DNA from: an uncultured virus (IMG/VR IMGVR_UViG_3300010334_004649) | Lineage: Duplodnaviria > Heunggongvirae > Uroviricota > Caudoviricetes | Reading direction: 5' to 3' (one strand) | DNA: 64,000 nucleotides | Virus record (IMG/VR): IMGVR_UViG_3300010334_004649 | Shown here: piece after piece, positions 1-64,000 of the stretch | Numbering within the stretch: the first letter of the stretch is position 1 | How the letters are laid out: the number at the start of each line of letters is the position of its first letter | Program-made: the position numbers and the translations under genes | Notes under the pieces: model-generated | Seen by the model: the letters and a program-made list of their open reading frames with translations, nothing else | What the model was told of the DNA's origin: nothing | Database searches by the model: none

Positions 1-2
1 AC

Positions 3-101
3 GAAATTACATCAATTGAATATATTGGAGTTGAAGATACAGTAGATATAAATGTATCTGGAAATAAATTATTTTATGCCAACGAAATTTTAACACACAA
101 T
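3..101 (+). mobile_element. Intein C-terminal splicing region (blocks F/G) in helicase
   Basis: EITSIEYIGVEDTVDINVSGNKLFYANEILTHN followed by Ser+1 (TCC 102-104); AT-rich. Confidence 0.88.
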
Positions 102-488
102 TCCTCAGTTCAAGAACAAGAACACGATCACAGTCATATTTCGGGTGGTATTTCCAAGATCCAAACGGCGGATAATGTGATTTCTATCTTTGCCAGCGCT
201 GCTATGAAAGAACGTGGTCAGTATCAGGTGCAGTTTCTCAAGACGCGCTCGTCTAGTGGTGTTGGTAGCAAGGTCAATCTTGGATTTGATCCAAATACCT
301 TGCAGATATTCAACAGTGATGATGACAGTGCAGCAGTTGTAACCAGCAGTGCCACTGCAGATGTTTTTGCAGATCTCAGAAGGAAGAATTCATCCGCTGC
401 TAAGAAGGCTGATGGCGACCAAAAGTCTACAGATTCAACAAAAAGCATCAAAGATCTCAGCGCATTAACAGCACTGGTACGTCGTTAA
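3..488 (+). CDS. DnaB/gp41-like replicative helicase, 3' part (5'-truncated), preceded in frame by an intein C-terminus
   Basis: Frame is open from base 3: EITSIEYIG...LTHN|SSVQEQEHDHSHISGGISKIQTADNVISIF...QFLKTRSS; the extein resembles SF4 helicase motifs H3-H4. Confidence 0.8.
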   Translation, partial: EITSIEYIGVEDTVDINVSGNKLFYANEILTHNSSVQEQEHDHSHISGGISKIQTADNVISIFASAAMKERGQYQVQFLKTRSSSGVGSKVNLGFDPNTLQIFNSDDDSAAVVTSSATADVFADLRRKNSSAAKKADGDQKSTDSTKSIKDLSALTALVRR

Positions 489-1231
489 TGCGCTGACTTG
501 TACTGTAGCACATCTCCAACCAGCAGCATCAGAGCCACTACTATGTGTGAAAATTCTCTGCTGCTGATGGCCTGCTCATCGCCCTCAACATGGTTTACCA
601 TGCTGGCAATACTTTTCAATGCTGATGCTTCTTGACCATTTTTGGCGGCTGTAAGTGCAGACACTACACCTGTCATAACATGTGAAATGCCGCCATTTTT
701 TGTTCGATTATTCATACCCTTGATGATATGGTAGACCAGTTTGGTTGCCTGAAGTTTAGACACTGGACTGGTATTACCGGCATCCTTGATTACTGTTGTT
801 AGATCTTTAATGCTGGCAATTTTGGTTTTGGTATCATTAGCCTCGGTAATTTCTTCAGTTGATTCAGCTGCAGATACGGCCTTGATATTATTCAACAGGG
901 ATCCTTTATCGCCCGATGCCAACATATGATCAAATGCCGTAGCCAGCGCCAGAGTTTGTTTACTGTCTAGTTGCGGTTTATCGCTTTGTAGTGCCGCTAT
1001 AGCACTTTTGAAACTACCCTGAAGATCCTGCGGAATGTCAAGCCTTTGTATCAGTTCACCAACATTGAGATTACCTGCTATCTTCTGAAGTCCGGCTGGT
1101 TTAGTCAAAAGGTCATCAATAGATTGGCTGCTTTTGGAGGCTGACAAATCATCGGCTTCATCGACTGCAGACATATATTCAGATAGTGTATCTACCAGAC
1201 GCCTAAAGTCTTCGGCAATATATTGTGACAT
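485..1231 (-). CDS. Hypothetical protein, probably late/virion
   Basis: ORF; ATG 1231 with GGAG upstream; TATAAATA on minus strand at 1257-1264. Confidence 0.7.
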   Translation of the reverse strand: MSQYIAEDFRRLVDTLSEYMSAVDEADDLSASKSSQSIDDLLTKPAGLQKIAGNLNVGELIQRLDIPQDLQGSFKSAIAALQSDKPQLDSKQTLALATAFDHMLASGDKGSLLNNIKAVSAAESTEEITEANDTKTKIASIKDLTTVIKDAGNTSPVSKLQATKLVYHIIKGMNNRTKNGGISHVMTGVVSALTAAKNGQEASALKSIASMVNHVEGDEQAISSREFSHIVVALMLLVGDVLQYKSAH

Positions 1232-1256
1232 GATTTGACTCTCCAAGGTATCAGTC

Positions 1257-1287
1257 TATTTATATATTTGGCTAGCAGGTATAAATA
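1257..1287. promoter_or_regulatory. Divergent pair of T4-type late promoters (TATAAATA)
   Basis: TATAAATA on - at 1257-1264 and on + at 1280-1287, between divergent ORFs; TAAATA also at 4191, 5086, 7178, 13773, 22328, 24570, 36794, 46495, 59308. Confidence 0.75.
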
Positions 1288-1312
1288 TCGCTAGATCAAA
1301 CAGGAATATATC

Positions 1313-1558
1313 GTGGATCATATTAAGAATTTCATAGATGAACTCGACGCGATTGTTCCAGCAAAGAGCAAACATACCGTCATCGAAAGCAGAGCCACTC
1401 ATCTCATTGCTAGTGCAGTTAATCTTGTGCGCTTAATCAGAGAAAGTTATCCGACTGAGCAGGCCGAAGATTTGGTCAAACGTTTGCATCGCAGCATCCT
1501 TAGTGAGGATGACAAAAAATTCACCCGCAAAATCAAAGAATTGAGGAAAGACAGATGA
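1313..1558 (+). CDS. Hypothetical phage protein
   Basis: 81-aa ORF with AGGA RBS after late promoter; ATGA overlap with next gene. Confidence 0.7.
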   Translation: MDHIKNFIDELDAIVPAKSKHTVIESRATHLIASAVNLVRLIRESYPTEQAEDLVKRLHRSILSEDDKKFTRKIKELRKDR

Positions 1559-2253
1559 ACTCGGAGATGAGACATTATCTTGACATCGTAGAAGATAAAA
1601 ATTCAATAATACACGAAGGAATACTGGACAGTATCAAGAAATGGGTATCAGGCCTTGGAGGCCCGGTAAAACAACGCGGCCAAGAATTGATCAACGATCT
1701 TGCAGCACAATTGAAAAGCAAATATGGTGCTGCTGTCCCAAAACAGACACAGCAGGCCAATCGTGATTGGATGTGGGGCAAACTTACTTATAAAAATCTC
1801 TATGACTTTTTAAAGAAAAACCAATTTGAGGATGCTGATATTGATACAGCATTGCGTAATTCTATAGTCAGCAACAACCTCAAACAGTTGTTTCGTACTC
1901 TACCAGCAGATGTTGAAAAACCAACACTGCCGCTGAAAGGCGCAACCATACGGAACAATACTAATTTTATCTCTGCGGCTGTTGACAGCCAGACTAAACA
2001 GTACCTATCAAAGGCCATAGCGCTGGCTGTTATAGATGGTCTTTCATATATTGATCAAGATAAAAAAAGCCAAGAGAAGCCAACAGCACCTTCGACACAA
2101 CCGCCCGATACCACTGCAGAGCCAACTGCATCAAAACCTTCTGCTGGTACTGCACCAGCAACCTCTCCGGCCACTGCTGAAGATCCAGTGAAAATTAAAG
2201 CAGCAGTTGACAAACTGAAAACCTATCTAGCCAGTAAAGGAGCCGCAGCGTGA
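1555..2253 (+). CDS. Hypothetical protein (putative virion)
   Basis: 232-aa ORF, coupled start/stop, Pro/Ala/Thr linker. Confidence 0.7.
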   Translation: MNSEMRHYLDIVEDKNSIIHEGILDSIKKWVSGLGGPVKQRGQELINDLAAQLKSKYGAAVPKQTQQANRDWMWGKLTYKNLYDFLKKNQFEDADIDTALRNSIVSNNLKQLFRTLPADVEKPTLPLKGATIRNNTNFISAAVDSQTKQYLSKAIALAVIDGLSYIDQDKKSQEKPTAPSTQPPDTTAEPTASKPSAGTAPATSPATAEDPVKIKAAVDKLKTYLASKGAAA

Positions 2254-4193
2254 TGAAACAGCATCAATGGGCTTATCAGCAATATGGTTGGACTGACTTG
2301 ACACCTGCCAACCGTCTAGTTTTTGAAAATATAGAACTGAATGTCATGCCTCTGCGCAGGAATCTTAAGATCCTAATGGAAGCAGAACTATCACAAAATC
2401 AAATTGAACAAATGTTCAAATATGCAGAGGACATCAGCAGGCAAAAAGGCTATAAGACTGGGTTTGGAAAGGCTGCAAGCCTACCAAAAGAAGCCATGTC
2501 AAAGGTCAATGGAGTCTTGGGAAAGTTTGGCACAGAATTACAAAATAGTGCACCAGTCAAGGCGTTTGATCAAAAATTTGATGAACTCAAAGACAAGATA
2601 AAGACCAAATTAGGATCATCCAAAAAAGGACAGGACTTTGTAATATTCATCGAGCAATTAGGCTCTGCAGCCAAAGCCAACCCAGTTTGGCAATCTGCCA
2701 TAATAGGCCTTTTGGTAGCAGGATCCAGTCTGTTGTTGGGACCAGCAAGTATCCCTGTTGTGGGCTTTCTCTTAAAAGGCGCAGCCGAACTAATAAAGGG
2801 TGAAAAACTCAGTACTGCTATTGGCAAAGGTGTAAAAACTGCAGCATTTGGTTATCTGGCAGGGCATGTTATAGGATCAATTGTCAGTTGGGCACAGGGA
2901 TTGCATGTGGTAGCCAATACTATTGCACCTGATGTAGTCAAGGTTACTATAGATGCCAGCCAAAATCTACATGGAATAGCCAGCAAATTCCACTTGTCCG
3001 ATGTTGTTATGACCGTAGCTGATAAGGCTAAATTAGATAAATTGATATTGGATTTTGGTGATCCGTCGCATATTGGCAGCGCATACAAAAACCTATTGAA
3101 TTTTTCAAAACATCTAGCCAGCCCTGAATATGTTTCCCAACTTGCACAGCAGGCTGGTACAGCAGCAGTAAATCAAGCATCACAGGCAGCCTTTGCTAAC
3201 AGTGTACAAAACATAGGTGCTGTAATTCAAGCTGCCGCCGGCGGCGCAGCCAGCGCAGCAGGAGCAAAAGATCTAAAAGAAACTCGACAATTACCTCGTG
3301 CAGTAATGGAAGGTATGTGGGCCGACCTAACACTGAAGTTTGGCGCTGGTAAATTGAATAAAACATGGATCAAAGCCGGACGTCCCACGGACAGTGTTGA
3401 TATTGCCGAAATGTTGGCCAACATGGGTATGGACAACGACGATATTGGAGAACTTATGACCAAATCTGGACTGTCGCCTGATGACGTTTCTGCTACCTTG
3501 AAAGGGTTAGCCACATTAGGTGACGACGAAGGTCTTGAGGCTCCATTTGTCAGTGGTATTGAGGATCTCGATAATGAAGCTAAAAAGATACTCAAGACAC
3601 AGGGTGAAAAAGCCTTTGACGACTTTTGGAAGGCAAAACTTCCAGAACTGGAGAAAAAGGTATCCCCTGCTACACCCCCTGCCACACCCCCTGCTACACC
3701 CCCTGCTACACCCCCTGACCCTGCCGCTGCCGCTGCCGCCCTCGCCACCGATCTGCGTAATGGCATTGCCGCTGCCATACCCCCTGCCAAAAAAACACGG
3801 ACTGGTGGTAAACAACCTGGACAAGTCAGCCAGACACAGAATGCTAAACAAAAGCGTGCCGCTAGAGCAGCTGCCAAAGCCAAACTTAGTGAAAGTATTG
3901 ACAGGAAACTTGCAGCAATCAATGAAATACTTAGTATCATCAGAGAAAACAAACTCAGCAATCGCAGCAGGAAAATCAAAATAAAAGCACTGCTGGAATA
4001 TGCATCAGGTGGCAGCACGTCTGCAGGCAATATAGGCAGCATACCTGGTACAGGCGGCCCAATGATGCCTGTAATAAGACGCATGCCAGCCGGACAAAGT
4101 TTTTTTGGGCCAGCAGGCACGTTACCAGCAGAGCAAAACCAAAAAAGACGCAAGACCAAGGGGAAACGTAGTTCAAAATCAAATGTGACATAA
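2250..4193 (+). CDS. Large hypothetical protein with hydrophobic segments (putative virion)
   Basis: 647-aa ORF; hydrophobic AIIGLLVAGSSLLLG; PATP repeats; basic C-terminus. Confidence 0.7.
   Translation: MMKQHQWAYQQYGWTDLTPANRLVFENIELNVMPLRRNLKILMEAELSQNQIEQMFKYAEDISRQKGYKTGFGKAASLPKEAMSKVNGVLGKFGTELQNSAPVKAFDQKFDELKDKIKTKLGSSKKGQDFVIFIEQLGSAAKANPVWQSAIIGLLVAGSSLLLGPASIPVVGFLLKGAAELIKGEKLSTAIGKGVKTAAFGYLAGHVIGSIVSWAQGLHVVANTIAPDVVKVTIDASQNLHGIASKFHLSDVVMTVADKAKLDKLILDFGDPSHIGSAYKNLLNFSKHLASPEYVSQLAQQAGTAAVNQASQAAFANSVQNIGAVIQAAAGGAASAAGAKDLKETRQLPRAVMEGMWADLTLKFGAGKLNKTWIKAGRPTDSVDIAEMLANMGMDNDDIGELMTKSGLSPDDVSATLKGLATLGDDEGLEAPFVSGIEDLDNEAKKILKTQGEKAFDDFWKAKLPELEKKVSPATPPATPPATPPATPPDPAAAAAALATDLRNGIAAAIPPAKKTRTGGKQPGQVSQTQNAKQKRAARAAAKAKLSESIDRKLAAINEILSIIRENKLSNRSRKIKIKALLEYASGGSTSAGNIGSIPGTGGPMMPVIRRMPAGQSFFGPAGTLPAEQNQKRRKTKGKRSSKSNVT
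3666..3713 (+). repeat. 12-bp tandem repeat x4 encoding PATP
   Basis: CCTGC(T/C)ACACCC four times. Confidence 0.9.
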
Positions 4194-4237
4194 ATATGTT
4201 TGCAAAACAAGATTTGCACTTTTAAGGAGAACAAATT

Positions 4238-5020
4238 ATGGCCTATAATTCAGGCACCAACAACCGTGTAAACGGTGGTGCTCTTGGTGGGAACTTCCTC
4301 ACAGGTAGCATGGATTTTTTCACCGTTGCTACCCTGGTACCAGTGTTCCAGACCAACGTTGATACCCCCATCAACCTGCTCTACACCCAACAGGGCTACA
4401 GCACTTGGCAGACTGTTACAGTTGTTGACGGTACTGGCACGGCTCAGACCTACAGCACAGCATCAGCTTACCAGGATGCTTATACCAAGCAGTACAACTT
4501 GAACCTGCTGCAACAATTGTTTGCACAAAATGTCAACCCAGTTGCCATCAGTGTTAACTATGCAACATCTTCAAATCCAAGTGCCATTAACCTAACTGCT
4601 ACACAGTTGAACAGTGTCACTAACTACAGCTACAGCAACGACTTCGGCTCAGACTATGATGGGTCCATGACTGTTTATTACGTGAAGTTCATCACTGAGC
4701 GTACACAGTATTGGTATGTAAACGGATCAACCCTCAACAGCCCCAACTGGGATACCAATTCAACTGGTTATCAGTTCCTTGATGCGCTGGATAATGCAAC
4801 AACAGCTGGTGTGACTGTGTTTGATCTACAATCACCAGTGCTGAACGGTTCAACCACAGCAGGTACTGTTACATCACTTAGTAACCAGACTGTCAACGTC
4901 AACACCAACTACTTTGAAGTTGCCCCAGGTGCAACACTCAACACAGTTGCTTATGTTGCTACACTTGCCAATGCTGGTTCACCTAACGTACCAAACCAGA
5001 ACGCTCTTCCAACTCCATAA
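4238..5020 (+). CDS. Putative abundant structural protein
   Basis: TAAATA 4191-4196, AAGGAG RBS, Thr/Asn/Ser/Gly-rich, followed by strong hairpin. Confidence 0.65.
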   Translation: MAYNSGTNNRVNGGALGGNFLTGSMDFFTVATLVPVFQTNVDTPINLLYTQQGYSTWQTVTVVDGTGTAQTYSTASAYQDAYTKQYNLNLLQQLFAQNVNPVAISVNYATSSNPSAINLTATQLNSVTNYSYSNDFGSDYDGSMTVYYVKFITERTQYWYVNGSTLNSPNWDTNSTGYQFLDALDNATTAGVTVFDLQSPVLNGSTTAGTVTSLSNQTVNVNTNYFEVAPGATLNTVAYVATLANAGSPNVPNQNALPTP

Positions 5021-5041
5021 TTGCTGTTGGACAAGTGAATA

Positions 5042-5075
5042 ATCATGAAAGGCGCAGCGATGCGCCTTTCATGAT
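5042..5075 (+). terminator. Hairpin, probable terminator
   Basis: ATCATGAAAGGCGCA-GCGA-TGCGCCTTTCATGAT, 15-bp stem. Confidence 0.75.
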
Positions 5076-5098
5076 GATCAACGCATAAATATTCTGCA

Positions 5099-5257
5099 AT
5101 GTTATTAGATCACATGTTCAGACCATCAGGTCCACTACAAATTGTCATTGTCCGCAAGGATGGTCGACTCTTTCACGACACACGTCCCCTTCCCCAGACC
5201 ACCGACAATGATCTGTCGGATAAACCGTTGTTTCCGATCAGCAAAGACAGGTCATGA
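5099..5257 (+). CDS. Small hypothetical protein (52 aa, not in ORF track)
   Basis: MLLDHMFRPSGPLQIVIVRKDG...; TAAATA 7 nt upstream. Confidence 0.45.
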   Translation: MLLDHMFRPSGPLQIVIVRKDGRLFHDTRPLPQTTDNDLSDKPLFPISKDRS

Positions 5258-5310
5258 AAACTTCACACGACTACCTTAGATCTTTATCAGAATTTTCAAA
5301 GGAGGACAAT

Positions 5311-5952
5311 ATGAAACCCATGCACATTGTAGCAGAGCAGACCAATGAAGAATTAGTATTGTGGAATACCGAGGATGACCGTTGGAGCCGTCGTGCTAAA
5401 CATCCCCTACGTGTGAATGAAGTTCCTCGTGAAAGTACGATAATCTGGGAACAGGGTGATATGGCGTTGTACAAGTCACATCCAGTTGAAGTGACCGTGC
5501 CAAGTGGACCAAATGGTACCATAGGCATTATCTACGAAGGGCAAACCAAGATGGTACTAAAATCACGTCTTACCAAGATCGACGAGTCTGTATTTGGCAA
5601 TATGCAGGCGATATTGCCCATTAACCGCATGATGCAGTTGGCCGGTATCAGCACCCCGCAGATCATGACGCCAACTGATCAGATTGCTGATGGAGACTCA
5701 GCTGTACAATTGACAGAAGACACGGGGACATTGTTTGATCAACTGTACAAAACCAATTTTGCTGGGCAATACAGGAACAATCCCACCGCAGCACAGGTAG
5801 CAACTATTGGTCAGATTATGATAGGACTCCAAGGGCAGATGCAGGAAATACAAGACAAATTGCCTCCAGATCTTGCAACAAAATTACAGGCCGCAGTTGG
5901 CATCGGTGCAGCATTGATCAATGCAGCAAAGGCCATGACACAAGACAAGTGA
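5311..5952 (+). CDS. Hypothetical protein (putative head-associated)
   Basis: ATG 5311 with AAGGAGG RBS; contains RMMQLAGI motif. Confidence 0.7.
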   Translation: MKPMHIVAEQTNEELVLWNTEDDRWSRRAKHPLRVNEVPRESTIIWEQGDMALYKSHPVEVTVPSGPNGTIGIIYEGQTKMVLKSRLTKIDESVFGNMQAILPINRMMQLAGISTPQIMTPTDQIADGDSAVQLTEDTGTLFDQLYKTNFAGQYRNNPTAAQVATIGQIMIGLQGQMQEIQDKLPPDLATKLQAAVGIGAALINAAKAMTQDK

Positions 5953-5964
5953 TCGGGGACACAC

Positions 5965-6195
5965 ATGAAATTCATTGAGGTCAGCGGCGGGTGGCTTCAA
6001 CCAGTCAGCAACGATGAAAATATCATAGTCGAGCGTGTCAGAGGACATGATGGACCTCTGCCAAAGGCTGTGCTGGATGAACATGAACAAGAACTGGCAA
6101 GGAATTTAGTTTACAGAGGAATATTGACCAGGTTTGTTTATGAAGGTAATTTATGTTTTGCTGTAAATGATCTAGAGGACCTATGGGAGAACTAG
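5965..6195 (+). CDS. Hypothetical protein
   Basis: 76-aa ORF in operon. Confidence 0.65.
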   Translation: MKFIEVSGGWLQPVSNDENIIVERVRGHDGPLPKAVLDEHEQELARNLVYRGILTRFVYEGNLCFAVNDLEDLWEN

Positions 6196-6196
6196 A

Positions 6197-6853
6197 ATGG
6201 CAACGGTAACACTAGAAGAACGTGAAGCTATGTTGCGACTACGCAACATAATGGAAGGTGATATATCAATACCTGCAACTGATTTTAAATCAACCGCACC
6301 ATCTGGTGTGGAACTAGCCGGACCCGGTCAGATCACGTCATCAGATGTAAATGCTATGGCAGATGTTCTAAAACGTCTCAACAATCTCAGCAACCATGTT
6401 GTGAACGACATGATCACAGAAAGTGCTAATAATTCTCAGATACAAGAAGCCATGGCAACATCCCGTACAGCAACTGGGATCAAAGTTGGAAGGTATCAAA
6501 TTGATATCAAGGAAGATCACACAAGACTAGCCGGTAAACAATTCTACAGCATCTACAATGGTTTGACCAAAGACACCATTGCAAATGACATCAGCCTTTA
6601 TGAAACAGCCTTAGCTGCTGTACGTTTGCTGAATTCGGGAAAATTTGTTAATAGCCCAGAGATTCGCCAACTTTTTGAGCAGGATGATGTATATACCAGC
6701 CACAGGGTCGATGCTCTAACCTACAAGCGAAAATTAAACAATATAAAAGATCCAACCAAGAGAGATCTGTATGAAAGTCGCCTACAGGGGTGCATGGATC
6801 GCTGTATGAATGCCAAAAAATTAATTAAAAAACTGGCAAAAAATGGCAATTGA
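6197..6853 (+). CDS. Hypothetical protein
   Basis: 218-aa ORF with GGAG RBS. Confidence 0.7.
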   Translation: MATVTLEEREAMLRLRNIMEGDISIPATDFKSTAPSGVELAGPGQITSSDVNAMADVLKRLNNLSNHVVNDMITESANNSQIQEAMATSRTATGIKVGRYQIDIKEDHTRLAGKQFYSIYNGLTKDTIANDISLYETALAAVRLLNSGKFVNSPEIRQLFEQDDVYTSHRVDALTYKRKLNNIKDPTKRDLYESRLQGCMDRCMNAKKLIKKLAKNGN

Positions 6854-7157
6854 AATTAAACCTTCGGCCCAACAAAGAATAGGCGAAATCTGTGCCAAGG
6901 ACCGCCTGGTAAGGTTGAGCATTACCAGTGGGGGTTGTCAGGGTTTCAACAAGGTCTGGGACCTTGTTGACTCAATCAACAACGACGATGAAATCTTTGA
7001 AATTGGTCAAGGCCGACTGGCCATAGATGCGGCTAGTCTTGAAATACTCGGTGATGCTGTGATAGACTTCAAGACTGCATTTGACGGTTCATACTTTACT
7101 GTGGAAATACCCAGTGCAACCAGTACCTGCGGTTGTGGTACTTCATTTTCAATCTAA
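6843..7157 (+). CDS. iscA: A-type Fe-S carrier (IscA/HesB family)
   Basis: RLSITSGGCQG and C-terminal TCGCGTSF motifs. Confidence 0.9.
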   Translation: MAIEIKPSAQQRIGEICAKDRLVRLSITSGGCQGFNKVWDLVDSINNDDEIFEIGQGRLAIDAASLEILGDAVIDFKTAFDGSYFTVEIPSATSTCGCGTSFSI

Positions 7158-7224
7158 CTGATATCCCGGGGTTCACATAAATAGTCGAACAGCATAGGCC
7201 TGCATGGTCGGGAGATCTTACCAA

Positions 7225-10200
7225 ATGTATTTGAATCAATTCCAAACTACCGATAGCACAAGGCTGCAGCAGATATTATCAACACTTGACCATGTACATG
7301 GGGTAAAAATCAACATTGACCTGGCAAATCATCATGCAGTCGCTACCCTTAAAGAAACACAATTGTCATATCAAATTCTGCGTGATAGCATAGTCAACGG
7401 CAGCGGCTTCAACAGTTATCAACAGAACCCGGAATATATCAAAAGCTTGTTGATACTAGAAGCAGTGAAAATCATGTTGACTGAAATTGCTCCAAAGCGT
7501 CGCCGCAGCAAAAAAATGAACGAATCAACTATGGACAGAAACATGAAAGCCAAACCAACTATCAGCACTCAACTCAGTGATATTGCGTTATCGGTTCCCC
7601 AGACCAGTGATGAAGCAACAGCATTCAGCAACACTCTAAGCAGCATAGCCGATAAAATGGCAGCAAAAGGCACGGCATTTGCCGGCACCGACAGTGCGTT
7701 AGACTCGGACGAAAAAGCCGTCATGGGATGGATTAAATCACTGCCTCGTCCAATACATGTTAATAACATGATTTCCCAAGGTGTAAAACGGTGGGGGCCA
7801 ATATTGTTGAAAAAACGCATGGACACTGTGGCTAGTCTACCCAAGATTGATATGTCAGAAGACCGCAGGCTATCCCCGCAACAGTTAAACAAAATTTCAG
7901 CACTGGGACGTGCAATGATTGACTACAGCACCAAGACACACAGCAAAGACGAGCGTGAATTGGCAATACTTAATAGTATTTCGCGTGTTGGTGACAAACT
8001 GGCCAGCATGGGCACTGATTTTGGACCAAAAGGTTTGACGGATACGGAGAAGAAAATTGTCAAACTGGCCCAGATGAGGATGAAAACTCATGGAGATCTT
8101 ACACAGGATCTTGATGAAGAATTGGAAATAATGACTGCTGAAACGACACGACGTGCCAACCCTGGTATGGACAACATTCATGAAAGCGACACGGTAATAG
8201 GACAAGTGTCGAATCGACCAAAACTACCAGGCGACGCAACCTTCAGCCAAGCACATCACTATGAATATCAAGCCAGTATGGCACGCAGCGAACTCTATCG
8301 CAATGCCAAATATGCCATGAGTATGATGAAACAGGTTGACCCCAATGGAGAAGTCCCTCCCTGGATTGCTGCATGCTTGACCAAATCTGCCAACATGCTT
8401 GACAAGATCTTTCACTATCTCGATTATTACAAGACCTTTGAACCAGATCAATTGCCAGAAGGCATGGACAGTGACATGGAATTGGGCGAGACCAGTGGCA
8501 GCATTGCTCGTGAAAATCTCATGCTGATTATAGAATACAGCACAAATCTTTTCAATATGATCAAACCAGGTGACAAGTTGGAAGGTTGGGTTGCTATGAA
8601 GTTGACTACTGCCAGCGAATGCATCAGCAGCAGCAAGCACTATATGGATTATGTGCAATTTGAGCAGCATGCAATGGATGATCATTTTGAAGAAGGGCGC
8701 AAGGCCAAACGTAGAACAATGGCAGAATCACGGCTGTACGAGGAGGAGGACCCAGACAATGAAACACTGGCTCGTGCACAGTTAATTCTCAATGCAAAAT
8801 CATTAAGCAGCAAAGTGCAGGATATGGCTGAAGATGTGGCTAAAATGTCTGTAAATGATCTAATGCCGCTGGTTGACAGCATGCGTGCACAGTTTGGACC
8901 AGAAGCAGCAACTGGATTCAATACCACTGTAAAGACTGCCTTAGATGGATTATTAGAAAACACAACCTCAACCAAAGAAGCCATTGACACAGCAGTAACT
9001 ACATTACAAGGAGGGGGAGTACCAGCACAACCAACTGATATAGAACAGGCCACTCCAGAACCTGCTGCAGAAGAACCTGTTGCAGAAGAACCTCCTGCAG
9101 AAGAACCTGCTGCTGCAGACCAAGTAGGCCAAGAGGCATTGGGTCGTGCCAAAAAGCCAATGTCTGAAGGCATGATAAAAAATCTAAAGCGTGCTGCGAG
9201 CGGATGGCCATCACTGGGGGTACCCAAAATTGGTGGAACTGGTGGCAAACCAAAAGATGTTGTGGCCAGGGTAAAGCAGATGAGCGATGATCAACTACAG
9301 TCCCTAGCAGATCGCAATGATGTAGCAGCTGGTTCGCCAGCTGACCTACAAATCAAAGCCGCGAGGCAAGAACTCCGTCGCCGAAAAACCACACAAAATG
9401 AAGCATGGGGGACAGAAATGCACACAGCCAAAAAAGATATTGGCAAGTGGGACGACTGGACCATTGCTGAATTGAAAGCACGCAAAAAGCAATTGATGCA
9501 CAAACCAGAACGCAATGAAAAAGAGCAGAAGGAAGTTAGACAACTGAATTTTGCTATTCGTGCCAAGCAAAAGGATCATTGGGGTGATGTCAATGAAAAT
9601 GCCATGACCTGCAATGAGTGCGGCATGGGCACCTATATGGAAGATGATCATGGCAAGATGTGCTGCAACGAATGTGGTGCCGTTATGATTGCAGAGACTT
9701 GGCCGGGCTATAAGAAAAAAATGGCCGATCAAAAGAAGATCATGAGTCGCACAGACAAGGAATGGAACCGTATAACCAAGATCAACAGTGAACCTCCGGT
9801 GGTAGAAGCCATGTTTGGTAAGAAAATCACCGTTACTCAAGAACCAGGACCATTAGGTGGGCCAGCGGTACCTCCAAACAAGGCCAAGGACAAAGCTGCA
9901 ACAACCGTACAACAGGTTGACATTCGTGGCAATCCAATTGAGCCTAGCAAAATTTCCAAAAAATCAACAAAACCAGAAGTTACTCAGATTGATCCAAAAG
10001 ACATGGCCAAAATGCTGAAGGAAAAAGCCCCACCGGGTGAGAAGGCTGAGCAATTTATACGTGATCAAAAAGATGTTTTTAAAAAACGCTATGGTAAAAA
10101 CTGGGAAAGTGTATTGTATGCCACTGCATGGAAAGAGTTTGGGCCAAAGCACGAAGGGTATATCTCAGCAGTAAAGGCATTAGCCGAAGCAAAGGGATCA

Positions 10201-10635
10201 CTAGCAGGCCTCAAAAAGCAAATGAACACACACAGGGTAAATTTTAAAAAGCATCTTGCAGAAGGCACAGCTTCCGACCCACTGCAGGTTGGATATGGAC
10301 TGGAAGGTGAAGATATTCTTCAGCAGATGAAGCAACAACAACGTAGAATCTCTGAACTAACTAGTGTTGTTCGTCATATTATGCAAGAAGGTGTGATCGG
10401 TATGCTGCAAAACATCAAATCGCTGAACAAGGCCAAGGAACTACAATCCATAAAAAATCGCACTCCATATGGTGTTGTCTACGAAACTCAAAATGGTAGC
10501 AAAAGCAAAAAGATGTTTGAAACAGCAGATACAAGAGCCTATTGGCTGGATCTACATGCACTAGAGATTAAAAATCCACGCATGATTGATCCTGAAACCT
10601 TTGATCGTGCGATAGACAAAAAGACAAAGGCTTAA
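7225..10635 (+). CDS. Large modular protein, putative prohead core/internal head protein
   Basis: TAAATA 7178; GGAG RBS before ATG 7225; internal duplication (W[IV]AxxLTxxxxxxxxxxHYxDY twice), PAAEE repeats, CNECG twice. Confidence 0.6.
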   Translation: MYLNQFQTTDSTRLQQILSTLDHVHGVKINIDLANHHAVATLKETQLSYQILRDSIVNGSGFNSYQQNPEYIKSLLILEAVKIMLTEIAPKRRRSKKMNESTMDRNMKAKPTISTQLSDIALSVPQTSDEATAFSNTLSSIADKMAAKGTAFAGTDSALDSDEKAVMGWIKSLPRPIHVNNMISQGVKRWGPILLKKRMDTVASLPKIDMSEDRRLSPQQLNKISALGRAMIDYSTKTHSKDERELAILNSISRVGDKLASMGTDFGPKGLTDTEKKIVKLAQMRMKTHGDLTQDLDEELEIMTAETTRRANPGMDNIHESDTVIGQVSNRPKLPGDATFSQAHHYEYQASMARSELYRNAKYAMSMMKQVDPNGEVPPWIAACLTKSANMLDKIFHYLDYYKTFEPDQLPEGMDSDMELGETSGSIARENLMLIIEYSTNLFNMIKPGDKLEGWVAMKLTTASECISSSKHYMDYVQFEQHAMDDHFEEGRKAKRRTMAESRLYEEEDPDNETLARAQLILNAKSLSSKVQDMAEDVAKMSVNDLMPLVDSMRAQFGPEAATGFNTTVKTALDGLLENTTSTKEAIDTAVTTLQGGGVPAQPTDIEQATPEPAAEEPVAEEPPAEEPAAADQVGQEALGRAKKPMSEGMIKNLKRAASGWPSLGVPKIGGTGGKPKDVVARVKQMSDDQLQSLADRNDVAAGSPADLQIKAARQELRRRKTTQNEAWGTEMHTAKKDIGKWDDWTIAELKARKKQLMHKPERNEKEQKEVRQLNFAIRAKQKDHWGDVNENAMTCNECGMGTYMEDDHGKMCCNECGAVMIAETWPGYKKKMADQKKIMSRTDKEWNRITKINSEPPVVEAMFGKKITVTQEPGPLGGPAVPPNKAKDKAATTVQQVDIRGNPIEPSKISKKSTKPEVTQIDPKDMAKMLKEKAPPGEKAEQFIRDQKDVFKKRYGKNWESVLYATAWKEFGPKHEGYISAVKALAEAKGSLAGLKKQMNTHRVNFKKHLAEGTASDPLQVGYGLEGEDILQQMKQQQRRISELTSVVRHIMQEGVIGMLQNIKSLNKAKELQSIKNRTPYGVVYETQNGSKSKKMFETADTRAYWLDLHALEIKNPRMIDPETFDRAIDKKTKA

Positions 10636-10638
10636 CAA

Positions 10639-11004
10639 GTGTTGATCAAAGAGTTGCTGAAGGAAAGCAAGGTAGTAGACAACATAAACAATGATCTCAT
10701 GGATTTCATTGTAACCTATAGACGTAAAAACCGGCCATGGGCTCCCATGGCCGGGAAAAATGGTGCAGTGGAATACATGCTTAAATTGGGCTATGATGTT
10801 GATGCTGATGATCTGATGAAGTTACTATCGCAACCTATGTTTTCAGATGTGGTAGCACAGACTGGTCCTCAAAACATCAAGATCAAAACGGAAATACCAG
10901 ATCCTCTCAACGACAAGACTGCCGAAAAAGAACAAAAACAAATAGCCAACACTGCAGATAAGGTTGCAGATGCTGCAGTCAAATCTGGCGAGTTAGCATT
11001 ATAA
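10639..11004 (+). CDS. Hypothetical protein (putative virion)
   Basis: 121-aa ORF starting MLIKELLKES. Confidence 0.65.
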   Translation: MLIKELLKESKVVDNINNDLMDFIVTYRRKNRPWAPMAGKNGAVEYMLKLGYDVDADDLMKLLSQPMFSDVVAQTGPQNIKIKTEIPDPLNDKTAEKEQKQIANTADKVADAAVKSGELAL

Positions 11005-11019
11005 AGGAGATACAGTGTC

Positions 11020-11703
11020 ATGTCTTGCTCGTTGAACAATGCCAACTATTGGACCAGTTTTTACTATAACTATGCCTATAACCCCAACCCACCACCGTCC
11101 GGAGTTTTCAGCAACGCAGTAGATGCTCGCCACAGCCTACCAGCAGAAGAAGCAGTCAATGGCGAAGTCTACAATCTCCAGCAGGCAGTGTTTGCAGCCA
11201 TTAGCCAGGGCGTTTATCAAACGCAGGTATCTAACAATACATTGATGACTTACAGCACACCATTTACTCCATTGACATGGACGGTATCTGACAATTTCCT
11301 AATAATACCAAACCATCCATTTAATACTGGCAACATTGTTACAGTCAGCAGCACAGAAGACCTGCCTACACCACTACAGCAGGCCACTTATTATTATGTT
11401 ATCTTCGTTGATGTTAATACCATAATGCTGGCAACAAATTTTGCCAATGCAACCGCACAGCGCCCGATTCCCATTGTAATATCATCCTCCGGCTCGGGGG
11501 TTTTCAGTATCTATGCCTATTATCCCAGCCAAGACTACTATGGCGCGTGGGCAGGCGAAATGATGAGTAATCCTCTGCTGTCCCCGTCATACAACAACCA
11601 AATGAATGCTGTAATCAATTATTTTTCTACTTTAGGTTATATTGTCAACCGCATAGTTAACACCAATACTGGTAATACCTTTACCTGGGTCCTGCAGTGG
11701 TAG
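11020..11703 (+). CDS. Putative virion structural protein
   Basis: AAGGAG RBS; beta-rich segment NHPFNTGNIV...LPTPL...TYYYV of a type seen in phage structural proteins. Confidence 0.6.
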   Translation: MSCSLNNANYWTSFYYNYAYNPNPPPSGVFSNAVDARHSLPAEEAVNGEVYNLQQAVFAAISQGVYQTQVSNNTLMTYSTPFTPLTWTVSDNFLIIPNHPFNTGNIVTVSSTEDLPTPLQQATYYYVIFVDVNTIMLATNFANATAQRPIPIVISSSGSGVFSIYAYYPSQDYYGAWAGEMMSNPLLSPSYNNQMNAVINYFSTLGYIVNRIVNTNTGNTFTWVLQW

Positions 11704-11709
11704 TCTGTT

Positions 11710-11943
11710 ATGCGTAGCAGTTATGGTCCGGAAAAACTACTACTGGCTAGTAAAAAGCCGCAGATAATTGACTTAATTGCCAAATCCATACTCATGACAG
11801 AAGATGATATTCGCGCTTTGCAGGAGAAACCAGACGTGATCAAAGGTCTGTTGAACATTAGGCGTCAACATTATCAAATGGATGCTCAACTCAGGGCCGA
11901 AGCTATTGCAGATGCAATGATGGCCGCACAAAAACAAATATAG
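11710..11943 (+). CDS. Hypothetical protein
   Basis: 77-aa ORF. Confidence 0.55.
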   Translation: MRSSYGPEKLLLASKKPQIIDLIAKSILMTEDDIRALQEKPDVIKGLLNIRRQHYQMDAQLRAEAIADAMMAAQKQI

Positions 11944-11975
11944 TTCAATCCTAGTCAACCTGCTAAAATAACAAC

Positions 11976-12659
11976 ATGGCAATAACAAATCGGTACCCCT
12001 ATCAAAAACTCACAAGAGAAGACGGTGGAGCAGATGGTCGAAAATATGTTGATCCCACAGGTGAAAAACTCCCATCTGTAACAACCATACTGGATCGCAC
12101 GAAACCAGAAGAAAGCCGGCGTGCTCTAGCAGCATGGCGACGCAGCGTAGGCGACAAAAAAGCTACTGAAATCACCAATGAAGCAGCCTTTCGAGGTACT
12201 ATGATGCACAGTTTTCTCGAAAGGTTCATGCTTGGTGAGGACCCAAAACCTGGCAGTAATTTCTACCATCAACAGAGTTTCAAGATGGCCCAAGCCATTA
12301 TGCGCGAATACCTCATGCCTTTCATGGATGAAACCTGGGGTCTAGAAGCCTCACTGTATTACCCGGGTATCTATGCAGGAACCACTGATATGGCAGGTGT
12401 ATATCGTGGTAAACCCAGCATTGTAGATTTTAAACAATCAAATAAATTCAAAACAGATGATCGCGTGGTTGATTATAAACTACAACTTGCTGCCTATGCT
12501 CTAGCACATGATGTTTTGTATGGTACTGATATAAAACAAGGCGTAATCTTGATGTGTACCAAAGATTTGGTAGTGCAAAACTGGGTATTGAATGGATCAG
12601 AATTCGAAGAGTATAAAAATCTATGGTGGAAAAGAGTAGCCGATTACTATGAGGTATGA
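11976..12659 (+). CDS. PD-(D/E)XK exonuclease
   Basis: LPSVTTIL, RGTxMH, E...YAGTTD...IVDFKQS, QLAAY motifs. Confidence 0.88.
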   Translation: MAITNRYPYQKLTREDGGADGRKYVDPTGEKLPSVTTILDRTKPEESRRALAAWRRSVGDKKATEITNEAAFRGTMMHSFLERFMLGEDPKPGSNFYHQQSFKMAQAIMREYLMPFMDETWGLEASLYYPGIYAGTTDMAGVYRGKPSIVDFKQSNKFKTDDRVVDYKLQLAAYALAHDVLYGTDIKQGVILMCTKDLVVQNWVLNGSEFEEYKNLWWKRVADYYEV

Positions 12660-12661
12660 CA

Positions 12662-12820
12662 TCATTGATTGACGTTGTCTAACCAGTCAACATAGTCATC
12701 TACCAATTGGCACACATCTTCAACGGATATTTTGTTACTCGCAACAGTTTCAGCCCACTCCAAAGTCAGAAGTGGTATTTGTTCACGGGTTAGCCAACGC
12801 AGTTTGACTTGTTGATCCAT
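12662..12820 (-). CDS. Small hypothetical protein (52 aa, not in ORF track)
   Basis: MDQQVKLRWLTREQ...; TTGACC-N16-TATAAC upstream. Confidence 0.5.
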   Translation of the reverse strand: MDQQVKLRWLTREQIPLLTLEWAETVASNKISVEDVCQLVDDYVDWLDNVNQ

Positions 12821-12881
12821 GTCTACTGTTATAAGGTGTATATTTGGTTGGTCAATCTTTGAATTATATGTTTTTTGATTG

Positions 12882-13460
12882 TCAATATTCTTCGTTGATT
12901 TTTATTACTCTCTTACCAAGTTTTTCTATCATGTTATCTATGTTCAGGTTTGGTAAGAATCGCATGGTTATGCTGCGGCGAGGGGTATTTTGGCTAATGA
13001 CTCTGACCCTGTGGGGTTGTTGAATACTTAATAGTGCAGGGCGCTGTCCCTGCCACGAGCCAATTAATTGCGGTGTAGATTCTGTGTAATTCCACACTGT
13101 TACCGGAAAGACGTTCTGCTTGAAAATTAAATTTGGTTTTGCTCCTGCGCGACTGAACCATTCAACTGCGCTGTTGCCCTCTATCAACCAATTTATAGCC
13201 ACATGTCTGGGGTTGTTGGTATAATGGCCGTCGGTGTGTATATGATAAATTTCATCATTTGGTACTGGGTTCCAGGTCCACAACAGGAGAACATCTACAG
13301 TTAAACCTAGATCTCGTATGATAGTCTGCATTTCATCAGTTATGGCATCTGCATCGATCCGTTTGACTTGGTTAACCTGTGGAGTTGGCCAGACTACATT
13401 TGGACGCAATGGATTCATTGGCAAATCAAGCGATGCAAACAATATTTTAGAATCCATCAT
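12882..13460 (-). CDS. Putative cupin / 2OG-Fe(II) oxygenase-like protein
   Basis: IHTDG...AINW...PHRV...RRSITMRF (HxD...H...R pattern). Confidence 0.55.
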   Translation of the reverse strand: MMDSKILFASLDLPMNPLRPNVVWPTPQVNQVKRIDADAITDEMQTIIRDLGLTVDVLLLWTWNPVPNDEIYHIHTDGHYTNNPRHVAINWLIEGNSAVEWFSRAGAKPNLIFKQNVFPVTVWNYTESTPQLIGSWQGQRPALLSIQQPHRVRVISQNTPRRSITMRFLPNLNIDNMIEKLGKRVIKINEEY

Positions 13461-13633
13461 CTAATTTCTCCATTGGTCCTGGCTATTGGGGGACAACCAT
13501 TGTCGTCAACTGTCCAGTGCAGTTTTGCAGCTTGACGTTTGATTTCTCCAGGGTGTATATCTGGTGTGGTGTTTATACCAGGTTCAATTTTGCCAACACC
13601 TGCTGCCTCGCCGATTAACTCAAATAACCGCAT
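13457..13633 (-). CDS. Small late protein (58 aa, not in ORF track)
   Basis: MRLFELIGEAAGVGKIEPGINTTPDIHPGEIKRQAAKLHW...; TAAATA upstream on minus; ATGA overlap with next gene. Confidence 0.65.
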   Translation of the reverse strand: MRLFELIGEAAGVGKIEPGINTTPDIHPGEIKRQAAKLHWTVDDNGCPPIARTNGEIR

Positions 13634-13804
13634 TTAATTTCCCCCAGCCTGGTTATTTATCAGCACTAATTGTGACCAACACAAAAGATTTGGTCAACTA
13701 CCGCGCAGCAAGCTGTCGCGGCTTTCCGCTCGACGCAGCTAACGCTGCTGGTAAATACCACAAAGTTTGACGTAAATATTTCACATAGCGGAGTTGACAT
13801 TATT

Positions 13805-15367
13805 ATGGCCATCCAGACAATTTCAAGAATTCAAAATCGCAGGGGATTATATGCCGATCTGCCAGCGTCACTGGCAGAGGGAGAGTTTGGATGGTGTTTG
13901 GATACTCGCCAACTGTTTATCGGCAACAGCGACGGTTACGGAGGCAACACTGAAGTTCTCACCGAGTATAGCCAAAATACAGATATTATTTCCACTGTCT
14001 ACAACAACAATGGCCTGCAACTAGCCGCTGCTAAACCAAGAACACTGGGTAGCAAGTTGAATGACATAGTCAGTGTAAAAGATTTTGGTGCGGTTGGCAA
14101 TGGGTTAGTTAATGACGCACCTGCTATAAATGCTGCTATCACCAGTCTGCTTAAAAACTATCCCAATAGTGGCACTACTGTACCCTGTATACATTTACCT
14201 GCTGGAAAATATCTTATCAACAGCACCATATTGCTGTACCCTTATTTGAATTTACTTGGTGACAGTGACGGGGCCACAACAATACTCTGCAATGACCAAC
14301 AACTGATGTTTATGATGCAGACTGCAGATAGCCTAGGACAAACAGGGGCCAACATTGGTTTGAATAATGCTGCACTGCCGTCTCGCATCCGCCTGCAAGA
14401 TCTTGTAATCAACACCAATGGGTTTCACATGAATGCTGTGCAGTTGGTGCGTTATAATCACATACGGTTTGAACGTGTGACTTTTCAAGGCGGATGGACA
14501 CAAGGACAGGGTCTGTTGCAGGACTCGGCTGTTACACTAAAAAGTTTTGGCACTGCTATCAACACCTATGATGCACAGTTTATTGACTGTCAATTTAAAG
14601 GCTTTACTGTTGGCATCACAGCCGATGATCCTGTGACCTATACCGCTGTGGCTAGAAGTGTATTCCGCAACAATTATAGAGGTATGGCATTTGGTGTGAC
14701 GCCTGTCAGTGGTGGGCCAAGTTATACCAGTGTGTCACAGAGTTATTTCTATGCTTTGGAAAACTACAACATCATGGTTGGTGATGACAGTACCAATCCC
14801 GGAGTTCTCAGCACAAGCAACTCCTTTAACAGTGATGGTCGTAATCTTGGAGGATATCACATATATTGGGGAAATAACAGCACTTTAAACTCCAGTATCG
14901 GAGATGTGTTTGATATTTTACCTTCTATCAATAACAATGGTGTAAACAACATCATACTAGATGCACAGATACCACCATTGGGCACAGCACCCAGCAGAAC
15001 GACCATTATGATCACTACCGGTTCAATAGCTCCGGGCAGCAATGTAACTGTCAATGCTACTGGATTCAAAGGCTATAATCTCTACAGTATACAGACCAAT
15101 CAACCTGCCTGGGTTACCATTTACAGCAGCGCAGCAAGTCTAGTTGCCGATGCTGGGCGACCCATACACACAGATCCAACATCTGGAAGCGGTGTAATCG
15201 CCGAAGCCATTAACAATATAGGTACTATCAAATTATTTACACCAGCAGCAATTGGGTTCAGCAGCGAATCACCGCCCACTGACATAATACCCATAAAAGT
15301 GACCAATACTGCAGCCGGTGCAGCAGTCATCACCGTGACATTGACCCTACTACAAACAGAATCCTAA
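13805..15367 (+). CDS. Tail fibre/tailspike-like protein with beta-helix domain
   Basis: N-terminal IQNRRG...LAEGEFGWCLDTRQLFIGN; VSVKDFGAVGNG...DAPAINAAI...LPAGKYLI (pectate lyase 3-like). Confidence 0.75.
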   Translation: MAIQTISRIQNRRGLYADLPASLAEGEFGWCLDTRQLFIGNSDGYGGNTEVLTEYSQNTDIISTVYNNNGLQLAAAKPRTLGSKLNDIVSVKDFGAVGNGLVNDAPAINAAITSLLKNYPNSGTTVPCIHLPAGKYLINSTILLYPYLNLLGDSDGATTILCNDQQLMFMMQTADSLGQTGANIGLNNAALPSRIRLQDLVINTNGFHMNAVQLVRYNHIRFERVTFQGGWTQGQGLLQDSAVTLKSFGTAINTYDAQFIDCQFKGFTVGITADDPVTYTAVARSVFRNNYRGMAFGVTPVSGGPSYTSVSQSYFYALENYNIMVGDDSTNPGVLSTSNSFNSDGRNLGGYHIYWGNNSTLNSSIGDVFDILPSINNNGVNNIILDAQIPPLGTAPSRTTIMITTGSIAPGSNVTVNATGFKGYNLYSIQTNQPAWVTIYSSAASLVADAGRPIHTDPTSGSGVIAEAINNIGTIKLFTPAAIGFSSESPPTDIIPIKVTNTAAGAAVITVTLTLLQTES

Positions 15368-15449
15368 ACGGACAATCATAATCGACGATAGATAGAATCC
15401 ATCTCTCGGATCAATTGTATCCATGTCAGTCAATCCAAAGGAGGTCTAA

Positions 15450-15965
15450 ATGACCAATAGCGATAATTTTGGTAATTCAACAGCTCTACTCAATTCGTGG
15501 AAACAACTTCGTCTTTCAATGACACACGACCAAACTGACCAAGAACATCTTGATAAAGTAGTTGAATTTTGGAGCCATGCACCAATATCTCTACATGTAT
15601 TAGACTGGGATCAACCACATCTGTGGCCAAATGCCTGGAATCTCATGTATCAAAATAAATTTGATGAAAATGCAGTTGCCCTGGGCATGTTCTATTCACT
15701 TATATACTCTAGCGATCGCCGCTGGAATTCTCAAAGGATTGAGATATGTCTTATCAACAGCACACCTAAAAACTACCAGGGACTAATTTTGGAAGTCGAC
15801 GACCGATGGCTCCTGAATGTAGAATACAATAGACTGATCGACAGTACCAAAAACAGCAGGGATTATATAGTGCAGCAGACATATGACTACGAAAACAATC
15901 GCTACACTGCACGTTATAGTCAAGATCAAAGTCAGACAAAAACAAATGATAACCAAATATTTTGA
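15450..15965 (+). CDS. Hypothetical protein
   Basis: AAGGAGG RBS; 171 aa. Confidence 0.7.
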   Translation: MTNSDNFGNSTALLNSWKQLRLSMTHDQTDQEHLDKVVEFWSHAPISLHVLDWDQPHLWPNAWNLMYQNKFDENAVALGMFYSLIYSSDRRWNSQRIEICLINSTPKNYQGLILEVDDRWLLNVEYNRLIDSTKNSRDYIVQQTYDYENNRYTARYSQDQSQTKTNDNQIF

Positions 15966-16034
15966 AGTTTAAATAGAACGCTCTTACATTACACAGCGAC
16001 TTCAAAACATCAACAGACATAAAGAGGACTGCGC

Positions 16035-17003
16035 ATGACAACTCAAAAACAGGGTGATATTTTCGTCACCAAGAGAGACGGACACCAAGAACTATTGAAC
16101 ATCGAAAAATGGCAACAGCAAATCGCTAAGATTTGTAAAAATGTAGCAGATGTCAGCCAGTCTATGATCGAAATCAAAGCACAGTTACATTTTTATAACA
16201 ATATCACCACTACCGAAATCGATAGTATCACACTGCGGGCCATAGTTGATTTGATCGACATTGAGATCAACCCGGTGATTGGCCATACAAATTATCAATA
16301 TGTTGCTGGTAAACAACGCCTGTCAATGCTGCGCAAGGATGTTTATGGTTCCTATGAGGTACCGGATCTCTTGTCAATCGTCAAACGCAATGTAGAGGTA
16401 GGTCTCTATACTCCAGAACTGCTGGAATGGTACTCAGACGATGATTGGCACAAGATGAACGAGATGCTGGATCATGAAAAGGACGAGCAATACAGTTTTG
16501 CTGCTATTGAACAGATGATTGAAAAATATCTTGTTCGCAACAGGGCAACCAATAAGATCTATGAAACTCCGCAGATTCGCTACATTGTAGCCGCTGCTAC
16601 TGTTTTCCATAGAGAAGAACCAAATACGGCGAGAATGCGCTATATCAAAGAATACTACAATGCTGCATCAGATGGTTTGTTTACTCTTGCTACACCTGTG
16701 TTGGCTGGCCTTGGCACTCCAACTAAACAGTTTTCTAGTTGTGTGCTAATCCGCAGTGACGACAATTTGGATAGTATCTTTGCTTCTGGCGAGATGATGG
16801 CCAAGTATGCCAGTAAACGTGCTGGGATCGGATTGGAAATAGGTCGACTGCGCCCATTGGGCTCCTCAATTCGCGGTGGCGAAATCATGCATACTGGTAT
16901 GATACCTTTCTTGAAAAAATGGTTTGGTGATCTGCGCAGTTGCTGTGTTACCCCAGATACCTGGGTAGAGGTTTTAGATGAGGATAATTCTATAGATAAA
17001 TGA
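16035..17003 (+). CDS. nrdA: Class Ia RNR alpha, piece 1 (ATP cone to LRSC) plus 19-aa split-intein N half
   Basis: VTKRDG ATP cone, ETPQ, TPVLAG, FSSCVL (E. coli C225 equivalent); ends GDLRSC|CVTPDTWVEVLDEDNSIDK*. Confidence 0.95.
   Translation: MTTQKQGDIFVTKRDGHQELLNIEKWQQQIAKICKNVADVSQSMIEIKAQLHFYNNITTTEIDSITLRAIVDLIDIEINPVIGHTNYQYVAGKQRLSMLRKDVYGSYEVPDLLSIVKRNVEVGLYTPELLEWYSDDDWHKMNEMLDHEKDEQYSFAAIEQMIEKYLVRNRATNKIYETPQIRYIVAAATVFHREEPNTARMRYIKEYYNAASDGLFTLATPVLAGLGTPTKQFSSCVLIRSDDNLDSIFASGEMMAKYASKRAGIGLEIGRLRPLGSSIRGGEIMHTGMIPFLKKWFGDLRSCCVTPDTWVEVLDEDNSIDK
16944..17000 (+). mobile_element. Split intein N fragment (19 aa)
   Basis: Block A-like CVTPDTWVEV starts exactly where the NrdA motif RSC|SQGG breaks. 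Confidence 0.85.
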
Positions 17004-17008
17004 CAGTT

Positions 17009-17047
17009 TTTCGTATACCAGCATAAATAATATGGAGGTATACGAAA
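17009..17047 (+). promoter_or_regulatory. RBS-sequestering hairpin enclosing a late promoter
   Basis: TTTCGTATACC (17009-17019) pairs with GGTATACGAAA (17037-17047); TAAATA at 17024-17029; GGAGGT at 17034-17039. Confidence 0.75.
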
Positions 17048-18141
17048 TGCTAAATTATCTACAAGAATCATATAATGGATCACAAACTAATATGCTAATG
17101 AACTCTGCTTATTATTGCTATACAATTAAAGACACGGAAACAGGAAAGTTTTACTCTGGTTCTCGCGGAGTTGAAGGTAGTGGTATGCACGATTTGTTAA
17201 TAAAGTATTTTACCAGTTCAACAGTGATTGATTTTAAGGAAAAACTAAAAAAATTCCCAGATTTGTTTGAATATAGAGTTGAATACTTTAAAACTAGAAG
17301 CGATGCATTCGCAGCAGAAAAAATATTCCATCAAAAGCATCAAGTTGGTAAGAATCCTGATTTTTTAAATTCTCTTACAGCAGGGGGATCAAACTGTGGG
17401 GCGGGTTCTGTGTTATGCAAAGACAACTGTGGCAATACTTATCGAGTAACGGTAGAAGAATTCGCTACAGGAAAACATCAGCACGTTACGAAAGGTATGA
17501 TGAATATACGCACAGTAACAGGTATTAAAAAAATATATACCACAGACTTTGATCCTAATACTCAATTGACTGAATTTAACGATTACGTTCTGGCATTAGA
17601 CACAACTACTGGAAAAACTTTCAGAATCCCAAAGACTACTTTTAGGTCTAACCCTAATTTTGTCGGCATTACTAAAGGGAAAGTAGCGGCATATGATACT
17701 GTTAATAAATGTAAAAAATTGGTGTCACAGAATGAATTCAACAACTCAAATGGCAGATATGTTGGTAATACATTTGGGTTAGTTCCGGTTATAGACAGAG
17801 ACACCGGAGAAAAGAAACTAGTAGCAAAAGAAAAATATGATAAAAATGTATATAAACATCATAATACCGGAAATATTGTAGTATATTCCATTGCTGAAAG
17901 AAAAGTTGTCACAATAAGCAAGGAAGAATATGAGACAAATTCTACCAACTACGCCAATTTAAGTACTAAGGTTTTCTATAAAGTAGATGGTAAGTTTTTT
18001 AAATCAAAAGATCTAATGAATGAATACTACAAAACAACTAGAGGTAAAACGGTATTAAAAGTCAGTCAATTTGAGATGTCCGATAGGTTTACTGATATCA
18101 AAACTTTAACAAGAGAAGAACACGAAAATGGTAAAAACTAA
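17047..18141 (+). CDS. Free-standing GIY-YIG (Seg-like) homing endonuclease
   Basis: YCYTIKDTETGKFYSGSR...YFTSS...AFAAE...FLN; C-terminal repeated modules; AT-rich; lies between intein halves. Confidence 0.8.
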   Translation: MLNYLQESYNGSQTNMLMNSAYYCYTIKDTETGKFYSGSRGVEGSGMHDLLIKYFTSSTVIDFKEKLKKFPDLFEYRVEYFKTRSDAFAAEKIFHQKHQVGKNPDFLNSLTAGGSNCGAGSVLCKDNCGNTYRVTVEEFATGKHQHVTKGMMNIRTVTGIKKIYTTDFDPNTQLTEFNDYVLALDTTTGKTFRIPKTTFRSNPNFVGITKGKVAAYDTVNKCKKLVSQNEFNNSNGRYVGNTFGLVPVIDRDTGEKKLVAKEKYDKNVYKHHNTGNIVVYSIAERKVVTISKEEYETNSTNYANLSTKVFYKVDGKFFKSKDLMNEYYKTTRGKTVLKVSQFEMSDRFTDIKTLTREEHENGKN

Positions 18142-18532
18142 AAAGATTCAAATTAAAGATCTAACCGCAGGTATGAAAATTAAAACTAAAAATGAGAACG
18201 GCGAAATAGTGTTTAAAACAGTAACTAATAAATGGGATACTACTGTAAATCAACACGACCAAGTTCGATTAGAATTTGAAAATGGTGTGACATTGAATTG
18301 CTCAGTGAATCACCCTATTATGGTGCTACATGAGTCGGGATCGTTCTTGCAAAAGAAGCCAACGGATCTTACAAATGAAGATCGCGTTCTTACTGAAAAT
18401 GGATTTACTCGCTTGCTGGTTGCAGATTTTGAACAGCAAAACGACACCAGATACATTGATATTACAGTAGACGACACCCATACATTTTTTGCTTCGAATA
18501 GCAGCCATGGTCCTATGGTCTTGACTCACAAC
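18128..18532 (+). mobile_element. Split intein C fragment (blocks B, F, G)
   Basis: Ends His-Asn at 18532, Ser+1 at 18533. Confidence 0.9.
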
Positions 18533-19108
18533 AGCCAAGGAGGGATCCGGAACGCAAGTGCTACTGTATTTTATCCAATTTGGCATCTTCAGTTTGATGA
18601 TCTTATTGTTCTTAAGAATAACCAAGGCACAGAAGAAACTAGGGTACGACATATGGACTACGGAGTGGTACTTTCTGCCTTCTTCTGGAGGAGATTTAAA
18701 AACAAAGAAAATATAACATTCTTTGATCCAAATGAAGTACCTGACTTGTACGAAGCATTTTATAAAGATATCGCCGCTTTTGAAAAACTGTATGTAAAAT
18801 ATGAAAAGCGTAAAGACTTACGTACTAAAACAATGGCAGCTGAAGATGTATTCAAAGGCGGCATATTAAAAGAGCGCACAGATACTGGACGCATTTATCT
18901 TGTGTTTATCGACAACGTACAGAATCAAGGTCCATTTGATCCCAACTTCCACACCATTTATCAAAGTAATCTTTGTTTGGAGATTTTGTTGCCAACTGTT
19001 GCAATGGGTACTACAAAGAAGAAGTTTATTAAGGTTAAAAAAGAAGTAGCAAGTGACTTTTTACTAAACAAACCAGAGCAATTTGTTAAACTGAAGAAAC
19101 TGAAATAG
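18128..19108 (+). CDS. nrdA: Split-intein C half (135 aa) plus RNR alpha piece 2 plus Lys-rich tail
   Basis: CSVNHPI (block B), YIDITVDDTHTFF...LTHN|SQGGIRNASA; QSNLCLEI (N437/C439/E441 equivalents); then TTKKKFIKVKK...KLKKLK*. Confidence 0.93.
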   Translation: MVKTKKIQIKDLTAGMKIKTKNENGEIVFKTVTNKWDTTVNQHDQVRLEFENGVTLNCSVNHPIMVLHESGSFLQKKPTDLTNEDRVLTENGFTRLLVADFEQQNDTRYIDITVDDTHTFFASNSSHGPMVLTHNSQGGIRNASATVFYPIWHLQFDDLIVLKNNQGTEETRVRHMDYGVVLSAFFWRRFKNKENITFFDPNEVPDLYEAFYKDIAAFEKLYVKYEKRKDLRTKTMAAEDVFKGGILKERTDTGRIYLVFIDNVQNQGPFDPNFHTIYQSNLCLEILLPTVAMGTTKKKFIKVKKEVASDFLLNKPEQFVKLKKLK

Positions 19109-19153
19109 TTAGTGGATTGGTGGAAATATTTTAACACATTTTGGAGTTGAAGA

Positions 19154-20170
19154 ATGATTGAATTATATGAAGAAATAGAATATCTACCCGAAGAACTGGA
19201 TGATGAATATGAATATTATGAGGTGGATGAAGATGCCGCGAGGATTAGTTTGTGTACGCTTGGTAGTATCAACTGGGGAGCCTTCCGTAATCCTGAAGAC
19301 ATGCGTCGTGCTTGCCGTATTCTACAGCGTAGCCTATGCAATATCTTAGATTATCAAGACTTCCTATCAATCCAGAGTAAATTATCTAACGATGAAATCA
19401 GCCCACTAGGTATTGGTATAACCAATTTAGCCTACTGGCATGCCAAGCGTAACCTAAAGTATGGAGAAAAGGACGCACTCCAGGATGTCAAGACATGGAT
19501 GGAACATCAAGCGTTTTACCTGACAGAGGCTACTGTTGAATTAGCCCGAGAGCGCGGTGCATGCATCGATAGTGAAAAAACACGATATGGGCAAGGAATA
19601 TTTCCTTGGGAATTAAGAGCCAAGGCTGTTAATGACTTAGCAGACTTTACACCAGAACTTGATTGGGAAACACTCCGTACTAATATGAGACAGTATGGAG
19701 TCCGCAATGCAACAGTAATGGCCATTGCTCCAGTTGAAAGCAGTAGTGTTGTTATAAACAGCACTAATGGAATTGAATTACCTATGAGCTTGATCAGCAC
19801 AAAGGAAAGCAAAGCAGGATCACTCACACAAGTTGTACCAGAGTACACTAAACTTAAAAACAAGTATCAACTAATGTGGGATCAAAAGGACTGCGACGGA
19901 TATCTCAAAACCGCTGCGGTTTTGGCAGCTTATGTTGATCAAAGCATTAGTACCAATACTTTTTATAATCCTGCTCATTTCGCAGATCGTAAAGTGCCGG
20001 CGACATTGGTTGCTAAGAACTTGATGCAAGCGCATTTGTGGGGCCTCAAGACCATATACTACTCACTAGTGAATAAACAAGGATCAAAAGCCGACGCTGG
20101 AGAAGCACCTGCTATGCTAGAACCAATTGACTTTGATGATGAGTCTGGATGTGAGTCGTGTAAATTATAG
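19154..20170 (+). CDS. nrdA: RNR alpha piece 3 with acidic N-terminal extension
   Basis: Own GGAG RBS; MIELYEEIEYLPEELDDEYEYYEVDED then ISLCTLGSIN (C462 equivalent), PLGIG, APVESSS, KTIYY, C-terminal CESC. Confidence 0.93.
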   Translation: MIELYEEIEYLPEELDDEYEYYEVDEDAARISLCTLGSINWGAFRNPEDMRRACRILQRSLCNILDYQDFLSIQSKLSNDEISPLGIGITNLAYWHAKRNLKYGEKDALQDVKTWMEHQAFYLTEATVELARERGACIDSEKTRYGQGIFPWELRAKAVNDLADFTPELDWETLRTNMRQYGVRNATVMAIAPVESSSVVINSTNGIELPMSLISTKESKAGSLTQVVPEYTKLKNKYQLMWDQKDCDGYLKTAAVLAAYVDQSISTNTFYNPAHFADRKVPATLVAKNLMQAHLWGLKTIYYSLVNKQGSKADAGEAPAMLEPIDFDDESGCESCKL

Positions 20171-20260
20171 CCTGTGAGGAAATAGTTCCCTGCATGAATA
20201 TGGTAAAATATTTTAGAAATGGTTGGGTTCCGACACAAGACACAGAATGGAAGAATATAA

Positions 20261-21361
20261 ATGTCAAAAGCACAATATGATTTATCTACCAAAACTGACT
20301 ATCTCACACGCAAGATGTTCTTGGATCCTGCTGGTCCGGTAACTGTCCAGCGCTTTGAGGAATTTCGTTATCCGCGTGTTGCCAAATATGAACAGGAGCA
20401 GCGTGGATTTTTCTGGGTGCCAGAAGAGATCAATCTTACCAAGGATGCTAATGATTTCAAGAATGCCAGTGATGCGGTCAAACATATATTCACCAGCAAT
20501 CTATTGCGACAAACAGCACTGGATAGCCTACAGGGCCGTGCCCCGGTACAGGTATTCAGCCCAGTGGTAAGCCTACCGGAAATGGAATCTCTAGTGTCAA
20601 TCTGGAGTGCGTTTGAAACCAATATTCACAGCAAATCCTACAGTCACATCATACAAAACATCTATAATGTTCCCAAAGACGTATTCAACACCATCCACGA
20701 CGTCAGTGAGATTATCAGCATGGCCGCCGACATCGGTGAATACTACAATGCTCTGCACATTATCAACTGCCGCAAGGAACTTGGACAGGAGATCCACGAG
20801 CAAGAGCACATCGATGCCATTTGGCTAGCACTCAATGCCAGTTATGCACTGGAAGCGTTTCGCTTCATGGTCAGTTTTGCCACCAGCCTAGCCATGGTTG
20901 AGAACAAGATCTTTATTGGCAACGGCAACATCATCAGCCTTATCCTACAGGATGAGATGCTGCACAAGGACTGGACTGCATTCATCATCAATCAAGTTGT
21001 CAAAGAAGATGCGCGTTTCGCCCAGGCCAAAATTCGCTGCCAAACTGAAGTGTACGCTATGTATGCCAGCGTAGTAGCCGAGGAAAAAGCCTGGGCCGAC
21101 TATCTGTTCAGCAAAGGCCCTGTGATCGGACTCAATGCTAATATTTTGAAAGATTTTGTTGATTTCACCAGTGCAGCAGCATTGAAGGACATAGGCATAA
21201 AATACCAAGGCACAGCGCCACGCAGCACTCCAATACCTTGGTTCAACAAGCACAGTAATCCCAGCAAGAAGCAATCAGCACTGCAGGAAACTGAATCAAC
21301 CAACTATGTTATTGGTGTGCTCAGTACAGACATCAGTTACAACGAATTGCCCATCCTGTGA
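20261..21361 (+). CDS. nrdB: Class Ia RNR beta subunit
   Basis: FFWVPEE, LDSLQGR, ETNIHSKSY, LEAFRF, DEMLH. Confidence 0.95.
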   Translation: MSKAQYDLSTKTDYLTRKMFLDPAGPVTVQRFEEFRYPRVAKYEQEQRGFFWVPEEINLTKDANDFKNASDAVKHIFTSNLLRQTALDSLQGRAPVQVFSPVVSLPEMESLVSIWSAFETNIHSKSYSHIIQNIYNVPKDVFNTIHDVSEIISMAADIGEYYNALHIINCRKELGQEIHEQEHIDAIWLALNASYALEAFRFMVSFATSLAMVENKIFIGNGNIISLILQDEMLHKDWTAFIINQVVKEDARFAQAKIRCQTEVYAMYASVVAEEKAWADYLFSKGPVIGLNANILKDFVDFTSAAALKDIGIKYQGTAPRSTPIPWFNKHSNPSKKQSALQETESTNYVIGVLSTDISYNELPIL

Positions 21362-22050
21362 AAATTGCAGTTATCACGCCGTATTGGCATGAAACTTCCG
21401 ATGTGCTGACACGCTGCAGGCTCAGCGTGTCAGCACAGACACATGCAGATTATAGACACATCATGGTGGCAGATGGCAACCCCCATCCCATAGTGAGCAA
21501 ATGGCCCGATGTTGACCACATGGTATTACCTTGCTGCCATGCTGATGCCGGTGCTACTCCCAGAGCATTGGCTGCTATATCAGCATTCAGCCAAAGCTAT
21601 GACGCTGTGGCATTTTTAGATGCTGACAACACCTATGAACCAAATCACCTAGAATTGATGGTAAAAACTATTGGTTCTCAAGCAGTTGCAACAGCTACAC
21701 GAACAATATGTACCAGACTCGGGACTGCTCTTTATATCGACACAATAGAAAGCACTGGCGAAGATTTTTGCGATACCAACTGTCTTTTTCTGACAGCGCC
21801 AAGCATGCATTGTCTTGTAAACTGGATCACCGAACCATCACTGCGGTTATGGAGCGATAGGAAATTTTGGCACAGTATATTGCAGGCCAATCTGTCACGA
21901 GTACATTGTAAAATACCCAGTGTAAACTATCATTCAAGATGGGCTTGGCACTATCAACATGCTGGACTGATTCCACCTGCAGACAGTGTTTGGATTGCTC
22001 AACAGAATGGGAATTTGCATACATATACACATGCTGAGACAACAAGATAG
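21358..22050 (+). CDS. Glycosyltransferase family 2
   Basis: IAVITPY...SVSAQT...VADG...AFLDADN. Confidence 0.85.
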   Translation: MKIAVITPYWHETSDVLTRCRLSVSAQTHADYRHIMVADGNPHPIVSKWPDVDHMVLPCCHADAGATPRALAAISAFSQSYDAVAFLDADNTYEPNHLELMVKTIGSQAVATATRTICTRLGTALYIDTIESTGEDFCDTNCLFLTAPSMHCLVNWITEPSLRLWSDRKFWHSILQANLSRVHCKIPSVNYHSRWAWHYQHAGLIPPADSVWIAQQNGNLHTYTHAETTR

Positions 22051-22059
22051 GACGGTGAC

Positions 22060-22323
22060 ATGACTGCAGTAATCTACACCAAACATGACTGCCCGTATTG
22101 TGTACGAGCCAAAGATCTATTAATCAGTCAAGGAATCGACTATGTTGAATACATAGTCAGCCCGGGATTTGGCGAAACTCCCGCAAATCCAAACCAATTC
22201 TACGTAACCAAAGCTGATCTTTTGGCAAAACTACCAAATGCCAAAACAGTGCCGCAGATCTGGCTTGATGACCAACATATAGGCGGCTATAGCGAGTTGG
22301 CCCAGCATTTTAACCAAACCTAA
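22060..22323 (+). CDS. Glutaredoxin
   Basis: CPYC, TVPQI, IGGY. Confidence 0.92.
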   Translation: MTAVIYTKHDCPYCVRAKDLLISQGIDYVEYIVSPGFGETPANPNQFYVTKADLLAKLPNAKTVPQIWLDDQHIGGYSELAQHFNQT

Positions 22324-22363
22324 AAAATAAATACGCACATATTTCCCTACCTGGAGAACTGAT

Positions 22364-23245
22364 GTGCCTTTAAATCCCCCGTCATACAGCGGCCAAGATG
22401 TATGGTATAGTCCTAATGTTTATATAAACCAAGTACAGGCAGCCTTGTGGCAGCCGGCGGTGCCGATGCCATCGGCACTGCATTCTATACCTGTATTGCC
22501 AAATCCTTCCTACAGCCTGACTGCTGAACAGATATCATTGGCCACTTCTTCTACATTTACTCAGTGGACCATACGTGATGCAGATGGTAATATTACATTT
22601 GTTCCAGCAGATACTCCTGGTGCCAGTCCAGAAGGCACGGCCCCTTCCCCGGGTGCTGCTGCTGGACAAATATCGGGCCCAACTACTACTGCTATTGATC
22701 CTGTGGCTGTAGGCCAAGGAGGCTATTCTACATTTATTGCCAATATGACCAAAGCCTATCAGGAAGGATTAAGTGGAGCATGGCGTGGCGGTGCCAGCAA
22801 CTCAAATATACAAAAAATGCTAGCAGCCACCGGCATCAGTTCTGGCAGTGTGTTTCCGCCCGGGCATAGTTTTTGGTGTGCAGCATTCATGGGATGGATG
22901 CTGAAAATCAGTGGTTTAAAATATGTAGTTGGACCCGGTGATACCTGCTCTGCATCTGCTCCAAGTTATGTTAATTATGGACAGTCTATTGACATCAAGA
23001 ATCCAAAACTATGGCGGCAGGGGGATGTAGCAGTGGTAGGCAGCCATGGTAACACCAGTTCTGGGTCACATGTGACCTTTTTGTGGTCATATCCAGGTGG
23101 AGGTTGGTGGAAATGCCTTGGGGGCAATCAAGGCAACACACCGGGTGATTTAATTCTGGGCGGATTCCAACTGGACTCGTTTAGATATATAGGCCGTGCT
23201 TGGCCTGATCCAAACACTCCGCTGCCCACAAGTCCATCAAAATAA
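22364..23245 (+). CDS. Putative virion cysteine peptidoglycan hydrolase (CHAP/TIGR02594-like)
   Basis: WCAAFMGW...GDVAV...SHVTF...LGGNQ; TAAATA 22328. Confidence 0.7.
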   Translation: MPLNPPSYSGQDVWYSPNVYINQVQAALWQPAVPMPSALHSIPVLPNPSYSLTAEQISLATSSTFTQWTIRDADGNITFVPADTPGASPEGTAPSPGAAAGQISGPTTTAIDPVAVGQGGYSTFIANMTKAYQEGLSGAWRGGASNSNIQKMLAATGISSGSVFPPGHSFWCAAFMGWMLKISGLKYVVGPGDTCSASAPSYVNYGQSIDIKNPKLWRQGDVAVVGSHGNTSSGSHVTFLWSYPGGGWWKCLGGNQGNTPGDLILGGFQLDSFRYIGRAWPDPNTPLPTSPSK

Positions 23246-23298
23246 TATTGCTGTGCCAAGAGACTTTTGATTATCCTGTATACAGCAGGAGAACAAAC

Positions 23299-23634
23299 AT
23301 GTTATTAGATAAACCACTAGATGCCAACGATATCGTAAGTGTTAAACTTGGCAACGGCGACGAGATCATCGCAAAGGTTCTAGCTGTTGACGCCGAAAAG
23401 ATCACAGTGTCTAAGCCACTACTGATGATTCTAAGCCAAGATCCAAGATCAGGTGCACCAGGTGTACAAATGGCGCCATTTTGGATGATGGGTGCAGATC
23501 CCGCAGGAAAATTCACAATCTCAAAGACACATGTTGTTTGCTTAGTCAAAGCCAACATAGACGCTGCAAAGAGTTATTTGGCACAGACCACAGGATTGAC
23601 CATCCCCAGCGCCGGCAGCGGACTCATTACATGA
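23299..23634 (+). CDS. Hypothetical protein (beta-rich)
   Basis: AGGAG RBS before ATG 23299; DIVSVKLGNGDEIIAK. Confidence 0.7.
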   Translation: MLLDKPLDANDIVSVKLGNGDEIIAKVLAVDAEKITVSKPLLMILSQDPRSGAPGVQMAPFWMMGADPAGKFTISKTHVVCLVKANIDAAKSYLAQTTGLTIPSAGSGLIT

Positions 23635-24572
23635 ATTATAAACCTTTCCAATATAGCGGCACCACAAACTTCCTACGTTGCGAAAGGTACTATGATCAAC
23701 CCATAGCTGTGTTGGGATTACCAGTTGACAGTGGTACCTCATATCGCAGCGGTACTAGACATGGGCCTGCTGGCATACGTGCAGCCAGTGCCATGTTGAC
23801 TGACGGACATCTTGCTGGTTATGATGTTGATCTCTATCCATGGTTGGGCGATTATGGAGATCTACCATTGCCAACTGGCAACACGCAAGCGGTATTGGCT
23901 ATGATCCAAGCACGCATGACGGACTTGACCAGGACCAACACACATGTGGTGGCCCTGGGTGGAGACCACCTTATAACCCTGCCAATTCTACGCAGCCTTA
24001 AAGAAAAGCATGGCAAGATTGCTGTTGTGCATTTCGATGCACACTGTGATACATGGAATGATCACTTCGGTGAAACCCATGGGCATGGTACATGGCTACG
24101 CCATGCCATTGATGAGGATCTAGTGCAGGCTGATCACACCATCAGCATTGGCATCCGTAGCCCCGCTGATGAAGACTCTCGGCATTATCTGGTCTCAAAA
24201 GGTGGTATCACACTGTCGGCTTACGAAGCAACAGTGGTCCAACCACGAGACATGGCCGGACTGATTGCCCGCAGGGTTGGCAATATGCCTGCCTATCTCA
24301 GCCTTGATATCGACTGCCTTGATCCGTCGCAGGCTCCTGGTACAGGCACTCCAGAGATAGGTGGCCTGTCTAGTATTTGGCTTCGTGAAGTCATGGATAA
24401 TATGCAGGGCATTTCATGGATAGGCATGGATTGTGTAGAAGTATCACCAGCCTACGATCATGCTGAGATTACATCATTGGCTGCAGCGACATTTTGTCTG
24501 CAGTATATATCCAAAATTGCCATGGCCATGGACACACAACTTAGATTGAAAAGACTTTCAAAACCCGCATAA
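23631..24572 (+). CDS. speB: Agmatinase (ureohydrolase family)
   Basis: GTRHGP, GGDH, HFDAHCD, HGT, SLDIDCLDP, APGTGTP, VEVSP. Confidence 0.9.
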   Translation: MNYKPFQYSGTTNFLRCERYYDQPIAVLGLPVDSGTSYRSGTRHGPAGIRAASAMLTDGHLAGYDVDLYPWLGDYGDLPLPTGNTQAVLAMIQARMTDLTRTNTHVVALGGDHLITLPILRSLKEKHGKIAVVHFDAHCDTWNDHFGETHGHGTWLRHAIDEDLVQADHTISIGIRSPADEDSRHYLVSKGGITLSAYEATVVQPRDMAGLIARRVGNMPAYLSLDIDCLDPSQAPGTGTPEIGGLSSIWLREVMDNMQGISWIGMDCVEVSPAYDHAEITSLAAATFCLQYISKIAMAMDTQLRLKRLSKPA

Positions 24573-24600
24573 ATAGGCCAGTTGATAAAAGGACGGCATC

Positions 24601-25656
24601 ATGGCAAGGGTTTTGTTCATACTGAAAAGACGAGACGACTATAATCACAAGGCCCATGCACATGTTGGTCTCAGTACAGGTCTTTATAACAGTGTGAAAT
24701 TTGTCAATGACATGCTGAACAGCGCTGGTATAGAAAGTAAACTGTTCGTAGCCATTGACAATAACTGTATTGATCGCGAGGTGCGTAATTATCAACCAAC
24801 ACATGTAATAATAGAAGCGCTATGGGTAGTGCCAACAAAATTTCATATACTAACGCAACTACATCCAACGGTCAACTGGATAATAAGACTGCATAGCGAA
24901 ATGCCATTTATTGCTGCTGAAGGCATTGCAATGGATTGGATAGCAGACTATGTGCGTTTTGCCAAGGTCAACATGGCCGTCAATGCACCCCGCATGTTAG
25001 ACGAAACTCGTTTTTATCTTAAACACATATATGGTTGGTCAGATGAGCATACCAACCAGCGTGTGACATATTTGCCAAACTTTTATCCTCAAGACTACAC
25101 AAAACCAAAATCAAAATCATCCAACAGCTATATAGATATCTCCTGCTTTGGAGCCATTCGCCCGCTGAAAAACCACCTTCTTCAGGCATTATGTGCTGTA
25201 CAATTTGCCGATTCAATTGGTAAGAAATTGCGCTTCCATGTGAATGCTGGTCGAATTGAAATGAAAGGCGAACCCATGTTGAATAATCTCAAAGGCATGT
25301 TTCAGCATCTTGCAGATTCTGGACATCAATTGATCAGTCATACCTGGGTTCCGCGAGAAGAATTTCTTGAAATTTGTGCCAAAATGGACATGGGCATGCA
25401 GGTCAGTCTGTCAGAAACATTTAACATAGTAGCAGCAGATCACCTAAGCCAAGGAGTGCCAGTTGTGGGCAGCAGGGAGATACCATGGGCCAGCAGCCTA
25501 TTCACTGCGGACCCGGTAGAAAGCCGAGATATTGTGAAAAAACTGTCTCGCACATGGGATTGTCCTTGGATTAATGTAAAATTAAATCAATTTGAATTGA
25601 CTAACTACACCGATAAAACACGTGATATTTGGGTTAAATATTTCAATATAAACTGA
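24601..25656 (+). CDS. Putative GT-B glycosyltransferase
   Basis: FGAIRPLKNH...SETFNIVAAD...GVPVVGS. Confidence 0.7.
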   Translation: MARVLFILKRRDDYNHKAHAHVGLSTGLYNSVKFVNDMLNSAGIESKLFVAIDNNCIDREVRNYQPTHVIIEALWVVPTKFHILTQLHPTVNWIIRLHSEMPFIAAEGIAMDWIADYVRFAKVNMAVNAPRMLDETRFYLKHIYGWSDEHTNQRVTYLPNFYPQDYTKPKSKSSNSYIDISCFGAIRPLKNHLLQALCAVQFADSIGKKLRFHVNAGRIEMKGEPMLNNLKGMFQHLADSGHQLISHTWVPREEFLEICAKMDMGMQVSLSETFNIVAADHLSQGVPVVGSREIPWASSLFTADPVESRDIVKKLSRTWDCPWINVKLNQFELTNYTDKTRDIWVKYFNIN

Positions 25657-25671
25657 AAAGATGGAGGCATT

Positions 25672-25884
25672 ATGTCTGAAGAATTTTACAAGGTGCGTAT
25701 GCATGACTGGGAAAAAGGCATGCTGAAATTTGTGGATACATTTTTTTCGTCATTTGATGAAGCATTGACCTATGCGTCAGAGTTGTATTGTGATAATTTT
25801 AAAATTTTTGATTCTAACAACAATCTCAGACACAGCAGCCATGGCAAGAAACAACAGCATCAAGATTGGCCTAAATATGCTTGA
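25672..25884 (+). CDS. Hypothetical protein
   Basis: GGAGG RBS; 70 aa. Confidence 0.6.
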   Translation: MSEEFYKVRMHDWEKGMLKFVDTFFSSFDEALTYASELYCDNFKIFDSNNNLRHSSHGKKQQHQDWPKYA

Positions 25885-25910
25885 CATAGGGACTTTATGA
25901 TTTTTATAAT
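25881..25910 (+). promoter_or_regulatory. Sigma70-type promoter for tmRNA
   Basis: TTGACA-N18-TATAAT. Confidence 0.75.
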
Positions 25911-25914
25911 AGAA

Positions 25915-26246
25915 CTGATGCTGTTTGACGGAAGGTGAATGAATTGTACAGTACCGGAGGGGCAGTACCTCCGCATCTCCACCAGTAAGCACATTGGTAC
26001 CCATAGGTGTTAGAAATATGGGGTAATTGCATTAACACTCGTCCGGTGTGCTTGCTCGTGGGGATGAAACAGGATCGCCTGGCAATATGAAGACCAACTT
26101 TAGGTATTGGGTAAGACACGACTCACAATCAGTTCAAAAAACAAAAATGACAATGACAACATTGCATTTGGAGACATGCTGCTAGCAGCATGAGCTCTTG
26201 GGCTTACAGGACGCCTAGAAACAGAAGAAGGCCCGCAAGGGCCTTC
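25915..26246 (+). ncRNA. ssrA: Circularly permuted (two-piece) tmRNA; outer ends approximate
   Basis: Acceptor piece ends CGGAGG-GGCAGTA-CCTCCG-CATCTCC-A-CCA (25984); coding piece starts GGGGATG (26060), giving G3.U70; tag DNDNIAFGDMLLAA* at 26149-26193; hairpin 26227-26246. Confidence 0.92.
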
Positions 26247-26459
26247 ACCTATGATCACATGAACATTTGAGACAAAAAGATGATCATTGTGGAAAAAATT
26301 TTCATGTATAAACAGACCTGAGATGCAGCAAGAAGATTTTGGGTTTTTCCCCCAACAACATCACTTCAATATTGCGTCCGGACAGGGTTTCCATTTATAT
26401 TTGGTGTGATTTGATAATGCTATCAAATCACACACACACAGACACACAGGAGAACAAAA

Positions 26460-26711
26460 ATGGAAGCTTTTGAAATTCGCTTAGAATTGGTAAGGATGGC
26501 TAAGGACCTTTTGATGGAAGAATGGCATGCAAACAGAAATGCTGCAGACTGCCAATTTACCCTTGATCGCGAGTTGGCCCTAAAAAATCAGAACGGAGAA
26601 CCTGTTAACTATCCCAGCATAGCACCAGTTCCTTCAGTTGAAGAAATTACCAAAGTTGCTGTAAAACTCAATGCATTTGTCAGCCGTAGAGATGGCATTA
26701 CAATGGACTAA
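26460..26711 (+). CDS. Hypothetical phage protein
   Basis: AGGAG RBS after CA-repeat tract; FEIRLELVRMAKD. Confidence 0.7.
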   Translation: MEAFEIRLELVRMAKDLLMEEWHANRNAADCQFTLDRELALKNQNGEPVNYPSIAPVPSVEEITKVAVKLNAFVSRRDGITMD

Positions 26712-26812
26712 AATGCGTTTTAACAAGTTATAAATCAATTAAAAAAATATCCAGGATCAACATGTCAATGTTAGAATCTCTGGAGTATTAGTCTAGAATA
26801 AAATTATGCTAC

Positions 26813-26843
26813 AACGGGGGGATGTTACCATCCCCCCGTTTTT
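26813..26843 (+). terminator. Rho-independent terminator
   Basis: AACGGGGGGATG-TTAC-CATCCCCCCGTT then TTT. Confidence 0.8.
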
Positions 26844-26908
26844 CATGAGGTTGACAAACATGCAGATTTGCATATGCTAGTCATGTCGATACACAGTTGG
26901 GAATCATA

Positions 26909-28723
26909 ATGGCTAAAAAATCAAGCGAAGAAATTGTTAAATTAACCGACTACGACCATCATCGCTTGCGGACGGAAATGTATCTAGGCAGCCGCAATAT
27001 TCACAGTCAAACAGTCATAAATTGGAATGGTAGTCAGCTGATTGCAGAAGAAGTTGCTTGGACGCCGGCCGCATATTCTGCCTTTCGAGAGATATTTGAC
27101 AATGCTCTGGATGAAGTTGTCGGTCATGGACATGGATCTCGCATTGATATCACCTACGATCCCAGTACTTTGACATTTGGTGTGTCAGATGATGGCCGTG
27201 GTATTCCAATTGACTGGGATGAAAATGAAAAAATGCACAAGGCTACCTTGGCACTGACGCAGGCTCGTGTTGGCAGGAATTTTGGCACACGTGAAGAAGT
27301 GCGTGGTACCAACGGTGTTGGTTCTTCTGTAGTTGTCAGTTGTTCGCGTTCATTCACCATCGACATCAAACGAGATGGCAAACGATTCCAACAGGAATTT
27401 AAAGAATGTACAGAACTCATGCCAGATCTCAACATTGGTGAGCCGCGTATCTTCAACAGTACTATGAAATCGGGAACTGAAATCAATTTCACTCTCAGTT
27501 CGGTGGTTTTTCCCAAGGCCAAGATACCGTTGTCGTTTGTCAAGGCCAGGGTATTTGAAGTAGCTGCCAATCATCCTAAAATACGCTTTAGTTTCAATGG
27601 TGACAGAGTCGTAGTGGCCAAAAGCCTCGACAAGACTATGTTTGCCAACAATAATCCCGTGATCATCAGCATACAGGAAGAAAAGTTTCACAGCAATTAC
27701 TACTTGATTCCGGGATTTGGCTCCGAAGGCGAATTTGTGCACAGTACAGTTAACGATATACCTGCATTCAATGGCGGCCAACACATTGATGTGTTTAAAA
27801 GGTTGTTTTTCAGTGGCATGCTAAAAGCCATGGAACGTGAAAGCAAGCGTCGAGGACTGACTCCAAACCGCAGTGATATATCAGAAGGTCTATTGATTTA
27901 CAACACCACTGTGATGCATGCTCCAAACTTTGACAGTCAAAGCAAAACACGCTTGATCAATGACGAGGTAGATCGTTGGATCAAAGCCAGTTTAGAAGAT
28001 GAAAACACATTCAAAAACATCCTACGTACTCATAAGGAGTGGTTGGATGAGATCTATGCTCGCTGTGCAGCACGTACTCAAAAACGCGATGATGCAGATA
28101 TTGCCAAGGCCAATCGCAAACTGCTGCGCAACAAGGTCCCAAAACTTCTAGATGCCAACGGCAAGGATAGAAGCAAATGTATACTGTTGATATGCGAGGG
28201 TGATTGTCTAGCAGAAGATACAGCTATCGCAATATTTGAAGATGGAAGATTTTGTAGCAAAAAAATTAAAGACATCCAAATAGGTGATTTAGTTTTAACG
28301 CATAAAGGCAGAATTAAACCGGTATGTAATAAACAGGCAAAAATAACAGACGGAATTGCTATTACAACATCATCTGGAAAAACATTAAAAATAAGTCTTG
28401 AGCATAAAATACCTGTTTATAACACACAACTTAACCAATATGAAATTGTAAAAGGCAAAGATTTAGACAAGTCTAAACATAAACTGTTTTCCTCTATAAT
28501 TGATATGGAGTCTACATTTTTTGAAATCGTCGCTGTAAATGATTATGATGATGGAAAATTTAATAAATCAATTTCTTTTACAAATGGTATAATTAATCAA
28601 ACCTGTATAACGTCCGAAAATCATTTATTCTCTGTTTTAAATAAATGCACTGCGACCATTGAAAAGGTAGCTGCTAAAAATCTAGACATTGATATCCATT
28701 TACTAATGGCACATAATTTGTAG
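26909..28723 (+). CDS. Type II topoisomerase large subunit (gp39/GyrB-like), N piece plus split-intein N half
   Basis: EIFDNALDE, DDGRGIP, GTNGVG, FDSQSK, KLLDAN, ICEGD|CLAEDT... Confidence 0.92.
   Translation: MAKKSSEEIVKLTDYDHHRLRTEMYLGSRNIHSQTVINWNGSQLIAEEVAWTPAAYSAFREIFDNALDEVVGHGHGSRIDITYDPSTLTFGVSDDGRGIPIDWDENEKMHKATLALTQARVGRNFGTREEVRGTNGVGSSVVVSCSRSFTIDIKRDGKRFQQEFKECTELMPDLNIGEPRIFNSTMKSGTEINFTLSSVVFPKAKIPLSFVKARVFEVAANHPKIRFSFNGDRVVVAKSLDKTMFANNNPVIISIQEEKFHSNYYLIPGFGSEGEFVHSTVNDIPAFNGGQHIDVFKRLFFSGMLKAMERESKRRGLTPNRSDISEGLLIYNTTVMHAPNFDSQSKTRLINDEVDRWIKASLEDENTFKNILRTHKEWLDEIYARCAARTQKRDDADIAKANRKLLRNKVPKLLDANGKDRSKCILLICEGDCLAEDTAIAIFEDGRFCSKKIKDIQIGDLVLTHKGRIKPVCNKQAKITDGIAITTSSGKTLKISLEHKIPVYNTQLNQYEIVKGKDLDKSKHKLFSSIIDMESTFFEIVAVNDYDDGKFNKSISFTNGIINQTCITSENHLFSVLNKCTATIEKVAAKNLDIDIHLLMAHNL
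28205..28720 (+). mobile_element. Split intein N fragment (172 aa) in topoisomerase
   Basis: CLAEDTAI block A, KIKDIQIGDLVLT, two block B-like motifs (SLEHKI, SENHLF); AT-rich. Confidence 0.88.
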
Positions 28724-28732
28724 CTGAAAAAA

Positions 28733-28772
28733 ACAATTATTTGGATCTATTATAATAGATCCAAATAATTGT
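28733..28772. repeat. Perfect 40-bp palindrome
   Basis: ACAATTATTTGGATCTATTA|TAATAGATCCAAATAATTGT. Confidence 0.95.
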
Positions 28773-28808
28773 AAAAATACAATATCTAATAGTAGGTAAG
28801 GTACAACA

Positions 28809-29582
28809 ATGAATATAAATGAAAGTTTGTTTTTAATGGAAGATATAATAGATATCTCTCCTATAGGGAAAACAAACATGTATGATATACAAGTTATGGA
28901 TGACGAAACATTTGTATTATCAAACGGACTGCTAAGTCATAATAGCGCAAAAAGCATGGTGGCCGCCGTTCGCCATCCCGAAATCCATGGTGCTCTGCCA
29001 CTGCGTGGCAAAATCCTCAATGTCAGAGGAGAGTTGCCAAAGACCATTATTGAAAACCAAATCATCAGCGATATCATGACTTCACTGGGCGTTGGTCTAG
29101 GCCAACCTGCCAATCGGCGAGACATGCGGTATGGCAGTGTCTATCTAGCAGCAGATCAAGATCCCGACGGAGCCAATATTACTGCACTGTTGGTCAATTT
29201 TTTCTATCTACATTGGCCAGAATTGTTTGACCCAAAACTCCCTCCGGTATTTTATGTGTTCCAGACACCGTTCATCATACAGGAAAAGGGTAAGAAAAGA
29301 ACCTACTGGTATGCCGATGACTATCATCTCTACAATGCAGATGATTGGAAAGGGGCTCCAAAACCAACTCGTGCCAAGGGTTTGGGCAGTCTAGAAGAAA
29401 TTGATTGGATACACAGTCTTTCTAATCCACGATTAATCCCCCTGACAGACGACGGAGCACTGTCAGAAGCCCTTGATTTGATTTTCAATGCAAGTCGCGC
29501 AGATGATCGCAAAGCCTGGGTAGCACTGAGTGGTGAGACTGCTGACACAACAATGTCCGGAAATCAGGCAGGACAAAACTAG
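28809..29582 (+). CDS. Split-intein C half (45 aa) plus topoisomerase TOPRIM C piece (gp60-like)
   Basis: MYDIQVMDDETFVLSNGLLSHN|SAKS (Asn ends 28943); PLRGKILN, DQDPDG, KGLGS. Confidence 0.92.
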   Translation: MNINESLFLMEDIIDISPIGKTNMYDIQVMDDETFVLSNGLLSHNSAKSMVAAVRHPEIHGALPLRGKILNVRGELPKTIIENQIISDIMTSLGVGLGQPANRRDMRYGSVYLAADQDPDGANITALLVNFFYLHWPELFDPKLPPVFYVFQTPFIIQEKGKKRTYWYADDYHLYNADDWKGAPKPTRAKGLGSLEEIDWIHSLSNPRLIPLTDDGALSEALDLIFNASRADDRKAWVALSGETADTTMSGNQAGQN

Positions 29583-29861
29583 ATGATCAACAACGATGTG
29601 ATAAATTTCACTAGAGATTATCAATATGAAATAGGTCGCATGCTGTTTTCACATGATCAAGAAAACCTGGAACATAGTTATGATCTACTGTTTAGTCTAC
29701 ACTGCCAGTCAGCAATAGAATGGTGCAATGTGAATTATCCAGATCAAATTATCTATACCAGGCACTTTGAGCCCGGGAAGAACTTGGACCACAGCGTTTT
29801 GGCATGGTATGCTGTGTTCCCGGATCAATCCTCGCTGCTGCACTTTATACTTAGCCGCTAA
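29583..29861 (+). CDS. Small hypothetical protein between topoisomerase genes
   Basis: 92-aa ORF; EWC...FPDQSSLLHFIL. Confidence 0.6.
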   Translation: MINNDVINFTRDYQYEIGRMLFSHDQENLEHSYDLLFSLHCQSAIEWCNVNYPDQIIYTRHFEPGKNLDHSVLAWYAVFPDQSSLLHFILSR

Positions 29862-29879
29862 CCTAGGATCGACACAGTT

Positions 29880-31238
29880 ATGACCAACATTGGTACCACA
29901 GGATTCATCAAGACTACCAGCAGAGACTATTCAATTTATGTGTGTCAAAGCCGAGGAATACCAAGTGTAAGTGATGGTCTCAAAGACAGCCAGCGCAAAG
30001 CACTGTTTGTCATGAAAACACAAAATGAAAAACTGAAAACCATCTCATTAGCTGGTAGATTGATTTCAGAAAACATCTATCTACACTCTGATGCTTCTGC
30101 CTGTGATACCATTTCAATGATGGCTGCGCCATACTGCAACAATGTACCATTGTTCAGTGGTATTGGCGCATTTGGAACCAGGGTTGGTCCCAGCGACTGG
30201 GGTGCCCCGCGCTATACCTATGTAAAGAAAAATTCACACACAGAGGCTTTGATCTACACCGACTACGACATAATACCCCTCAAGGAAAACTATGACGGAT
30301 CTGTGCTGGAACCAAAACATTTCCTACCATTGATCCCATTGGTGCTGTTGAATGGTGTAAGTGGTATTGCGGTTGGTTGGAGCACAATGATACTGCCGCG
30401 CAAATTCTCTGACATCATTAACGCTACACTGGCAGCTATTGACAAGAAAGACAAATTGCCAGCAATGATGCCAATTTATGAATACCTCGACTGTTTGGTT
30501 CGCGGTCTGGGCGACAACGGGTATGAGTTTACGGGCAAGGTAAAGGTTGATGGCAGCACCGTTACGGTAATGGAACTACCTCCAGATCTTTCATTAGAAA
30601 AGTTTAAATCTAGATTGAACAAGATGGAAGATGATGAGCAGATACAAACCTATATTGATCGCAGTACCAAAGACATACGTATTGATGTGCGATTCAAACG
30701 CGGTACTATAGACGGTTGGACTGAAGAAAAAGCTATTGAATTTCTCAAGTTAAAAAGCAGAACCACCGAACGACTGGTAGTGCTGGACTGGGATGGCAAC
30801 AACATCAAGCAGTATGACAACAGTGAACTGCTGATGAGGGATTTTGTAGAATGGCGTCTGGGTTTTTATGCTGTGAGATATCAAAAACTCATCAAGGATG
30901 CCACATATCAACTGCATTGGAATCAAGCACTCAAGGAGTGCTATGAACATGGTTTACCAGCATTTCTTGCCAAGGCCAAAAACAAAGGCGATATCCTAAA
31001 GAAGATACAAGAACTGACAGTGAACATTCCAATTGATGCAGGGCAGCAGGATCGCATTGCCAGTTTGCCCAGTTATAGATGGGCAAGAGATGCGTATGAT
31101 GAGACTCTGGCACGCATCAATGAATTAACGTCAACTATAGACAATTACAAAAATATTCTCAACGACGAAAATCAAATGCGTGCAATTTACAAGCAGGAAG
31201 TAATGGCTTTGAAAAAATTACCCAGCATTGACAGATAA
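29880..31238 (+). CDS. Type II topoisomerase medium subunit (gp52/GyrA-like)
   Basis: DGLKDSQRK, YLHSD, GAFG, APRYT (catalytic Tyr), NGVSGIAVGW. Confidence 0.92.
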   Translation: MTNIGTTGFIKTTSRDYSIYVCQSRGIPSVSDGLKDSQRKALFVMKTQNEKLKTISLAGRLISENIYLHSDASACDTISMMAAPYCNNVPLFSGIGAFGTRVGPSDWGAPRYTYVKKNSHTEALIYTDYDIIPLKENYDGSVLEPKHFLPLIPLVLLNGVSGIAVGWSTMILPRKFSDIINATLAAIDKKDKLPAMMPIYEYLDCLVRGLGDNGYEFTGKVKVDGSTVTVMELPPDLSLEKFKSRLNKMEDDEQIQTYIDRSTKDIRIDVRFKRGTIDGWTEEKAIEFLKLKSRTTERLVVLDWDGNNIKQYDNSELLMRDFVEWRLGFYAVRYQKLIKDATYQLHWNQALKECYEHGLPAFLAKAKNKGDILKKIQELTVNIPIDAGQQDRIASLPSYRWARDAYDETLARINELTSTIDNYKNILNDENQMRAIYKQEVMALKKLPSIDR

Positions 31239-31246
31239 ATAACAAA

Positions 31247-31702
31247 ATGAAACTGCAAGATCTACACAACAGGCACCGAGCTGGCGCAGGCATTTTGATA
31301 TACTGCTTGAAGACTGACAAGTTCTTGATGATCCAACGCAGTGAATACGTGAATGAACCTCTGAAATGGGGCCTACCGGGGGGCAATGTAGATGGCAACG
31401 AAACCCCTGAATCGGCAGCACGCAGGGAAACTTTGGAAGAAATTGGTATGACCATTGGCGATGCACCGATGGTGCTGATTTATACCAACACTGTGCATGC
31501 TCCTCGTTTTACCTTTTATACTTTTGCCTGCACAGTGGCAAATGAATTTGAACCAAAACTCAATTATGAATCGTCTGACTACTGCTGGTGTAATCTAGAC
31601 AGTCTACCAGAGACACTGCATTGGGGAATGAAGCAGATGCTGAATCATGACAATGCTGCCAAACTGCTGCAGGCCTTTGTTCAAGAGCAGAAAAAACACT
31701 AA
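31247..31702 (+). CDS. Nudix hydrolase
   Basis: Nudix box GGNVDGNETPESAARRETLEEIG. Confidence 0.92.
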   Translation: MKLQDLHNRHRAGAGILIYCLKTDKFLMIQRSEYVNEPLKWGLPGGNVDGNETPESAARRETLEEIGMTIGDAPMVLIYTNTVHAPRFTFYTFACTVANEFEPKLNYESSDYCWCNLDSLPETLHWGMKQMLNHDNAAKLLQAFVQEQKKH

Positions 31703-31803
31703 TCCCAATTGTGAACGCTACCATGGTAGCGATATGCAACCCGTCTAAAACCATTGACATAACAGTAGATGGTGTTAGTGTATGCGGACCTAGAGGATAT
31801 TTT

Positions 31804-32790
31804 ATGGACCTGTTGTGCAAGGACAAAGTGTTAAAATTATTTGCCAACAGCAGGCAGTGCCTGCTGGGCATCAGCGGTGGCATAGACAGCATGTGTATGT
31901 TGACATGGTTTGCCAAAAATCGTTCAGAATTTCCGTTTGAAGTCAAAGCCATACATGTGAATCATGGGATCAATGCGCTCAGTGACACATGGGCACACTT
32001 TGTTGAGGATCGCTGTAGGGATTTGTCGATTGATCTTATCACAGTAAAAGTCAGCCTCGATGGTCTTGGTAATAATCTTGAATACGCCGCACGCAAGGCT
32101 AGATACCAAGCCTTTTGCGAATCAGGTACCGACAGCATTGTTCTAGCACATCATGCTAATGATCAATGCGAAAGTTTTTTCTTGAAACTTTTCCGAGGCA
32201 GCGGCATACGCGGTTTGAAAAGCATGTTACCTGCTGTGCCCTGCTGGTATGACGAATCTGTGACGGTGCTTAGACCAATGTTGGAAGTCACTCGGCCGCA
32301 GATCGAACTATGGGCCGAAGAACACAATATCACTGCTGTGCAAGACCCCAGCAATCGAGACAACAGTTACGACAGAAACTACATAAGAAACAAGATCTGG
32401 CCGGTCATTACTGATCGTTTTGGTGTAGCAGATGTCAACGTCCTGCGCAGTGTAGCTCATATCGAAGAGGCTTGGCAATTAACTAGAATTTTAGCTGATC
32501 AGGATCTGTCACGTGTCACTGCCAAACCAAATGTGCTGGATTGGTATCGAGTGAGAGACCTAGGCTATCTCCGCATTAAAAACATGGTGTTGAGGATTTT
32601 AGAACTAGAGGGAGTATATACGTTTAGTGCAGGGCAGGTTGAACAGTTTGCCAATGGTCTGGTCACTGCAAATCTAGACAATCGCAACCAACTACTGACC
32701 AAAAATCTACGTATTCGCAAGATAGGCAAGAGAATCTTTGTCGAACGTTTGACGCCGACGGCTGCAGACAATAAACTAGTGCATGCATGA
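31804..32790 (+). CDS. tilS: tRNA(Ile)-lysidine synthetase
   Basis: SGGIDS, HVNHG, ARKARY, AHHANDQCE, LRPML, DPSN...RNYIR; start approximate. Confidence 0.88.
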   Translation: MDLLCKDKVLKLFANSRQCLLGISGGIDSMCMLTWFAKNRSEFPFEVKAIHVNHGINALSDTWAHFVEDRCRDLSIDLITVKVSLDGLGNNLEYAARKARYQAFCESGTDSIVLAHHANDQCESFFLKLFRGSGIRGLKSMLPAVPCWYDESVTVLRPMLEVTRPQIELWAEEHNITAVQDPSNRDNSYDRNYIRNKIWPVITDRFGVADVNVLRSVAHIEEAWQLTRILADQDLSRVTAKPNVLDWYRVRDLGYLRIKNMVLRILELEGVYTFSAGQVEQFANGLVTANLDNRNQLLTKNLRIRKIGKRIFVERLTPTAADNKLVHA

Positions 32791-33502
32791 CAAATCCGCA
32801 ATAATTGTAATACCGACTACAGGAGCCAAAACCCTAGCCGATGCTGTGGCCAGTGCAACCACTCAAACACATACCAATACCACCTGTTTGGTCATCATCG
32901 ATGGGCCAGAATTTGAATCAGCAGCACTGAGCATACTACGGCAGTTTCCTTCTGTAAAACACATGACCCTGCCATGGAACACAGGCAGAAATGGCTGGTA
33001 TGGACACAGAATATATTTTCTCTCAGCGCCGTTGATAGAACAAGATTATTGGCTGGCGTTGGATCAAGACAATTGGTTTGAGCCCGATCATGTAACTAAA
33101 ATGATCTCTGCCTGCGAAGCCAACAATTGGCGTTGGTGTCACAGCCTTCGCAAAATACACGATGCTCAGGGTAGGTGGATCTGCGATGATGATTGCGAAA
33201 GCCTTGGGCGTTGGCCGATCTATCTCAGCGACCAGCATCATTTAGTTGATACGTCTACCTATTGTATACGCAAAGATGTTATGATAGGCATGGCCCCTGC
33301 CTGGTATAGCGGTTGGGGTGGAGATCGACGCTTTTATTCTGCTATAGCTCAGCATGTACAGGATTTTGGTTGCACAGGCTATACCACAGCATGCTACAGA
33401 TTGGATGGCAATCCACAATCCGTGACCGCAGATTTTTTCATCAAGGGCAACAGTATCATGAATCAGCGTTATCCCAATGGACTACCTTGGCGAGCAAAAT
33501 GA
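32783..33502 (+). CDS. Glycosyltransferase family 2
   Basis: VIPTTG...VIIDG...LDQDNW...WGGDR. Confidence 0.8.
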   Translation: MHDKSAIIVIPTTGAKTLADAVASATTQTHTNTTCLVIIDGPEFESAALSILRQFPSVKHMTLPWNTGRNGWYGHRIYFLSAPLIEQDYWLALDQDNWFEPDHVTKMISACEANNWRWCHSLRKIHDAQGRWICDDDCESLGRWPIYLSDQHHLVDTSTYCIRKDVMIGMAPAWYSGWGGDRRFYSAIAQHVQDFGCTGYTTACYRLDGNPQSVTADFFIKGNSIMNQRYPNGLPWRAK

Positions 33503-33544
33503 TTATCTGTAACTGAGCCCATTAATTTTAAGGAAACCACCCGC

Positions 33545-34192
33545 ATGAAGATAATATTTTGCCTACCTGGCAAGACATTTTCCAACAATTATTTCAACTC
33601 ATGGAATGCCACGGTATCAGTGCTGAGACAAAACAACATAGAATTTGGCTATTCAATGATCTATGATCCTGTAGTTTACTACACTCGCAATCGTATACTT
33701 GGTGGGAACAACAACAGCGGTAGGCATCAAAAACCATGGGGAGGTCAGATAACCTATGACAAAATGATTTGGATAGACAGTGATATGGTCTGGTCTCCTG
33801 ATGACGTTATGAAGTTGATTCAGTATGACCTTCCCATAGTTGCTGGAACATATCTCATGTCAAGTGGAGATGCGTTCCCTGTAGTAGAGAACCTAGACTA
33901 CACACACCTTGTCAATTCCGGCACATTTCAATTTATGAGCAAGCATGCTATGGCCAGCAGGACCATGCCATTTGTTGTGAGTTATACCGGATTTGGATTC
34001 ATTGCTATCAAGGCTGGCATTCTTGAAACCATGGAGTATCCTTGGTTCCAACCGCGATGGTTTAGCCAGGGTAACTTTCATGATTTCTGTGCAGAAGATG
34101 TGGGATTTTGCTGGGCAGCGCAAGAACTTGGACACAAGATCTGGGTTGATCCTACCATACGTCTTGGTCACGAAAAACTGCTGATCATTTAG
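33545..34192 (+). CDS. GT-A fold glycosyltransferase-like protein
   Basis: WIDSD, GFGF, PWF, AEDVGFC, LGHEK. Confidence 0.7.
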   Translation: MKIIFCLPGKTFSNNYFNSWNATVSVLRQNNIEFGYSMIYDPVVYYTRNRILGGNNNSGRHQKPWGGQITYDKMIWIDSDMVWSPDDVMKLIQYDLPIVAGTYLMSSGDAFPVVENLDYTHLVNSGTFQFMSKHAMASRTMPFVVSYTGFGFIAIKAGILETMEYPWFQPRWFSQGNFHDFCAEDVGFCWAAQELGHKIWVDPTIRLGHEKLLII

Positions 34193-34230
34193 ACCCCACG
34201 ACTCCTACTCTATCAGTGATAAATACACGC

Positions 34231-34668
34231 ATGGACATGCGATCTATTATCACACTCATGGAAAAAGCCTACAAAAAAGGCGACAAGATAGGACGCTGGG
34301 CATTCATATATCTAGAACCAGAAGACAATTCAGGCGAAAATTATTCGCAATTTGCTCAGTGTGGTACTTGTGTTTTGTTCATGCCTGGAAAAAAACGCTG
34401 TGGGCTGTATGGACCAGACGACAAAGTTGTTGCCAATGCCAGTTGCGGTCTTTATATAAATGGTATGCCGCACGATGACCAACCGTTCTTGGCAGCAGCA
34501 ACTCCAGAAAATTCAGGCTATGTTTTAGGGCAGGTACGCTGCGAAAACTGCAGTTGGTACAAGAAAGGTGCTTGTGAACTTTTTGAAAAACTTGATCAGC
34601 AACTGCCAGATACCTTTGAACTGGGATCGGCTGTAGATGCCAAGGGTTGCTGCAACGCCTGGAGTTGA
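34231..34668 (+). CDS. Cys-rich protein with two HiPIP-like modules
   Basis: QCGTCVLF...C...ASCGLY and RCENCSWY...C...GCCNAW. Confidence 0.55.
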   Translation: MDMRSIITLMEKAYKKGDKIGRWAFIYLEPEDNSGENYSQFAQCGTCVLFMPGKKRCGLYGPDDKVVANASCGLYINGMPHDDQPFLAAATPENSGYVLGQVRCENCSWYKKGACELFEKLDQQLPDTFELGSAVDAKGCCNAWS

Positions 34669-34703
34669 AGCAGCAGTGGTCATCCCCCCTGCTGCTGTTT
34701 CAC

Positions 34704-34898
34704 TCATTTCTTCACATGGGCCATTGAAACAAACAAGTTGACCAGTTCCTTGGCAGGAGACAGGTCAATCAGTTTCTTGTTAAGTGATACCCATTCAGTA
34801 GCCAGCGAGGTTTGTAGGTCGATGCTCTTGCGAGCAGCAGCCGTAGCATAATTAAATACTGCTTCGTTAGCATCTTTGAACGCAGTGTTGTTGATCAT
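34704..34898 (-). CDS. Small helical protein, possibly phasin-like
   Basis: 64 aa amphipathic; AGGAG RBS. Confidence 0.45.
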   Translation of the reverse strand: MINNTAFKDANEAVFNYATAAARKSIDLQTSLATEWVSLNKKLIDLSPAKELVNLFVSMAHVKK

Positions 34899-35062
34899 TT
34901 GAATTCTCCTAGTTTGGGGTAATGATTGTGATTATGGATCATGCGCAGTCGCAGTTCCAACTCACGTATATCTGCACTAGAAGCCAGCCAACGTTCCTGT
35001 TCTGTCATAGTAAAATTTTGCCACCATGTGTGCAGGCGTTGCTTAAGATGTTTGAATAACAT
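34895..35062 (-). CDS. DUF3563-like small protein
   Basis: ERWLASSADIRELELRLR; AAGGAG RBS before ATG 35062. Confidence 0.6.
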   Translation of the reverse strand: MLFKHLKQRLHTWWQNFTMTEQERWLASSADIRELELRLRMIHNHNHYPKLGEFK

Positions 35063-35146
35063 AACTGATCTCCTTGTGCAGTTCACATATTTAGCAAGTT
35101 TTATGCTGCACTGCAACATGTCACAGAGTATGGCTGCCTTGCGTCA

Positions 35147-35584
35147 TTAACGTCTACGCAAAGCATAGATATGAACAGTGTATGCACCGGCGGTTCCTGT
35201 AGTGTCTAATATAGGCTCGACCTTGCGCACAAATGAATAATTTGCAATCCATTCTGGCAGTTCATCGGCAATCTTACCGCTTTTACCGCATATAATCACC
35301 ACGCTCCTAGAGCCGTTGATGTTGTGTTCCTCGAGGAATTGTCCGGTGGCATTGAATGCCTGTTGTATTGTCAGGCCATGCAGATCAAGACTTGATCTCA
35401 GTGTTTGGTCATGTCCTTTTTTTGGACGAAAACTTTCCTGCGGCTTTTTTTGGAGGTTTTCAATATAAGCATTCCACACTCGCTGATCCTCTGGTTTTAC
35501 TTGGTCCTGCGAGTTCCAGTGTGTAACTGATCTGCCTGACAGAGAACGAGATTTGAGTTGTTTTGCCGCTGACATGGTTTTCAT
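35147..35584 (-). CDS. Smr-domain endonuclease
   Basis: LDLHGLTIQQA...VIICGKSG...LPEWI...GAYTV; start uncertain. Confidence 0.85.
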   Translation of the reverse strand: MKTMSAAKQLKSRSLSGRSVTHWNSQDQVKPEDQRVWNAYIENLQKKPQESFRPKKGHDQTLRSSLDLHGLTIQQAFNATGQFLEEHNINGSRSVVIICGKSGKIADELPEWIANYSFVRKVEPILDTTGTAGAYTVHIYALRRR

Positions 35585-35741
35585 CCTTGATTATGCTTAC
35601 ATGAAGCCCTATCCCAGCGGCATCAGCCAGCAACGCATTGAGGAGGTCCACTGTTTGGACCAATTGACTGGTCAATGATGTGCAGTGTCGCAGGGTAACC
35701 AAAAGGTCTTCTGGTTTAGAGGAGTTTGTCGTAGTTTCCAT
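35460..35741 (-). CDS. Hypothetical protein
   Basis: 93-aa ORF overlapping the Smr 5' end. Confidence 0.4.
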   Translation of the reverse strand: METTTNSSKPEDLLVTLRHCTSLTSQLVQTVDLLNALLADAAGIGLHVSIIKDENHVSGKTTQISFSVRQISYTLELAGPSKTRGSASVECLY

Positions 35742-36036
35742 ATGGTTATTATGTGGATCTATCTTGAAAACGTCTAGAAAAGCTCAGTTGTTGTGACCAT
35801 GATCAAAACTGTGCTATATAACATTGAGAGAACAAAGGCCAACCTAGGAACACTGCCCGGTTAGAATAACCAATGGTTTAACTACCATAGGTAAAACCTA
35901 AATATCATGCTGGGCCGATCTTAAGATCACAGCGTTATGATAGATATTGTTTTTGTCTATCAATGGTTTAGAACCACAACATTGACTTCAATGTGTCTGA
36001 ATCATATAAACAACAAATAAGGAGAGTGAAAACGTA

Positions 36037-36765
36037 ATGCGTATAAGCCACCTATTTCTGTACCTGAACCTATGTCTGGGAGCAACTTACATGTATTGTG
36101 CCCCAGCCATCGCAGTGATTACAGTATATCCAACTTCTAGGCATGACGAGGAGCCTCCAGATCTGGACTCAAAACCAATAATCATGGATATACCGTCTCA
36201 AAACACTACACCGGTGGCAATCGCAGTGCCCCCAACTGTATCCACCGACATCAAGGTCAAGACTGTTCAGCCAAAAACTATTCACAAAGCCACAGCCGAT
36301 TTTAAATCAGTAACGAACCTTAGACAACATCTTCCTCTTAACATACCCGAGGCCAATGACCTCAACGATCATGACAGACGAGAAATTGAGTGTATTGCAT
36401 GGAATCTCTATTTTGAAGTAAGAGGTGGTAAAATGGATGAACAGATTGCCATAGCCTTTGTGCCTATCAATCGTATAGGCCTTCCAGATTTCGGTGATGA
36501 TATCTGTACAAATGTTTTTCAATATACCATTCGCAATGGGGTTGTAAAACATCAGTTCAGTTGGGTAGGCAGAATTCTTGGTCCAAAATGGAAGCGTGAA
36601 GATGATTCTTGGGAAAAAATGCAGAAGATAGCCCTGAGTGTTTACCAACGTAGAATCCGTGATGTTGGACAAGGGGCTACCTATTTTCAAAGTGTACGAT
36701 TGTCATCTAGTTGGGCCCATCATGCTAGAAAATTCAGATTGGGCAGTACTCTTTTCTGGAGTTAA
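36037..36765 (+). CDS. SleB-like cell wall hydrolase with N-terminal hydrophobic segment
   Basis: CIAWNLYFEVRG, INR, IC..VFQ, QFSW, GATYF. Confidence 0.85.
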   Translation: MRISHLFLYLNLCLGATYMYCAPAIAVITVYPTSRHDEEPPDLDSKPIIMDIPSQNTTPVAIAVPPTVSTDIKVKTVQPKTIHKATADFKSVTNLRQHLPLNIPEANDLNDHDRREIECIAWNLYFEVRGGKMDEQIAIAFVPINRIGLPDFGDDICTNVFQYTIRNGVVKHQFSWVGRILGPKWKREDDSWEKMQKIALSVYQRRIRDVGQGATYFQSVRLSSSWAHHARKFRLGSTLFWS

Positions 36766-36828
36766 CCACAACACCAGGTTTGCAGTATTTTGATAAATAC
36801 TCCACATACTGCATGCAAGGAATCATAA

Positions 36829-37974
36829 ATGGCTACGTATTCATACAACACTACCTATTTTGAGATCACATACAACAACAACACGCCAACCAATTATTCG
36901 GCGTTGACCGGTTGCCAAGCAGGAGGTCTTGATAGTGAAACGGCTTGGCAGATACAAAACTGCATCAGAGCCACTGGTAGCACAATAGTAAGCGGTACAC
37001 CTTTGGCCAACGGGTCAACTATAATTGTCAATGGGTATACTGTGACATTCAGTTCTACAGATACGCTGGCAGATGTCATTGTCAAACTCAATCTCATGAC
37101 AAAATTTACAGGAATAGCAGCTGATCAAAGTGTTGCTGGTGGATATCTCACAGTCTTCAATGCTCCCGGATATGAAGGGACACCATTCTATCTCATGGAA
37201 GGCAACGGTACCGCGCTTGCCACTTTGGGGTTCACCAGCCCTAGCCAATTCATCTATGCACCCAGCGTGATTGCATCTAGCACCTACAGCAACGTGAGCA
37301 GCAATTCTAATGTCAACATCAACAACACTACTATAACATTCACGGCAGGCAACCTTGCCGCGGCTGCTGCACGTATCAATTCATATACAACCTGCACGGG
37401 CGTGGCGGCGTCTGCTGCTGGACCGTACCTGCAGTTGTCATCGGCCGGTTGGACTCAACCGATAGTCATTAACGGCGGCAACGCATTAACAGCACTTGGC
37501 TTTTCAGCAGGTGTTTATCCTGGTCCAATCAGCAACATTACACTCAGCGAAGACAAGGAACGAGCCAATATGCGTTGGTTTCAAGCTGTGAGCCAATTGG
37601 AAAGCACAGCAACACCAAACTATTTTGGCAGCATTACACGCACCGGCAACATCGGCAATGCAGCGCTCAACACCATTACCTGGACAGTAGGCTACGGTTG
37701 TTATTCTGCACTACAGACCACTGCCACTGCATGCGAACCAGATTATGGTACCACCTACACAGGTACGGCTGCCATACAACGCTGGGTTGCACGAGCCATG
37801 GTCAACACATGGACCAGCAATCGCAAAGTGTTTGCCCCTTGTTCCTGTAAGGTACTGGGTTTTGCCTACTATCGTAATCCTGCAAGAATTTTGCCTATTA
37901 CAGCGCAGGGTGTTGACACCAATGTAATAGTAGTTTCTAATAATATTGTCGTTACGCAGATTCCAGGCGTTTAA
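36829..37974 (+). CDS. Putative virion structural protein
   Basis: TAAATA 36794; two repeats of an IxVNGxTVTF...LxxLGF type module. Confidence 0.65.
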   Translation: MATYSYNTTYFEITYNNNTPTNYSALTGCQAGGLDSETAWQIQNCIRATGSTIVSGTPLANGSTIIVNGYTVTFSSTDTLADVIVKLNLMTKFTGIAADQSVAGGYLTVFNAPGYEGTPFYLMEGNGTALATLGFTSPSQFIYAPSVIASSTYSNVSSNSNVNINNTTITFTAGNLAAAAARINSYTTCTGVAASAAGPYLQLSSAGWTQPIVINGGNALTALGFSAGVYPGPISNITLSEDKERANMRWFQAVSQLESTATPNYFGSITRTGNIGNAALNTITWTVGYGCYSALQTTATACEPDYGTTYTGTAAIQRWVARAMVNTWTSNRKVFAPCSCKVLGFAYYRNPARILPITAQGVDTNVIVVSNNIVVTQIPGV

Positions 37975-37991
37975 CCTAGGATACTAAAACT

Positions 37992-38405
37992 TTGAAACCC
38001 AGTGCACACCTACACCTTCTTATTACGGCTGAGATACAGAACCCGCCGGGCCCAGAAGATTGCGAAAAAATCAATGAGTTCATGCGAGGCATGGTTAAAC
38101 ATGTCCGTATGAACATCATGCTTGAACCAAACACAGCATATTGCAGTGATCTCGGTAATGAAGGTATAACCAGCGTAGTAATACTAACAACCAGTCATTG
38201 TTCCATGCACATATGGAACCTGCCAGCCCCAGCACCAAGCATCATGCAATTTGATCTATATAGTTGCGCTGCATTTAGTGTCGATGAGGTATTGGCATAC
38301 ATTGCTGCACATTTCAAACTTGTCAGTGTAAAATACAAATTTTTAGATAGAGAAAACGGTTTTATCGAGTTAGATCACGGCACCACCTTGTTTAACAAAC
38401 ACTGA
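37992..38405 (+). CDS. speD: S-adenosylmethionine decarboxylase proenzyme
   Basis: GITSVVILTT|SHCSMHIW self-cleavage motif; FDLYSC. Confidence 0.85.
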   Translation: MKPSAHLHLLITAEIQNPPGPEDCEKINEFMRGMVKHVRMNIMLEPNTAYCSDLGNEGITSVVILTTSHCSMHIWNLPAPAPSIMQFDLYSCAAFSVDEVLAYIAAHFKLVSVKYKFLDRENGFIELDHGTTLFNKH

Positions 38406-38417
38406 GGAAAACCATCG

Positions 38418-39641
38418 ATGAAATTGATCAACCTACTGCTGTTGCTGTGTGCCCTGGGTCTCAGCAGCACTGCAGCCTATTACAGTATTGCAGGATTGGC
38501 CAGCATATTCAGCAGTGCATTCTGGCCAGTGGTCGTTATGGCCACTATTCTCGAAGTGAGCAAACTGGTACTGGCTAGTTTTCTCTATCAAAAATGGACT
38601 ATACTGCCTCGGGGACTGCGTATATATCTAACTGCCAGTGTTATGGTGCTGATGCTGATCACCAGCCTTGGCATCTTTGGTTTTCTCAGCAAGGCACATG
38701 TTGATCAAGGACTTACCACCTCAGAATTAGTGCTGCGCATTGACCAACTCCATCAGCGTCGCATCGAACTTGATAAAACAATCTCACGTTATCAAACTCA
38801 GTTAACCCAACTAGATACCAGCATCAATATCAAACTTCAAAACAATAGGTCAATTGATGCTGACGTGCTGCGGAAACAACAGGCTCCAGAGCGTACAGAC
38901 ATCAAGACCCAACTAGATTCAGCCTCAGCACAGATAGTAAAGATAACCAACGAAGAAACTGATTTAAAAAGTCAATTACAAATAGTAGAAAGCAAGGTTG
39001 GTCCAATCAAATACATCGCAGAATTTTTTGCAAATGGCAAAGAAGTTGATCTCGACAAGGCAGTACGCTATATGATCATCATAATCGTTATGGTATTTGA
39101 TCCACTAGCTGTACTGATGCTGATCGGTGCCAATATCAGTTTCAAAAGTGATCAACAAATCATTACTGCACTACCAGCAGCGCCTCTAGTGGAACCTGAA
39201 ATACCTGCAACAGCACCAACTGTAGACTTAGATCAGCTACATGCGGTTATTGCAGAAAGTATGGACGCGTGGCTGAACAAAGCTCTATCTCATCCAGAAC
39301 TAAAGTCACCTGACCAAACTGAGACTGTGTCTAGTTCGTTAGTTGTACAAGAAAATACACCACCTATTCCACAAATATCCAACCAACTCCCTACTACAGA
39401 AGAACGCAAAGAACCAACGCTATCAACGGAATTCAAGATAGATACAGAATCAAAAGTAGAACCAATTACAACTGTACAAGAAAATGACTACAAACGAAAA
39501 TCGATGACCGGCATCATACCTAATAAAATATCTGCTTCAACAATACCACCACCTTTAGAACAAGGTCACGAACGTCCTGAACACCAAAGCAAAGACTTTC
39601 TACCAACACACATACCTCAGGATAGGCGCAGATGGCCATAA
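38418..39641 (+). CDS. Membrane protein with coiled coil
   Basis: Three N-terminal TM segments, coiled coil, VFDPLAV TM segment, disordered tail. Confidence 0.7.
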   Translation: MKLINLLLLLCALGLSSTAAYYSIAGLASIFSSAFWPVVVMATILEVSKLVLASFLYQKWTILPRGLRIYLTASVMVLMLITSLGIFGFLSKAHVDQGLTTSELVLRIDQLHQRRIELDKTISRYQTQLTQLDTSINIKLQNNRSIDADVLRKQQAPERTDIKTQLDSASAQIVKITNEETDLKSQLQIVESKVGPIKYIAEFFANGKEVDLDKAVRYMIIIIVMVFDPLAVLMLIGANISFKSDQQIITALPAAPLVEPEIPATAPTVDLDQLHAVIAESMDAWLNKALSHPELKSPDQTETVSSSLVVQENTPPIPQISNQLPTTEERKEPTLSTEFKIDTESKVEPITTVQENDYKRKSMTGIIPNKISASTIPPPLEQGHERPEHQSKDFLPTHIPQDRRRWP

Positions 39642-40873
39642 CAATTTATCATCATTGTAGTTTTTGCGAAAAAACACAACAGCAGATTAAAAAATTAATT
39701 GCAGGTCCAGACGTTTATATTTGCAATGAATGTGTTAACCTATGTTATGACCTTATCAAGGAAGAACCTGCTAAAATCATACCACAAGACGAACTAACTC
39801 CACAACAGGTCACAAGTTATCTTGATGAATATATAGTTGGACAGGAAAAAGCCAAAAAGACACTGTCAGTGGCCGTATACAACCATATCAAACGCATCAA
39901 TAATCCTGTGATCGACGGTGTTGAAATAGAAAAAAGCAATATGTTGTTTATTGGTGGTTCAGGCACTGGCAAAACATATTTGATACAGACTGTGGCCAAA
40001 ATTGTCAATGTACCATTGGCCATCGTTGACGCTACCAGCTTAACCGAAAGCGGCTACGTTGGTTTGGATGTAGAAGATGCCATTTCTAAACTCTATCAAG
40101 CAGCTGATCAAGACATTGAAAAAACCAAGTGCGGCATTGTCTACATAGATGAAATTGACAAAAAAGGGCGCAAGTCAGAAAACACCTCGGTAACACGAGA
40201 CGTCAGTGGCGAAGGCGTTCAACAGGCACTGCTGAAAATGATTGAAGGTTGCGATGTAAAAATAATGCCCAATGGCGGTAGGAAGAATCCCAACGGAGAC
40301 TTCATCACAATTAATACCAAAAATATACTATTCATCGTAGGTGGAGCCTTTGAAGGTCTTGACAAAATAATCGAAAAGCGACAAACTCAAAATACAACAG
40401 GTGTAGGTTTTGGCTCAAAAATCAAAGATTCTACCAACACCAAGGGCAATTACGATTTAATCAAAACTGTGCGTGGCGATGACATGGTAAAATTTGGGAT
40501 GATCCCAGAACTAATTGGTCGACTGCCAATTATTGTCACATTTGAAGATCTTGACGAATCTGCATTGATTAGGATATTGACTGAACCAAAAAATGCTATC
40601 ATAAAACAGTTTCAAAAAATGTTTGCTCTTGACAGCATCAATCTTATCTTTGCACCAGACAGTTTGCAGGCAATATCTTCAATGGCAATTGAGATGAAAA
40701 CCGGAGCCAGGGGACTGCGTAGCATAGTTGAAAACCTGTTGCTTGACCTGCATTTTTCCCTCCCGCAGATGTCTAAGAATGGAGTTAAAAAAATTATAAT
40801 ATCTAAGGAAACAGTAGAAAACATGAAAGAACCAGTGCTGGTTTATGATCAAAACAAGGATTCAATACTTTGA
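39632..40873 (+). CDS. clpX: ClpX ATPase
   Basis: CSFC...CNEC zinc finger, GGSGTGKT, IDEIDK, RDVSGEGVQQALLK, VGF loop, GARGLR. Confidence 0.95.
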   Translation: MAITIYHHCSFCEKTQQQIKKLIAGPDVYICNECVNLCYDLIKEEPAKIIPQDELTPQQVTSYLDEYIVGQEKAKKTLSVAVYNHIKRINNPVIDGVEIEKSNMLFIGGSGTGKTYLIQTVAKIVNVPLAIVDATSLTESGYVGLDVEDAISKLYQAADQDIEKTKCGIVYIDEIDKKGRKSENTSVTRDVSGEGVQQALLKMIEGCDVKIMPNGGRKNPNGDFITINTKNILFIVGGAFEGLDKIIEKRQTQNTTGVGFGSKIKDSTNTKGNYDLIKTVRGDDMVKFGMIPELIGRLPIIVTFEDLDESALIRILTEPKNAIIKQFQKMFALDSINLIFAPDSLQAISSMAIEMKTGARGLRSIVENLLLDLHFSLPQMSKNGVKKIIISKETVENMKEPVLVYDQNKDSIL

Positions 40874-41445
40874 GTGGGCATTGGCATAATGATCAACGTC
40901 GCAGTCAACGACGTGCAGAAGATCCAATCAAGGCCAGTATAGTGGCCAACGAGCGCATCAAACATCCTGAAGTAAGATTAGTAGACGAGCAGGGTCAACA
41001 GATAGGTATTGTCCCTATCAAACAAGCCATGTGGCAGGCACGCAATCTAGGTCTCGACCTAATTGAAATCACCGCAGATGCTGTGCCACCTGTGGTTAGG
41101 ATAGTAGATCTCAACAAATGGATCTACAATCTTCGCCAAGAAAAAAAGAAGAAAGAGCGAAAAGCTAGAGAGAATGCTGTGGTCATTAAGGAAATACAAC
41201 TGCGGCCAGTAACAGACAAGCATGACATTGAAACAAAACAGGGGCATGCTCGCGAATTCCTAGCTGACAACAACAAGGTCAAGGTGGTGATCAAATTCCG
41301 TGGCCGTGAGTTGAGTTTCAAAGAAAAGGGATTTGAGATCATGGATACCTTTATCAAAGGTCTCGATGCTTGCAAGTTGGAAAAGACGCCAGAAATGAAC
41401 GGCCGTACCATAATGGCCATACTAGCACCAAATGGCAAAAATTGA
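40870..41445 (+). CDS. infC: Translation initiation factor IF3
   Basis: NERI...VRLV, LDLIEI...PPVVRI, KEIQLRP, KVKVVIKFRGRE. Confidence 0.92.
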   Translation: MSGHWHNDQRRSQRRAEDPIKASIVANERIKHPEVRLVDEQGQQIGIVPIKQAMWQARNLGLDLIEITADAVPPVVRIVDLNKWIYNLRQEKKKKERKARENAVVIKEIQLRPVTDKHDIETKQGHAREFLADNNKVKVVIKFRGRELSFKEKGFEIMDTFIKGLDACKLEKTPEMNGRTIMAILAPNGKN

Positions 41446-41496
41446 CGGTTTTTCAAATACCTGCTAAAATATATTGTCACTTACAAGGATATAGAA

Positions 41497-41799
41497 ATGG
41501 ATAATGACGATTTCGTGCTGCGTAAAAAGGGCATGACAGTTAAGGTTTTCAACAACAATATAGATGGTGCAATCGTACAACTCAAACGTCGTATGAACAG
41601 CGAAGGTGTAAACAAAGAACTTCGCAAGCGGAAACATTACACATCTCCAAGTGTTGTACGCAGACAGAAACTGGCAGAAGCCAAGGTTCGGTGGAAGAAG
41701 AAGTATAGCCAAATTATGGAAATAGAAATGCCTTCAAAGAAAAAGACCAAACGCGATTACAAACCTGTTAACAGAGCTGTGATTGCATCACCAACCTAA
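41497..41799 (+). CDS. rpsU: Ribosomal protein bS21
   Basis: VKVFNNNIDGAIVQLKR...ELRKRKHYTSPSVVRR. Confidence 0.85.
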   Translation: MDNDDFVLRKKGMTVKVFNNNIDGAIVQLKRRMNSEGVNKELRKRKHYTSPSVVRRQKLAEAKVRWKKKYSQIMEIEMPSKKKTKRDYKPVNRAVIASPT

Positions 41800-42584
41800 T
41801 GCTAGATACTGGCAAGATATCAAATGCAGCAAAAGCAGTTGATTGGAAACCTGCCGACCTAAAGATTTACCATAGATTCAAACAACAATTTCACAATTGG
41901 ATAGCATCATCTAAACAACCAGTCAAGGGTTTGCCAGACACTTTTTACATAGTGACTGGCATCACCGATGCATTTAACCAAACCTACGGTCTGTTCAAAA
42001 ACATAGGTGTATTTCCTGGAGAATATGGTTATCATAGATTGGCTATTGGCAATCGATGTACTACAGATCTTGCAATGGCAGATGTAATCATCATAAGCCA
42101 CCCATTTAGTGCTGATGGCATGTCAGCACATGACAAACTGGCCAAAGCTGATTTATATGGCAAACCAATATTTGTCGACTGTGCATTTTTTGGGTCCTGC
42201 CGGAATATCAATTTTGATTTCTCCAAATATAAAAACATACAAAGCGTGTGTTTTTCACTTTCAAAAACATTTGGTACTGGTCATCACAGGGTTGGATTAT
42301 TATATACGGCTGCAGCATATCCTGCAGCGGTTTATGAACAATGGCATTACCCTGTTGTTTCGTCGGCGCAGCATCATTATGGTCTACTTGATACCATGTC
42401 TCCAGATGATCTAGCCGTGAAATATGGCCGTGTACAACTTGAAATCTGCGAGGAACTTGGCATAGTTCCCTCTGATACAGTGATATTTGGATTAGATTAT
42501 TCAGATAAATTTGCTCAATTCGACAGAGGCGGGGTCAATAGGTTGTGCATAAGTGATCTGATACGAGATAGATATCACGGTTGA
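41799..42584 (+). CDS. PLP-dependent transferase-like protein
   Basis: FVDCAF, FSLSKTFG...RVG. Confidence 0.6.
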   Translation: MLDTGKISNAAKAVDWKPADLKIYHRFKQQFHNWIASSKQPVKGLPDTFYIVTGITDAFNQTYGLFKNIGVFPGEYGYHRLAIGNRCTTDLAMADVIIISHPFSADGMSAHDKLAKADLYGKPIFVDCAFFGSCRNINFDFSKYKNIQSVCFSLSKTFGTGHHRVGLLYTAAAYPAAVYEQWHYPVVSSAQHHYGLLDTMSPDDLAVKYGRVQLEICEELGIVPSDTVIFGLDYSDKFAQFDRGGVNRLCISDLIRDRYHG

Positions 42585-42691
42585 CATTTCAGAAAAGAAA
42601 ATGTAAATAGTATTTGTCAGCAACTGCTGACAAGGAGATGCCTTAAAGGGTCTCTTATGCTACAAACTTCGCTCACAGAGGAGGTAAAATC
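42581..42691 (+). promoter_or_regulatory. Promoter and ROSE-like structured 5' UTR
   Basis: TTGACA-N17-TAAATA; hairpins at 42614-42633 and 42633-42656; CTTCGCTC pairs with SD GAGGAGG (42667-42684). Confidence 0.6.
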
Positions 42692-43183
42692 ATGCGAAGC
42701 CTAACACTCACACAACAAATCGATGACCTTTTTCGCGACTTCAACCGGTTTGCAGTTGGATATGAACCAACCTTCCGCATGTTGGATCAAGCACGCACTA
42801 CTCAAACCAACGGTTATCCACCATACGATCTCGAAAGCACCGGTGAAAACAACTACCGTCTCAGCATGGCTGTAGCGGGTTTTACAGCAGACGATCTCGA
42901 AATCACTCTGCAAAATGGTCTACTAACCATTGACGGCAAAATCAAACAAGATGAAACTCGCACATACCTGCATAAGGGCATTGCTGGTCGCAGTTTCCGC
43001 CGCCAATTCTCGCTGCACCCCTATGTCGAAATCATAGGCAGCAGTCTTAGCGATGGAATTCTTACTGTGGAATTTGTTCATGAGATACCAGAAAGCATGA
43101 AACCACGTAAGATTACAATCAATGGTCCAACTGCTGAAATAAAAGTTTTGAATCCGTCGTCTGGGGTTACTGCTACGGCTTGA
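42692..43183 (+). CDS. Small heat-shock protein Hsp20 (IbpA-like)
   Basis: YPPYD, MAVAGF, YLHKGIAGRSFRRQF, DGILT, PRKITI. Confidence 0.93.
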   Translation: MRSLTLTQQIDDLFRDFNRFAVGYEPTFRMLDQARTTQTNGYPPYDLESTGENNYRLSMAVAGFTADDLEITLQNGLLTIDGKIKQDETRTYLHKGIAGRSFRRQFSLHPYVEIIGSSLSDGILTVEFVHEIPESMKPRKITINGPTAEIKVLNPSSGVTATA

Positions 43184-43228
43184 CAGGCTAAAACAATCCG
43201 CGTAGTATATCATTAAGGGAGAAGGCGT

Positions 43229-43537
43229 ATGGTAACTGCTGATGTGATAGAAGAGGTGATGACTGCACATAAGGTTGCCATACGTCCTCCTAAAATGTTC
43301 AATGTGATACTGCACAACGATCCGCATACCACTATTGAATTTGTGGTTTTGATCTTGATGAGTATTTTCTACAAGAGTTTTGAAAATGCCACAGCGTTAA
43401 CTATGGACATTCATGAGAAGGGTAAAGGTATCGCTGGTACCTATACATTTGAAATTGCAAGCCAAAAACAAACAGACACATTGAATGCAGCTAGAGCTAA
43501 CGGATTTCCTCTAAAATGTGACCTAGTTGAAGCCTAA
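43229..43537 (+). CDS. clpS: ClpS adaptor
   Basis: PKMFNVILHNDPHTTIEFV, IHEKGKG, FPL; TTGACA-N17-TAGTAT upstream at 43180. Confidence 0.9.
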   Translation: MVTADVIEEVMTAHKVAIRPPKMFNVILHNDPHTTIEFVVLILMSIFYKSFENATALTMDIHEKGKGIAGTYTFEIASQKQTDTLNAARANGFPLKCDLVEA

Positions 43538-44385
43538 GGTTGACCCATTTGATGCAGTGCACGTTGGCTGATTATCTCAAAAAAGCATCGTTCGTTGGCC
43601 CCATTTAATTTATCATAGTCAAAATTGATCCCTGAACAAATGGGACGATAATACAGTGTCAGCTGACTCGGTACCAAAGCCAACTGACCGGTAGTTTTCA
43701 TATAGCCATTGCGACTATCTCTACGGCAGGGATTAAGTTGCGGATTGCTGTCTTTATGGTCTAGTATAGAGTTCATACACTCGTCAAGTGTAGTGGCACG
43801 ATGCAGACCCAATTCAGCTTTGATCTTACGCACCTCAGAACTCACACGCTTGCGACTGTGGCTGGGATCATTAGGAACGCGCTGATAACCAGCCCAGGGC
43901 AGTAAAATACCATGGTTGGTACGCACGCAGGTATGAGGTTTGATGATTTCCTCAATTTTATAAACAAAGTCGCCATTTCTATGACTGCTTTCCAACATGA
44001 AGCAGCGATTTTGATCAAAAACAAAAGTATGGCCTGTAAGCTGCTTTTCCACAAGGCTTTCTAGTGCCGATATACAGTCGCGTTCCAGCATTGCGGTCCT
44101 GATCTTTTTGCCGTCTGGACTGAGATAATTTTGTCTAGTTCCTTCATGAGTGGTACCAGTTTGACCTTTTTCATCCGATATTGTAGCCATACTGGCTGAG
44201 ATTATACTGATCCCATGCTCGTTAAGTCCTTCGGTATAGCCTGTGTTTTCATCCCAGATATAGATGCGTTCAATTCCGCCCATACGACTCTTGCGAATAT
44301 TAATGGTTGGATAGTAGCCGCGATCTCGATTTTTGATACCAACCCAACCAAGATCAGGAAGATATTTCGCCATTATAATACACAT
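43534..44385 (-). CDS. Ntn-hydrolase-like protein (N-terminal Cys)
   Basis: ATG 44385 gives MCIIMAK...KNRDR...EGLNEHG...RTNHG. Confidence 0.7.
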   Translation of the reverse strand: MCIIMAKYLPDLGWVGIKNRDRGYYPTINIRKSRMGGIERIYIWDENTGYTEGLNEHGISIISASMATISDEKGQTGTTHEGTRQNYLSPDGKKIRTAMLERDCISALESLVEKQLTGHTFVFDQNRCFMLESSHRNGDFVYKIEEIIKPHTCVRTNHGILLPWAGYQRVPNDPSHSRKRVSSEVRKIKAELGLHRATTLDECMNSILDHKDSNPQLNPCRRDSRNGYMKTTGQLALVPSQLTLYYRPICSGINFDYDKLNGANERCFFEIISQRALHQMGQP

Positions 44386-44687
44386 AAACATATTTATCAC
44401 GGCAACGACGTGAACCAAGGTGTGTTCGATCAACCTCTGGTATTACATATTGCAGCGGAAAGCCAGGGTGCTTTGGTCTGTTGTGGTGGTTCACTGCAAT
44501 AACATGTGAAACTGTCAATGACATCAACCAGTGAACGATGGATCAGTTTTGATCCCCATAGTGACCAAGATATGATCGCTGTACTGACTTGGATTGAAAA
44601 TGGTAGGATAATAATCAAACAAAAATCATAAAATAGTTTGATTAAAATTGCTCACAGGTCAGCTGGAAAAATGACTTGGCGACATGG

Positions 44688-44963
44688 TTATTTTTTGTTT
44701 TGGTCACTGTCATTTTTAAGCAAATCTTTTTCACGCAGAGTCAAAACTGTATTGATCTTTTCACTTAAACGAATGAGATCATTATTCAGCAGAGTAACAC
44801 GATCCATTAATGCGGTCAAAACCACATTGGTGTTTTTCAGCACAGGCTTTACTTCTTTTGAACACCATTGCCAAACATATTGAATGACAAAAGCTAACCC
44901 CACTGCCATGACTATAGGAAGTCCATATTTGTCAGTCATTTGAAATATGTAAGTTTCTTCCAT
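44688..44963 (-). CDS. Small membrane protein (holin-like)
   Basis: One TM segment plus coiled coil. Confidence 0.55.
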   Translation of the reverse strand: MEETYIFQMTDKYGLPIVMAVGLAFVIQYVWQWCSKEVKPVLKNTNVVLTALMDRVTLLNNDLIRLSEKINTVLTLREKDLLKNDSDQNKK

Positions 44964-44982
44964 TTTTAGATCCCTTCAGGTC

Positions 44983-45270
44983 TCATTTCTTATCATCTCG
45001 ACCATCAGCACGACCTATGCGCTCAACAGCCAGCGGTAGATCCAATGCCATTGATACCAAAGTATCTATCTTGATGATGTCGTTATCCATGTCTTTGATT
45101 CTTTCTTCTAACCTGACAATATGAGCAGACATTTGTCTAATGTTGTCTCGCACCCCAGCCAACATCATCTTTATGGACAGGTAAACTACACCTCCGCCAA
45201 CTATGGCCGCTGCCACAGAAAAACCAACGCCTTCTATTATGTAGAATACAAGTTCAATCATCAGAGTCAC
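44983..45270 (-). CDS. Small membrane protein (holin-like), similar to its neighbour
   Basis: TM segment plus MDNDIIKI, resembling LNNDLIRL next door. Confidence 0.55.
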   Translation of the reverse strand: MTLMIELVFYIIEGVGFSVAAAIVGGGVVYLSIKMMLAGVRDNIRQMSAHIVRLEERIKDMDNDIIKIDTLVSMALDLPLAVERIGRADGRDDKK

Positions 45271-45413
45271 CCAGTGAGATTTTGTAGGCTTTACTGTATT
45301 TAACGTGCCATTGTATGTTGTTCAAGCAGTTGTTAACCCCTGTGCAAGCACAATGATGAATCATGATATTTTGGATGCAGATAACTTCTTTGATTCTTTG
45401 ACTTCTAGCAAAT

Positions 45414-45740
45414 ATGCTTTATATTAGAATGAGAACAAAGGGGATGAAAATGGATTTACCTAAGCCAACCTTTCCTTATATTGGGCGCTTGTATCAAGCA
45501 GTGGTGTCTGAAGGTTTGAGTGCTGGGAGTTTGAATCGTGAAAATACAGATACTGTATTGCGCAAACTCTGCAAGACAACGTGGTTGGAAGAAAATCGCG
45601 ACATCTACAAGATTTGGATGTTGGGAGGTGATACTTGGGGAGACCTAATCAAAGACGTAAAAAAATACAGTGCTGTAGTAAACCAATACAAGCGCGATGC
45701 CAAAAAAACAGAGAAAAACATAAAAAAGTCACATGAATAA
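45414..45740 (+). CDS. Hypothetical protein
   Basis: ORF; start uncertain. Confidence 0.55.
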   Translation: MLYIRMRTKGMKMDLPKPTFPYIGRLYQAVVSEGLSAGSLNRENTDTVLRKLCKTTWLEENRDIYKIWMLGGDTWGDLIKDVKKYSAVVNQYKRDAKKTEKNIKKSHE

Positions 45741-45805
45741 CAGCATCCTTGTTTAGAGCTCATTGATGATTACCTTGAATCATCAATGAGCTATGTGATA
45801 CAGAA

Positions 45806-46402
45806 TCACTGTCGCAGATACGACGGAGGAAAATAAGGTACAATGGTATTCTGTAGAGTTGGTTCCCACCAATGTATCTGACGTATTGTATGTTGTATGC
45901 CCTGCGGCTGATGCACACGCACAATATGCCTGGTTCCAGTTTCAATATACCAGAGTTGACAGGTTTTTTGATTGTAACTCCAACGCATTACTTCTACTGT
46001 GATATGGCTATCCAAAAGCCAGTAATCTAATCTGTGGCGAGGGTTAAATTCCGCCCATAATTCCCAACCAAAACTTAAAGTTGGTGGCACACCGTTGTTT
46101 TGAAAGACAGAACGATTGGTCAAGGCCAATTGATGTGCCATCCACCATGAAACGGCATCTGCTCCATACCATAGTTTCTGCACAAAATGCCTAGCCAACC
46201 ATAGAATTCCGATGATACTGCCCCATATGGTAAAAATAGCCACCAACGTTACTGCATGCCATAGCCGAAACAGCAGCGATTTTGAGCTAGACCAAATCGC
46301 CGCTGCTGCTGTTTTTACAGAGTTGGCGATATATGTTGGAATAACACCGGCAAAAGCCTGCATCAATAGATAAGTTAGTTTGGTAATCGGATTTCTTGTC
46401 AT
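45806..46402 (-). CDS. Hypothetical membrane protein
   Basis: TAAATA-N5-ATG at 46402; TM segment. Confidence 0.6.
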   Translation of the reverse strand: MTRNPITKLTYLLMQAFAGVIPTYIANSVKTAAAAIWSSSKSLLFRLWHAVTLVAIFTIWGSIIGILWLARHFVQKLWYGADAVSWWMAHQLALTNRSVFQNNGVPPTLSFGWELWAEFNPRHRLDYWLLDSHITVEVMRWSYNQKTCQLWYIETGTRHIVRVHQPQGIQHTIRQIHWWEPTLQNTIVPYFPPSYLRQ

Positions 46403-46532
46403 GCCGATATTTATCGGCAAAACACTGTTAATTGTGGAAAAAAACTCATTATGGACAAACCTGTGTTAGTCACCTGGCTTTCCGCGGCGGGAGATAAATA
46501 TGCAACGACATTATCAAATACGAGGAAATTAC

Positions 46533-47639
46533 ATGAGTGATCATATACTAGATGAGATCAAACGTTACAAGAACTTGCTTGAAAGTTCTGTTAATATGGA
46601 TCCAACCAATGCCTTGAGCGACAGGGAACTCGTTCGTTTCCAACAAATGCCTGCGGCCAAACAAAAGATAGCCAGTCCTCAACAGCAGGCAATGCTAGAT
46701 CGTGAAATGAACAGCCGTCTTAACATGGATGAAAAACTCAGCAGCAACGATCGCAGAAGAATGTTGACACGAGTTATGAAAAGGTTGGAAAAGTTATCTG
46801 GTTTGAAGCAGGATGGTCAAGACTTAACGGAAAAAATGGCCAACTTCATCATAAATTGTATTACACGAGGAATGTCATTTGAAGACGCCTTGCATTTGAG
46901 CAACAAGCGAATAGCAGAGACCAACAGACACGCTGCTGATGACAAGGGCCCTGTTGCAGCTCATCAGAACTCAACAAAAACCTGCGACGTTTGCCAGGGC
47001 ACTGGACAGGACGACTATCACAAGGATCATCCCTGCGGGGCCTGTGGCGGTACTGGCAAGGAAAGTTACATGCATGAGGAAATGACCAAAGAAGGCAATG
47101 CATTTCTAAATGCTCGGCGCAATGCTGCAATGAAAGGTCTTGATTCTTTCGAGTTTGATGGCAAAACACATACAATTACCGGAGATGAAGACCTAGGAGA
47201 AGGTGCCTATACTAATCAGTTTGAAGATCCAAAGCCCGCTGCTGATCACAATGATCGCAACTGGAAAGACTGGGGTACCACCAAGCAAGACTATACAGAT
47301 GCTGAGACCAAGACCTGGGATAGTTACATGCAGAATGAAGATCAAAACTCAACAAAAACCTGCGACGTTTGCCAGGGCACTGGACAGGACGACTATCACA
47401 AGGATCATCCCTGCGGGGCCTGTGGCGGTACTGGCAAGGAAAGTGACATGCAGAATGAAGATCAAAACTCAACAAAAAAGTGTGACGTTTGCCAGGGCAC
47501 TGGACAGGACGACTATCACAAGGATCATCCCTGCGGGGCCTGTGGCGGTACTGGCAAGGAAAGTGACACAGCAGCAGTTGATCTTCATGAAACAAAAGTG
47601 TTTGTTAATCGCCTCCGTAAATTGTCAGGCTTAAAATGA
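46533..47639 (+). CDS. Late protein with three DnaJ-type zinc-finger repeats
   Basis: CDVCQGTG...CGACGGTG three times; RLxKLSGLK twice. Confidence 0.75.
   Translation: MSDHILDEIKRYKNLLESSVNMDPTNALSDRELVRFQQMPAAKQKIASPQQQAMLDREMNSRLNMDEKLSSNDRRRMLTRVMKRLEKLSGLKQDGQDLTEKMANFIINCITRGMSFEDALHLSNKRIAETNRHAADDKGPVAAHQNSTKTCDVCQGTGQDDYHKDHPCGACGGTGKESYMHEEMTKEGNAFLNARRNAAMKGLDSFEFDGKTHTITGDEDLGEGAYTNQFEDPKPAADHNDRNWKDWGTTKQDYTDAETKTWDSYMQNEDQNSTKTCDVCQGTGQDDYHKDHPCGACGGTGKESDMQNEDQNSTKKCDVCQGTGQDDYHKDHPCGACGGTGKESDTAAVDLHETKVFVNRLRKLSGLK
46968..47566 (+). repeat. Three near-identical ~100-120-bp direct repeats
   Basis: Copies at ~46968-47066, ~47327-47446, ~47447-47566. Confidence 0.9.
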
Positions 47640-49483
47640 CCAATGCGGAACGCATGAGGCAACTTATAGATGAACTAGAGTTGGAGATGGCAGGTAACAA
47701 ACTGCCATCTGCTCCTGCGGTACTGCAAAATGGAAAAAAAGTTCTTACAGAAGACCAAACCACCACTATTGAAGAAAACCTCCGAGATTGGTTCAACCAG
47801 AAGTGGGTACGGTTTGGACCAGACGGCAAGATCCGCGGCGCATGTGCTCGAGGCAGTGACAAAGAAGGCAAGCCCAAGTGCCTGCCGCAGGCCAAAGCTC
47901 ATGCATTGGGCAAGAAGAAGCGTGCCACCGCTGCGCGCCGCAAACGCAGAGAAGATCCACATGCAGATCGTCGAGGTGCTGCAAAGAATGTGCATACAAA
48001 CGAGTCTATTGCAGAAGATTCGGCGCTGAGTGCAGCTATACGACGTGTACAACACCTGCTGAATGACCGTTTTGGTGCCAATTTGGACGTAGATGGTATA
48101 TTTGGGCCTCTTACCCTGCAGTCAATCAACATGTTTATGCCTGGGGCTGATTTTGGCCCAGCGCCCCATCCAGACCGTACCACTGCGGTCCAAGGCCTGC
48201 AGACTAAACCCGTAAGAGCAGATACTTGCCCGTTCTGCGGCGGAGAAATGTATGATGTCGACACAATGTTGGAAAACAAAGATGCCTGTTATTACAAGGT
48301 AAAACGTCGTTACAAAGTATGGCCCAGTGCCTACGCCAGTGGAGCGCTGGTGCAATGCCGGAAGCGGGGTGCCAAAAATTGGGGCAAGAGCCAGACAAAT
48401 GAAAATTCATCAGGACGGTTCGACGCTATTCCATCTGCTGTTACTAAAGATGGGCAATTGACCAACGCCCACTTCAAACAGAACTCCAGAGACCATGCCA
48501 ATGTGCGGATGGACCGTCAACAAGTCGACGAAAATATGGACCATTCCAAAGATACTCAAGCCGTAGCTGAATTGGCTGCAGCACTGCTGGCACGTAAACG
48601 TAGTCTTAAGCGTTTGAAAAACAACACAGAAAAACTCTATTCTGAGATAGATCAACTGATGACCACGGTAGCCAAGACCCACGGTATCAGCGGGCAAAAA
48701 CTTCACGACATGTGGATAGCCAAATACCATGAGGTGCCAGATACTTGGATACAGTTGGCAGAAATTGATCATGTAGACGAAGCATGGAGCAAAAAATACA
48801 AAAAAAGTATAAATTGCAGCAATCCCAAAGGATTTAGCCAAAAAGCCCATTGTGCTGCAAGACGCAAAAGACAACGTCATCAGCCTACCAAAAGCAAAAG
48901 TGTCAGCGAAAACCAAAACCCAGTTGACAATGAAAATTTAATCTCAGTCAACAATGCCAAAATCCTGATGCCGCAGATACTCTCAAAGGTCCAAAAGATT
49001 TATGATGATTGGGACGAATCTGATCGAGACACCTATGCTGGTGGGGGAATCTGCCACCTACTGTCAGATGCCATTTGTAACATACTCAATGATAATGATA
49101 TAGACTCTACTCCAGTTAGTTGCACAATGGAACAACATGTTTATGTTGTGGCTAAATTCCAAGAAGGTATCTATGAGGTCGATATACCATATCATGTTTA
49201 TGAAATAGGTGGCGGTTATTCTTGGAGCAAGATACCAGATGTAAAGTTTGAGCCCAGTGATGTGAGATTCCAAAAGTTATCAGGAGATCCAAACCAGTGG
49301 GAAAATTATATAGAAGAAAACTTTGCTGATGGTCGAGGTCCTGGTAGACCAGGTGACAGTGCTAGACATGGCATTCCACGGCACGCTACACTTGCACAAT
49401 TGGATGTAATTGGCCAAGGCAAGGGCCGCAAGGCTCAACTGGCCAGATGGCAGGCAAACATGCGCAGAGGTAGGAAAAAATGA
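47636..49483 (+). CDS. Mosaic multi-module basic protein (putative internal head protein)
   Basis: Short Cys/Arg/Lys-rich modules and PG-binding-like VDGIFGPLT. Confidence 0.65.
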   Translation: MTNAERMRQLIDELELEMAGNKLPSAPAVLQNGKKVLTEDQTTTIEENLRDWFNQKWVRFGPDGKIRGACARGSDKEGKPKCLPQAKAHALGKKKRATAARRKRREDPHADRRGAAKNVHTNESIAEDSALSAAIRRVQHLLNDRFGANLDVDGIFGPLTLQSINMFMPGADFGPAPHPDRTTAVQGLQTKPVRADTCPFCGGEMYDVDTMLENKDACYYKVKRRYKVWPSAYASGALVQCRKRGAKNWGKSQTNENSSGRFDAIPSAVTKDGQLTNAHFKQNSRDHANVRMDRQQVDENMDHSKDTQAVAELAAALLARKRSLKRLKNNTEKLYSEIDQLMTTVAKTHGISGQKLHDMWIAKYHEVPDTWIQLAEIDHVDEAWSKKYKKSINCSNPKGFSQKAHCAARRKRQRHQPTKSKSVSENQNPVDNENLISVNNAKILMPQILSKVQKIYDDWDESDRDTYAGGGICHLLSDAICNILNDNDIDSTPVSCTMEQHVYVVAKFQEGIYEVDIPYHVYEIGGGYSWSKIPDVKFEPSDVRFQKLSGDPNQWENYIEENFADGRGPGRPGDSARHGIPRHATLAQLDVIGQGKGRKAQLARWQANMRRGRKK

Positions 49484-49716
49484 CCATAAGAATACAACCG
49501 GGGACAAAATTCCCACACACCGTGGCTGTTGGGTCTGAGGAGTCTATCGGTCCAGGTCATACCTACAGCACATTAGCAGATTGGTGCAGTAATCTCATGG
49601 GAGACATGGACAAAAACTGGACCATATGCTGGGATGACATTAGTGGCATGACATGGACATTCCGTAACAGGTTAGATGCCAGCCTGTTTAATTTCACCTG
49701 GTGTTCAGATAGATAG
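49480..49716 (+). CDS. Small hypothetical protein
   Basis: DWC...FRNRLDASLFNFTW. Confidence 0.6.
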   Translation: MTIRIQPGTKFPHTVAVGSEESIGPGHTYSTLADWCSNLMGDMDKNWTICWDDISGMTWTFRNRLDASLFNFTWCSDR

Positions 49717-49752
49717 TCAACAGAGGTATAACCTGCAGATGCTTTTTGGGAG

Positions 49753-50004
49753 ATGATACGAATGAAAAGACTACTTAATCACCACGAGCATAAAATAATC
49801 ACAGATAATGCCAAGGCTGCATGGACTCGTTGGTACACAACTGGTGTCAAAGGCGACATGATGTTGCCTCAGGATACACTGGAGTTTTGGATGATAGTTG
49901 AGACTGAGAAATATCTACAATCAATTCGCCAAGATCATCAAGGCCTTGATGATCTTGGCGACAATTTAAAATTTAGGTGCAATGACAGCGAAACTGGTGC
50001 CTAA
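49753..50004 (+). CDS. Hypothetical protein
   Basis: 83-aa ORF. Confidence 0.5.
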   Translation: MIRMKRLLNHHEHKIITDNAKAAWTRWYTTGVKGDMMLPQDTLEFWMIVETEKYLQSIRQDHQGLDDLGDNLKFRCNDSETGA

Positions 50005-50503
50005 CATTGTCAGTTCATATGGGCCAAAAACACCCATGCTGACAGCCCAACAACCAAAATCAACATGTTGGTAAAAGATTTTAAACCCCATTTCAACGTT
50101 ATCCATATAAGCCAGATAAAAACTCCCAGCAAGAAAAAATTCTGAACGGTTCTTTTGGTATTGTTGTCCATATCTGTCTCCATTGTGAGAGTGGTGTTGG
50201 TTACCAGTTGATAATAACATACATCCGCTAGATTTCAACCAAAATCATGTCAATGACGATGTGAATATGGAGAATGCTGATAATAAGAGTGATGGTATGA
50301 ATAATTTCCATGCGGGACTATCATGCAGCCCTGCAGAACAAGAATCACCACAAACATTAACACGAATTTGAACATGTTTGATCTCCATTTGTATGGTAAT
50401 TTGATGTTAACATGTTTGGTCAAAAACTGCAACCTGTTTGATCCAATCTGTTGATTATTTCCACAGATCTTATGGACCAGCCGCAGGGCAGTGTAACCCT
50501 GTT

Positions 50504-51061
50504 TCAAACATAACCAGTTTCTTGTAACATATCATAAACTGCATTATATGAGTGCTTCCGCGTCTGCAGGACCAATGCCCTTCGTGCAACTGGTACATCA
50601 CTGCTACTTTCTACACTGTGTGGTTTAGTAACGTCTAACAACCAACTTTCGCCATCTGCAGCTGTAAATTCAGCTGCCGACTCTAAACAGGCTTCGTCAA
50701 AGATCGCACCATTTGTTTGATTGGCTATCTTGCTTGTTACAGGTTCTTGATCCTTTTTGAGTTGCCAAAATCGCGTGACACATCCGCTGGTTTCGACATA
50801 GCAATTAATGGTAGCCAGTATACCGCTATCGGTATGAGGTGGAATACGTGAGCGATTTATACTCATACACAGCACAGCAAAATCACTCCGATACCTCAAG
50901 GGGATGACGTTGTATAATCCGTCAAAATCGCCTTTGGCAATATGATACTGGATACCTCGGAAAGTTCCGGTGTCGTCCGGGCGACCATATCTAGTCCAAA
51001 GAGTCTGCGTCTCAAAGTTGGAAATTGGAATGTTTTTTGATAATTTTGTGAACATGTCCAT
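50504..51061 (-). CDS. Putative cupin / 2OG-Fe(II) oxygenase-like protein
   Basis: PPHTDSG...INCY...LLDVTKPHSV...RRAL; similar to 12882-13460. Confidence 0.6.
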   Translation of the reverse strand: MDMFTKLSKNIPISNFETQTLWTRYGRPDDTGTFRGIQYHIAKGDFDGLYNVIPLRYRSDFAVLCMSINRSRIPPHTDSGILATINCYVETSGCVTRFWQLKKDQEPVTSKIANQTNGAIFDEACLESAAEFTAADGESWLLDVTKPHSVESSSDVPVARRALVLQTRKHSYNAVYDMLQETGYV

Positions 51062-51382
51062 TTATACCATCAAACCATATCTTTGGTCAATTTCTGTAGG
51101 ATTGTGTTGACTTAGGAAAAAGATGCATTAATATAGCAGTTGTTAGAGCTAACCACACACGGAGATCATATCTTGTTCTACATCTTGGTTGACACTGAAT
51201 CAGAATCTGCCTGCATGACTTTTGACAGCCTTGCTAAAGCACAAGAGGCTTGTTCATATCGCAAGAGGACAGTTGGTGGGAAGTGGAAAGTAATCCGCAC
51301 GGATTCAACCAACCAAATGGTCAAGGAGTCTATGCAGAACTAGATCATGTGAACAAAAAAATATAAAAACACTAACAAAAAA

Positions 51383-51429
51383 TAAACAATAATTGGGTCA
51401 TCTGTTTTGGTTGACCCAATTATTGTTTA
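51383..51429. terminator. Inverted repeat between convergent genes
   Basis: TAAACAATAATTGGGTCA-N11-TGACCCAATTATTGTTTA. Confidence 0.7.
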
Positions 51430-51433
51430 ATTA

Positions 51434-51724
51434 TCAACTACCGGGGTTGGTCTGAGCCAGCTCAGGATTTTTCAATGCCAGTTCGGTAATCAGTCCACGT
51501 CCGCGTGAGGTGCTGAGTGTGTACGACACTGCTTGTCCTACCACTAGTGTTTCTGCCAAACCAGCACTGCGTACGGTGTTGATATGAACAAACAGATTAC
51601 GCTGCATGCCAGTGTCCGGTGTAACTAGACCAAAGCCCTTGCTGGCATCGAACCATTTTACGGTTCCTGTACCTGTGGTGATCACAGGTGTATCATTCAT
51701 TGTTGGACGATTTGCACCACTCAT
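51434..51724 (-). CDS. Cold-shock domain protein
   Basis: GTVKWFDASKGFGLV, LFVH; AGGAGG RBS. Confidence 0.9.
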   Translation of the reverse strand: MSGANRPTMNDTPVITTGTGTVKWFDASKGFGLVTPDTGMQRNLFVHINTVRSAGLAETLVVGQAVSYTLSTSRGRGLITELALKNPELAQTNPGS

Positions 51725-51826
51725 TGTGTTTTGCCTCCTATTAAATTGGCAGTTGTATAGGTTATTTATTTCTATGGGCTAACCTAAAGGCAAACAGACT
51801 TTGGCTGGGAAGATTAAATTATGCTT

Positions 51827-52111
51827 TCACGCATTCATCAACATATGAGCCACATAGTAATCCATGGGAATTTTGACTAGATTACGAGATGGATCAATTC
51901 GGCGCTCATAAACAATCCCATTCAACATGTACCCTACCAACACCTGTTTGCGGAGCAGTTTTTTGATCCTACCGGTCACAAGCGAAGCAGGATGTCTATG
52001 ATGCTTGGGCACTTTTATGGCCACAGCATCACCTACGACTATGTTTTGCCCAATGAAATCATCCATGGTATGTTCCTCTTGCCTTATCATTTGTAGATAA
52101 CATGCTTGCAA
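51827..52111 (-). CDS. Hypothetical protein
   Basis: ORF; likely starts at internal MDDFIG. Confidence 0.55.
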   Translation of the reverse strand: MQACYLQMIRQEEHTMDDFIGQNIVVGDAVAIKVPKHHRHPASLVTGRIKKLLRKQVLVGYMLNGIVYERRIDPSRNLVKIPMDYYVAHMLMNA

Positions 52112-52272
52112 TAACTGTCAACGACAATCACTGCAGATTAGAAAAATATACCATAAAGAATGCCCAGAGGTATGGCAACCAGCATCAACTCAGCCAAAGC
52201 TGTCACAAAAAAATTGCTGAACATCATCAGCAACGACAGCATCAATAACATCTGCATGATCAAACTCCTTGG

Positions 52273-53145
52273 TCAGTGGGTACCAATGTCCATTTCAGTG
52301 AAAACCTTACCAAGGACTGAAACAGGAATCAATGATGGTTGCCAATAACCCCAGGGATTAAGCATCTTGGCATAAGTGGTATTGCCACTGGTTACCAGTC
52401 CGCTAAACATATAACAGTGACCACCAACCAAATTATAACTGCTGTTGCCAACACTGGTATCAAAGGTAATGAGATCCTTGGCATTGATAAATGTGTTGAG
52501 ATTGGCCAAGGTCATTTGACCAGTGCCGTAGGCCGTAGCCACATGTCCTGTTAGTGTTTCCATTGCCAACGTGGGGAAACCACCGTTGGCAATAGCACCA
52601 ATGCCACCCTGCAGTTGAGCAAAAGCCTGCTCCATGATCTGTGGCCAAATAACTTTGAAATCGCCCTGCAGGGCCTGTGTAGAACCGCCGTTGACTGCAT
52701 TGGCAGCAAAATTATTAGTCACTGTGATAGACACGGGTTTGAAACTTTTTGTACCAAAGCTGATCAAACTGCCAGTTGCTGACTTGTAGAGTGTGACTGT
52801 TTCGGTACCATTGCTGTTGATATGGATAGCATTGGTAATCGCTGAGGGATTATAAATGGCTTCCTCACCAAGGCTGCTGAGAAAATAACAGTCACCAATC
52901 TGTCCCTGGTTGATCATAGACACATCGATTGGCTTGTTGCCTGTGGCAAAAACTTCTGTTGGTTTTGCCTTGTATGCTGCAACGGTCTGAGGAATATAAC
53001 TGCCAACAATCATCGCAGATGCTGCGGTGAATGGACCAAGGCCCAGATCGTCCATATCAATGCCAACTACAGCGTCACTCACAGGCTCATAGTGACCAAA
53101 TATATCATTGTGTTGGTATATATCAAAAATGTGTCGCATTGTCAT
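52273..53145 (-). CDS. Calpain-like (C2) cysteine peptidase
   Basis: QGQIGDCYFLSSL, GHCY, NPWG catalytic-triad motifs. Confidence 0.85.
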   Translation of the reverse strand: MTMRHIFDIYQHNDIFGHYEPVSDAVVGIDMDDLGLGPFTAASAMIVGSYIPQTVAAYKAKPTEVFATGNKPIDVSMINQGQIGDCYFLSSLGEEAIYNPSAITNAIHINSNGTETVTLYKSATGSLISFGTKSFKPVSITVTNNFAANAVNGGSTQALQGDFKVIWPQIMEQAFAQLQGGIGAIANGGFPTLAMETLTGHVATAYGTGQMTLANLNTFINAKDLITFDTSVGNSSYNLVGGHCYMFSGLVTSGNTTYAKMLNPWGYWQPSLIPVSVLGKVFTEMDIGTH

Positions 53146-53211
53146 ATGTGCCGGCCTTTTTGCTGTTTTTTACATTTTACACGATGAACCTGATCTGCGT
53201 CTAGAACTGCA

Positions 53212-53493
53212 TCAGATATCATAGGCACGCCCTTTGCGGCCCTGTTTGGTCTTGATACCGGTTGGTAACCCTTCATTGCTGAGTTTCATGCTCCACAGCA
53301 ACTTGACCAATTGTGGAACTGTACCAGCTGCTGTTACCTGTTGGCGTAGATCTGCTCGGCGTTCTGGCGACCTAGCATTGTTGAACATGAGATCCAACGT
53401 GGCAGCGCGTGCCTGTTGCATATTGGTCATAACACTGATGGTTTGTATGTCATCAGCATTGATCCATTCGCAGAGGATTTCACTGAGTCTCAT
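53212..53493 (-). CDS. Hypothetical late protein
   Basis: MRLSEILCE start; coupled to upstream gene. Confidence 0.6.
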   Translation of the reverse strand: MRLSEILCEWINADDIQTISVMTNMQQARAATLDLMFNNARSPERRADLRQQVTAAGTVPQLVKLLWSMKLSNEGLPTGIKTKQGRKGRAYDI

Positions 53494-55160
53494 CAGGTCA
53501 CAACTATTATTTCGCCAGTGGTGGGGCTGTAGTACATGGGATAAAATCCTCCTGGTACAGTGGCTGAACTGCGTATTGGTCTAACATAGGTCCGGCATGA
53601 TACTTCACTACAAATATTAAACACTCCGCCACTGCCATTTATCACAATGGTATTTACTGGTAGACTGCACGAGCCTGCTCCACTGCCAATAGCCACAGCA
53701 TTGGCTCCCATATTAATACGTCCAGCATTTGATCCAATAGCCGTTGCATTGGCCCCTTGGTTACAGAGACCCGCCGAACTGCCAATTGCCAGTGCAAAGG
53801 GCTGTTGAATCCTATATCCTGCATGATGGCCAACGGCCACAGCGGTGTTGCCTTGATAGGCCCATCCAGCATACATACCAACAGCCACTGCAGCATAACC
53901 TTGTGTGCAGTTGCCGGCGCATGAGCCTATAGCCACTGCACACCTGCCTTGACAGCATTTGCCGGCATACGAACCAATGGCCACAGAAGAATTTCCCTGA
54001 CTACAGTAACCTGCATTCCTACCAATGGCCACAGCACAACTGGATTGGCCAAAATAGCCAGCGCTCCAACCAACAGCCACTGTGCCTGTAGACTGTCGGT
54101 AATTGGCTGCTTCATAACCAATAGCCACCGCGTGATCACATTGATATTGATATCCTGCACGGCTACCAATGGCCACCGAACAATACCGTTGTTCATAACT
54201 GCCAGCACAACTGCCAATTGCTACCGAGCAGCAGCCCTGGCAATATATGCCAGCTTCATAGCCTATGGCTATCCCACCATCACCTTGATTATATACTGCA
54301 GCATAGCATCCGATAGCAATGCTGCTGTTGCCTTGATTAGATATAAACAGTAGGTCACCACTGGGCGTTGTGCATGGCGGTGCTGTCAGGGTAACAACTC
54401 CCCCGCAGTGAATAGAAACTACTCTCTGGCCCAAACTAAACCCGTTGCCTACCACACGCATATTGTATATGATATTGTTAGTGCTTGATACTGTGATGTT
54501 ACTGCCGCAGGTTGGTCCACTGATGGTGGTTGATGCCAAACTGCCTATACCAGCACTGCTACCTATTGCAATTGAATCAGCCCCTTGGAAAATACGTCCA
54601 CTGCCATCGCCTATGGCAACTGCAGCCGTGCCTTGAAATAATGCTCCGGCCCCTACTCCAACAGCTATGGAATTTGGCCATTGATTATGGTAACCAGCAG
54701 CCGGCCCTATTGCTACTGAATTACTGTGCTGGCAGGCCTGACCAGCACTTTTACCCACTGATATTGCCATACATCCTTGGTGCATTTGGCCAGCGCAGTA
54801 TCCAATGGACACAGCAGAATAACCCTGCCCGGTAGCACCAGCGCCAAAGCCAACTGCCACGGCAAAAAAAGTCTGCCCAGTGGCACCGGCGTTTTTGCCA
54901 ATGGCAATCGCTCCGCAGCTCTGACAGGCTCCTGCACACCGTCCCAGTGCTATGCTGATTGGACCTGATTCACCAGTCTTGGCAACAAGACTGGACCAGG
55001 TAGCGCTGCCGCCACAGGTTATTGAATGCCCGCCGGGTGTGCCGCAATAGGCTCTAAGGCTTTCGGTGGTTGTGTCCCACCAAAGGTCGCCAGCATTGCC
55101 AACATAGCAGGCAGCAGGCACAGGTAAAACCTTGGTGATGAATTTTTGTGTGATGCTCAT
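53493..55160 (-). CDS. Fibre-like protein with 14-aa YadA-head-like repeats, Cys-rich
   Basis: Many A[IV]A[IV]GxxAGxxxQ repeats; C-terminal YYSPTTGEI; TAAATA upstream. Confidence 0.75.
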   Translation of the reverse strand: MSITQKFITKVLPVPAACYVGNAGDLWWDTTTESLRAYCGTPGGHSITCGGSATWSSLVAKTGESGPISIALGRCAGACQSCGAIAIGKNAGATGQTFFAVAVGFGAGATGQGYSAVSIGYCAGQMHQGCMAISVGKSAGQACQHSNSVAIGPAAGYHNQWPNSIAVGVGAGALFQGTAAVAIGDGSGRIFQGADSIAIGSSAGIGSLASTTISGPTCGSNITVSSTNNIIYNMRVVGNGFSLGQRVVSIHCGGVVTLTAPPCTTPSGDLLFISNQGNSSIAIGCYAAVYNQGDGGIAIGYEAGIYCQGCCSVAIGSCAGSYEQRYCSVAIGSRAGYQYQCDHAVAIGYEAANYRQSTGTVAVGWSAGYFGQSSCAVAIGRNAGYCSQGNSSVAIGSYAGKCCQGRCAVAIGSCAGNCTQGYAAVAVGMYAGWAYQGNTAVAVGHHAGYRIQQPFALAIGSSAGLCNQGANATAIGSNAGRINMGANAVAIGSGAGSCSLPVNTIVINGSGGVFNICSEVSCRTYVRPIRSSATVPGGFYPMYYSPTTGEIIVVT

Positions 55161-55251
55161 TATTGACAACCCCGGGGTATAATTTTGTATGAATTATTTA
55201 TCCTTTATCCGGGTCAAAGTTTGGATTTTTTTGATACAGACGTTTCAATCA

Positions 55252-55680
55252 CTATTGGTCAATGATTTCAATATGGTCTTGGACCACAGACAGTTTTACA
55301 ACCTTGCCATCAGTGATACGACAACCACCCCAACGTAGATAATCGCGCCCGCCGTCAACAAAGACGCCATTGTGCTCACGATAATCATGACGATATCTGC
55401 TGTAGATCACTTGGCCGTCGATGGCCACACCCAGGAATGGAATTGTAGCATCAATCGCATTAGCAATCATGGTATGACCATTGATGTCCTTATAGATTCC
55501 AAACCAATTGCTACCCTGAGGATGCGCCTGTTCTGTCCAAAATACCGCCACAGGATGATTGGACCATGATCCGTCGCGCAGTTTTAGACAGGTTTCACAA
55601 ACATACTTGGCTGACATTTTTTTTTCTATAATAGCAATGCCCGATGATGGGATGAAACTGCATTCTGCAAGTACCTGCAT
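55252..55680 (-). CDS. Hypothetical phage protein
   Basis: YSRYRHDYR...VDGGRDYLR. Confidence 0.65.
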   Translation of the reverse strand: MQVLAECSFIPSSGIAIIEKKMSAKYVCETCLKLRDGSWSNHPVAVFWTEQAHPQGSNWFGIYKDINGHTMIANAIDATIPFLGVAIDGQVIYSRYRHDYREHNGVFVDGGRDYLRWGGCRITDGKVVKLSVVQDHIEIIDQ

Positions 55681-56015
55681 ATTGGTTTTCCTAATCTAGG
55701 ATAGCAGTTTAGCATGGGGCATCCCATATGTCAATTCCTGTCATTGGTCAGGATGACTGTTAACCATCCGCGCAGCTTCATAAATTGCGATTATCTAGAC
55801 TTCATTTCTTCCTGCCTGGAAATAAAATAGTCTCGTATGATGTGCAGATTTGCCAGACGCTGCTGTGTCTCAGCAGTTGGATTTTGAATTGCTGACAGGC
55901 GAGATATAACTAGATCAACTTGATTAGTCAGTTCATACTGAAAAGCAGATACAAGTAGATAGTTCACTGATGCATTGTTCACTGGTATCTCCCGATATGA
56001 AAAATATTTAAAATG

Positions 56016-56693
56016 CTATACAAATGTCAGCACAAACTGAGCTTGCAACTCTCTAGACCAAGGCCATGTGATTTCATGTTGCCGCTGCCAACGCCTCACC
56101 TCAGCAGATATGTTGCGACCATTGATATACCATGCACGACGACCGTCGGCCCAGGTCATGGCAGGGCCATCTACTCTATGTCTCTGGCCCAGCAACCACC
56201 ACTCGGCAGTGCCATCCACGGTGATCACTGCGGGCCCATCAGTGCGATGCAGTTGTCCGTCGACATGCCATTCTTTATCGCCATGTAGTGTGGTACAGGC
56301 AGGTCCGTCAATTCTATGTCGGCGGCCTAGGACCCACCATTCTTGTCTACCATCCGATGATGTGTATGCTGGTCCATCTAACCTATGCTGTATACCATGC
56401 AACCACCATGATTCAGTTCCACAGGGCAATATACTTGCTGGACCGTTCTCACGATGTAGTTTATCATGCACTCGCCAACTGAGAGTGCCGTCGCTGCCCT
56501 GATAAGCTGGTCCGTCTACTCTGTGCCGTTGTCCGTATTGCCACCATTCTTTACTGCCATCTGATGAAATCACAGCAGGACCATCTAACCTATGCAGCAG
56601 GTCCTGACAGCCAATAACCCAAGTCACAGTACCGTCTGGTCTTACCTTGCGTTTTGATTCTCTGCTGTTGTGTGGGCCGTTCTTCTGCACCAT
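56016..56693 (-). CDS. HRxDGPA-repeat protein
   Basis: Seven repeats of HR[LVEIT][DN]GPA...W. Confidence 0.8.
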   Translation of the reverse strand: MVQKNGPHNSRESKRKVRPDGTVTWVIGCQDLLHRLDGPAVISSDGSKEWWQYGQRHRVDGPAYQGSDGTLSWRVHDKLHRENGPASILPCGTESWWLHGIQHRLDGPAYTSSDGRQEWWVLGRRHRIDGPACTTLHGDKEWHVDGQLHRTDGPAVITVDGTAEWWLLGQRHRVDGPAMTWADGRRAWYINGRNISAEVRRWQRQHEITWPWSRELQAQFVLTFV

Positions 56694-57646
56694 ACTGAAC
56701 CTCACTGCTAGCACAGAATATTTAGTTTTTTTGGCTGGCACAGTTGGTCTTCAACAGCAATGGTCGAAGATGAAACAAGCACTGTCTAGGGTTTGGCCAA
56801 GCCGTTGACCTCCCGCAGTTGACGCGCTATCTCACTGTGTATTCGCATGAGATTATCAACAAGATCATGTGACTCCAATCTGTGTGCAAGACAAATTAGT
56901 TTTTCTATCTTGTTGATCCTGTCAGTCCAGTCATCTATGTCTTGTGTTGTGTTGGTCATATCTGCTCTAATCGTGATAATTTTATGAATATCGATAGCAA
57001 AAAAACCAACGATTTCAAATCAATTGATCTATCGCAATGCCTCGTTGAGGCAGCCTTTTGATCATTGGCCTATTACACGGTGTTCGTGCATAAATTTCTC
57101 CGCAAACAGCAGTCTGTGCTGCGTGATTATGTGCAATATCCAAAGTTGTAGACTGTAGTTCAGTGGTGTTGACCTGTGGCACATTTCTAGAATCACAAAT
57201 TGGTTTAATCATTGACAACAACGTGATCACAAGTTCACTTTGCTTTTGGCCAAACATCTTTGAAAATTCTATCAAGTTGCTGGATAATCTCAGGCTTCAC
57301 CAGCGTTCAACGTTGCGGCAGCGGAGTTGACTCAGAGGATAACCATAGGCATCATGCCCGATAAAAACATTTTCGCAGACATTTTCCCACCAGTGGCGAT
57401 GATAATCATTGTATCTATTCCAATATGGTTGGTAGTGTTGGTGATGTTCATACTGGTGGTTGTGATGATGTTCATCAGCAACTGCTTTGGTATTGACCAA
57501 CATGACAAAAAATACAGCAAGTACGATATTATTCTTCATGATCTATTCCTTGGTCAATTAACTGTTATAGACTAGCCTGCACAGATCACAACCACCTTTG
57601 GTCATTGATAAAACAATTCTACAGGCTAGATGATTATAACAGCGGT

Positions 57647-57925
57647 TTATGACCGAGTCAACTGGTCTTTGACATGAGTTCTATCTATTTGTACAGATGT
57701 ACCAAGACCTTTTTTCAATTCAAGACCGCCCAGCATGCCTACAAAAGCGCCAACAATTGTGCTGAAGGCCATAGCCAAAATGTTGAAAATTTCCTTGTTG
57801 TCCACTCTTGAATCGAATAGCCCTATCAACAGACAGGACATCATGACCAACATGGTCAAACACAGTGTTGAAACCACCCTCAAGAGAATGCGTGCCAACA
57901 ACTGCTGTTGAAAGTCTGGGCCCAT
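57647..57925 (-). CDS. Two-TM membrane protein
   Basis: Two hydrophobic helices. Confidence 0.6.
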   Translation of the reverse strand: MGPDFQQQLLARILLRVVSTLCLTMLVMMSCLLIGLFDSRVDNKEIFNILAMAFSTIVGAFVGMLGGLELKKGLGTSVQIDRTHVKDQLTRS

Positions 57926-58419
57926 TATTCAGCCGGTCTAAAAATGACAAACACAGTACCACCGCTCTTCATTAGCTTGCTTTGAACCTTGGCTCCGTGT
58001 CTAGCAGCAAATATCTTGCTCATGGCCTGATATAGCTTGACTCTGCTGCCAGTGCCATCTTGATTATTTGTGTGTTTCTTACCGCCCATGCCAGAAAAAG
58101 TAATGAAACTCCAAGGATGTTTGGTAAAATAATCCTCAATCACAGCGGTTATTGCTGTCAATAATTTGGGAGCAACTGAGCCCCATTGGCCAGTAACAGC
58201 ATTAGTACCATCAACTGTGAATTCTATATCATATGCCGGCAGATCAGATCTTGCCATGTCAATCTGCCGTGACCAAAAAAACGGATCAATTTTTAAAAAA
58301 ACTATCTCTATGGTAGAACCATAGAACTCAAAAGTGGCTGTGTCATAATCGGGGTATTGCTCCCAGTGTATATCACTGGGTTTGCTAGACTGTTGTTGGA
58401 AAAGTTCATGTAATCGCAT
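57925..58419 (-). CDS. Hypothetical late protein
   Basis: TAAATA-N5-ATG; MRLHELF start. Confidence 0.65.
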   Translation of the reverse strand: MRLHELFQQQSSKPSDIHWEQYPDYDTATFEFYGSTIEIVFLKIDPFFWSRQIDMARSDLPAYDIEFTVDGTNAVTGQWGSVAPKLLTAITAVIEDYFTKHPWSFITFSGMGGKKHTNNQDGTGSRVKLYQAMSKIFAARHGAKVQSKLMKSGGTVFVIFRPAE

Positions 58420-58660
58420 GTGTTTATTTATCGGCAAACCGTGACAAAAACGGATCAACTTTAAATCACCAATTCCCTGCAAAACTCTATGATCTTGATA
58501 CCACAGCGTCGCTGGCGCCATCTCTGCCGAATTAGCATAGCAGATGATATTCTAAGATCAATAGATATTATGCATGGTTGTTTTGCAAAATCAACCAACT
58601 GTTATAGGTTCCAAAATTTTTCCAAAACCTGTAGATAATGTTCAAAATTTCTAATAGATG

Positions 58661-58744
58661 TGGAGTTAGGAGTGGGATTCGAACCCACGTGCCTTTCGGT
58701 ACAGTTTTGCAGACTGTTGCTTTCGACCACTCAGCCATCCTAAC
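58661..58744 (-). tRNA. tRNA-Cys(GCA), 84 nt, extended variable region
   Basis: GTTAGGA/TCCTAAC acceptor, U73, CCA; ACAGT-CTGCAAA-ACTGT; variable ACCGAAAGGCAC; TTCGAAT. Confidence 0.88.
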
Positions 58745-58773
58745 CTTGTGCTGTCTATGGTATCAGTAGCTGA

Positions 58774-58803
58774 TTAGTGTAGTTCTCATGAGAACTACAC
58801 TAA
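58774..58803. repeat. Perfect 30-bp palindrome between tRNAs
   Basis: TTAGTGTAGTTCTCA|TGAGAACTACACTAA. Confidence 0.92.
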
Positions 58804-58811
58804 ATTTTATT

Positions 58812-58895
58812 TGGTTCGGGTGGCAGGCTTCGAACCTACAGTGCTTGCGCGGGAGATTAACAGTCTCCTGGATTTACCAATTCTCCTACACCCGA
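58812..58895 (-). tRNA. tRNA-Asn(GTT), 84 nt, extended variable region
   Basis: TCGGGTG/CACCCGA, A73, CCA; GGAGA-CTGTTAA-TCTCC; variable CGCGCAAGCACT. Confidence 0.85.
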
Positions 58896-58969
58896 TCATA
58901 TACTATTTTAAACTGCGATTTGTGCGTGTCAACCAGATTGCCTGTTATTGTCAAGAGGTCACTTGTTGA

Positions 58970-59239
58970 TTAGAAGCCCATAAGGTAACGTGCCAAACCA
59001 AAGCCATAGATACTGCAAATTGTGCCGCTACAGATCACCATGCTCCATTTGCGCCATTGTAGACCTACAATAATCCAAAGACCATTAGCTGTGAGACCAA
59101 ACAGTATATTTAGAGGCCAAATATCAACAGCAGTCAACATCACACTGATCAACAGAGTGGAGGTTGCTGCCCATTCTAACCACCTTGTAGTTTGCATGAA
59201 GTTTCCTTGTTGTAGTTCAATTGCCGTAATCGATTGCAT
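58970..59239 (-). CDS. Small membrane protein
   Basis: Three hydrophobic segments; likely starts at MQTTRW. Confidence 0.6.
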   Translation of the reverse strand: MQSITAIELQQGNFMQTTRWLEWAATSTLLISVMLTAVDIWPLNILFGLTANGLWIIVGLQWRKWSMVICSGTICSIYGFGLARYLMGF

Positions 59240-59345
59240 TTATGTCTCACCATGTAACTATATCATGTTTTGGGTCTATGTCAACCAGATATTTTGCATG
59301 AAACTAATAAATATTCTGCAAGTTGACAAAACTGGGAGTTATATC

Positions 59346-60041
59346 ATGTCATTGAGACTGTTCAACAACAAATATGAACCTATGGGTGGCACTGACTATG
59401 TTGGCGGAATAGGTGATCTCTGGGTAGATCTGGTAACAGGGCTGCTGCATTTCAGCGATGGCATGAATCCCGGTGGCAACACTGTGGTTTATACCAATAA
59501 CGCCAATATTACCACAATCCCAGATGATTTGTTTGTGTATGGCACAATTTACGCAAGCCAGGGATCAGCTACCAACGGTGGCTATACATTCATCAACGAA
59601 GGCGGGGCTGATACAGGGATGTACTCGCCAGGTGATGGCGATCTAAGGTTTTACAGCCAGGGGAACCCTGCACTGCGAATACCACCTGGGGCTGGCAATG
59701 TCACAATATATGGCAGCATCTATCAAGCCTATGGCAACACACATGTTGGCACCACCTATGCATATGATGTCAGCGGACAGAAGTTGACAGTGTCAAATGG
59801 TGGTACAGTAAACTTCCCTAATTTCTCAGGATCAATTGTGGTCAATGATCAAAATGGGGGAAATGTTGAGTATTGGTTGGCAGGAGGTGGTGCAGGCGCT
59901 ACGGTTCGCATAGCCAATACACGACCATCCAACAACACTCTGACCTATAATGCAGGTCTCAGTGGTTACGTTTGGACCAACAACAGTGGCGGTACCGGCC
60001 CGTTCACCTTTGCACCTATACGCATGCGCACAGTGGCCTAG
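59346..60041 (+). CDS. Putative fibre/virion protein
   Basis: TAAATA 59308, GGAG RBS; YVGGIGDLWVD...DGMNPGG; DTGMYSPGDG. Confidence 0.65.
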   Translation: MSLRLFNNKYEPMGGTDYVGGIGDLWVDLVTGLLHFSDGMNPGGNTVVYTNNANITTIPDDLFVYGTIYASQGSATNGGYTFINEGGADTGMYSPGDGDLRFYSQGNPALRIPPGAGNVTIYGSIYQAYGNTHVGTTYAYDVSGQKLTVSNGGTVNFPNFSGSIVVNDQNGGNVEYWLAGGGAGATVRIANTRPSNNTLTYNAGLSGYVWTNNSGGTGPFTFAPIRMRTVA

Positions 60042-60655
60042 CCGCAGACAAGATTTTCAGTCAGCGACTGCCAGGTGGTCATGCCTGGCCAGTCGGCTGC
60101 CCACAGCGTGACTTCATAGACACTAACACCCTTGCTGCCACTGCCACTCAAGCAACAGATGCCAGTGTCTTCGAACAATTCTCTGAAACCCCCGTCCAGA
60201 TAGCCACAAGTGTCTATGTGCAACTCACCGTACCAGCCTGGACCACCTAGGGGTAGATCTGGATCTCCAATCCAGTTCTGCTGTTGGCCGCGAGGGGCAC
60301 AGTGAGCGTTGCGGAGAAAGGGTTTCCACTGCATGTGGTCAAAATACAAGTTTGTAATCTGCCAAACATGCGGGTTGTTTTTGGTGATGGTCGGACGACG
60401 GCGGTATGGTCCATGCATCACATAATGTCGATCTTCCAGCAGCGTTTGATTTGACAGGACCCAGGCTGCAATATCGTCTGTGCACACAGCAGTGGCCCAC
60501 AGTGTCTGCAGTGTGGTGTGACATGCGGACAAGCGAGCACTGCGGATCTGTGCAGCCTTTTGCTGGCGCAGCCACCGACGACGATGGCCATTGTAGGCCG
60601 ACTGGTGTTCAAAGATCTTGCCGGTATCTGGGCACTTGTAGGCTGTGATCTTCAT
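60038..60655 (-). CDS. Hypothetical phage protein
   Basis: AYKCPDTGKIF; NAHCAPRG. Confidence 0.6.
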   Translation of the reverse strand: MKITAYKCPDTGKIFEHQSAYNGHRRRWLRQQKAAQIRSARLSACHTTLQTLWATAVCTDDIAAWVLSNQTLLEDRHYVMHGPYRRRPTITKNNPHVWQITNLYFDHMQWKPFLRNAHCAPRGQQQNWIGDPDLPLGGPGWYGELHIDTCGYLDGGFRELFEDTGICCLSGSGSKGVSVYEVTLWAADWPGMTTWQSLTENLVCG

Positions 60656-60701
60656 GCAGCATGGTCCCTGCCAGGAGGTTTCACTATCATAACAGTCTGT
60701 G

Positions 60702-61595
60702 TCAAACCGTCAACCTGTATCTTGCCAAGACCGCCTGCAGGTCTGTGATCAAACTGTTCAACTCGGGTACGCGAGCGATAGCAGCATCAAGATTGCCATA
60801 ATGGTGTTCAAGACATTTCAGGAGTAGATCTTTGATAGCAGCCTCGTTTGGTTCCATTCTGAGGCTGCTAGATGCATACAATGTTTCAAGTGTGGATTCC
60901 TTCTGCTGGAACCAAGTTTCTAATTTTTCAAACGACCATTCACCTCGACGAATACTTTTCAAAATTTCGCGATCTCTTTGGAGGTCTAGATCTTGGGTCG
61001 CCAGCAGTTGTTCGCATTCGAGCGCAAGCCTAACTACATGATAGGCAAATTTGGTGTCCATACCAAATTTTTCAATGTCAGCAGCGCGCTTTGGATTTGA
61101 ACTGTTGGTTTTATTCCTGATTTTGCTCATTTGAGCATACGCATAACCTCGAAGTTTGAAGTAGCAACCTCTGTGGAAGAAAAGTTTGCGATTTTCCAGA
61201 ATGAGTTCTCCAACAGCTGTTGTGTGGATGACACAATTACGAGGCACCGATAATGAATCTAGCATATTGGGATTGTTGTCCATGCACAGTTGGAAGTATT
61301 TCACAATGCCCCAGACTGAGAAGTCCATTTCCACAGCCCGATTGGGATCCTGGATATGATGCTCGCTCCACTGTTGAAAGCGCTGAATCTGCTGGCCAAA
61401 TCCGGGAATTTCACCCGCTAGGTGCGGAAACACCTGATCCTTGGGCGGCACTGCCACACCATAGATATCCTGATCGCTGGTGTTGGTACCGACACCATAG
61501 GCTGCACTGCCCATGATCACCAACAGCACTGTGTTGTCTGGCAGCCAGCTCGGCGGGTGTATGAGATTGCGCTTGGTTAGATCCTGCAGCAGCAT
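60702..61595 (-). CDS. Pol-beta superfamily nucleotidyltransferase
   Basis: GSAAYG...SDQDIYGV, NNPN, KFAYHVVRL, IRRGE. Confidence 0.85.
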   Translation of the reverse strand: MLLQDLTKRNLIHPPSWLPDNTVLLVIMGSAAYGVGTNTSDQDIYGVAVPPKDQVFPHLAGEIPGFGQQIQRFQQWSEHHIQDPNRAVEMDFSVWGIVKYFQLCMDNNPNMLDSLSVPRNCVIHTTAVGELILENRKLFFHRGCYFKLRGYAYAQMSKIRNKTNSSNPKRAADIEKFGMDTKFAYHVVRLALECEQLLATQDLDLQRDREILKSIRRGEWSFEKLETWFQQKESTLETLYASSSLRMEPNEAAIKDLLLKCLEHHYGNLDAAIARVPELNSLITDLQAVLARYRLTV

Positions 61596-61643
61596 GTGAT
61601 GTCTCCAATTGACCTGTGCATGCTAGCAGATCTGCAGCAGTTG

Positions 61644-61889
61644 TCAACACCAGATCAGACGGAACCACACAACTGTTTCAGCTGTGACCATGTTGTCGTC
61701 AAATAGCACTCTGATACGGTTTTCACCTGGTGACCATTCAGCAAGCCAGCCTTGGCCACTGCATGAATACAGACCTTTGCCTCTGGGTCCCACGTGATCT
61801 GACAGCCAATTGCTGATCAGTACCAAATGTGTTATGGCACCAGTGATGCCACCTGTTGTAGCTGATTCGCCAATGAATACCACTGTCAA
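61644..61889 (-). CDS. Small hypothetical protein
   Basis: Ends WFRLIWC. Confidence 0.5.
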   Translation of the reverse strand: MTVVFIGESATTGGITGAITHLVLISNWLSDHVGPRGKGLYSCSGQGWLAEWSPGENRIRVLFDDNMVTAETVVWFRLIWC

Positions 61890-62098
61890 CGGTCATATCC
61901 CCAGGTCAGCAGAAACTGCGCAGCAGATTCCCTGTCAACAAACACCACACGGCCGCCGCCGATCCATGAATAGGCGCGCCCTGCTAGATTTTCTTGACAC
62001 CAGTCTATAGCTGACAGGATATCATAGTTGCCTTTCAGTTTATGTTCAACCATCCACGGGTAGCCGCGTATTTGCCATGCTAGGTCGGCTTTTTGCAT
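61886..62098 (-). CDS. Small hypothetical protein
   Basis: DWC...FVDRESAAQFLLTWG. Confidence 0.6.
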   Translation of the reverse strand: MQKADLAWQIRGYPWMVEHKLKGNYDILSAIDWCQENLAGRAYSWIGGGRVVFVDRESAAQFLLTWGYDR

Positions 62099-62207
62099 TC
62101 AACAGGGACCTTTGGTAGACCATCAAGATGATCACTAAAATATTTAACGCAGCATTTGTCAGTTGTCAACTCCGCCAGTCTCTTGGATGAGAATAATAAA
62201 TATCCAC

Positions 62208-62936
62208 ATGAAACTTGTGGAAATTATAACGCTGCGGCAATTAGCAGCACTAGAGCAAGCACTGGGCAGACGTGGACTGTTGAGAGGTTTGTTGGGCACA
62301 GCAGCCAGTAGCAGCACCGCTCAGGCCAAACGTACCGCAGCCACTGAACCAAAACATCACACCAGTGCCAAGACTCTGGACAGTGATAAACTGCAAAAGT
62401 CAACTGACAGCACGGCGATGTCTGCTGATCGTCGCAGAGAGCAGGCCATAGCAGGCGCTGCACAAGCAGCAGGTATAACTGGCCGCGAACTGGCAGCATT
62501 TCTCGCTCAGTTGGCTACAGAAACTGGTGGGTTCCTGCACCTCGAAGAACGTGGCAATCCCAATGAGTGGAACCAGAAATACGGCCCAGAAGGCAATGCT
62601 GCTGTGGCACAGATTTTGGGCAATTCGCTGCCAGGAGACGGAGCTCTGTTTCATGGTCGTGGTCTGATTCAATTGACGGGACGCAGCAACTACAACAGAC
62701 ATGCCGGTTTCATTCTGGGCAAGAGTGGGAAATGGACAGAGAAAACAGCAGGCAAACTCAGTGACATGTCTACGGCCACAACAGTGGCAATTGATTTTTG
62801 GAAAACACGAGTGAGACCCAGGGTCAACAACTGGGATGATGTAGCAGCAGTGACCAAGGCCGTCAATGGCGGTCAACGAGGCCTAGAAGATAGACTGAAG
62901 AATTATGCCTGGTACAAGGCACAGATGAAATTGTGA
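62208..62936 (+). CDS. Glycoside hydrolase family 19 (chitinase-like muramidase)
   Basis: AAFLAQLATETGG, GRGLIQLTGRSNY, TKAVNGG; TAAATA-N5-ATG. Confidence 0.88.
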   Translation: MKLVEIITLRQLAALEQALGRRGLLRGLLGTAASSSTAQAKRTAATEPKHHTSAKTLDSDKLQKSTDSTAMSADRRREQAIAGAAQAAGITGRELAAFLAQLATETGGFLHLEERGNPNEWNQKYGPEGNAAVAQILGNSLPGDGALFHGRGLIQLTGRSNYNRHAGFILGKSGKWTEKTAGKLSDMSTATTVAIDFWKTRVRPRVNNWDDVAAVTKAVNGGQRGLEDRLKNYAWYKAQMKL

Positions 62937-63099
62937 GAAAAACGCAGTTTTTTTGAGATTCTTATCAATGAATTCAAAGACATATAACTGAAATTTTTAG
63001 GCTATGCAGTTCTGCTCTATACTGCTAGGTTTTGCAGAGATCCAGTTGTAGTTCACTTTGCACGCACATGTGGCCCTATTTGGTATGACAAATCTGCGG

Positions 63100-63176
63100 T
63101 GGTACCAGGGATCGGATTCGAACCGACACTGTAGAGATTTTGAGTCTCCTGCCTCCTGCCGTTGGGCTACCCTGGC
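63100..63176 (-). tRNA. tRNA-Leu(CAA), 77 nt, short variable loop
   Basis: GCCAGGG/CCCTGGT, A73, CCA; GGAGA-CTCAAAA-TCTCT; variable ACAGT. Confidence 0.88.
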
Positions 63177-63363
63177 ACAAAATCACGGGACTTAAGGATT
63201 TGATCCTGCCCTTGCAAAAGTTCACTTCACAAAATACCACAAATGAAATGTCTTGTCAACATTTAACTTTAACCATCAGTCTATGGAAACTACCGCGGAG
63301 CAAGCTGTTGCGGGATTTCGCGCGAAAAATAAATGCCATACGGAACAAACGCGATTTTCAGTA

Positions 63364-63440
63364 TGGTACCCGCAGAGAGATTTGAACTCTCAACACAGGG
63401 CTTTTAAGGCCCTTGTCTCTACCATTTGGACTATGCGGGC
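63364..63440 (-). tRNA. tRNA-Leu(TAA), 77 nt, short variable loop
   Basis: GCCCGCA/TGCGGGT, A73, CCA; AGGGC-CTTAAAA-GCCCT; variable GTGTT. Confidence 0.88.
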
Positions 63441-63496
63441 TCTGTGCCATCACAGCAGTAAATGAAATTTCTGTCAATCCGCCCAGGCTGGGCGGC

Positions 63497-63862
63497 CTAA
63501 TCGCTGATGTTTTTGGTGCTTATTTTGGTTACCAAACGCCCAGCAATTGCCAACAGCAGGATAGCAATGCTTTCGTTGATCAATGACATTCCATCATGAT
63601 CCTTGTTCTGCAGAATAATCAATCTGCAGATAGCTGTAATGGCAATAAACAGTGGTATTTTAATTGGAATATCATGTGATCCAAAAAATGCCGCAACCAT
63701 AGCCAGTACCTCAGCATAGATAAACAACTGCAGCATGTCTTTGAGTTCAAACAGTTGAGCAGTCCAGAGAGTATTCAACTCCGAACCAACTGCCCCAATG
63801 GCATAGGCTGCGATCACCAGCAGCACTGCTTTCTCTAGATACTGTATACCAATCTTTATCAT
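63497..63862 (-). CDS. psiE: PsiE-like phosphate-starvation membrane protein
   Basis: DMLQLFIYAEVLAMV...IPLFIAITAICRLIIL. Confidence 0.8.
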   Translation of the reverse strand: MIKIGIQYLEKAVLLVIAAYAIGAVGSELNTLWTAQLFELKDMLQLFIYAEVLAMVAAFFGSHDIPIKIPLFIAITAICRLIILQNKDHDGMSLINESIAILLLAIAGRLVTKISTKNISD

Positions 63863-64000
63863 AACAGACCCTTTGCTCTATACCAGCTGTGTCTCTTTAA
63901 CCACGCAACTCCTCAAGACCAACCCTCTGCATCGACCATGCCAAGGTTGAGAGCTCAGTTAGATGCACGCAGTTCTGCCAGATTGCGATTGTGCCCGCGT

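Follow-up and report, generated by a model that had tools for sequence, protein, structure and literature searches.

An uncultured giant phage encodes its ribonucleotide reductase large subunit in three pieces, with a split intein at one break and charged tails at the other

Results

A large subunit tiled across three genes

In an uncultured giant phage from freshwater, the large subunit (NrdA) of a class Ia ribonucleotide reductase (RNR) is specified by three plus-strand ORFs, located at positions 16035-17003, 18128-19108 and 19154-20170 of the window (the whole 64,000-nt stretch of DNA analyzed here). We consider it likely that these three polypeptides form a functional subunit by means of two different repairs, both left behind by mobile elements: a split intein that would join pieces 1 and 2, and charged tails through which piece 3 would associate non-covalently.

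The first-pass annotation of this DNA had read the locus as an RNR alpha subunit in three genes, and both domain searches and alignments bear this out. Pfam models assign the ATP-cone, RNR_lgN and barrel positions 1-61 to piece 1, barrel positions 70-219 to piece 2 and positions 220-522 to piece 3. Aligned to NrdA chains, residues 8-303 of piece 1 correspond to E. coli NrdA 4-292, the piece 2 extein to 293-450 and residues 23-335 of piece 3 to 451-756, such that the tiling is complete and no residues are lost at either break. The catalytic motifs are distributed as had been claimed. The piece 1 extein (16035..16943, 303 aa), comprising the ATP-cone, the all-alpha domain and the start of the barrel, carries the C225 equivalent (FSSCVLI); the middle extein (18533..18997, 155 aa), which begins at the equivalent of E. 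coli S293, carries N437/C439/E441 (SNLCLEI); and the C-terminal part (19244..20170) carries the C462 equivalent (ISLCTL, C34 of piece 3), the YY pair and the C-terminal CxxC, here C-E-S-C. An intact nrdB, encoding the small subunit (20261-21361, + strand), lies next to these genes, as previously noted; the intact glutaredoxin gene (22060-22323, + strand), described as adjacent too, is in fact separated from nrdB by a glycosyltransferase gene (21358-22050). Glutaredoxin probably reduces the C-terminal cysteine pair, and together with NrdB would complete the system from within the same gene cluster.

Assembly artefacts do not account for this layout. Junction 1 is spanned without any difference by contigs from independent runs (X2, 16914-18561; X3, 16878-18607), as is junction 2 with 0 (X2, 18850-19219) or 2 differences (X4, 18257-19324). 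Two separately assembled contigs (L008 and L104, identical) have the same layout, and a further one with the same layout (G001) is 100% identical across 15400-22400. Moreover, the breaks hold structured, conserved inserts rather than frameshifts. We found no point in favor of errors in assembly or sequencing as the source of the breaks, and give this idea virtually no credence.

A split intein at junction 1

Piece 1 follows the NrdA sequence up to ...LRSC (E. coli C292), and then continues into a Cys-initiated peptide of 19 residues that ends at a stop codon (16944..17003, + strand). The first ~11 of these residues constitute the intein proper and the remainder forms an acidic extension. Piece 2 opens with 135 residues (18128..18532, + strand) that include block B (S-V-N-H) and block F, and end in ...THN ahead of SQGG. 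Cys1, the block B His, block F and the terminal H-N followed by Ser were present in all related loci in which a C part was found (33/33), and 27 loci share a conserved N part. The PT-HINT model of Pfam matched above its cutoff (31.0 bits vs. 27.7) and the Intein_splicing model remained below its own (26.4 bits vs. 35.8), and the C part also matches the Pab PolC intein 2LCJ (E 3e-4). In one locus (L138) the intein occurs in one contiguous piece; its AlphaFold model is poor (pLDDT 57.7), and a Foldseek search with this model returned nothing at E <= 0.001, the first 14 matches listed all being HINT domains, with VidaL (6vgv) matching weakly in structure, at rank 23. Judged by its sequence, junction 1 is a split intein with every hallmark of splicing competence, and its very short N part places it among the rare, atypically split inteins.

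In three relatives with an unsplit nrdA (P0115, P0109 and P0117; 83-85% identical) the gene reads ...WFGDLRSCSQGGIRNASAT..., so that LRSC-SQGGIR, exactly the predicted splice product, exists in natural intein-free alleles; an intein-free joint at 16942/18532 was also found in run X2. We propose that piece 1 (NrdA 1-303 plus the 19-residue N part) and piece 2 would pair through their intein halves, the N part facing with its acidic end the C part where this begins rich in Lys, and that trans-splicing through Cys1, Ser+1 and the terminal Asn would yield a 494-residue chain with this very junction. Alternatively, the halves could dock without splicing, leaving an active enzyme assembled non-covalently from three chains. 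A nearby variant of junction 2 (type B) has an intein-like N segment that lacks the initial Cys, and docking without splicing may therefore occur in the clade; the low-confidence model of the contiguous intein also leaves room for such a reading. However, Cys1, the block B His, the block F Asp/His, the terminal His-Asn and Ser+1 are invariant across loci, and the insertion falls between two residues that directly adjoin each other in unsplit relatives, making docking alone improbable and trans-splicing the preferred reading.

Between the intein halves, where an endonuclease gene had been recognized, lies an intact, free-standing homing endonuclease gene of the GIY-YIG/SegE-like type (17032-18141, + strand, 369 aa; ATG 17047 is a likelier start than 17032), which overlaps piece 2 by 14 nt. 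The ORF itself has no direct Pfam or PHROG model match. It has 656 homologues, and among those aligned 17/81 match SegE_GIY-YIG and 6/81 the I-TevI DNA-binding domain, with the GIY-YIG residues invariant in the alignment. An RNA hairpin (17006..17050, + strand) covers the GGAGG ribosome-binding site of this gene and holds CAUAAAUA in its loop; its predicted energy of -18.5 kcal/mol (z -6.4) was equalled in 0/200 shuffles. This structure would hold down translation of the nuclease, and the whole arrangement probably arose when a GIY-YIG nuclease gene invaded an intein.

Oppositely charged tails at junction 2

Junction 2 shows no intein features and instead carries the oppositely charged extensions that the first-pass annotation had described. 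Piece 2 ends in a basic tail of 36 residues plus stop (18998..19108, + strand), which takes the place of the native loop and is rich in Lys (11 K vs. 3 D/E, net +8). After a 45-nt spacer with a GGAG ahead of the next start (19109..19153, + strand), piece 3 begins with an acidic tail of 30 residues (19154..19243, + strand; 14 D/E vs. 1 R, net -13).

Similar tails are found in the two-piece NrdA of phage Aeh1. The Aeh1 basic tail scored 17.2 bits against the profile of the clade's basic tails, a score reached by 0/5000 shuffles, and in pairwise Smith-Waterman comparisons with the Aeh1 tail 60/20000 shuffles scored as high for the basic tail encoded in the window and 0/20000 for that of a relative (P0179); BLASTP gave no alignment when this tail and the Aeh1 basic tail were taken alone. 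By these sequence comparisons, the basic tail is homologous to that of Aeh1. For the acidic tail homology is not demonstrable: its profile score was -1.3 bits (2043/5000 shuffles as good), with 5637/20000 shuffles in the Smith-Waterman comparison and a BLASTP E of 0.14.

Both tails are under purifying selection, with pN/pS values of 0.108 for the acidic tail, 0.012 (pS 0.47) and 0.243 for basic tails of types A1 and A2, respectively, and 0.162 for 120 core codons, ratios that are rough because the pS values are near saturation. These values bear on whether nrdA is decaying, with the pieces as remnants and the phage relying on host RNR. Degeneration has been suggested, in a survey, for nrdA genes of Campylobacter phages with interruptions by inteins or hypothetical proteins (PMC3653736). 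The core and tail ratios given here, together with catalytic motifs that are all intact, argue against a pseudogene, as originally claimed; so do the intact nrdB and glutaredoxin genes and the maintenance of the layout in many diverged contigs. We thus regard decay as quite unlikely, and favor a functional enzyme.

In 26/31 related loci with both sides present, a nuclease gene of 243-274 aa lies between the tails, with a GIY-YIG match (Pfam) in two of its three types; profile-profile comparison connects these genes only weakly to the junction 1 endonuclease (probability 8.6%). Junction 2 is thus the scar of a nuclease cassette still present in relatives, and not a second invention: a unit of tails plus nuclease would have inserted here, with the nuclease since lost.

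A third explanation would have junction 2 closed no later than translation, whether through an intron, read-through or ribosomal bypass of the T4 gene 60 kind. The frame is indeed shared by pieces 2 and 3, which lie 48 nt apart including the stop, a distance near that of the gap in T4 gene 60 (50 nt; bioRxiv 10.1101/2022.08.31.505936). However, the spacer contains two in-frame stops (TAG, TGA) and its own GGAG and ATG, folds no better than chance (z 0.37), and no Rfam family reached its gathering score within 16035-20170. Relatives carry 0.9-1.8 kb including a nuclease gene at this position, and in Aeh1 the mature, separate proteins both retain their tails (PMC3045599). A contig from an RNA library (X20, 19048-19200) also runs through the spacer collinearly with the DNA, although this evidence is weak because DNA carry-over is possible. 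Bridging is therefore highly improbable, and we favor separate chains: the spliced product, as the counterpart of Aeh1 NrdA-a, would complete the catalytic barrel with piece 3 non-covalently, and by the Aeh1 precedent the basic and acidic tails would be required for the active (alpha-a/alpha-b)2 form. The earlier statement that each piece holds one catalytic cysteine stands for the genes; the mature alpha would be expected as two chains, as in Aeh1.

Recurrence in related phages

The combination of split intein and tails is not unique to this contig, occurring in at least three lineages, one of them with four pieces. Three relatives (P0092, P0126 and L085) also have an intein at the site described by Dassa et al. 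The arrangement is real and probably functional, and the proposal of trans-splicing combined with non-covalent docking gains support from the comparisons described above. Our literature searches found no description of a split intein and charged tails together, in line with the original remark that the combination lacked known precedent.

Discussion

Split inteins and docking tails are each known, and their joined use in one enzyme appears to be new. We compare the locus below with known systems.

A close parallel at junction 2 is the experimentally characterized split of Aeh1, in which NrdA-a and NrdA-b flank mobE (Crona et al. 2011, PMC3045599; Friedrich et al. 2007, cited there and in PMC2677866); according to the Aeh1 data, the tails act in dimerisation and not in forming the heterodimer (PMC3045599). 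Both proteins are broken at one and the same loop, which lies between the equivalents of C439 and C462, with a basic tail upstream and an acidic tail downstream (PMC3045599), and the basic tails share the core hydrophobic - K/R - V-K-K - x-x - V - x-x - F. Unlike Aeh1, the window has 45 nt and no nuclease between the halves, its relatives have GIY-YIG-type genes rather than the HNH mobE, and its upstream chain would first need protein splicing. The exteins are less similar to Aeh1 (40-47% identity) than to the unsplit NrdA of Ralstonia phage RSP15 (42-58%).

Junction 1 resembles the 'fractured genes' of ocean metagenomes, which include NrdA-1 to -7 (Dassa et al. 2009, PMC2677866): there too, oppositely charged split-intein halves surround a free-standing gene for a nuclease, whose start is preceded by a hairpin bearing a late-promoter-like motif and whose 3' end overlaps the downstream intein ORF (by 14 nt here). 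However, the NrdA inteins of that study adjoin the thiyl-radical Cys and the fractured-gene inteins are split at the canonical site (PMC2677866), whereas ours lies between the equivalents of E. coli C292 and S293 and is split after ~11-19 residues. A very short N part (19 aa) with a long C part (135 aa), and a split just past the first strands, probably the 'S1' position, are instead reminiscent of VidaL, PolB16, AceL-TerL and GOS-TerL, with N parts of 16, 15, 25 and 37 aa, respectively (PMC13014065, PMC11766414), from which the window differs in its host protein, NrdA, and its nucleophile pair, Cys1/Ser+1.

Finally, the MobA cassette of T4 topoisomerase gp39/gp60 concerns another enzyme, and the bypass element of that system is not seen in the window, but several features are shared (bioRxiv 10.1101/2022.08.31.505936). 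The same source mentions further, unpublished cases in which nrdA holds a MobE insertion and the tails are conserved. As at junction 2, the split products gain C- and N-terminal tails from the nuclease cassette, GIY-YIG or Vsr-like nucleases can replace HNH, and the split and its tails can outlast the nuclease.

Three consecutive genes encode a complete NrdA

The window comes from a large phage that has not been cultured, and its genes include ones for structure and lysis and many for nucleotide metabolism. One near-identical viral record (G001, 54 kb) has a completeness rating of 13%, contigs with related nrdA pieces reach ~350 kb, and 88-96% of the sampled words of the stretch were present in the sequencing runs X2, X3 (freshwater metagenome label) and X4 (metagenome label). 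Four consecutive plus-strand ORFs lie within 16035-20170: nrdA piece 1 (16035-17003, +, 322 aa), an ORF between two intein halves (17032-18141, +, 369 aa), nrdA piece 2 (18128-19108, +, 326 aa) and nrdA piece 3 (19154-20170, +, 338 aa). Downstream follow nrdB, then a glycosyltransferase gene, then glutaredoxin; nrdB, which adjoins the split nrdA, was found intact with both Pfam and PHROG. Directly upstream of nrdA is a 171-aa ORF of no known family (15450-15965, +), and the related viral locus L119 has a 173-aa ORF in the same place. Counts from a promoter and terminator scan were no higher than in shuffled sequences.

According to Pfam, the class Ia NrdA domains (ATP-cone, all-alpha and 10-stranded barrel) are complete and in order over the three pieces: piece 1 has the ATP-cone, the all-alpha domain and the first part of the barrel (positions 1-61), piece 2 has barrel positions 70-219 and piece 3 positions 220-522. 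The first-pass annotation had proposed, as a check, aligning the joined exteins to unsplit phage NrdA; the three pieces align consecutively to E. coli NrdA residues 4-292, 293-450 and 451-756. Alignments with the NrdA proteins of E. coli, Aeromonas phage Aeh1 and Ralstonia phage RSP15 located equivalents of C225, N437, C439, E441, C462, the Y730/Y731 pair and the C-terminal Cys pair, the last being C-x-x-C in the window and differently spaced in E. coli NrdA. The domain tiling, the coverage of E. coli NrdA and the full set of motifs therefore bear out the original observation of an RNR alpha subunit distributed over three genes. A predicted complex of the three extein chains scored 0.91, and still 0.86 when chain 1 was replaced; no contacts were returned, and the prediction counts neither for nor against the proposed assembly.

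An atypically split intein at junction 1

At the break between pieces 1 and 2 (junction 1), the equivalent of E. coli C292 is followed by a 19-aa Cys-initiated peptide (the N part); the first 135 aa of piece 2 (the C part) end in His-Asn and precede a Ser equivalent to E. coli S293. The N part starts with Cys in the window and 27 other loci, and the C part ends ...THN, then SQGG, in the window and 33 others. Of the related viral loci, 33 retain the C part, with block B, F and G residues invariant, and 27 have a conserved short N part; among 14 sequences, N-C-S-x-N-H-P-I and Y-x-D-I-T-x-x-x-x-H-T-F-F-A-S (blocks B and F) are invariant or nearly so. The C part scored 31.0 bits against Pfam PT-HINT (cutoff 27.7) and 26.4 bits, below the cutoff of 35.8, against Intein_splicing, and matched the Pab PolC intein around block B (E 3e-4). 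AlphaFold modelled the contiguous form of the intein poorly (pLDDT 57.7); Foldseek returned no match to that low-confidence model at E <= 0.001, and its top rows, inteins, hedgehog and BIL domains, were weak (E 0.006-0.05, TM 0.3-0.44). Because structure prediction was poor and the Foldseek matches weak, the HINT fold is supported by sequence rather than by a good model. The split-intein halves that had been read around an endonuclease gene at this junction were recovered, with their nucleophiles, blocks B and F and the terminal His-Asn.

The strongest evidence for a presumed precise excision of the intein comes from the unbroken genes of relatives (83-85% identity over piece 3), which read ...LRSC-SQGGIR..., together with an intein-free joint at exactly the junction-1 point, seen at low depth in run X2. 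The joined sequence expected from splicing, LRSC-SQGGIR, is by this comparison that of the unsplit relatives. Set beside these joints, an arrangement in which the intein halves dock without splicing appears unlikely, and we favour trans-splicing.

The distance between the intein halves varies among relatives: in 22 loci it amounts to 1069-1126 nt and includes a nuclease gene, as in the window, and other spacings are 663 nt (one locus), 134-141 nt (two) and 19 nt (two). In one locus, L138, the intein takes a contiguous 147-aa form (1026-1466), in which the first 11 N-part residues run directly into the C part and the C part retains its internal Met; this form is either the ancestor of the split intein or a re-fusion. 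Since L138 joins these 11 residues to the C part, the intein proper on piece 1 comprises ~11 residues, the remainder being an acidic extension that faces the Lys-rich start of the C part. Known atypically split inteins have N parts of 15-37 aa according to passages in PMC13014065 and PMC11766414, and the junction-1 intein is of this rare 'atypical' kind of natural split intein.

A nuclease gene is present or absent between the intein halves

The 369-aa ORF at junction 1 had no direct match to any Pfam or PHROG model. Its homologues number 656 at E <= 0.001, and among 81 that were aligned, SegE_GIY-YIG was matched by 17, NUMOD3 by 8 and the I-TevI DNA-binding domain by 6. The residues of the GIY-YIG motif, Tyr, Tyr-x-Gly, Glu and Asn (Y30, Y41, G43, E96 and N113), are invariant in the ORF family, a language-model look-up gave 0.93 to GIY-YIG/SegE clusters, and BLASTP against a Pfam-positive GIY-YIG gene gave E 4e-4. 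Profile-profile comparison of this family with the GIY-YIG genes found at junction 2 of relatives was weak (hhalign probability 8.6%). A hairpin covers the GGAGG of the nuclease gene (-18.5 kcal/mol, z -6.4), with CAUAAAUA in its loop, and the 3' end of the ORF shares 14 nt with piece 2; hairpin and 3' overlap features are likewise described for 'fractured genes' and Aeh1 mobE in passages of PMC2677866. Over window positions 16978-18107, run X4 contains a form without the 1128 nt of the nuclease gene at a depth of ~40, as against 5-8 for the form with the nuclease (~five-fold). Both forms being found in this run, nuclease-bearing and nuclease-less states coexist in nature.

Oppositely charged tails at junction 2

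At the break between pieces 2 and 3 (junction 2), a 36-aa tail with 11 Lys replaces the native loop after SNLCLEILLPT and is followed by a stop, a 45-nt spacer with GGAG, and an ATG, from which piece 3 starts with 30 residues, 14 of them Asp/Glu, ahead of ISLCTL. Counted from the sequence, the net charge is +8 for the basic tail and -13 for the acidic tail. Alignments of unsplit NrdA proteins start at piece 3 residue 21-31 and therefore do not cover the acidic tail, and in unsplit relatives this position is occupied by another, short loop. Intein features were absent from junction 2, where neither boundary has a nucleophile and His-Asn is lacking, and the earlier description of a junction without an intein, flanked by oppositely charged extensions, holds.

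Bridging of junction 2 at the RNA or translation level, including ribosomal bypass and read-through, would be an alternative to two separate chains. We judge it very improbable: the spacer contains two in-frame stops, folds no better than chance and has no Rfam match, and an RNA-library contig from run X20 (3/30 bins covered) is collinear with the DNA at junction 2. Bypass and read-through were rejected. That the breaks are an assembly error is, to our minds, hardly credible.

The tails appear in two subtypes: in A1, the window type, the loop is replaced from ...LLPT, and in A2 part of the native loop is kept. Purifying selection was detected on the tails, with a pN/pS of 0.108 for the acidic tail (18 distinct DNA sequences, 153 pairs). 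The A2 basic tail gave 0.243 and the A1 basic tail 0.012, with a pS of 0.47 (five DNA variants encoding almost one protein sequence); the reference, 120 core codons downstream, gave 0.162. Alongside these values a decaying nrdA would be a quite improbable reading, and the selection is consistent with tails that stay on the mature proteins and are needed for activity.

We then compared the tails with those of Aeh1, in which mobE separates NrdA-a from NrdA-b. With tails alone, BLASTP gave no alignment between the basic tails and E 0.14 for the acidic ones, and profile and shuffle tests were therefore used, with a profile of 16 distinct tails of the window's clade. The Aeh1 basic tail scored 17.2 bits against this profile, a score reached by 0/5000 shuffles; in Smith-Waterman comparisons of basic tails with that of Aeh1, 60/20000 shuffles did as well for the window and 0/20000 for the related protein P0179, whose basic tail likewise begins V-P-x-G. 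For the acidic tail, shuffles were as good in 2043/5000 (profile) and 5637/20000 (Smith-Waterman) cases. These comparisons support homology to Aeh1 for the basic tail and do not support it for the acidic tail, whose likeness may be one of composition only.

Junction 2 in relatives and a possible mobile cassette

An exact search with the acidic-tail motif returned 39 viral loci, 31 of which show both sides of the junction, six one side only and two no nrdA. In 26/31 two-sided loci, a gene of 243-274 aa directly follows the basic tail and is often further followed by small ORFs. These genes are of three types (14, 6 and 6 loci), the first two scoring above the Pfam GIY-YIG cutoff and the third (6 loci) having no Pfam match. 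Small ORFs stand alone at the junction in L037 and L113, L115 has a 71-aa ORF, and L008 and L104, both identical to the window, have its bare 45-nt spacer.

On a tree of the nrdA 3' part (104 rows, 654 columns; 90 junction-adjacent codons and six rows whose state was not recognised excluded), a minimum of 15 changes is required for the junction-2 state, and well-supported branches alone require at least 4 changes for A1 and at least 6 for A2. The nearest neighbours of the window after L104 are unsplit genes. This pattern fits a cassette moving between alleles, and recombination within nrdA could produce the same pattern. We put forward, as a proposal about evenly poised, a mobile 'split-and-dock' cassette consisting of basic tail, stop, nuclease gene, start and acidic tail. 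Functionally analogous to inteins and introns, it would move between phage nrdA alleles while non-covalent complementation keeps the enzyme working. One cassette lineage, marked by the homologous basic tail, would then occur with an HNH nuclease in the T4-like Aeh1 and with three other types of nuclease in giant phages of fresh water, and nuclease loss would leave a selected scar, as in the window. The cassette would also stack with inteins, such that one essential enzyme would come from three or even four genes (L119) with two repairs.

Searching cultured phages with the last 80 aa of piece 2 (tblastn), we obtained 53 records at a query coverage of 80% or more. The two of these that were looked into, phiEa104 and QD01, were discarded as tail carriers, their nrdA being unsplit and the alignment having merely continued into the next extein; no cultured phage with these tails came to light by this route. 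A DNA search against cultured phages returned short nrdA stretches only.

Further fragmented forms of nrdA

Piece-2-like proteins, in which the intein C part, the middle extein and the basic tail are combined, form 11 clusters at 90% identity, including the window's own. Split intein and tails occur together in the window group (L008, L104), in L092 and in L116/L119. In L119 (600-6972; one contig with L131, and L116/L132 similar), only eight extein residues separate the first split intein from a second, whose halves enclose a 309-aa ORF of its own (a nuclease gene), and a basic-tail/nuclease/acidic-tail junction comes next, so that nrdA is there in four genes. Among the best 80 loci by similarity to piece 3, 38 have a complete unsplit nrdA. 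In other relatives the junction-1 intein occurs together with a different, oppositely polarised tail pair or with a second intein, split or contiguous, that adjoins C439.

In L085, P0092, P0126, P0136 and P0125, another intein, split or contiguous, immediately follows the thiyl-radical Cys (SNLC, then C...), resulting in such relatives in a three-piece NrdA made by two split inteins; P0125 has three insertions in one nrdA gene. A second kind of tail pair, in the same loop and of opposite polarity, was seen in L137 (4501-7197), P0127, P0134 and P0048: a 45-aa acidic C-tail, which resembles an intein start except that position 1 is not a Cys, is paired with a basic N-tail of 14 aa, and a 235-aa GIY-YIG-like gene separates the two. 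In L137, nrdA and nrdB are additionally separated by an HNH nuclease gene.

Other features of the window

The topoisomerase II large subunit is likewise in two genes (26897-28720 and 28809-29579, both +). The first ORF continues after ...EGD with a Cys-initiated segment of ~170 aa, and the second begins with 45 aa ending ...SHN, then SA of the Toprim motif; by eye, the break resembles a canonical split intein. The 88-nt spacer contains a perfect inverted repeat and no nuclease gene, and Pfam returned only gyrase B, ATPase and Toprim domains. A permuted tmRNA of alphaproteobacterial type (25877-26235, +; 79.2 bits, gathering score 50) may hint at the host group. Four tRNAs were listed (58664-58744, 58815-58895, 63103-63176 and 63367-63440, -), as were genes for a translation-initiation-factor-like protein (40870-41442, +) and Hsp20 (42692-43180, +). 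Genes for an arginase-family protein (23481-24569, +; E 5e-76) and an S-adenosylmethionine decarboxylase-like protein (37992-38402, +) suggest polyamine metabolism.

Proposed assembly and comparison with known systems

Combining these results, we consider it probable that the enzyme works as follows. Three polypeptides would be made from the three nrdA ORFs, and the intein halves of pieces 1 and 2 would associate and trans-splice into a 494-aa chain. This chain would assemble non-covalently with piece 3, the tails helping, and NrdB and glutaredoxin would complete the RNR system. The scheme adds predicted splicing, docking and activity to the observed anatomy, homology, selection and natural series of states.

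Several elements of the scheme have precedents: the parts of the literature consulted already describe nuclease genes flanked by split-intein halves in nrdA (PMC2677866), the Aeh1 tails (PMC3045599) and short-N split inteins (PMC13014065). A full-text search, with most subscription journals outside its scope, as were the supplements of bioRxiv 10.1101/2022.08.31.505936, which may list related nrdA cases, found no description of one enzyme rebuilt by both mechanisms, nor, within the same scope, of nrdA tails with GIY-YIG nucleases or of an atypically split NrdA intein.

The locus shows how far selfish DNA can fragment an essential radical enzyme that is still kept by selection; on the proposed scheme, a single polypeptide chain would combine covalent repair (protein splicing) with non-covalent repair (docking tails). 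The Aeh1 tails, the single experimental case so far, gain a large natural family with sequence variation, states with and without nuclease and a second tail type of opposite polarity, allowing tests of the role of the tails and of whether they travel with the nuclease. The Cys1/Ser+1 intein of junction 1 is naturally split, with a very short N part, and L138 provides a relative that is contiguous in nature; such short-N inteins are sought by protein chemists for peptide-based protein labelling.

A related history is reported for T4 topoisomerase, in which the nuclease was lost or swapped and the tails retained, in passages of bioRxiv 10.1101/2022.08.31.505936, which also remark, as unpublished, that other nrdA MobE insertions have conserved tails. 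The closest known system is Aeh1, as portrayed in the passages of PMC3045599 consulted. Its tails remain on the mature proteins, and tail deletion lowers activity ~2000-fold by impairing formation of the dimer of heterodimers. The split between NrdA-a and NrdA-b lies at the same place as in the window, in the loop that separates the equivalents of C439 and C462, and the two systems are alike in charge polarity (upstream piece basic, downstream piece acidic) and in their two-chain outcome. In Aeh1, however, the HNH nuclease gene mobE lies between the halves, whereas the window has a 45-nt spacer instead, a difference that bears on the origin of the split and not on its working.
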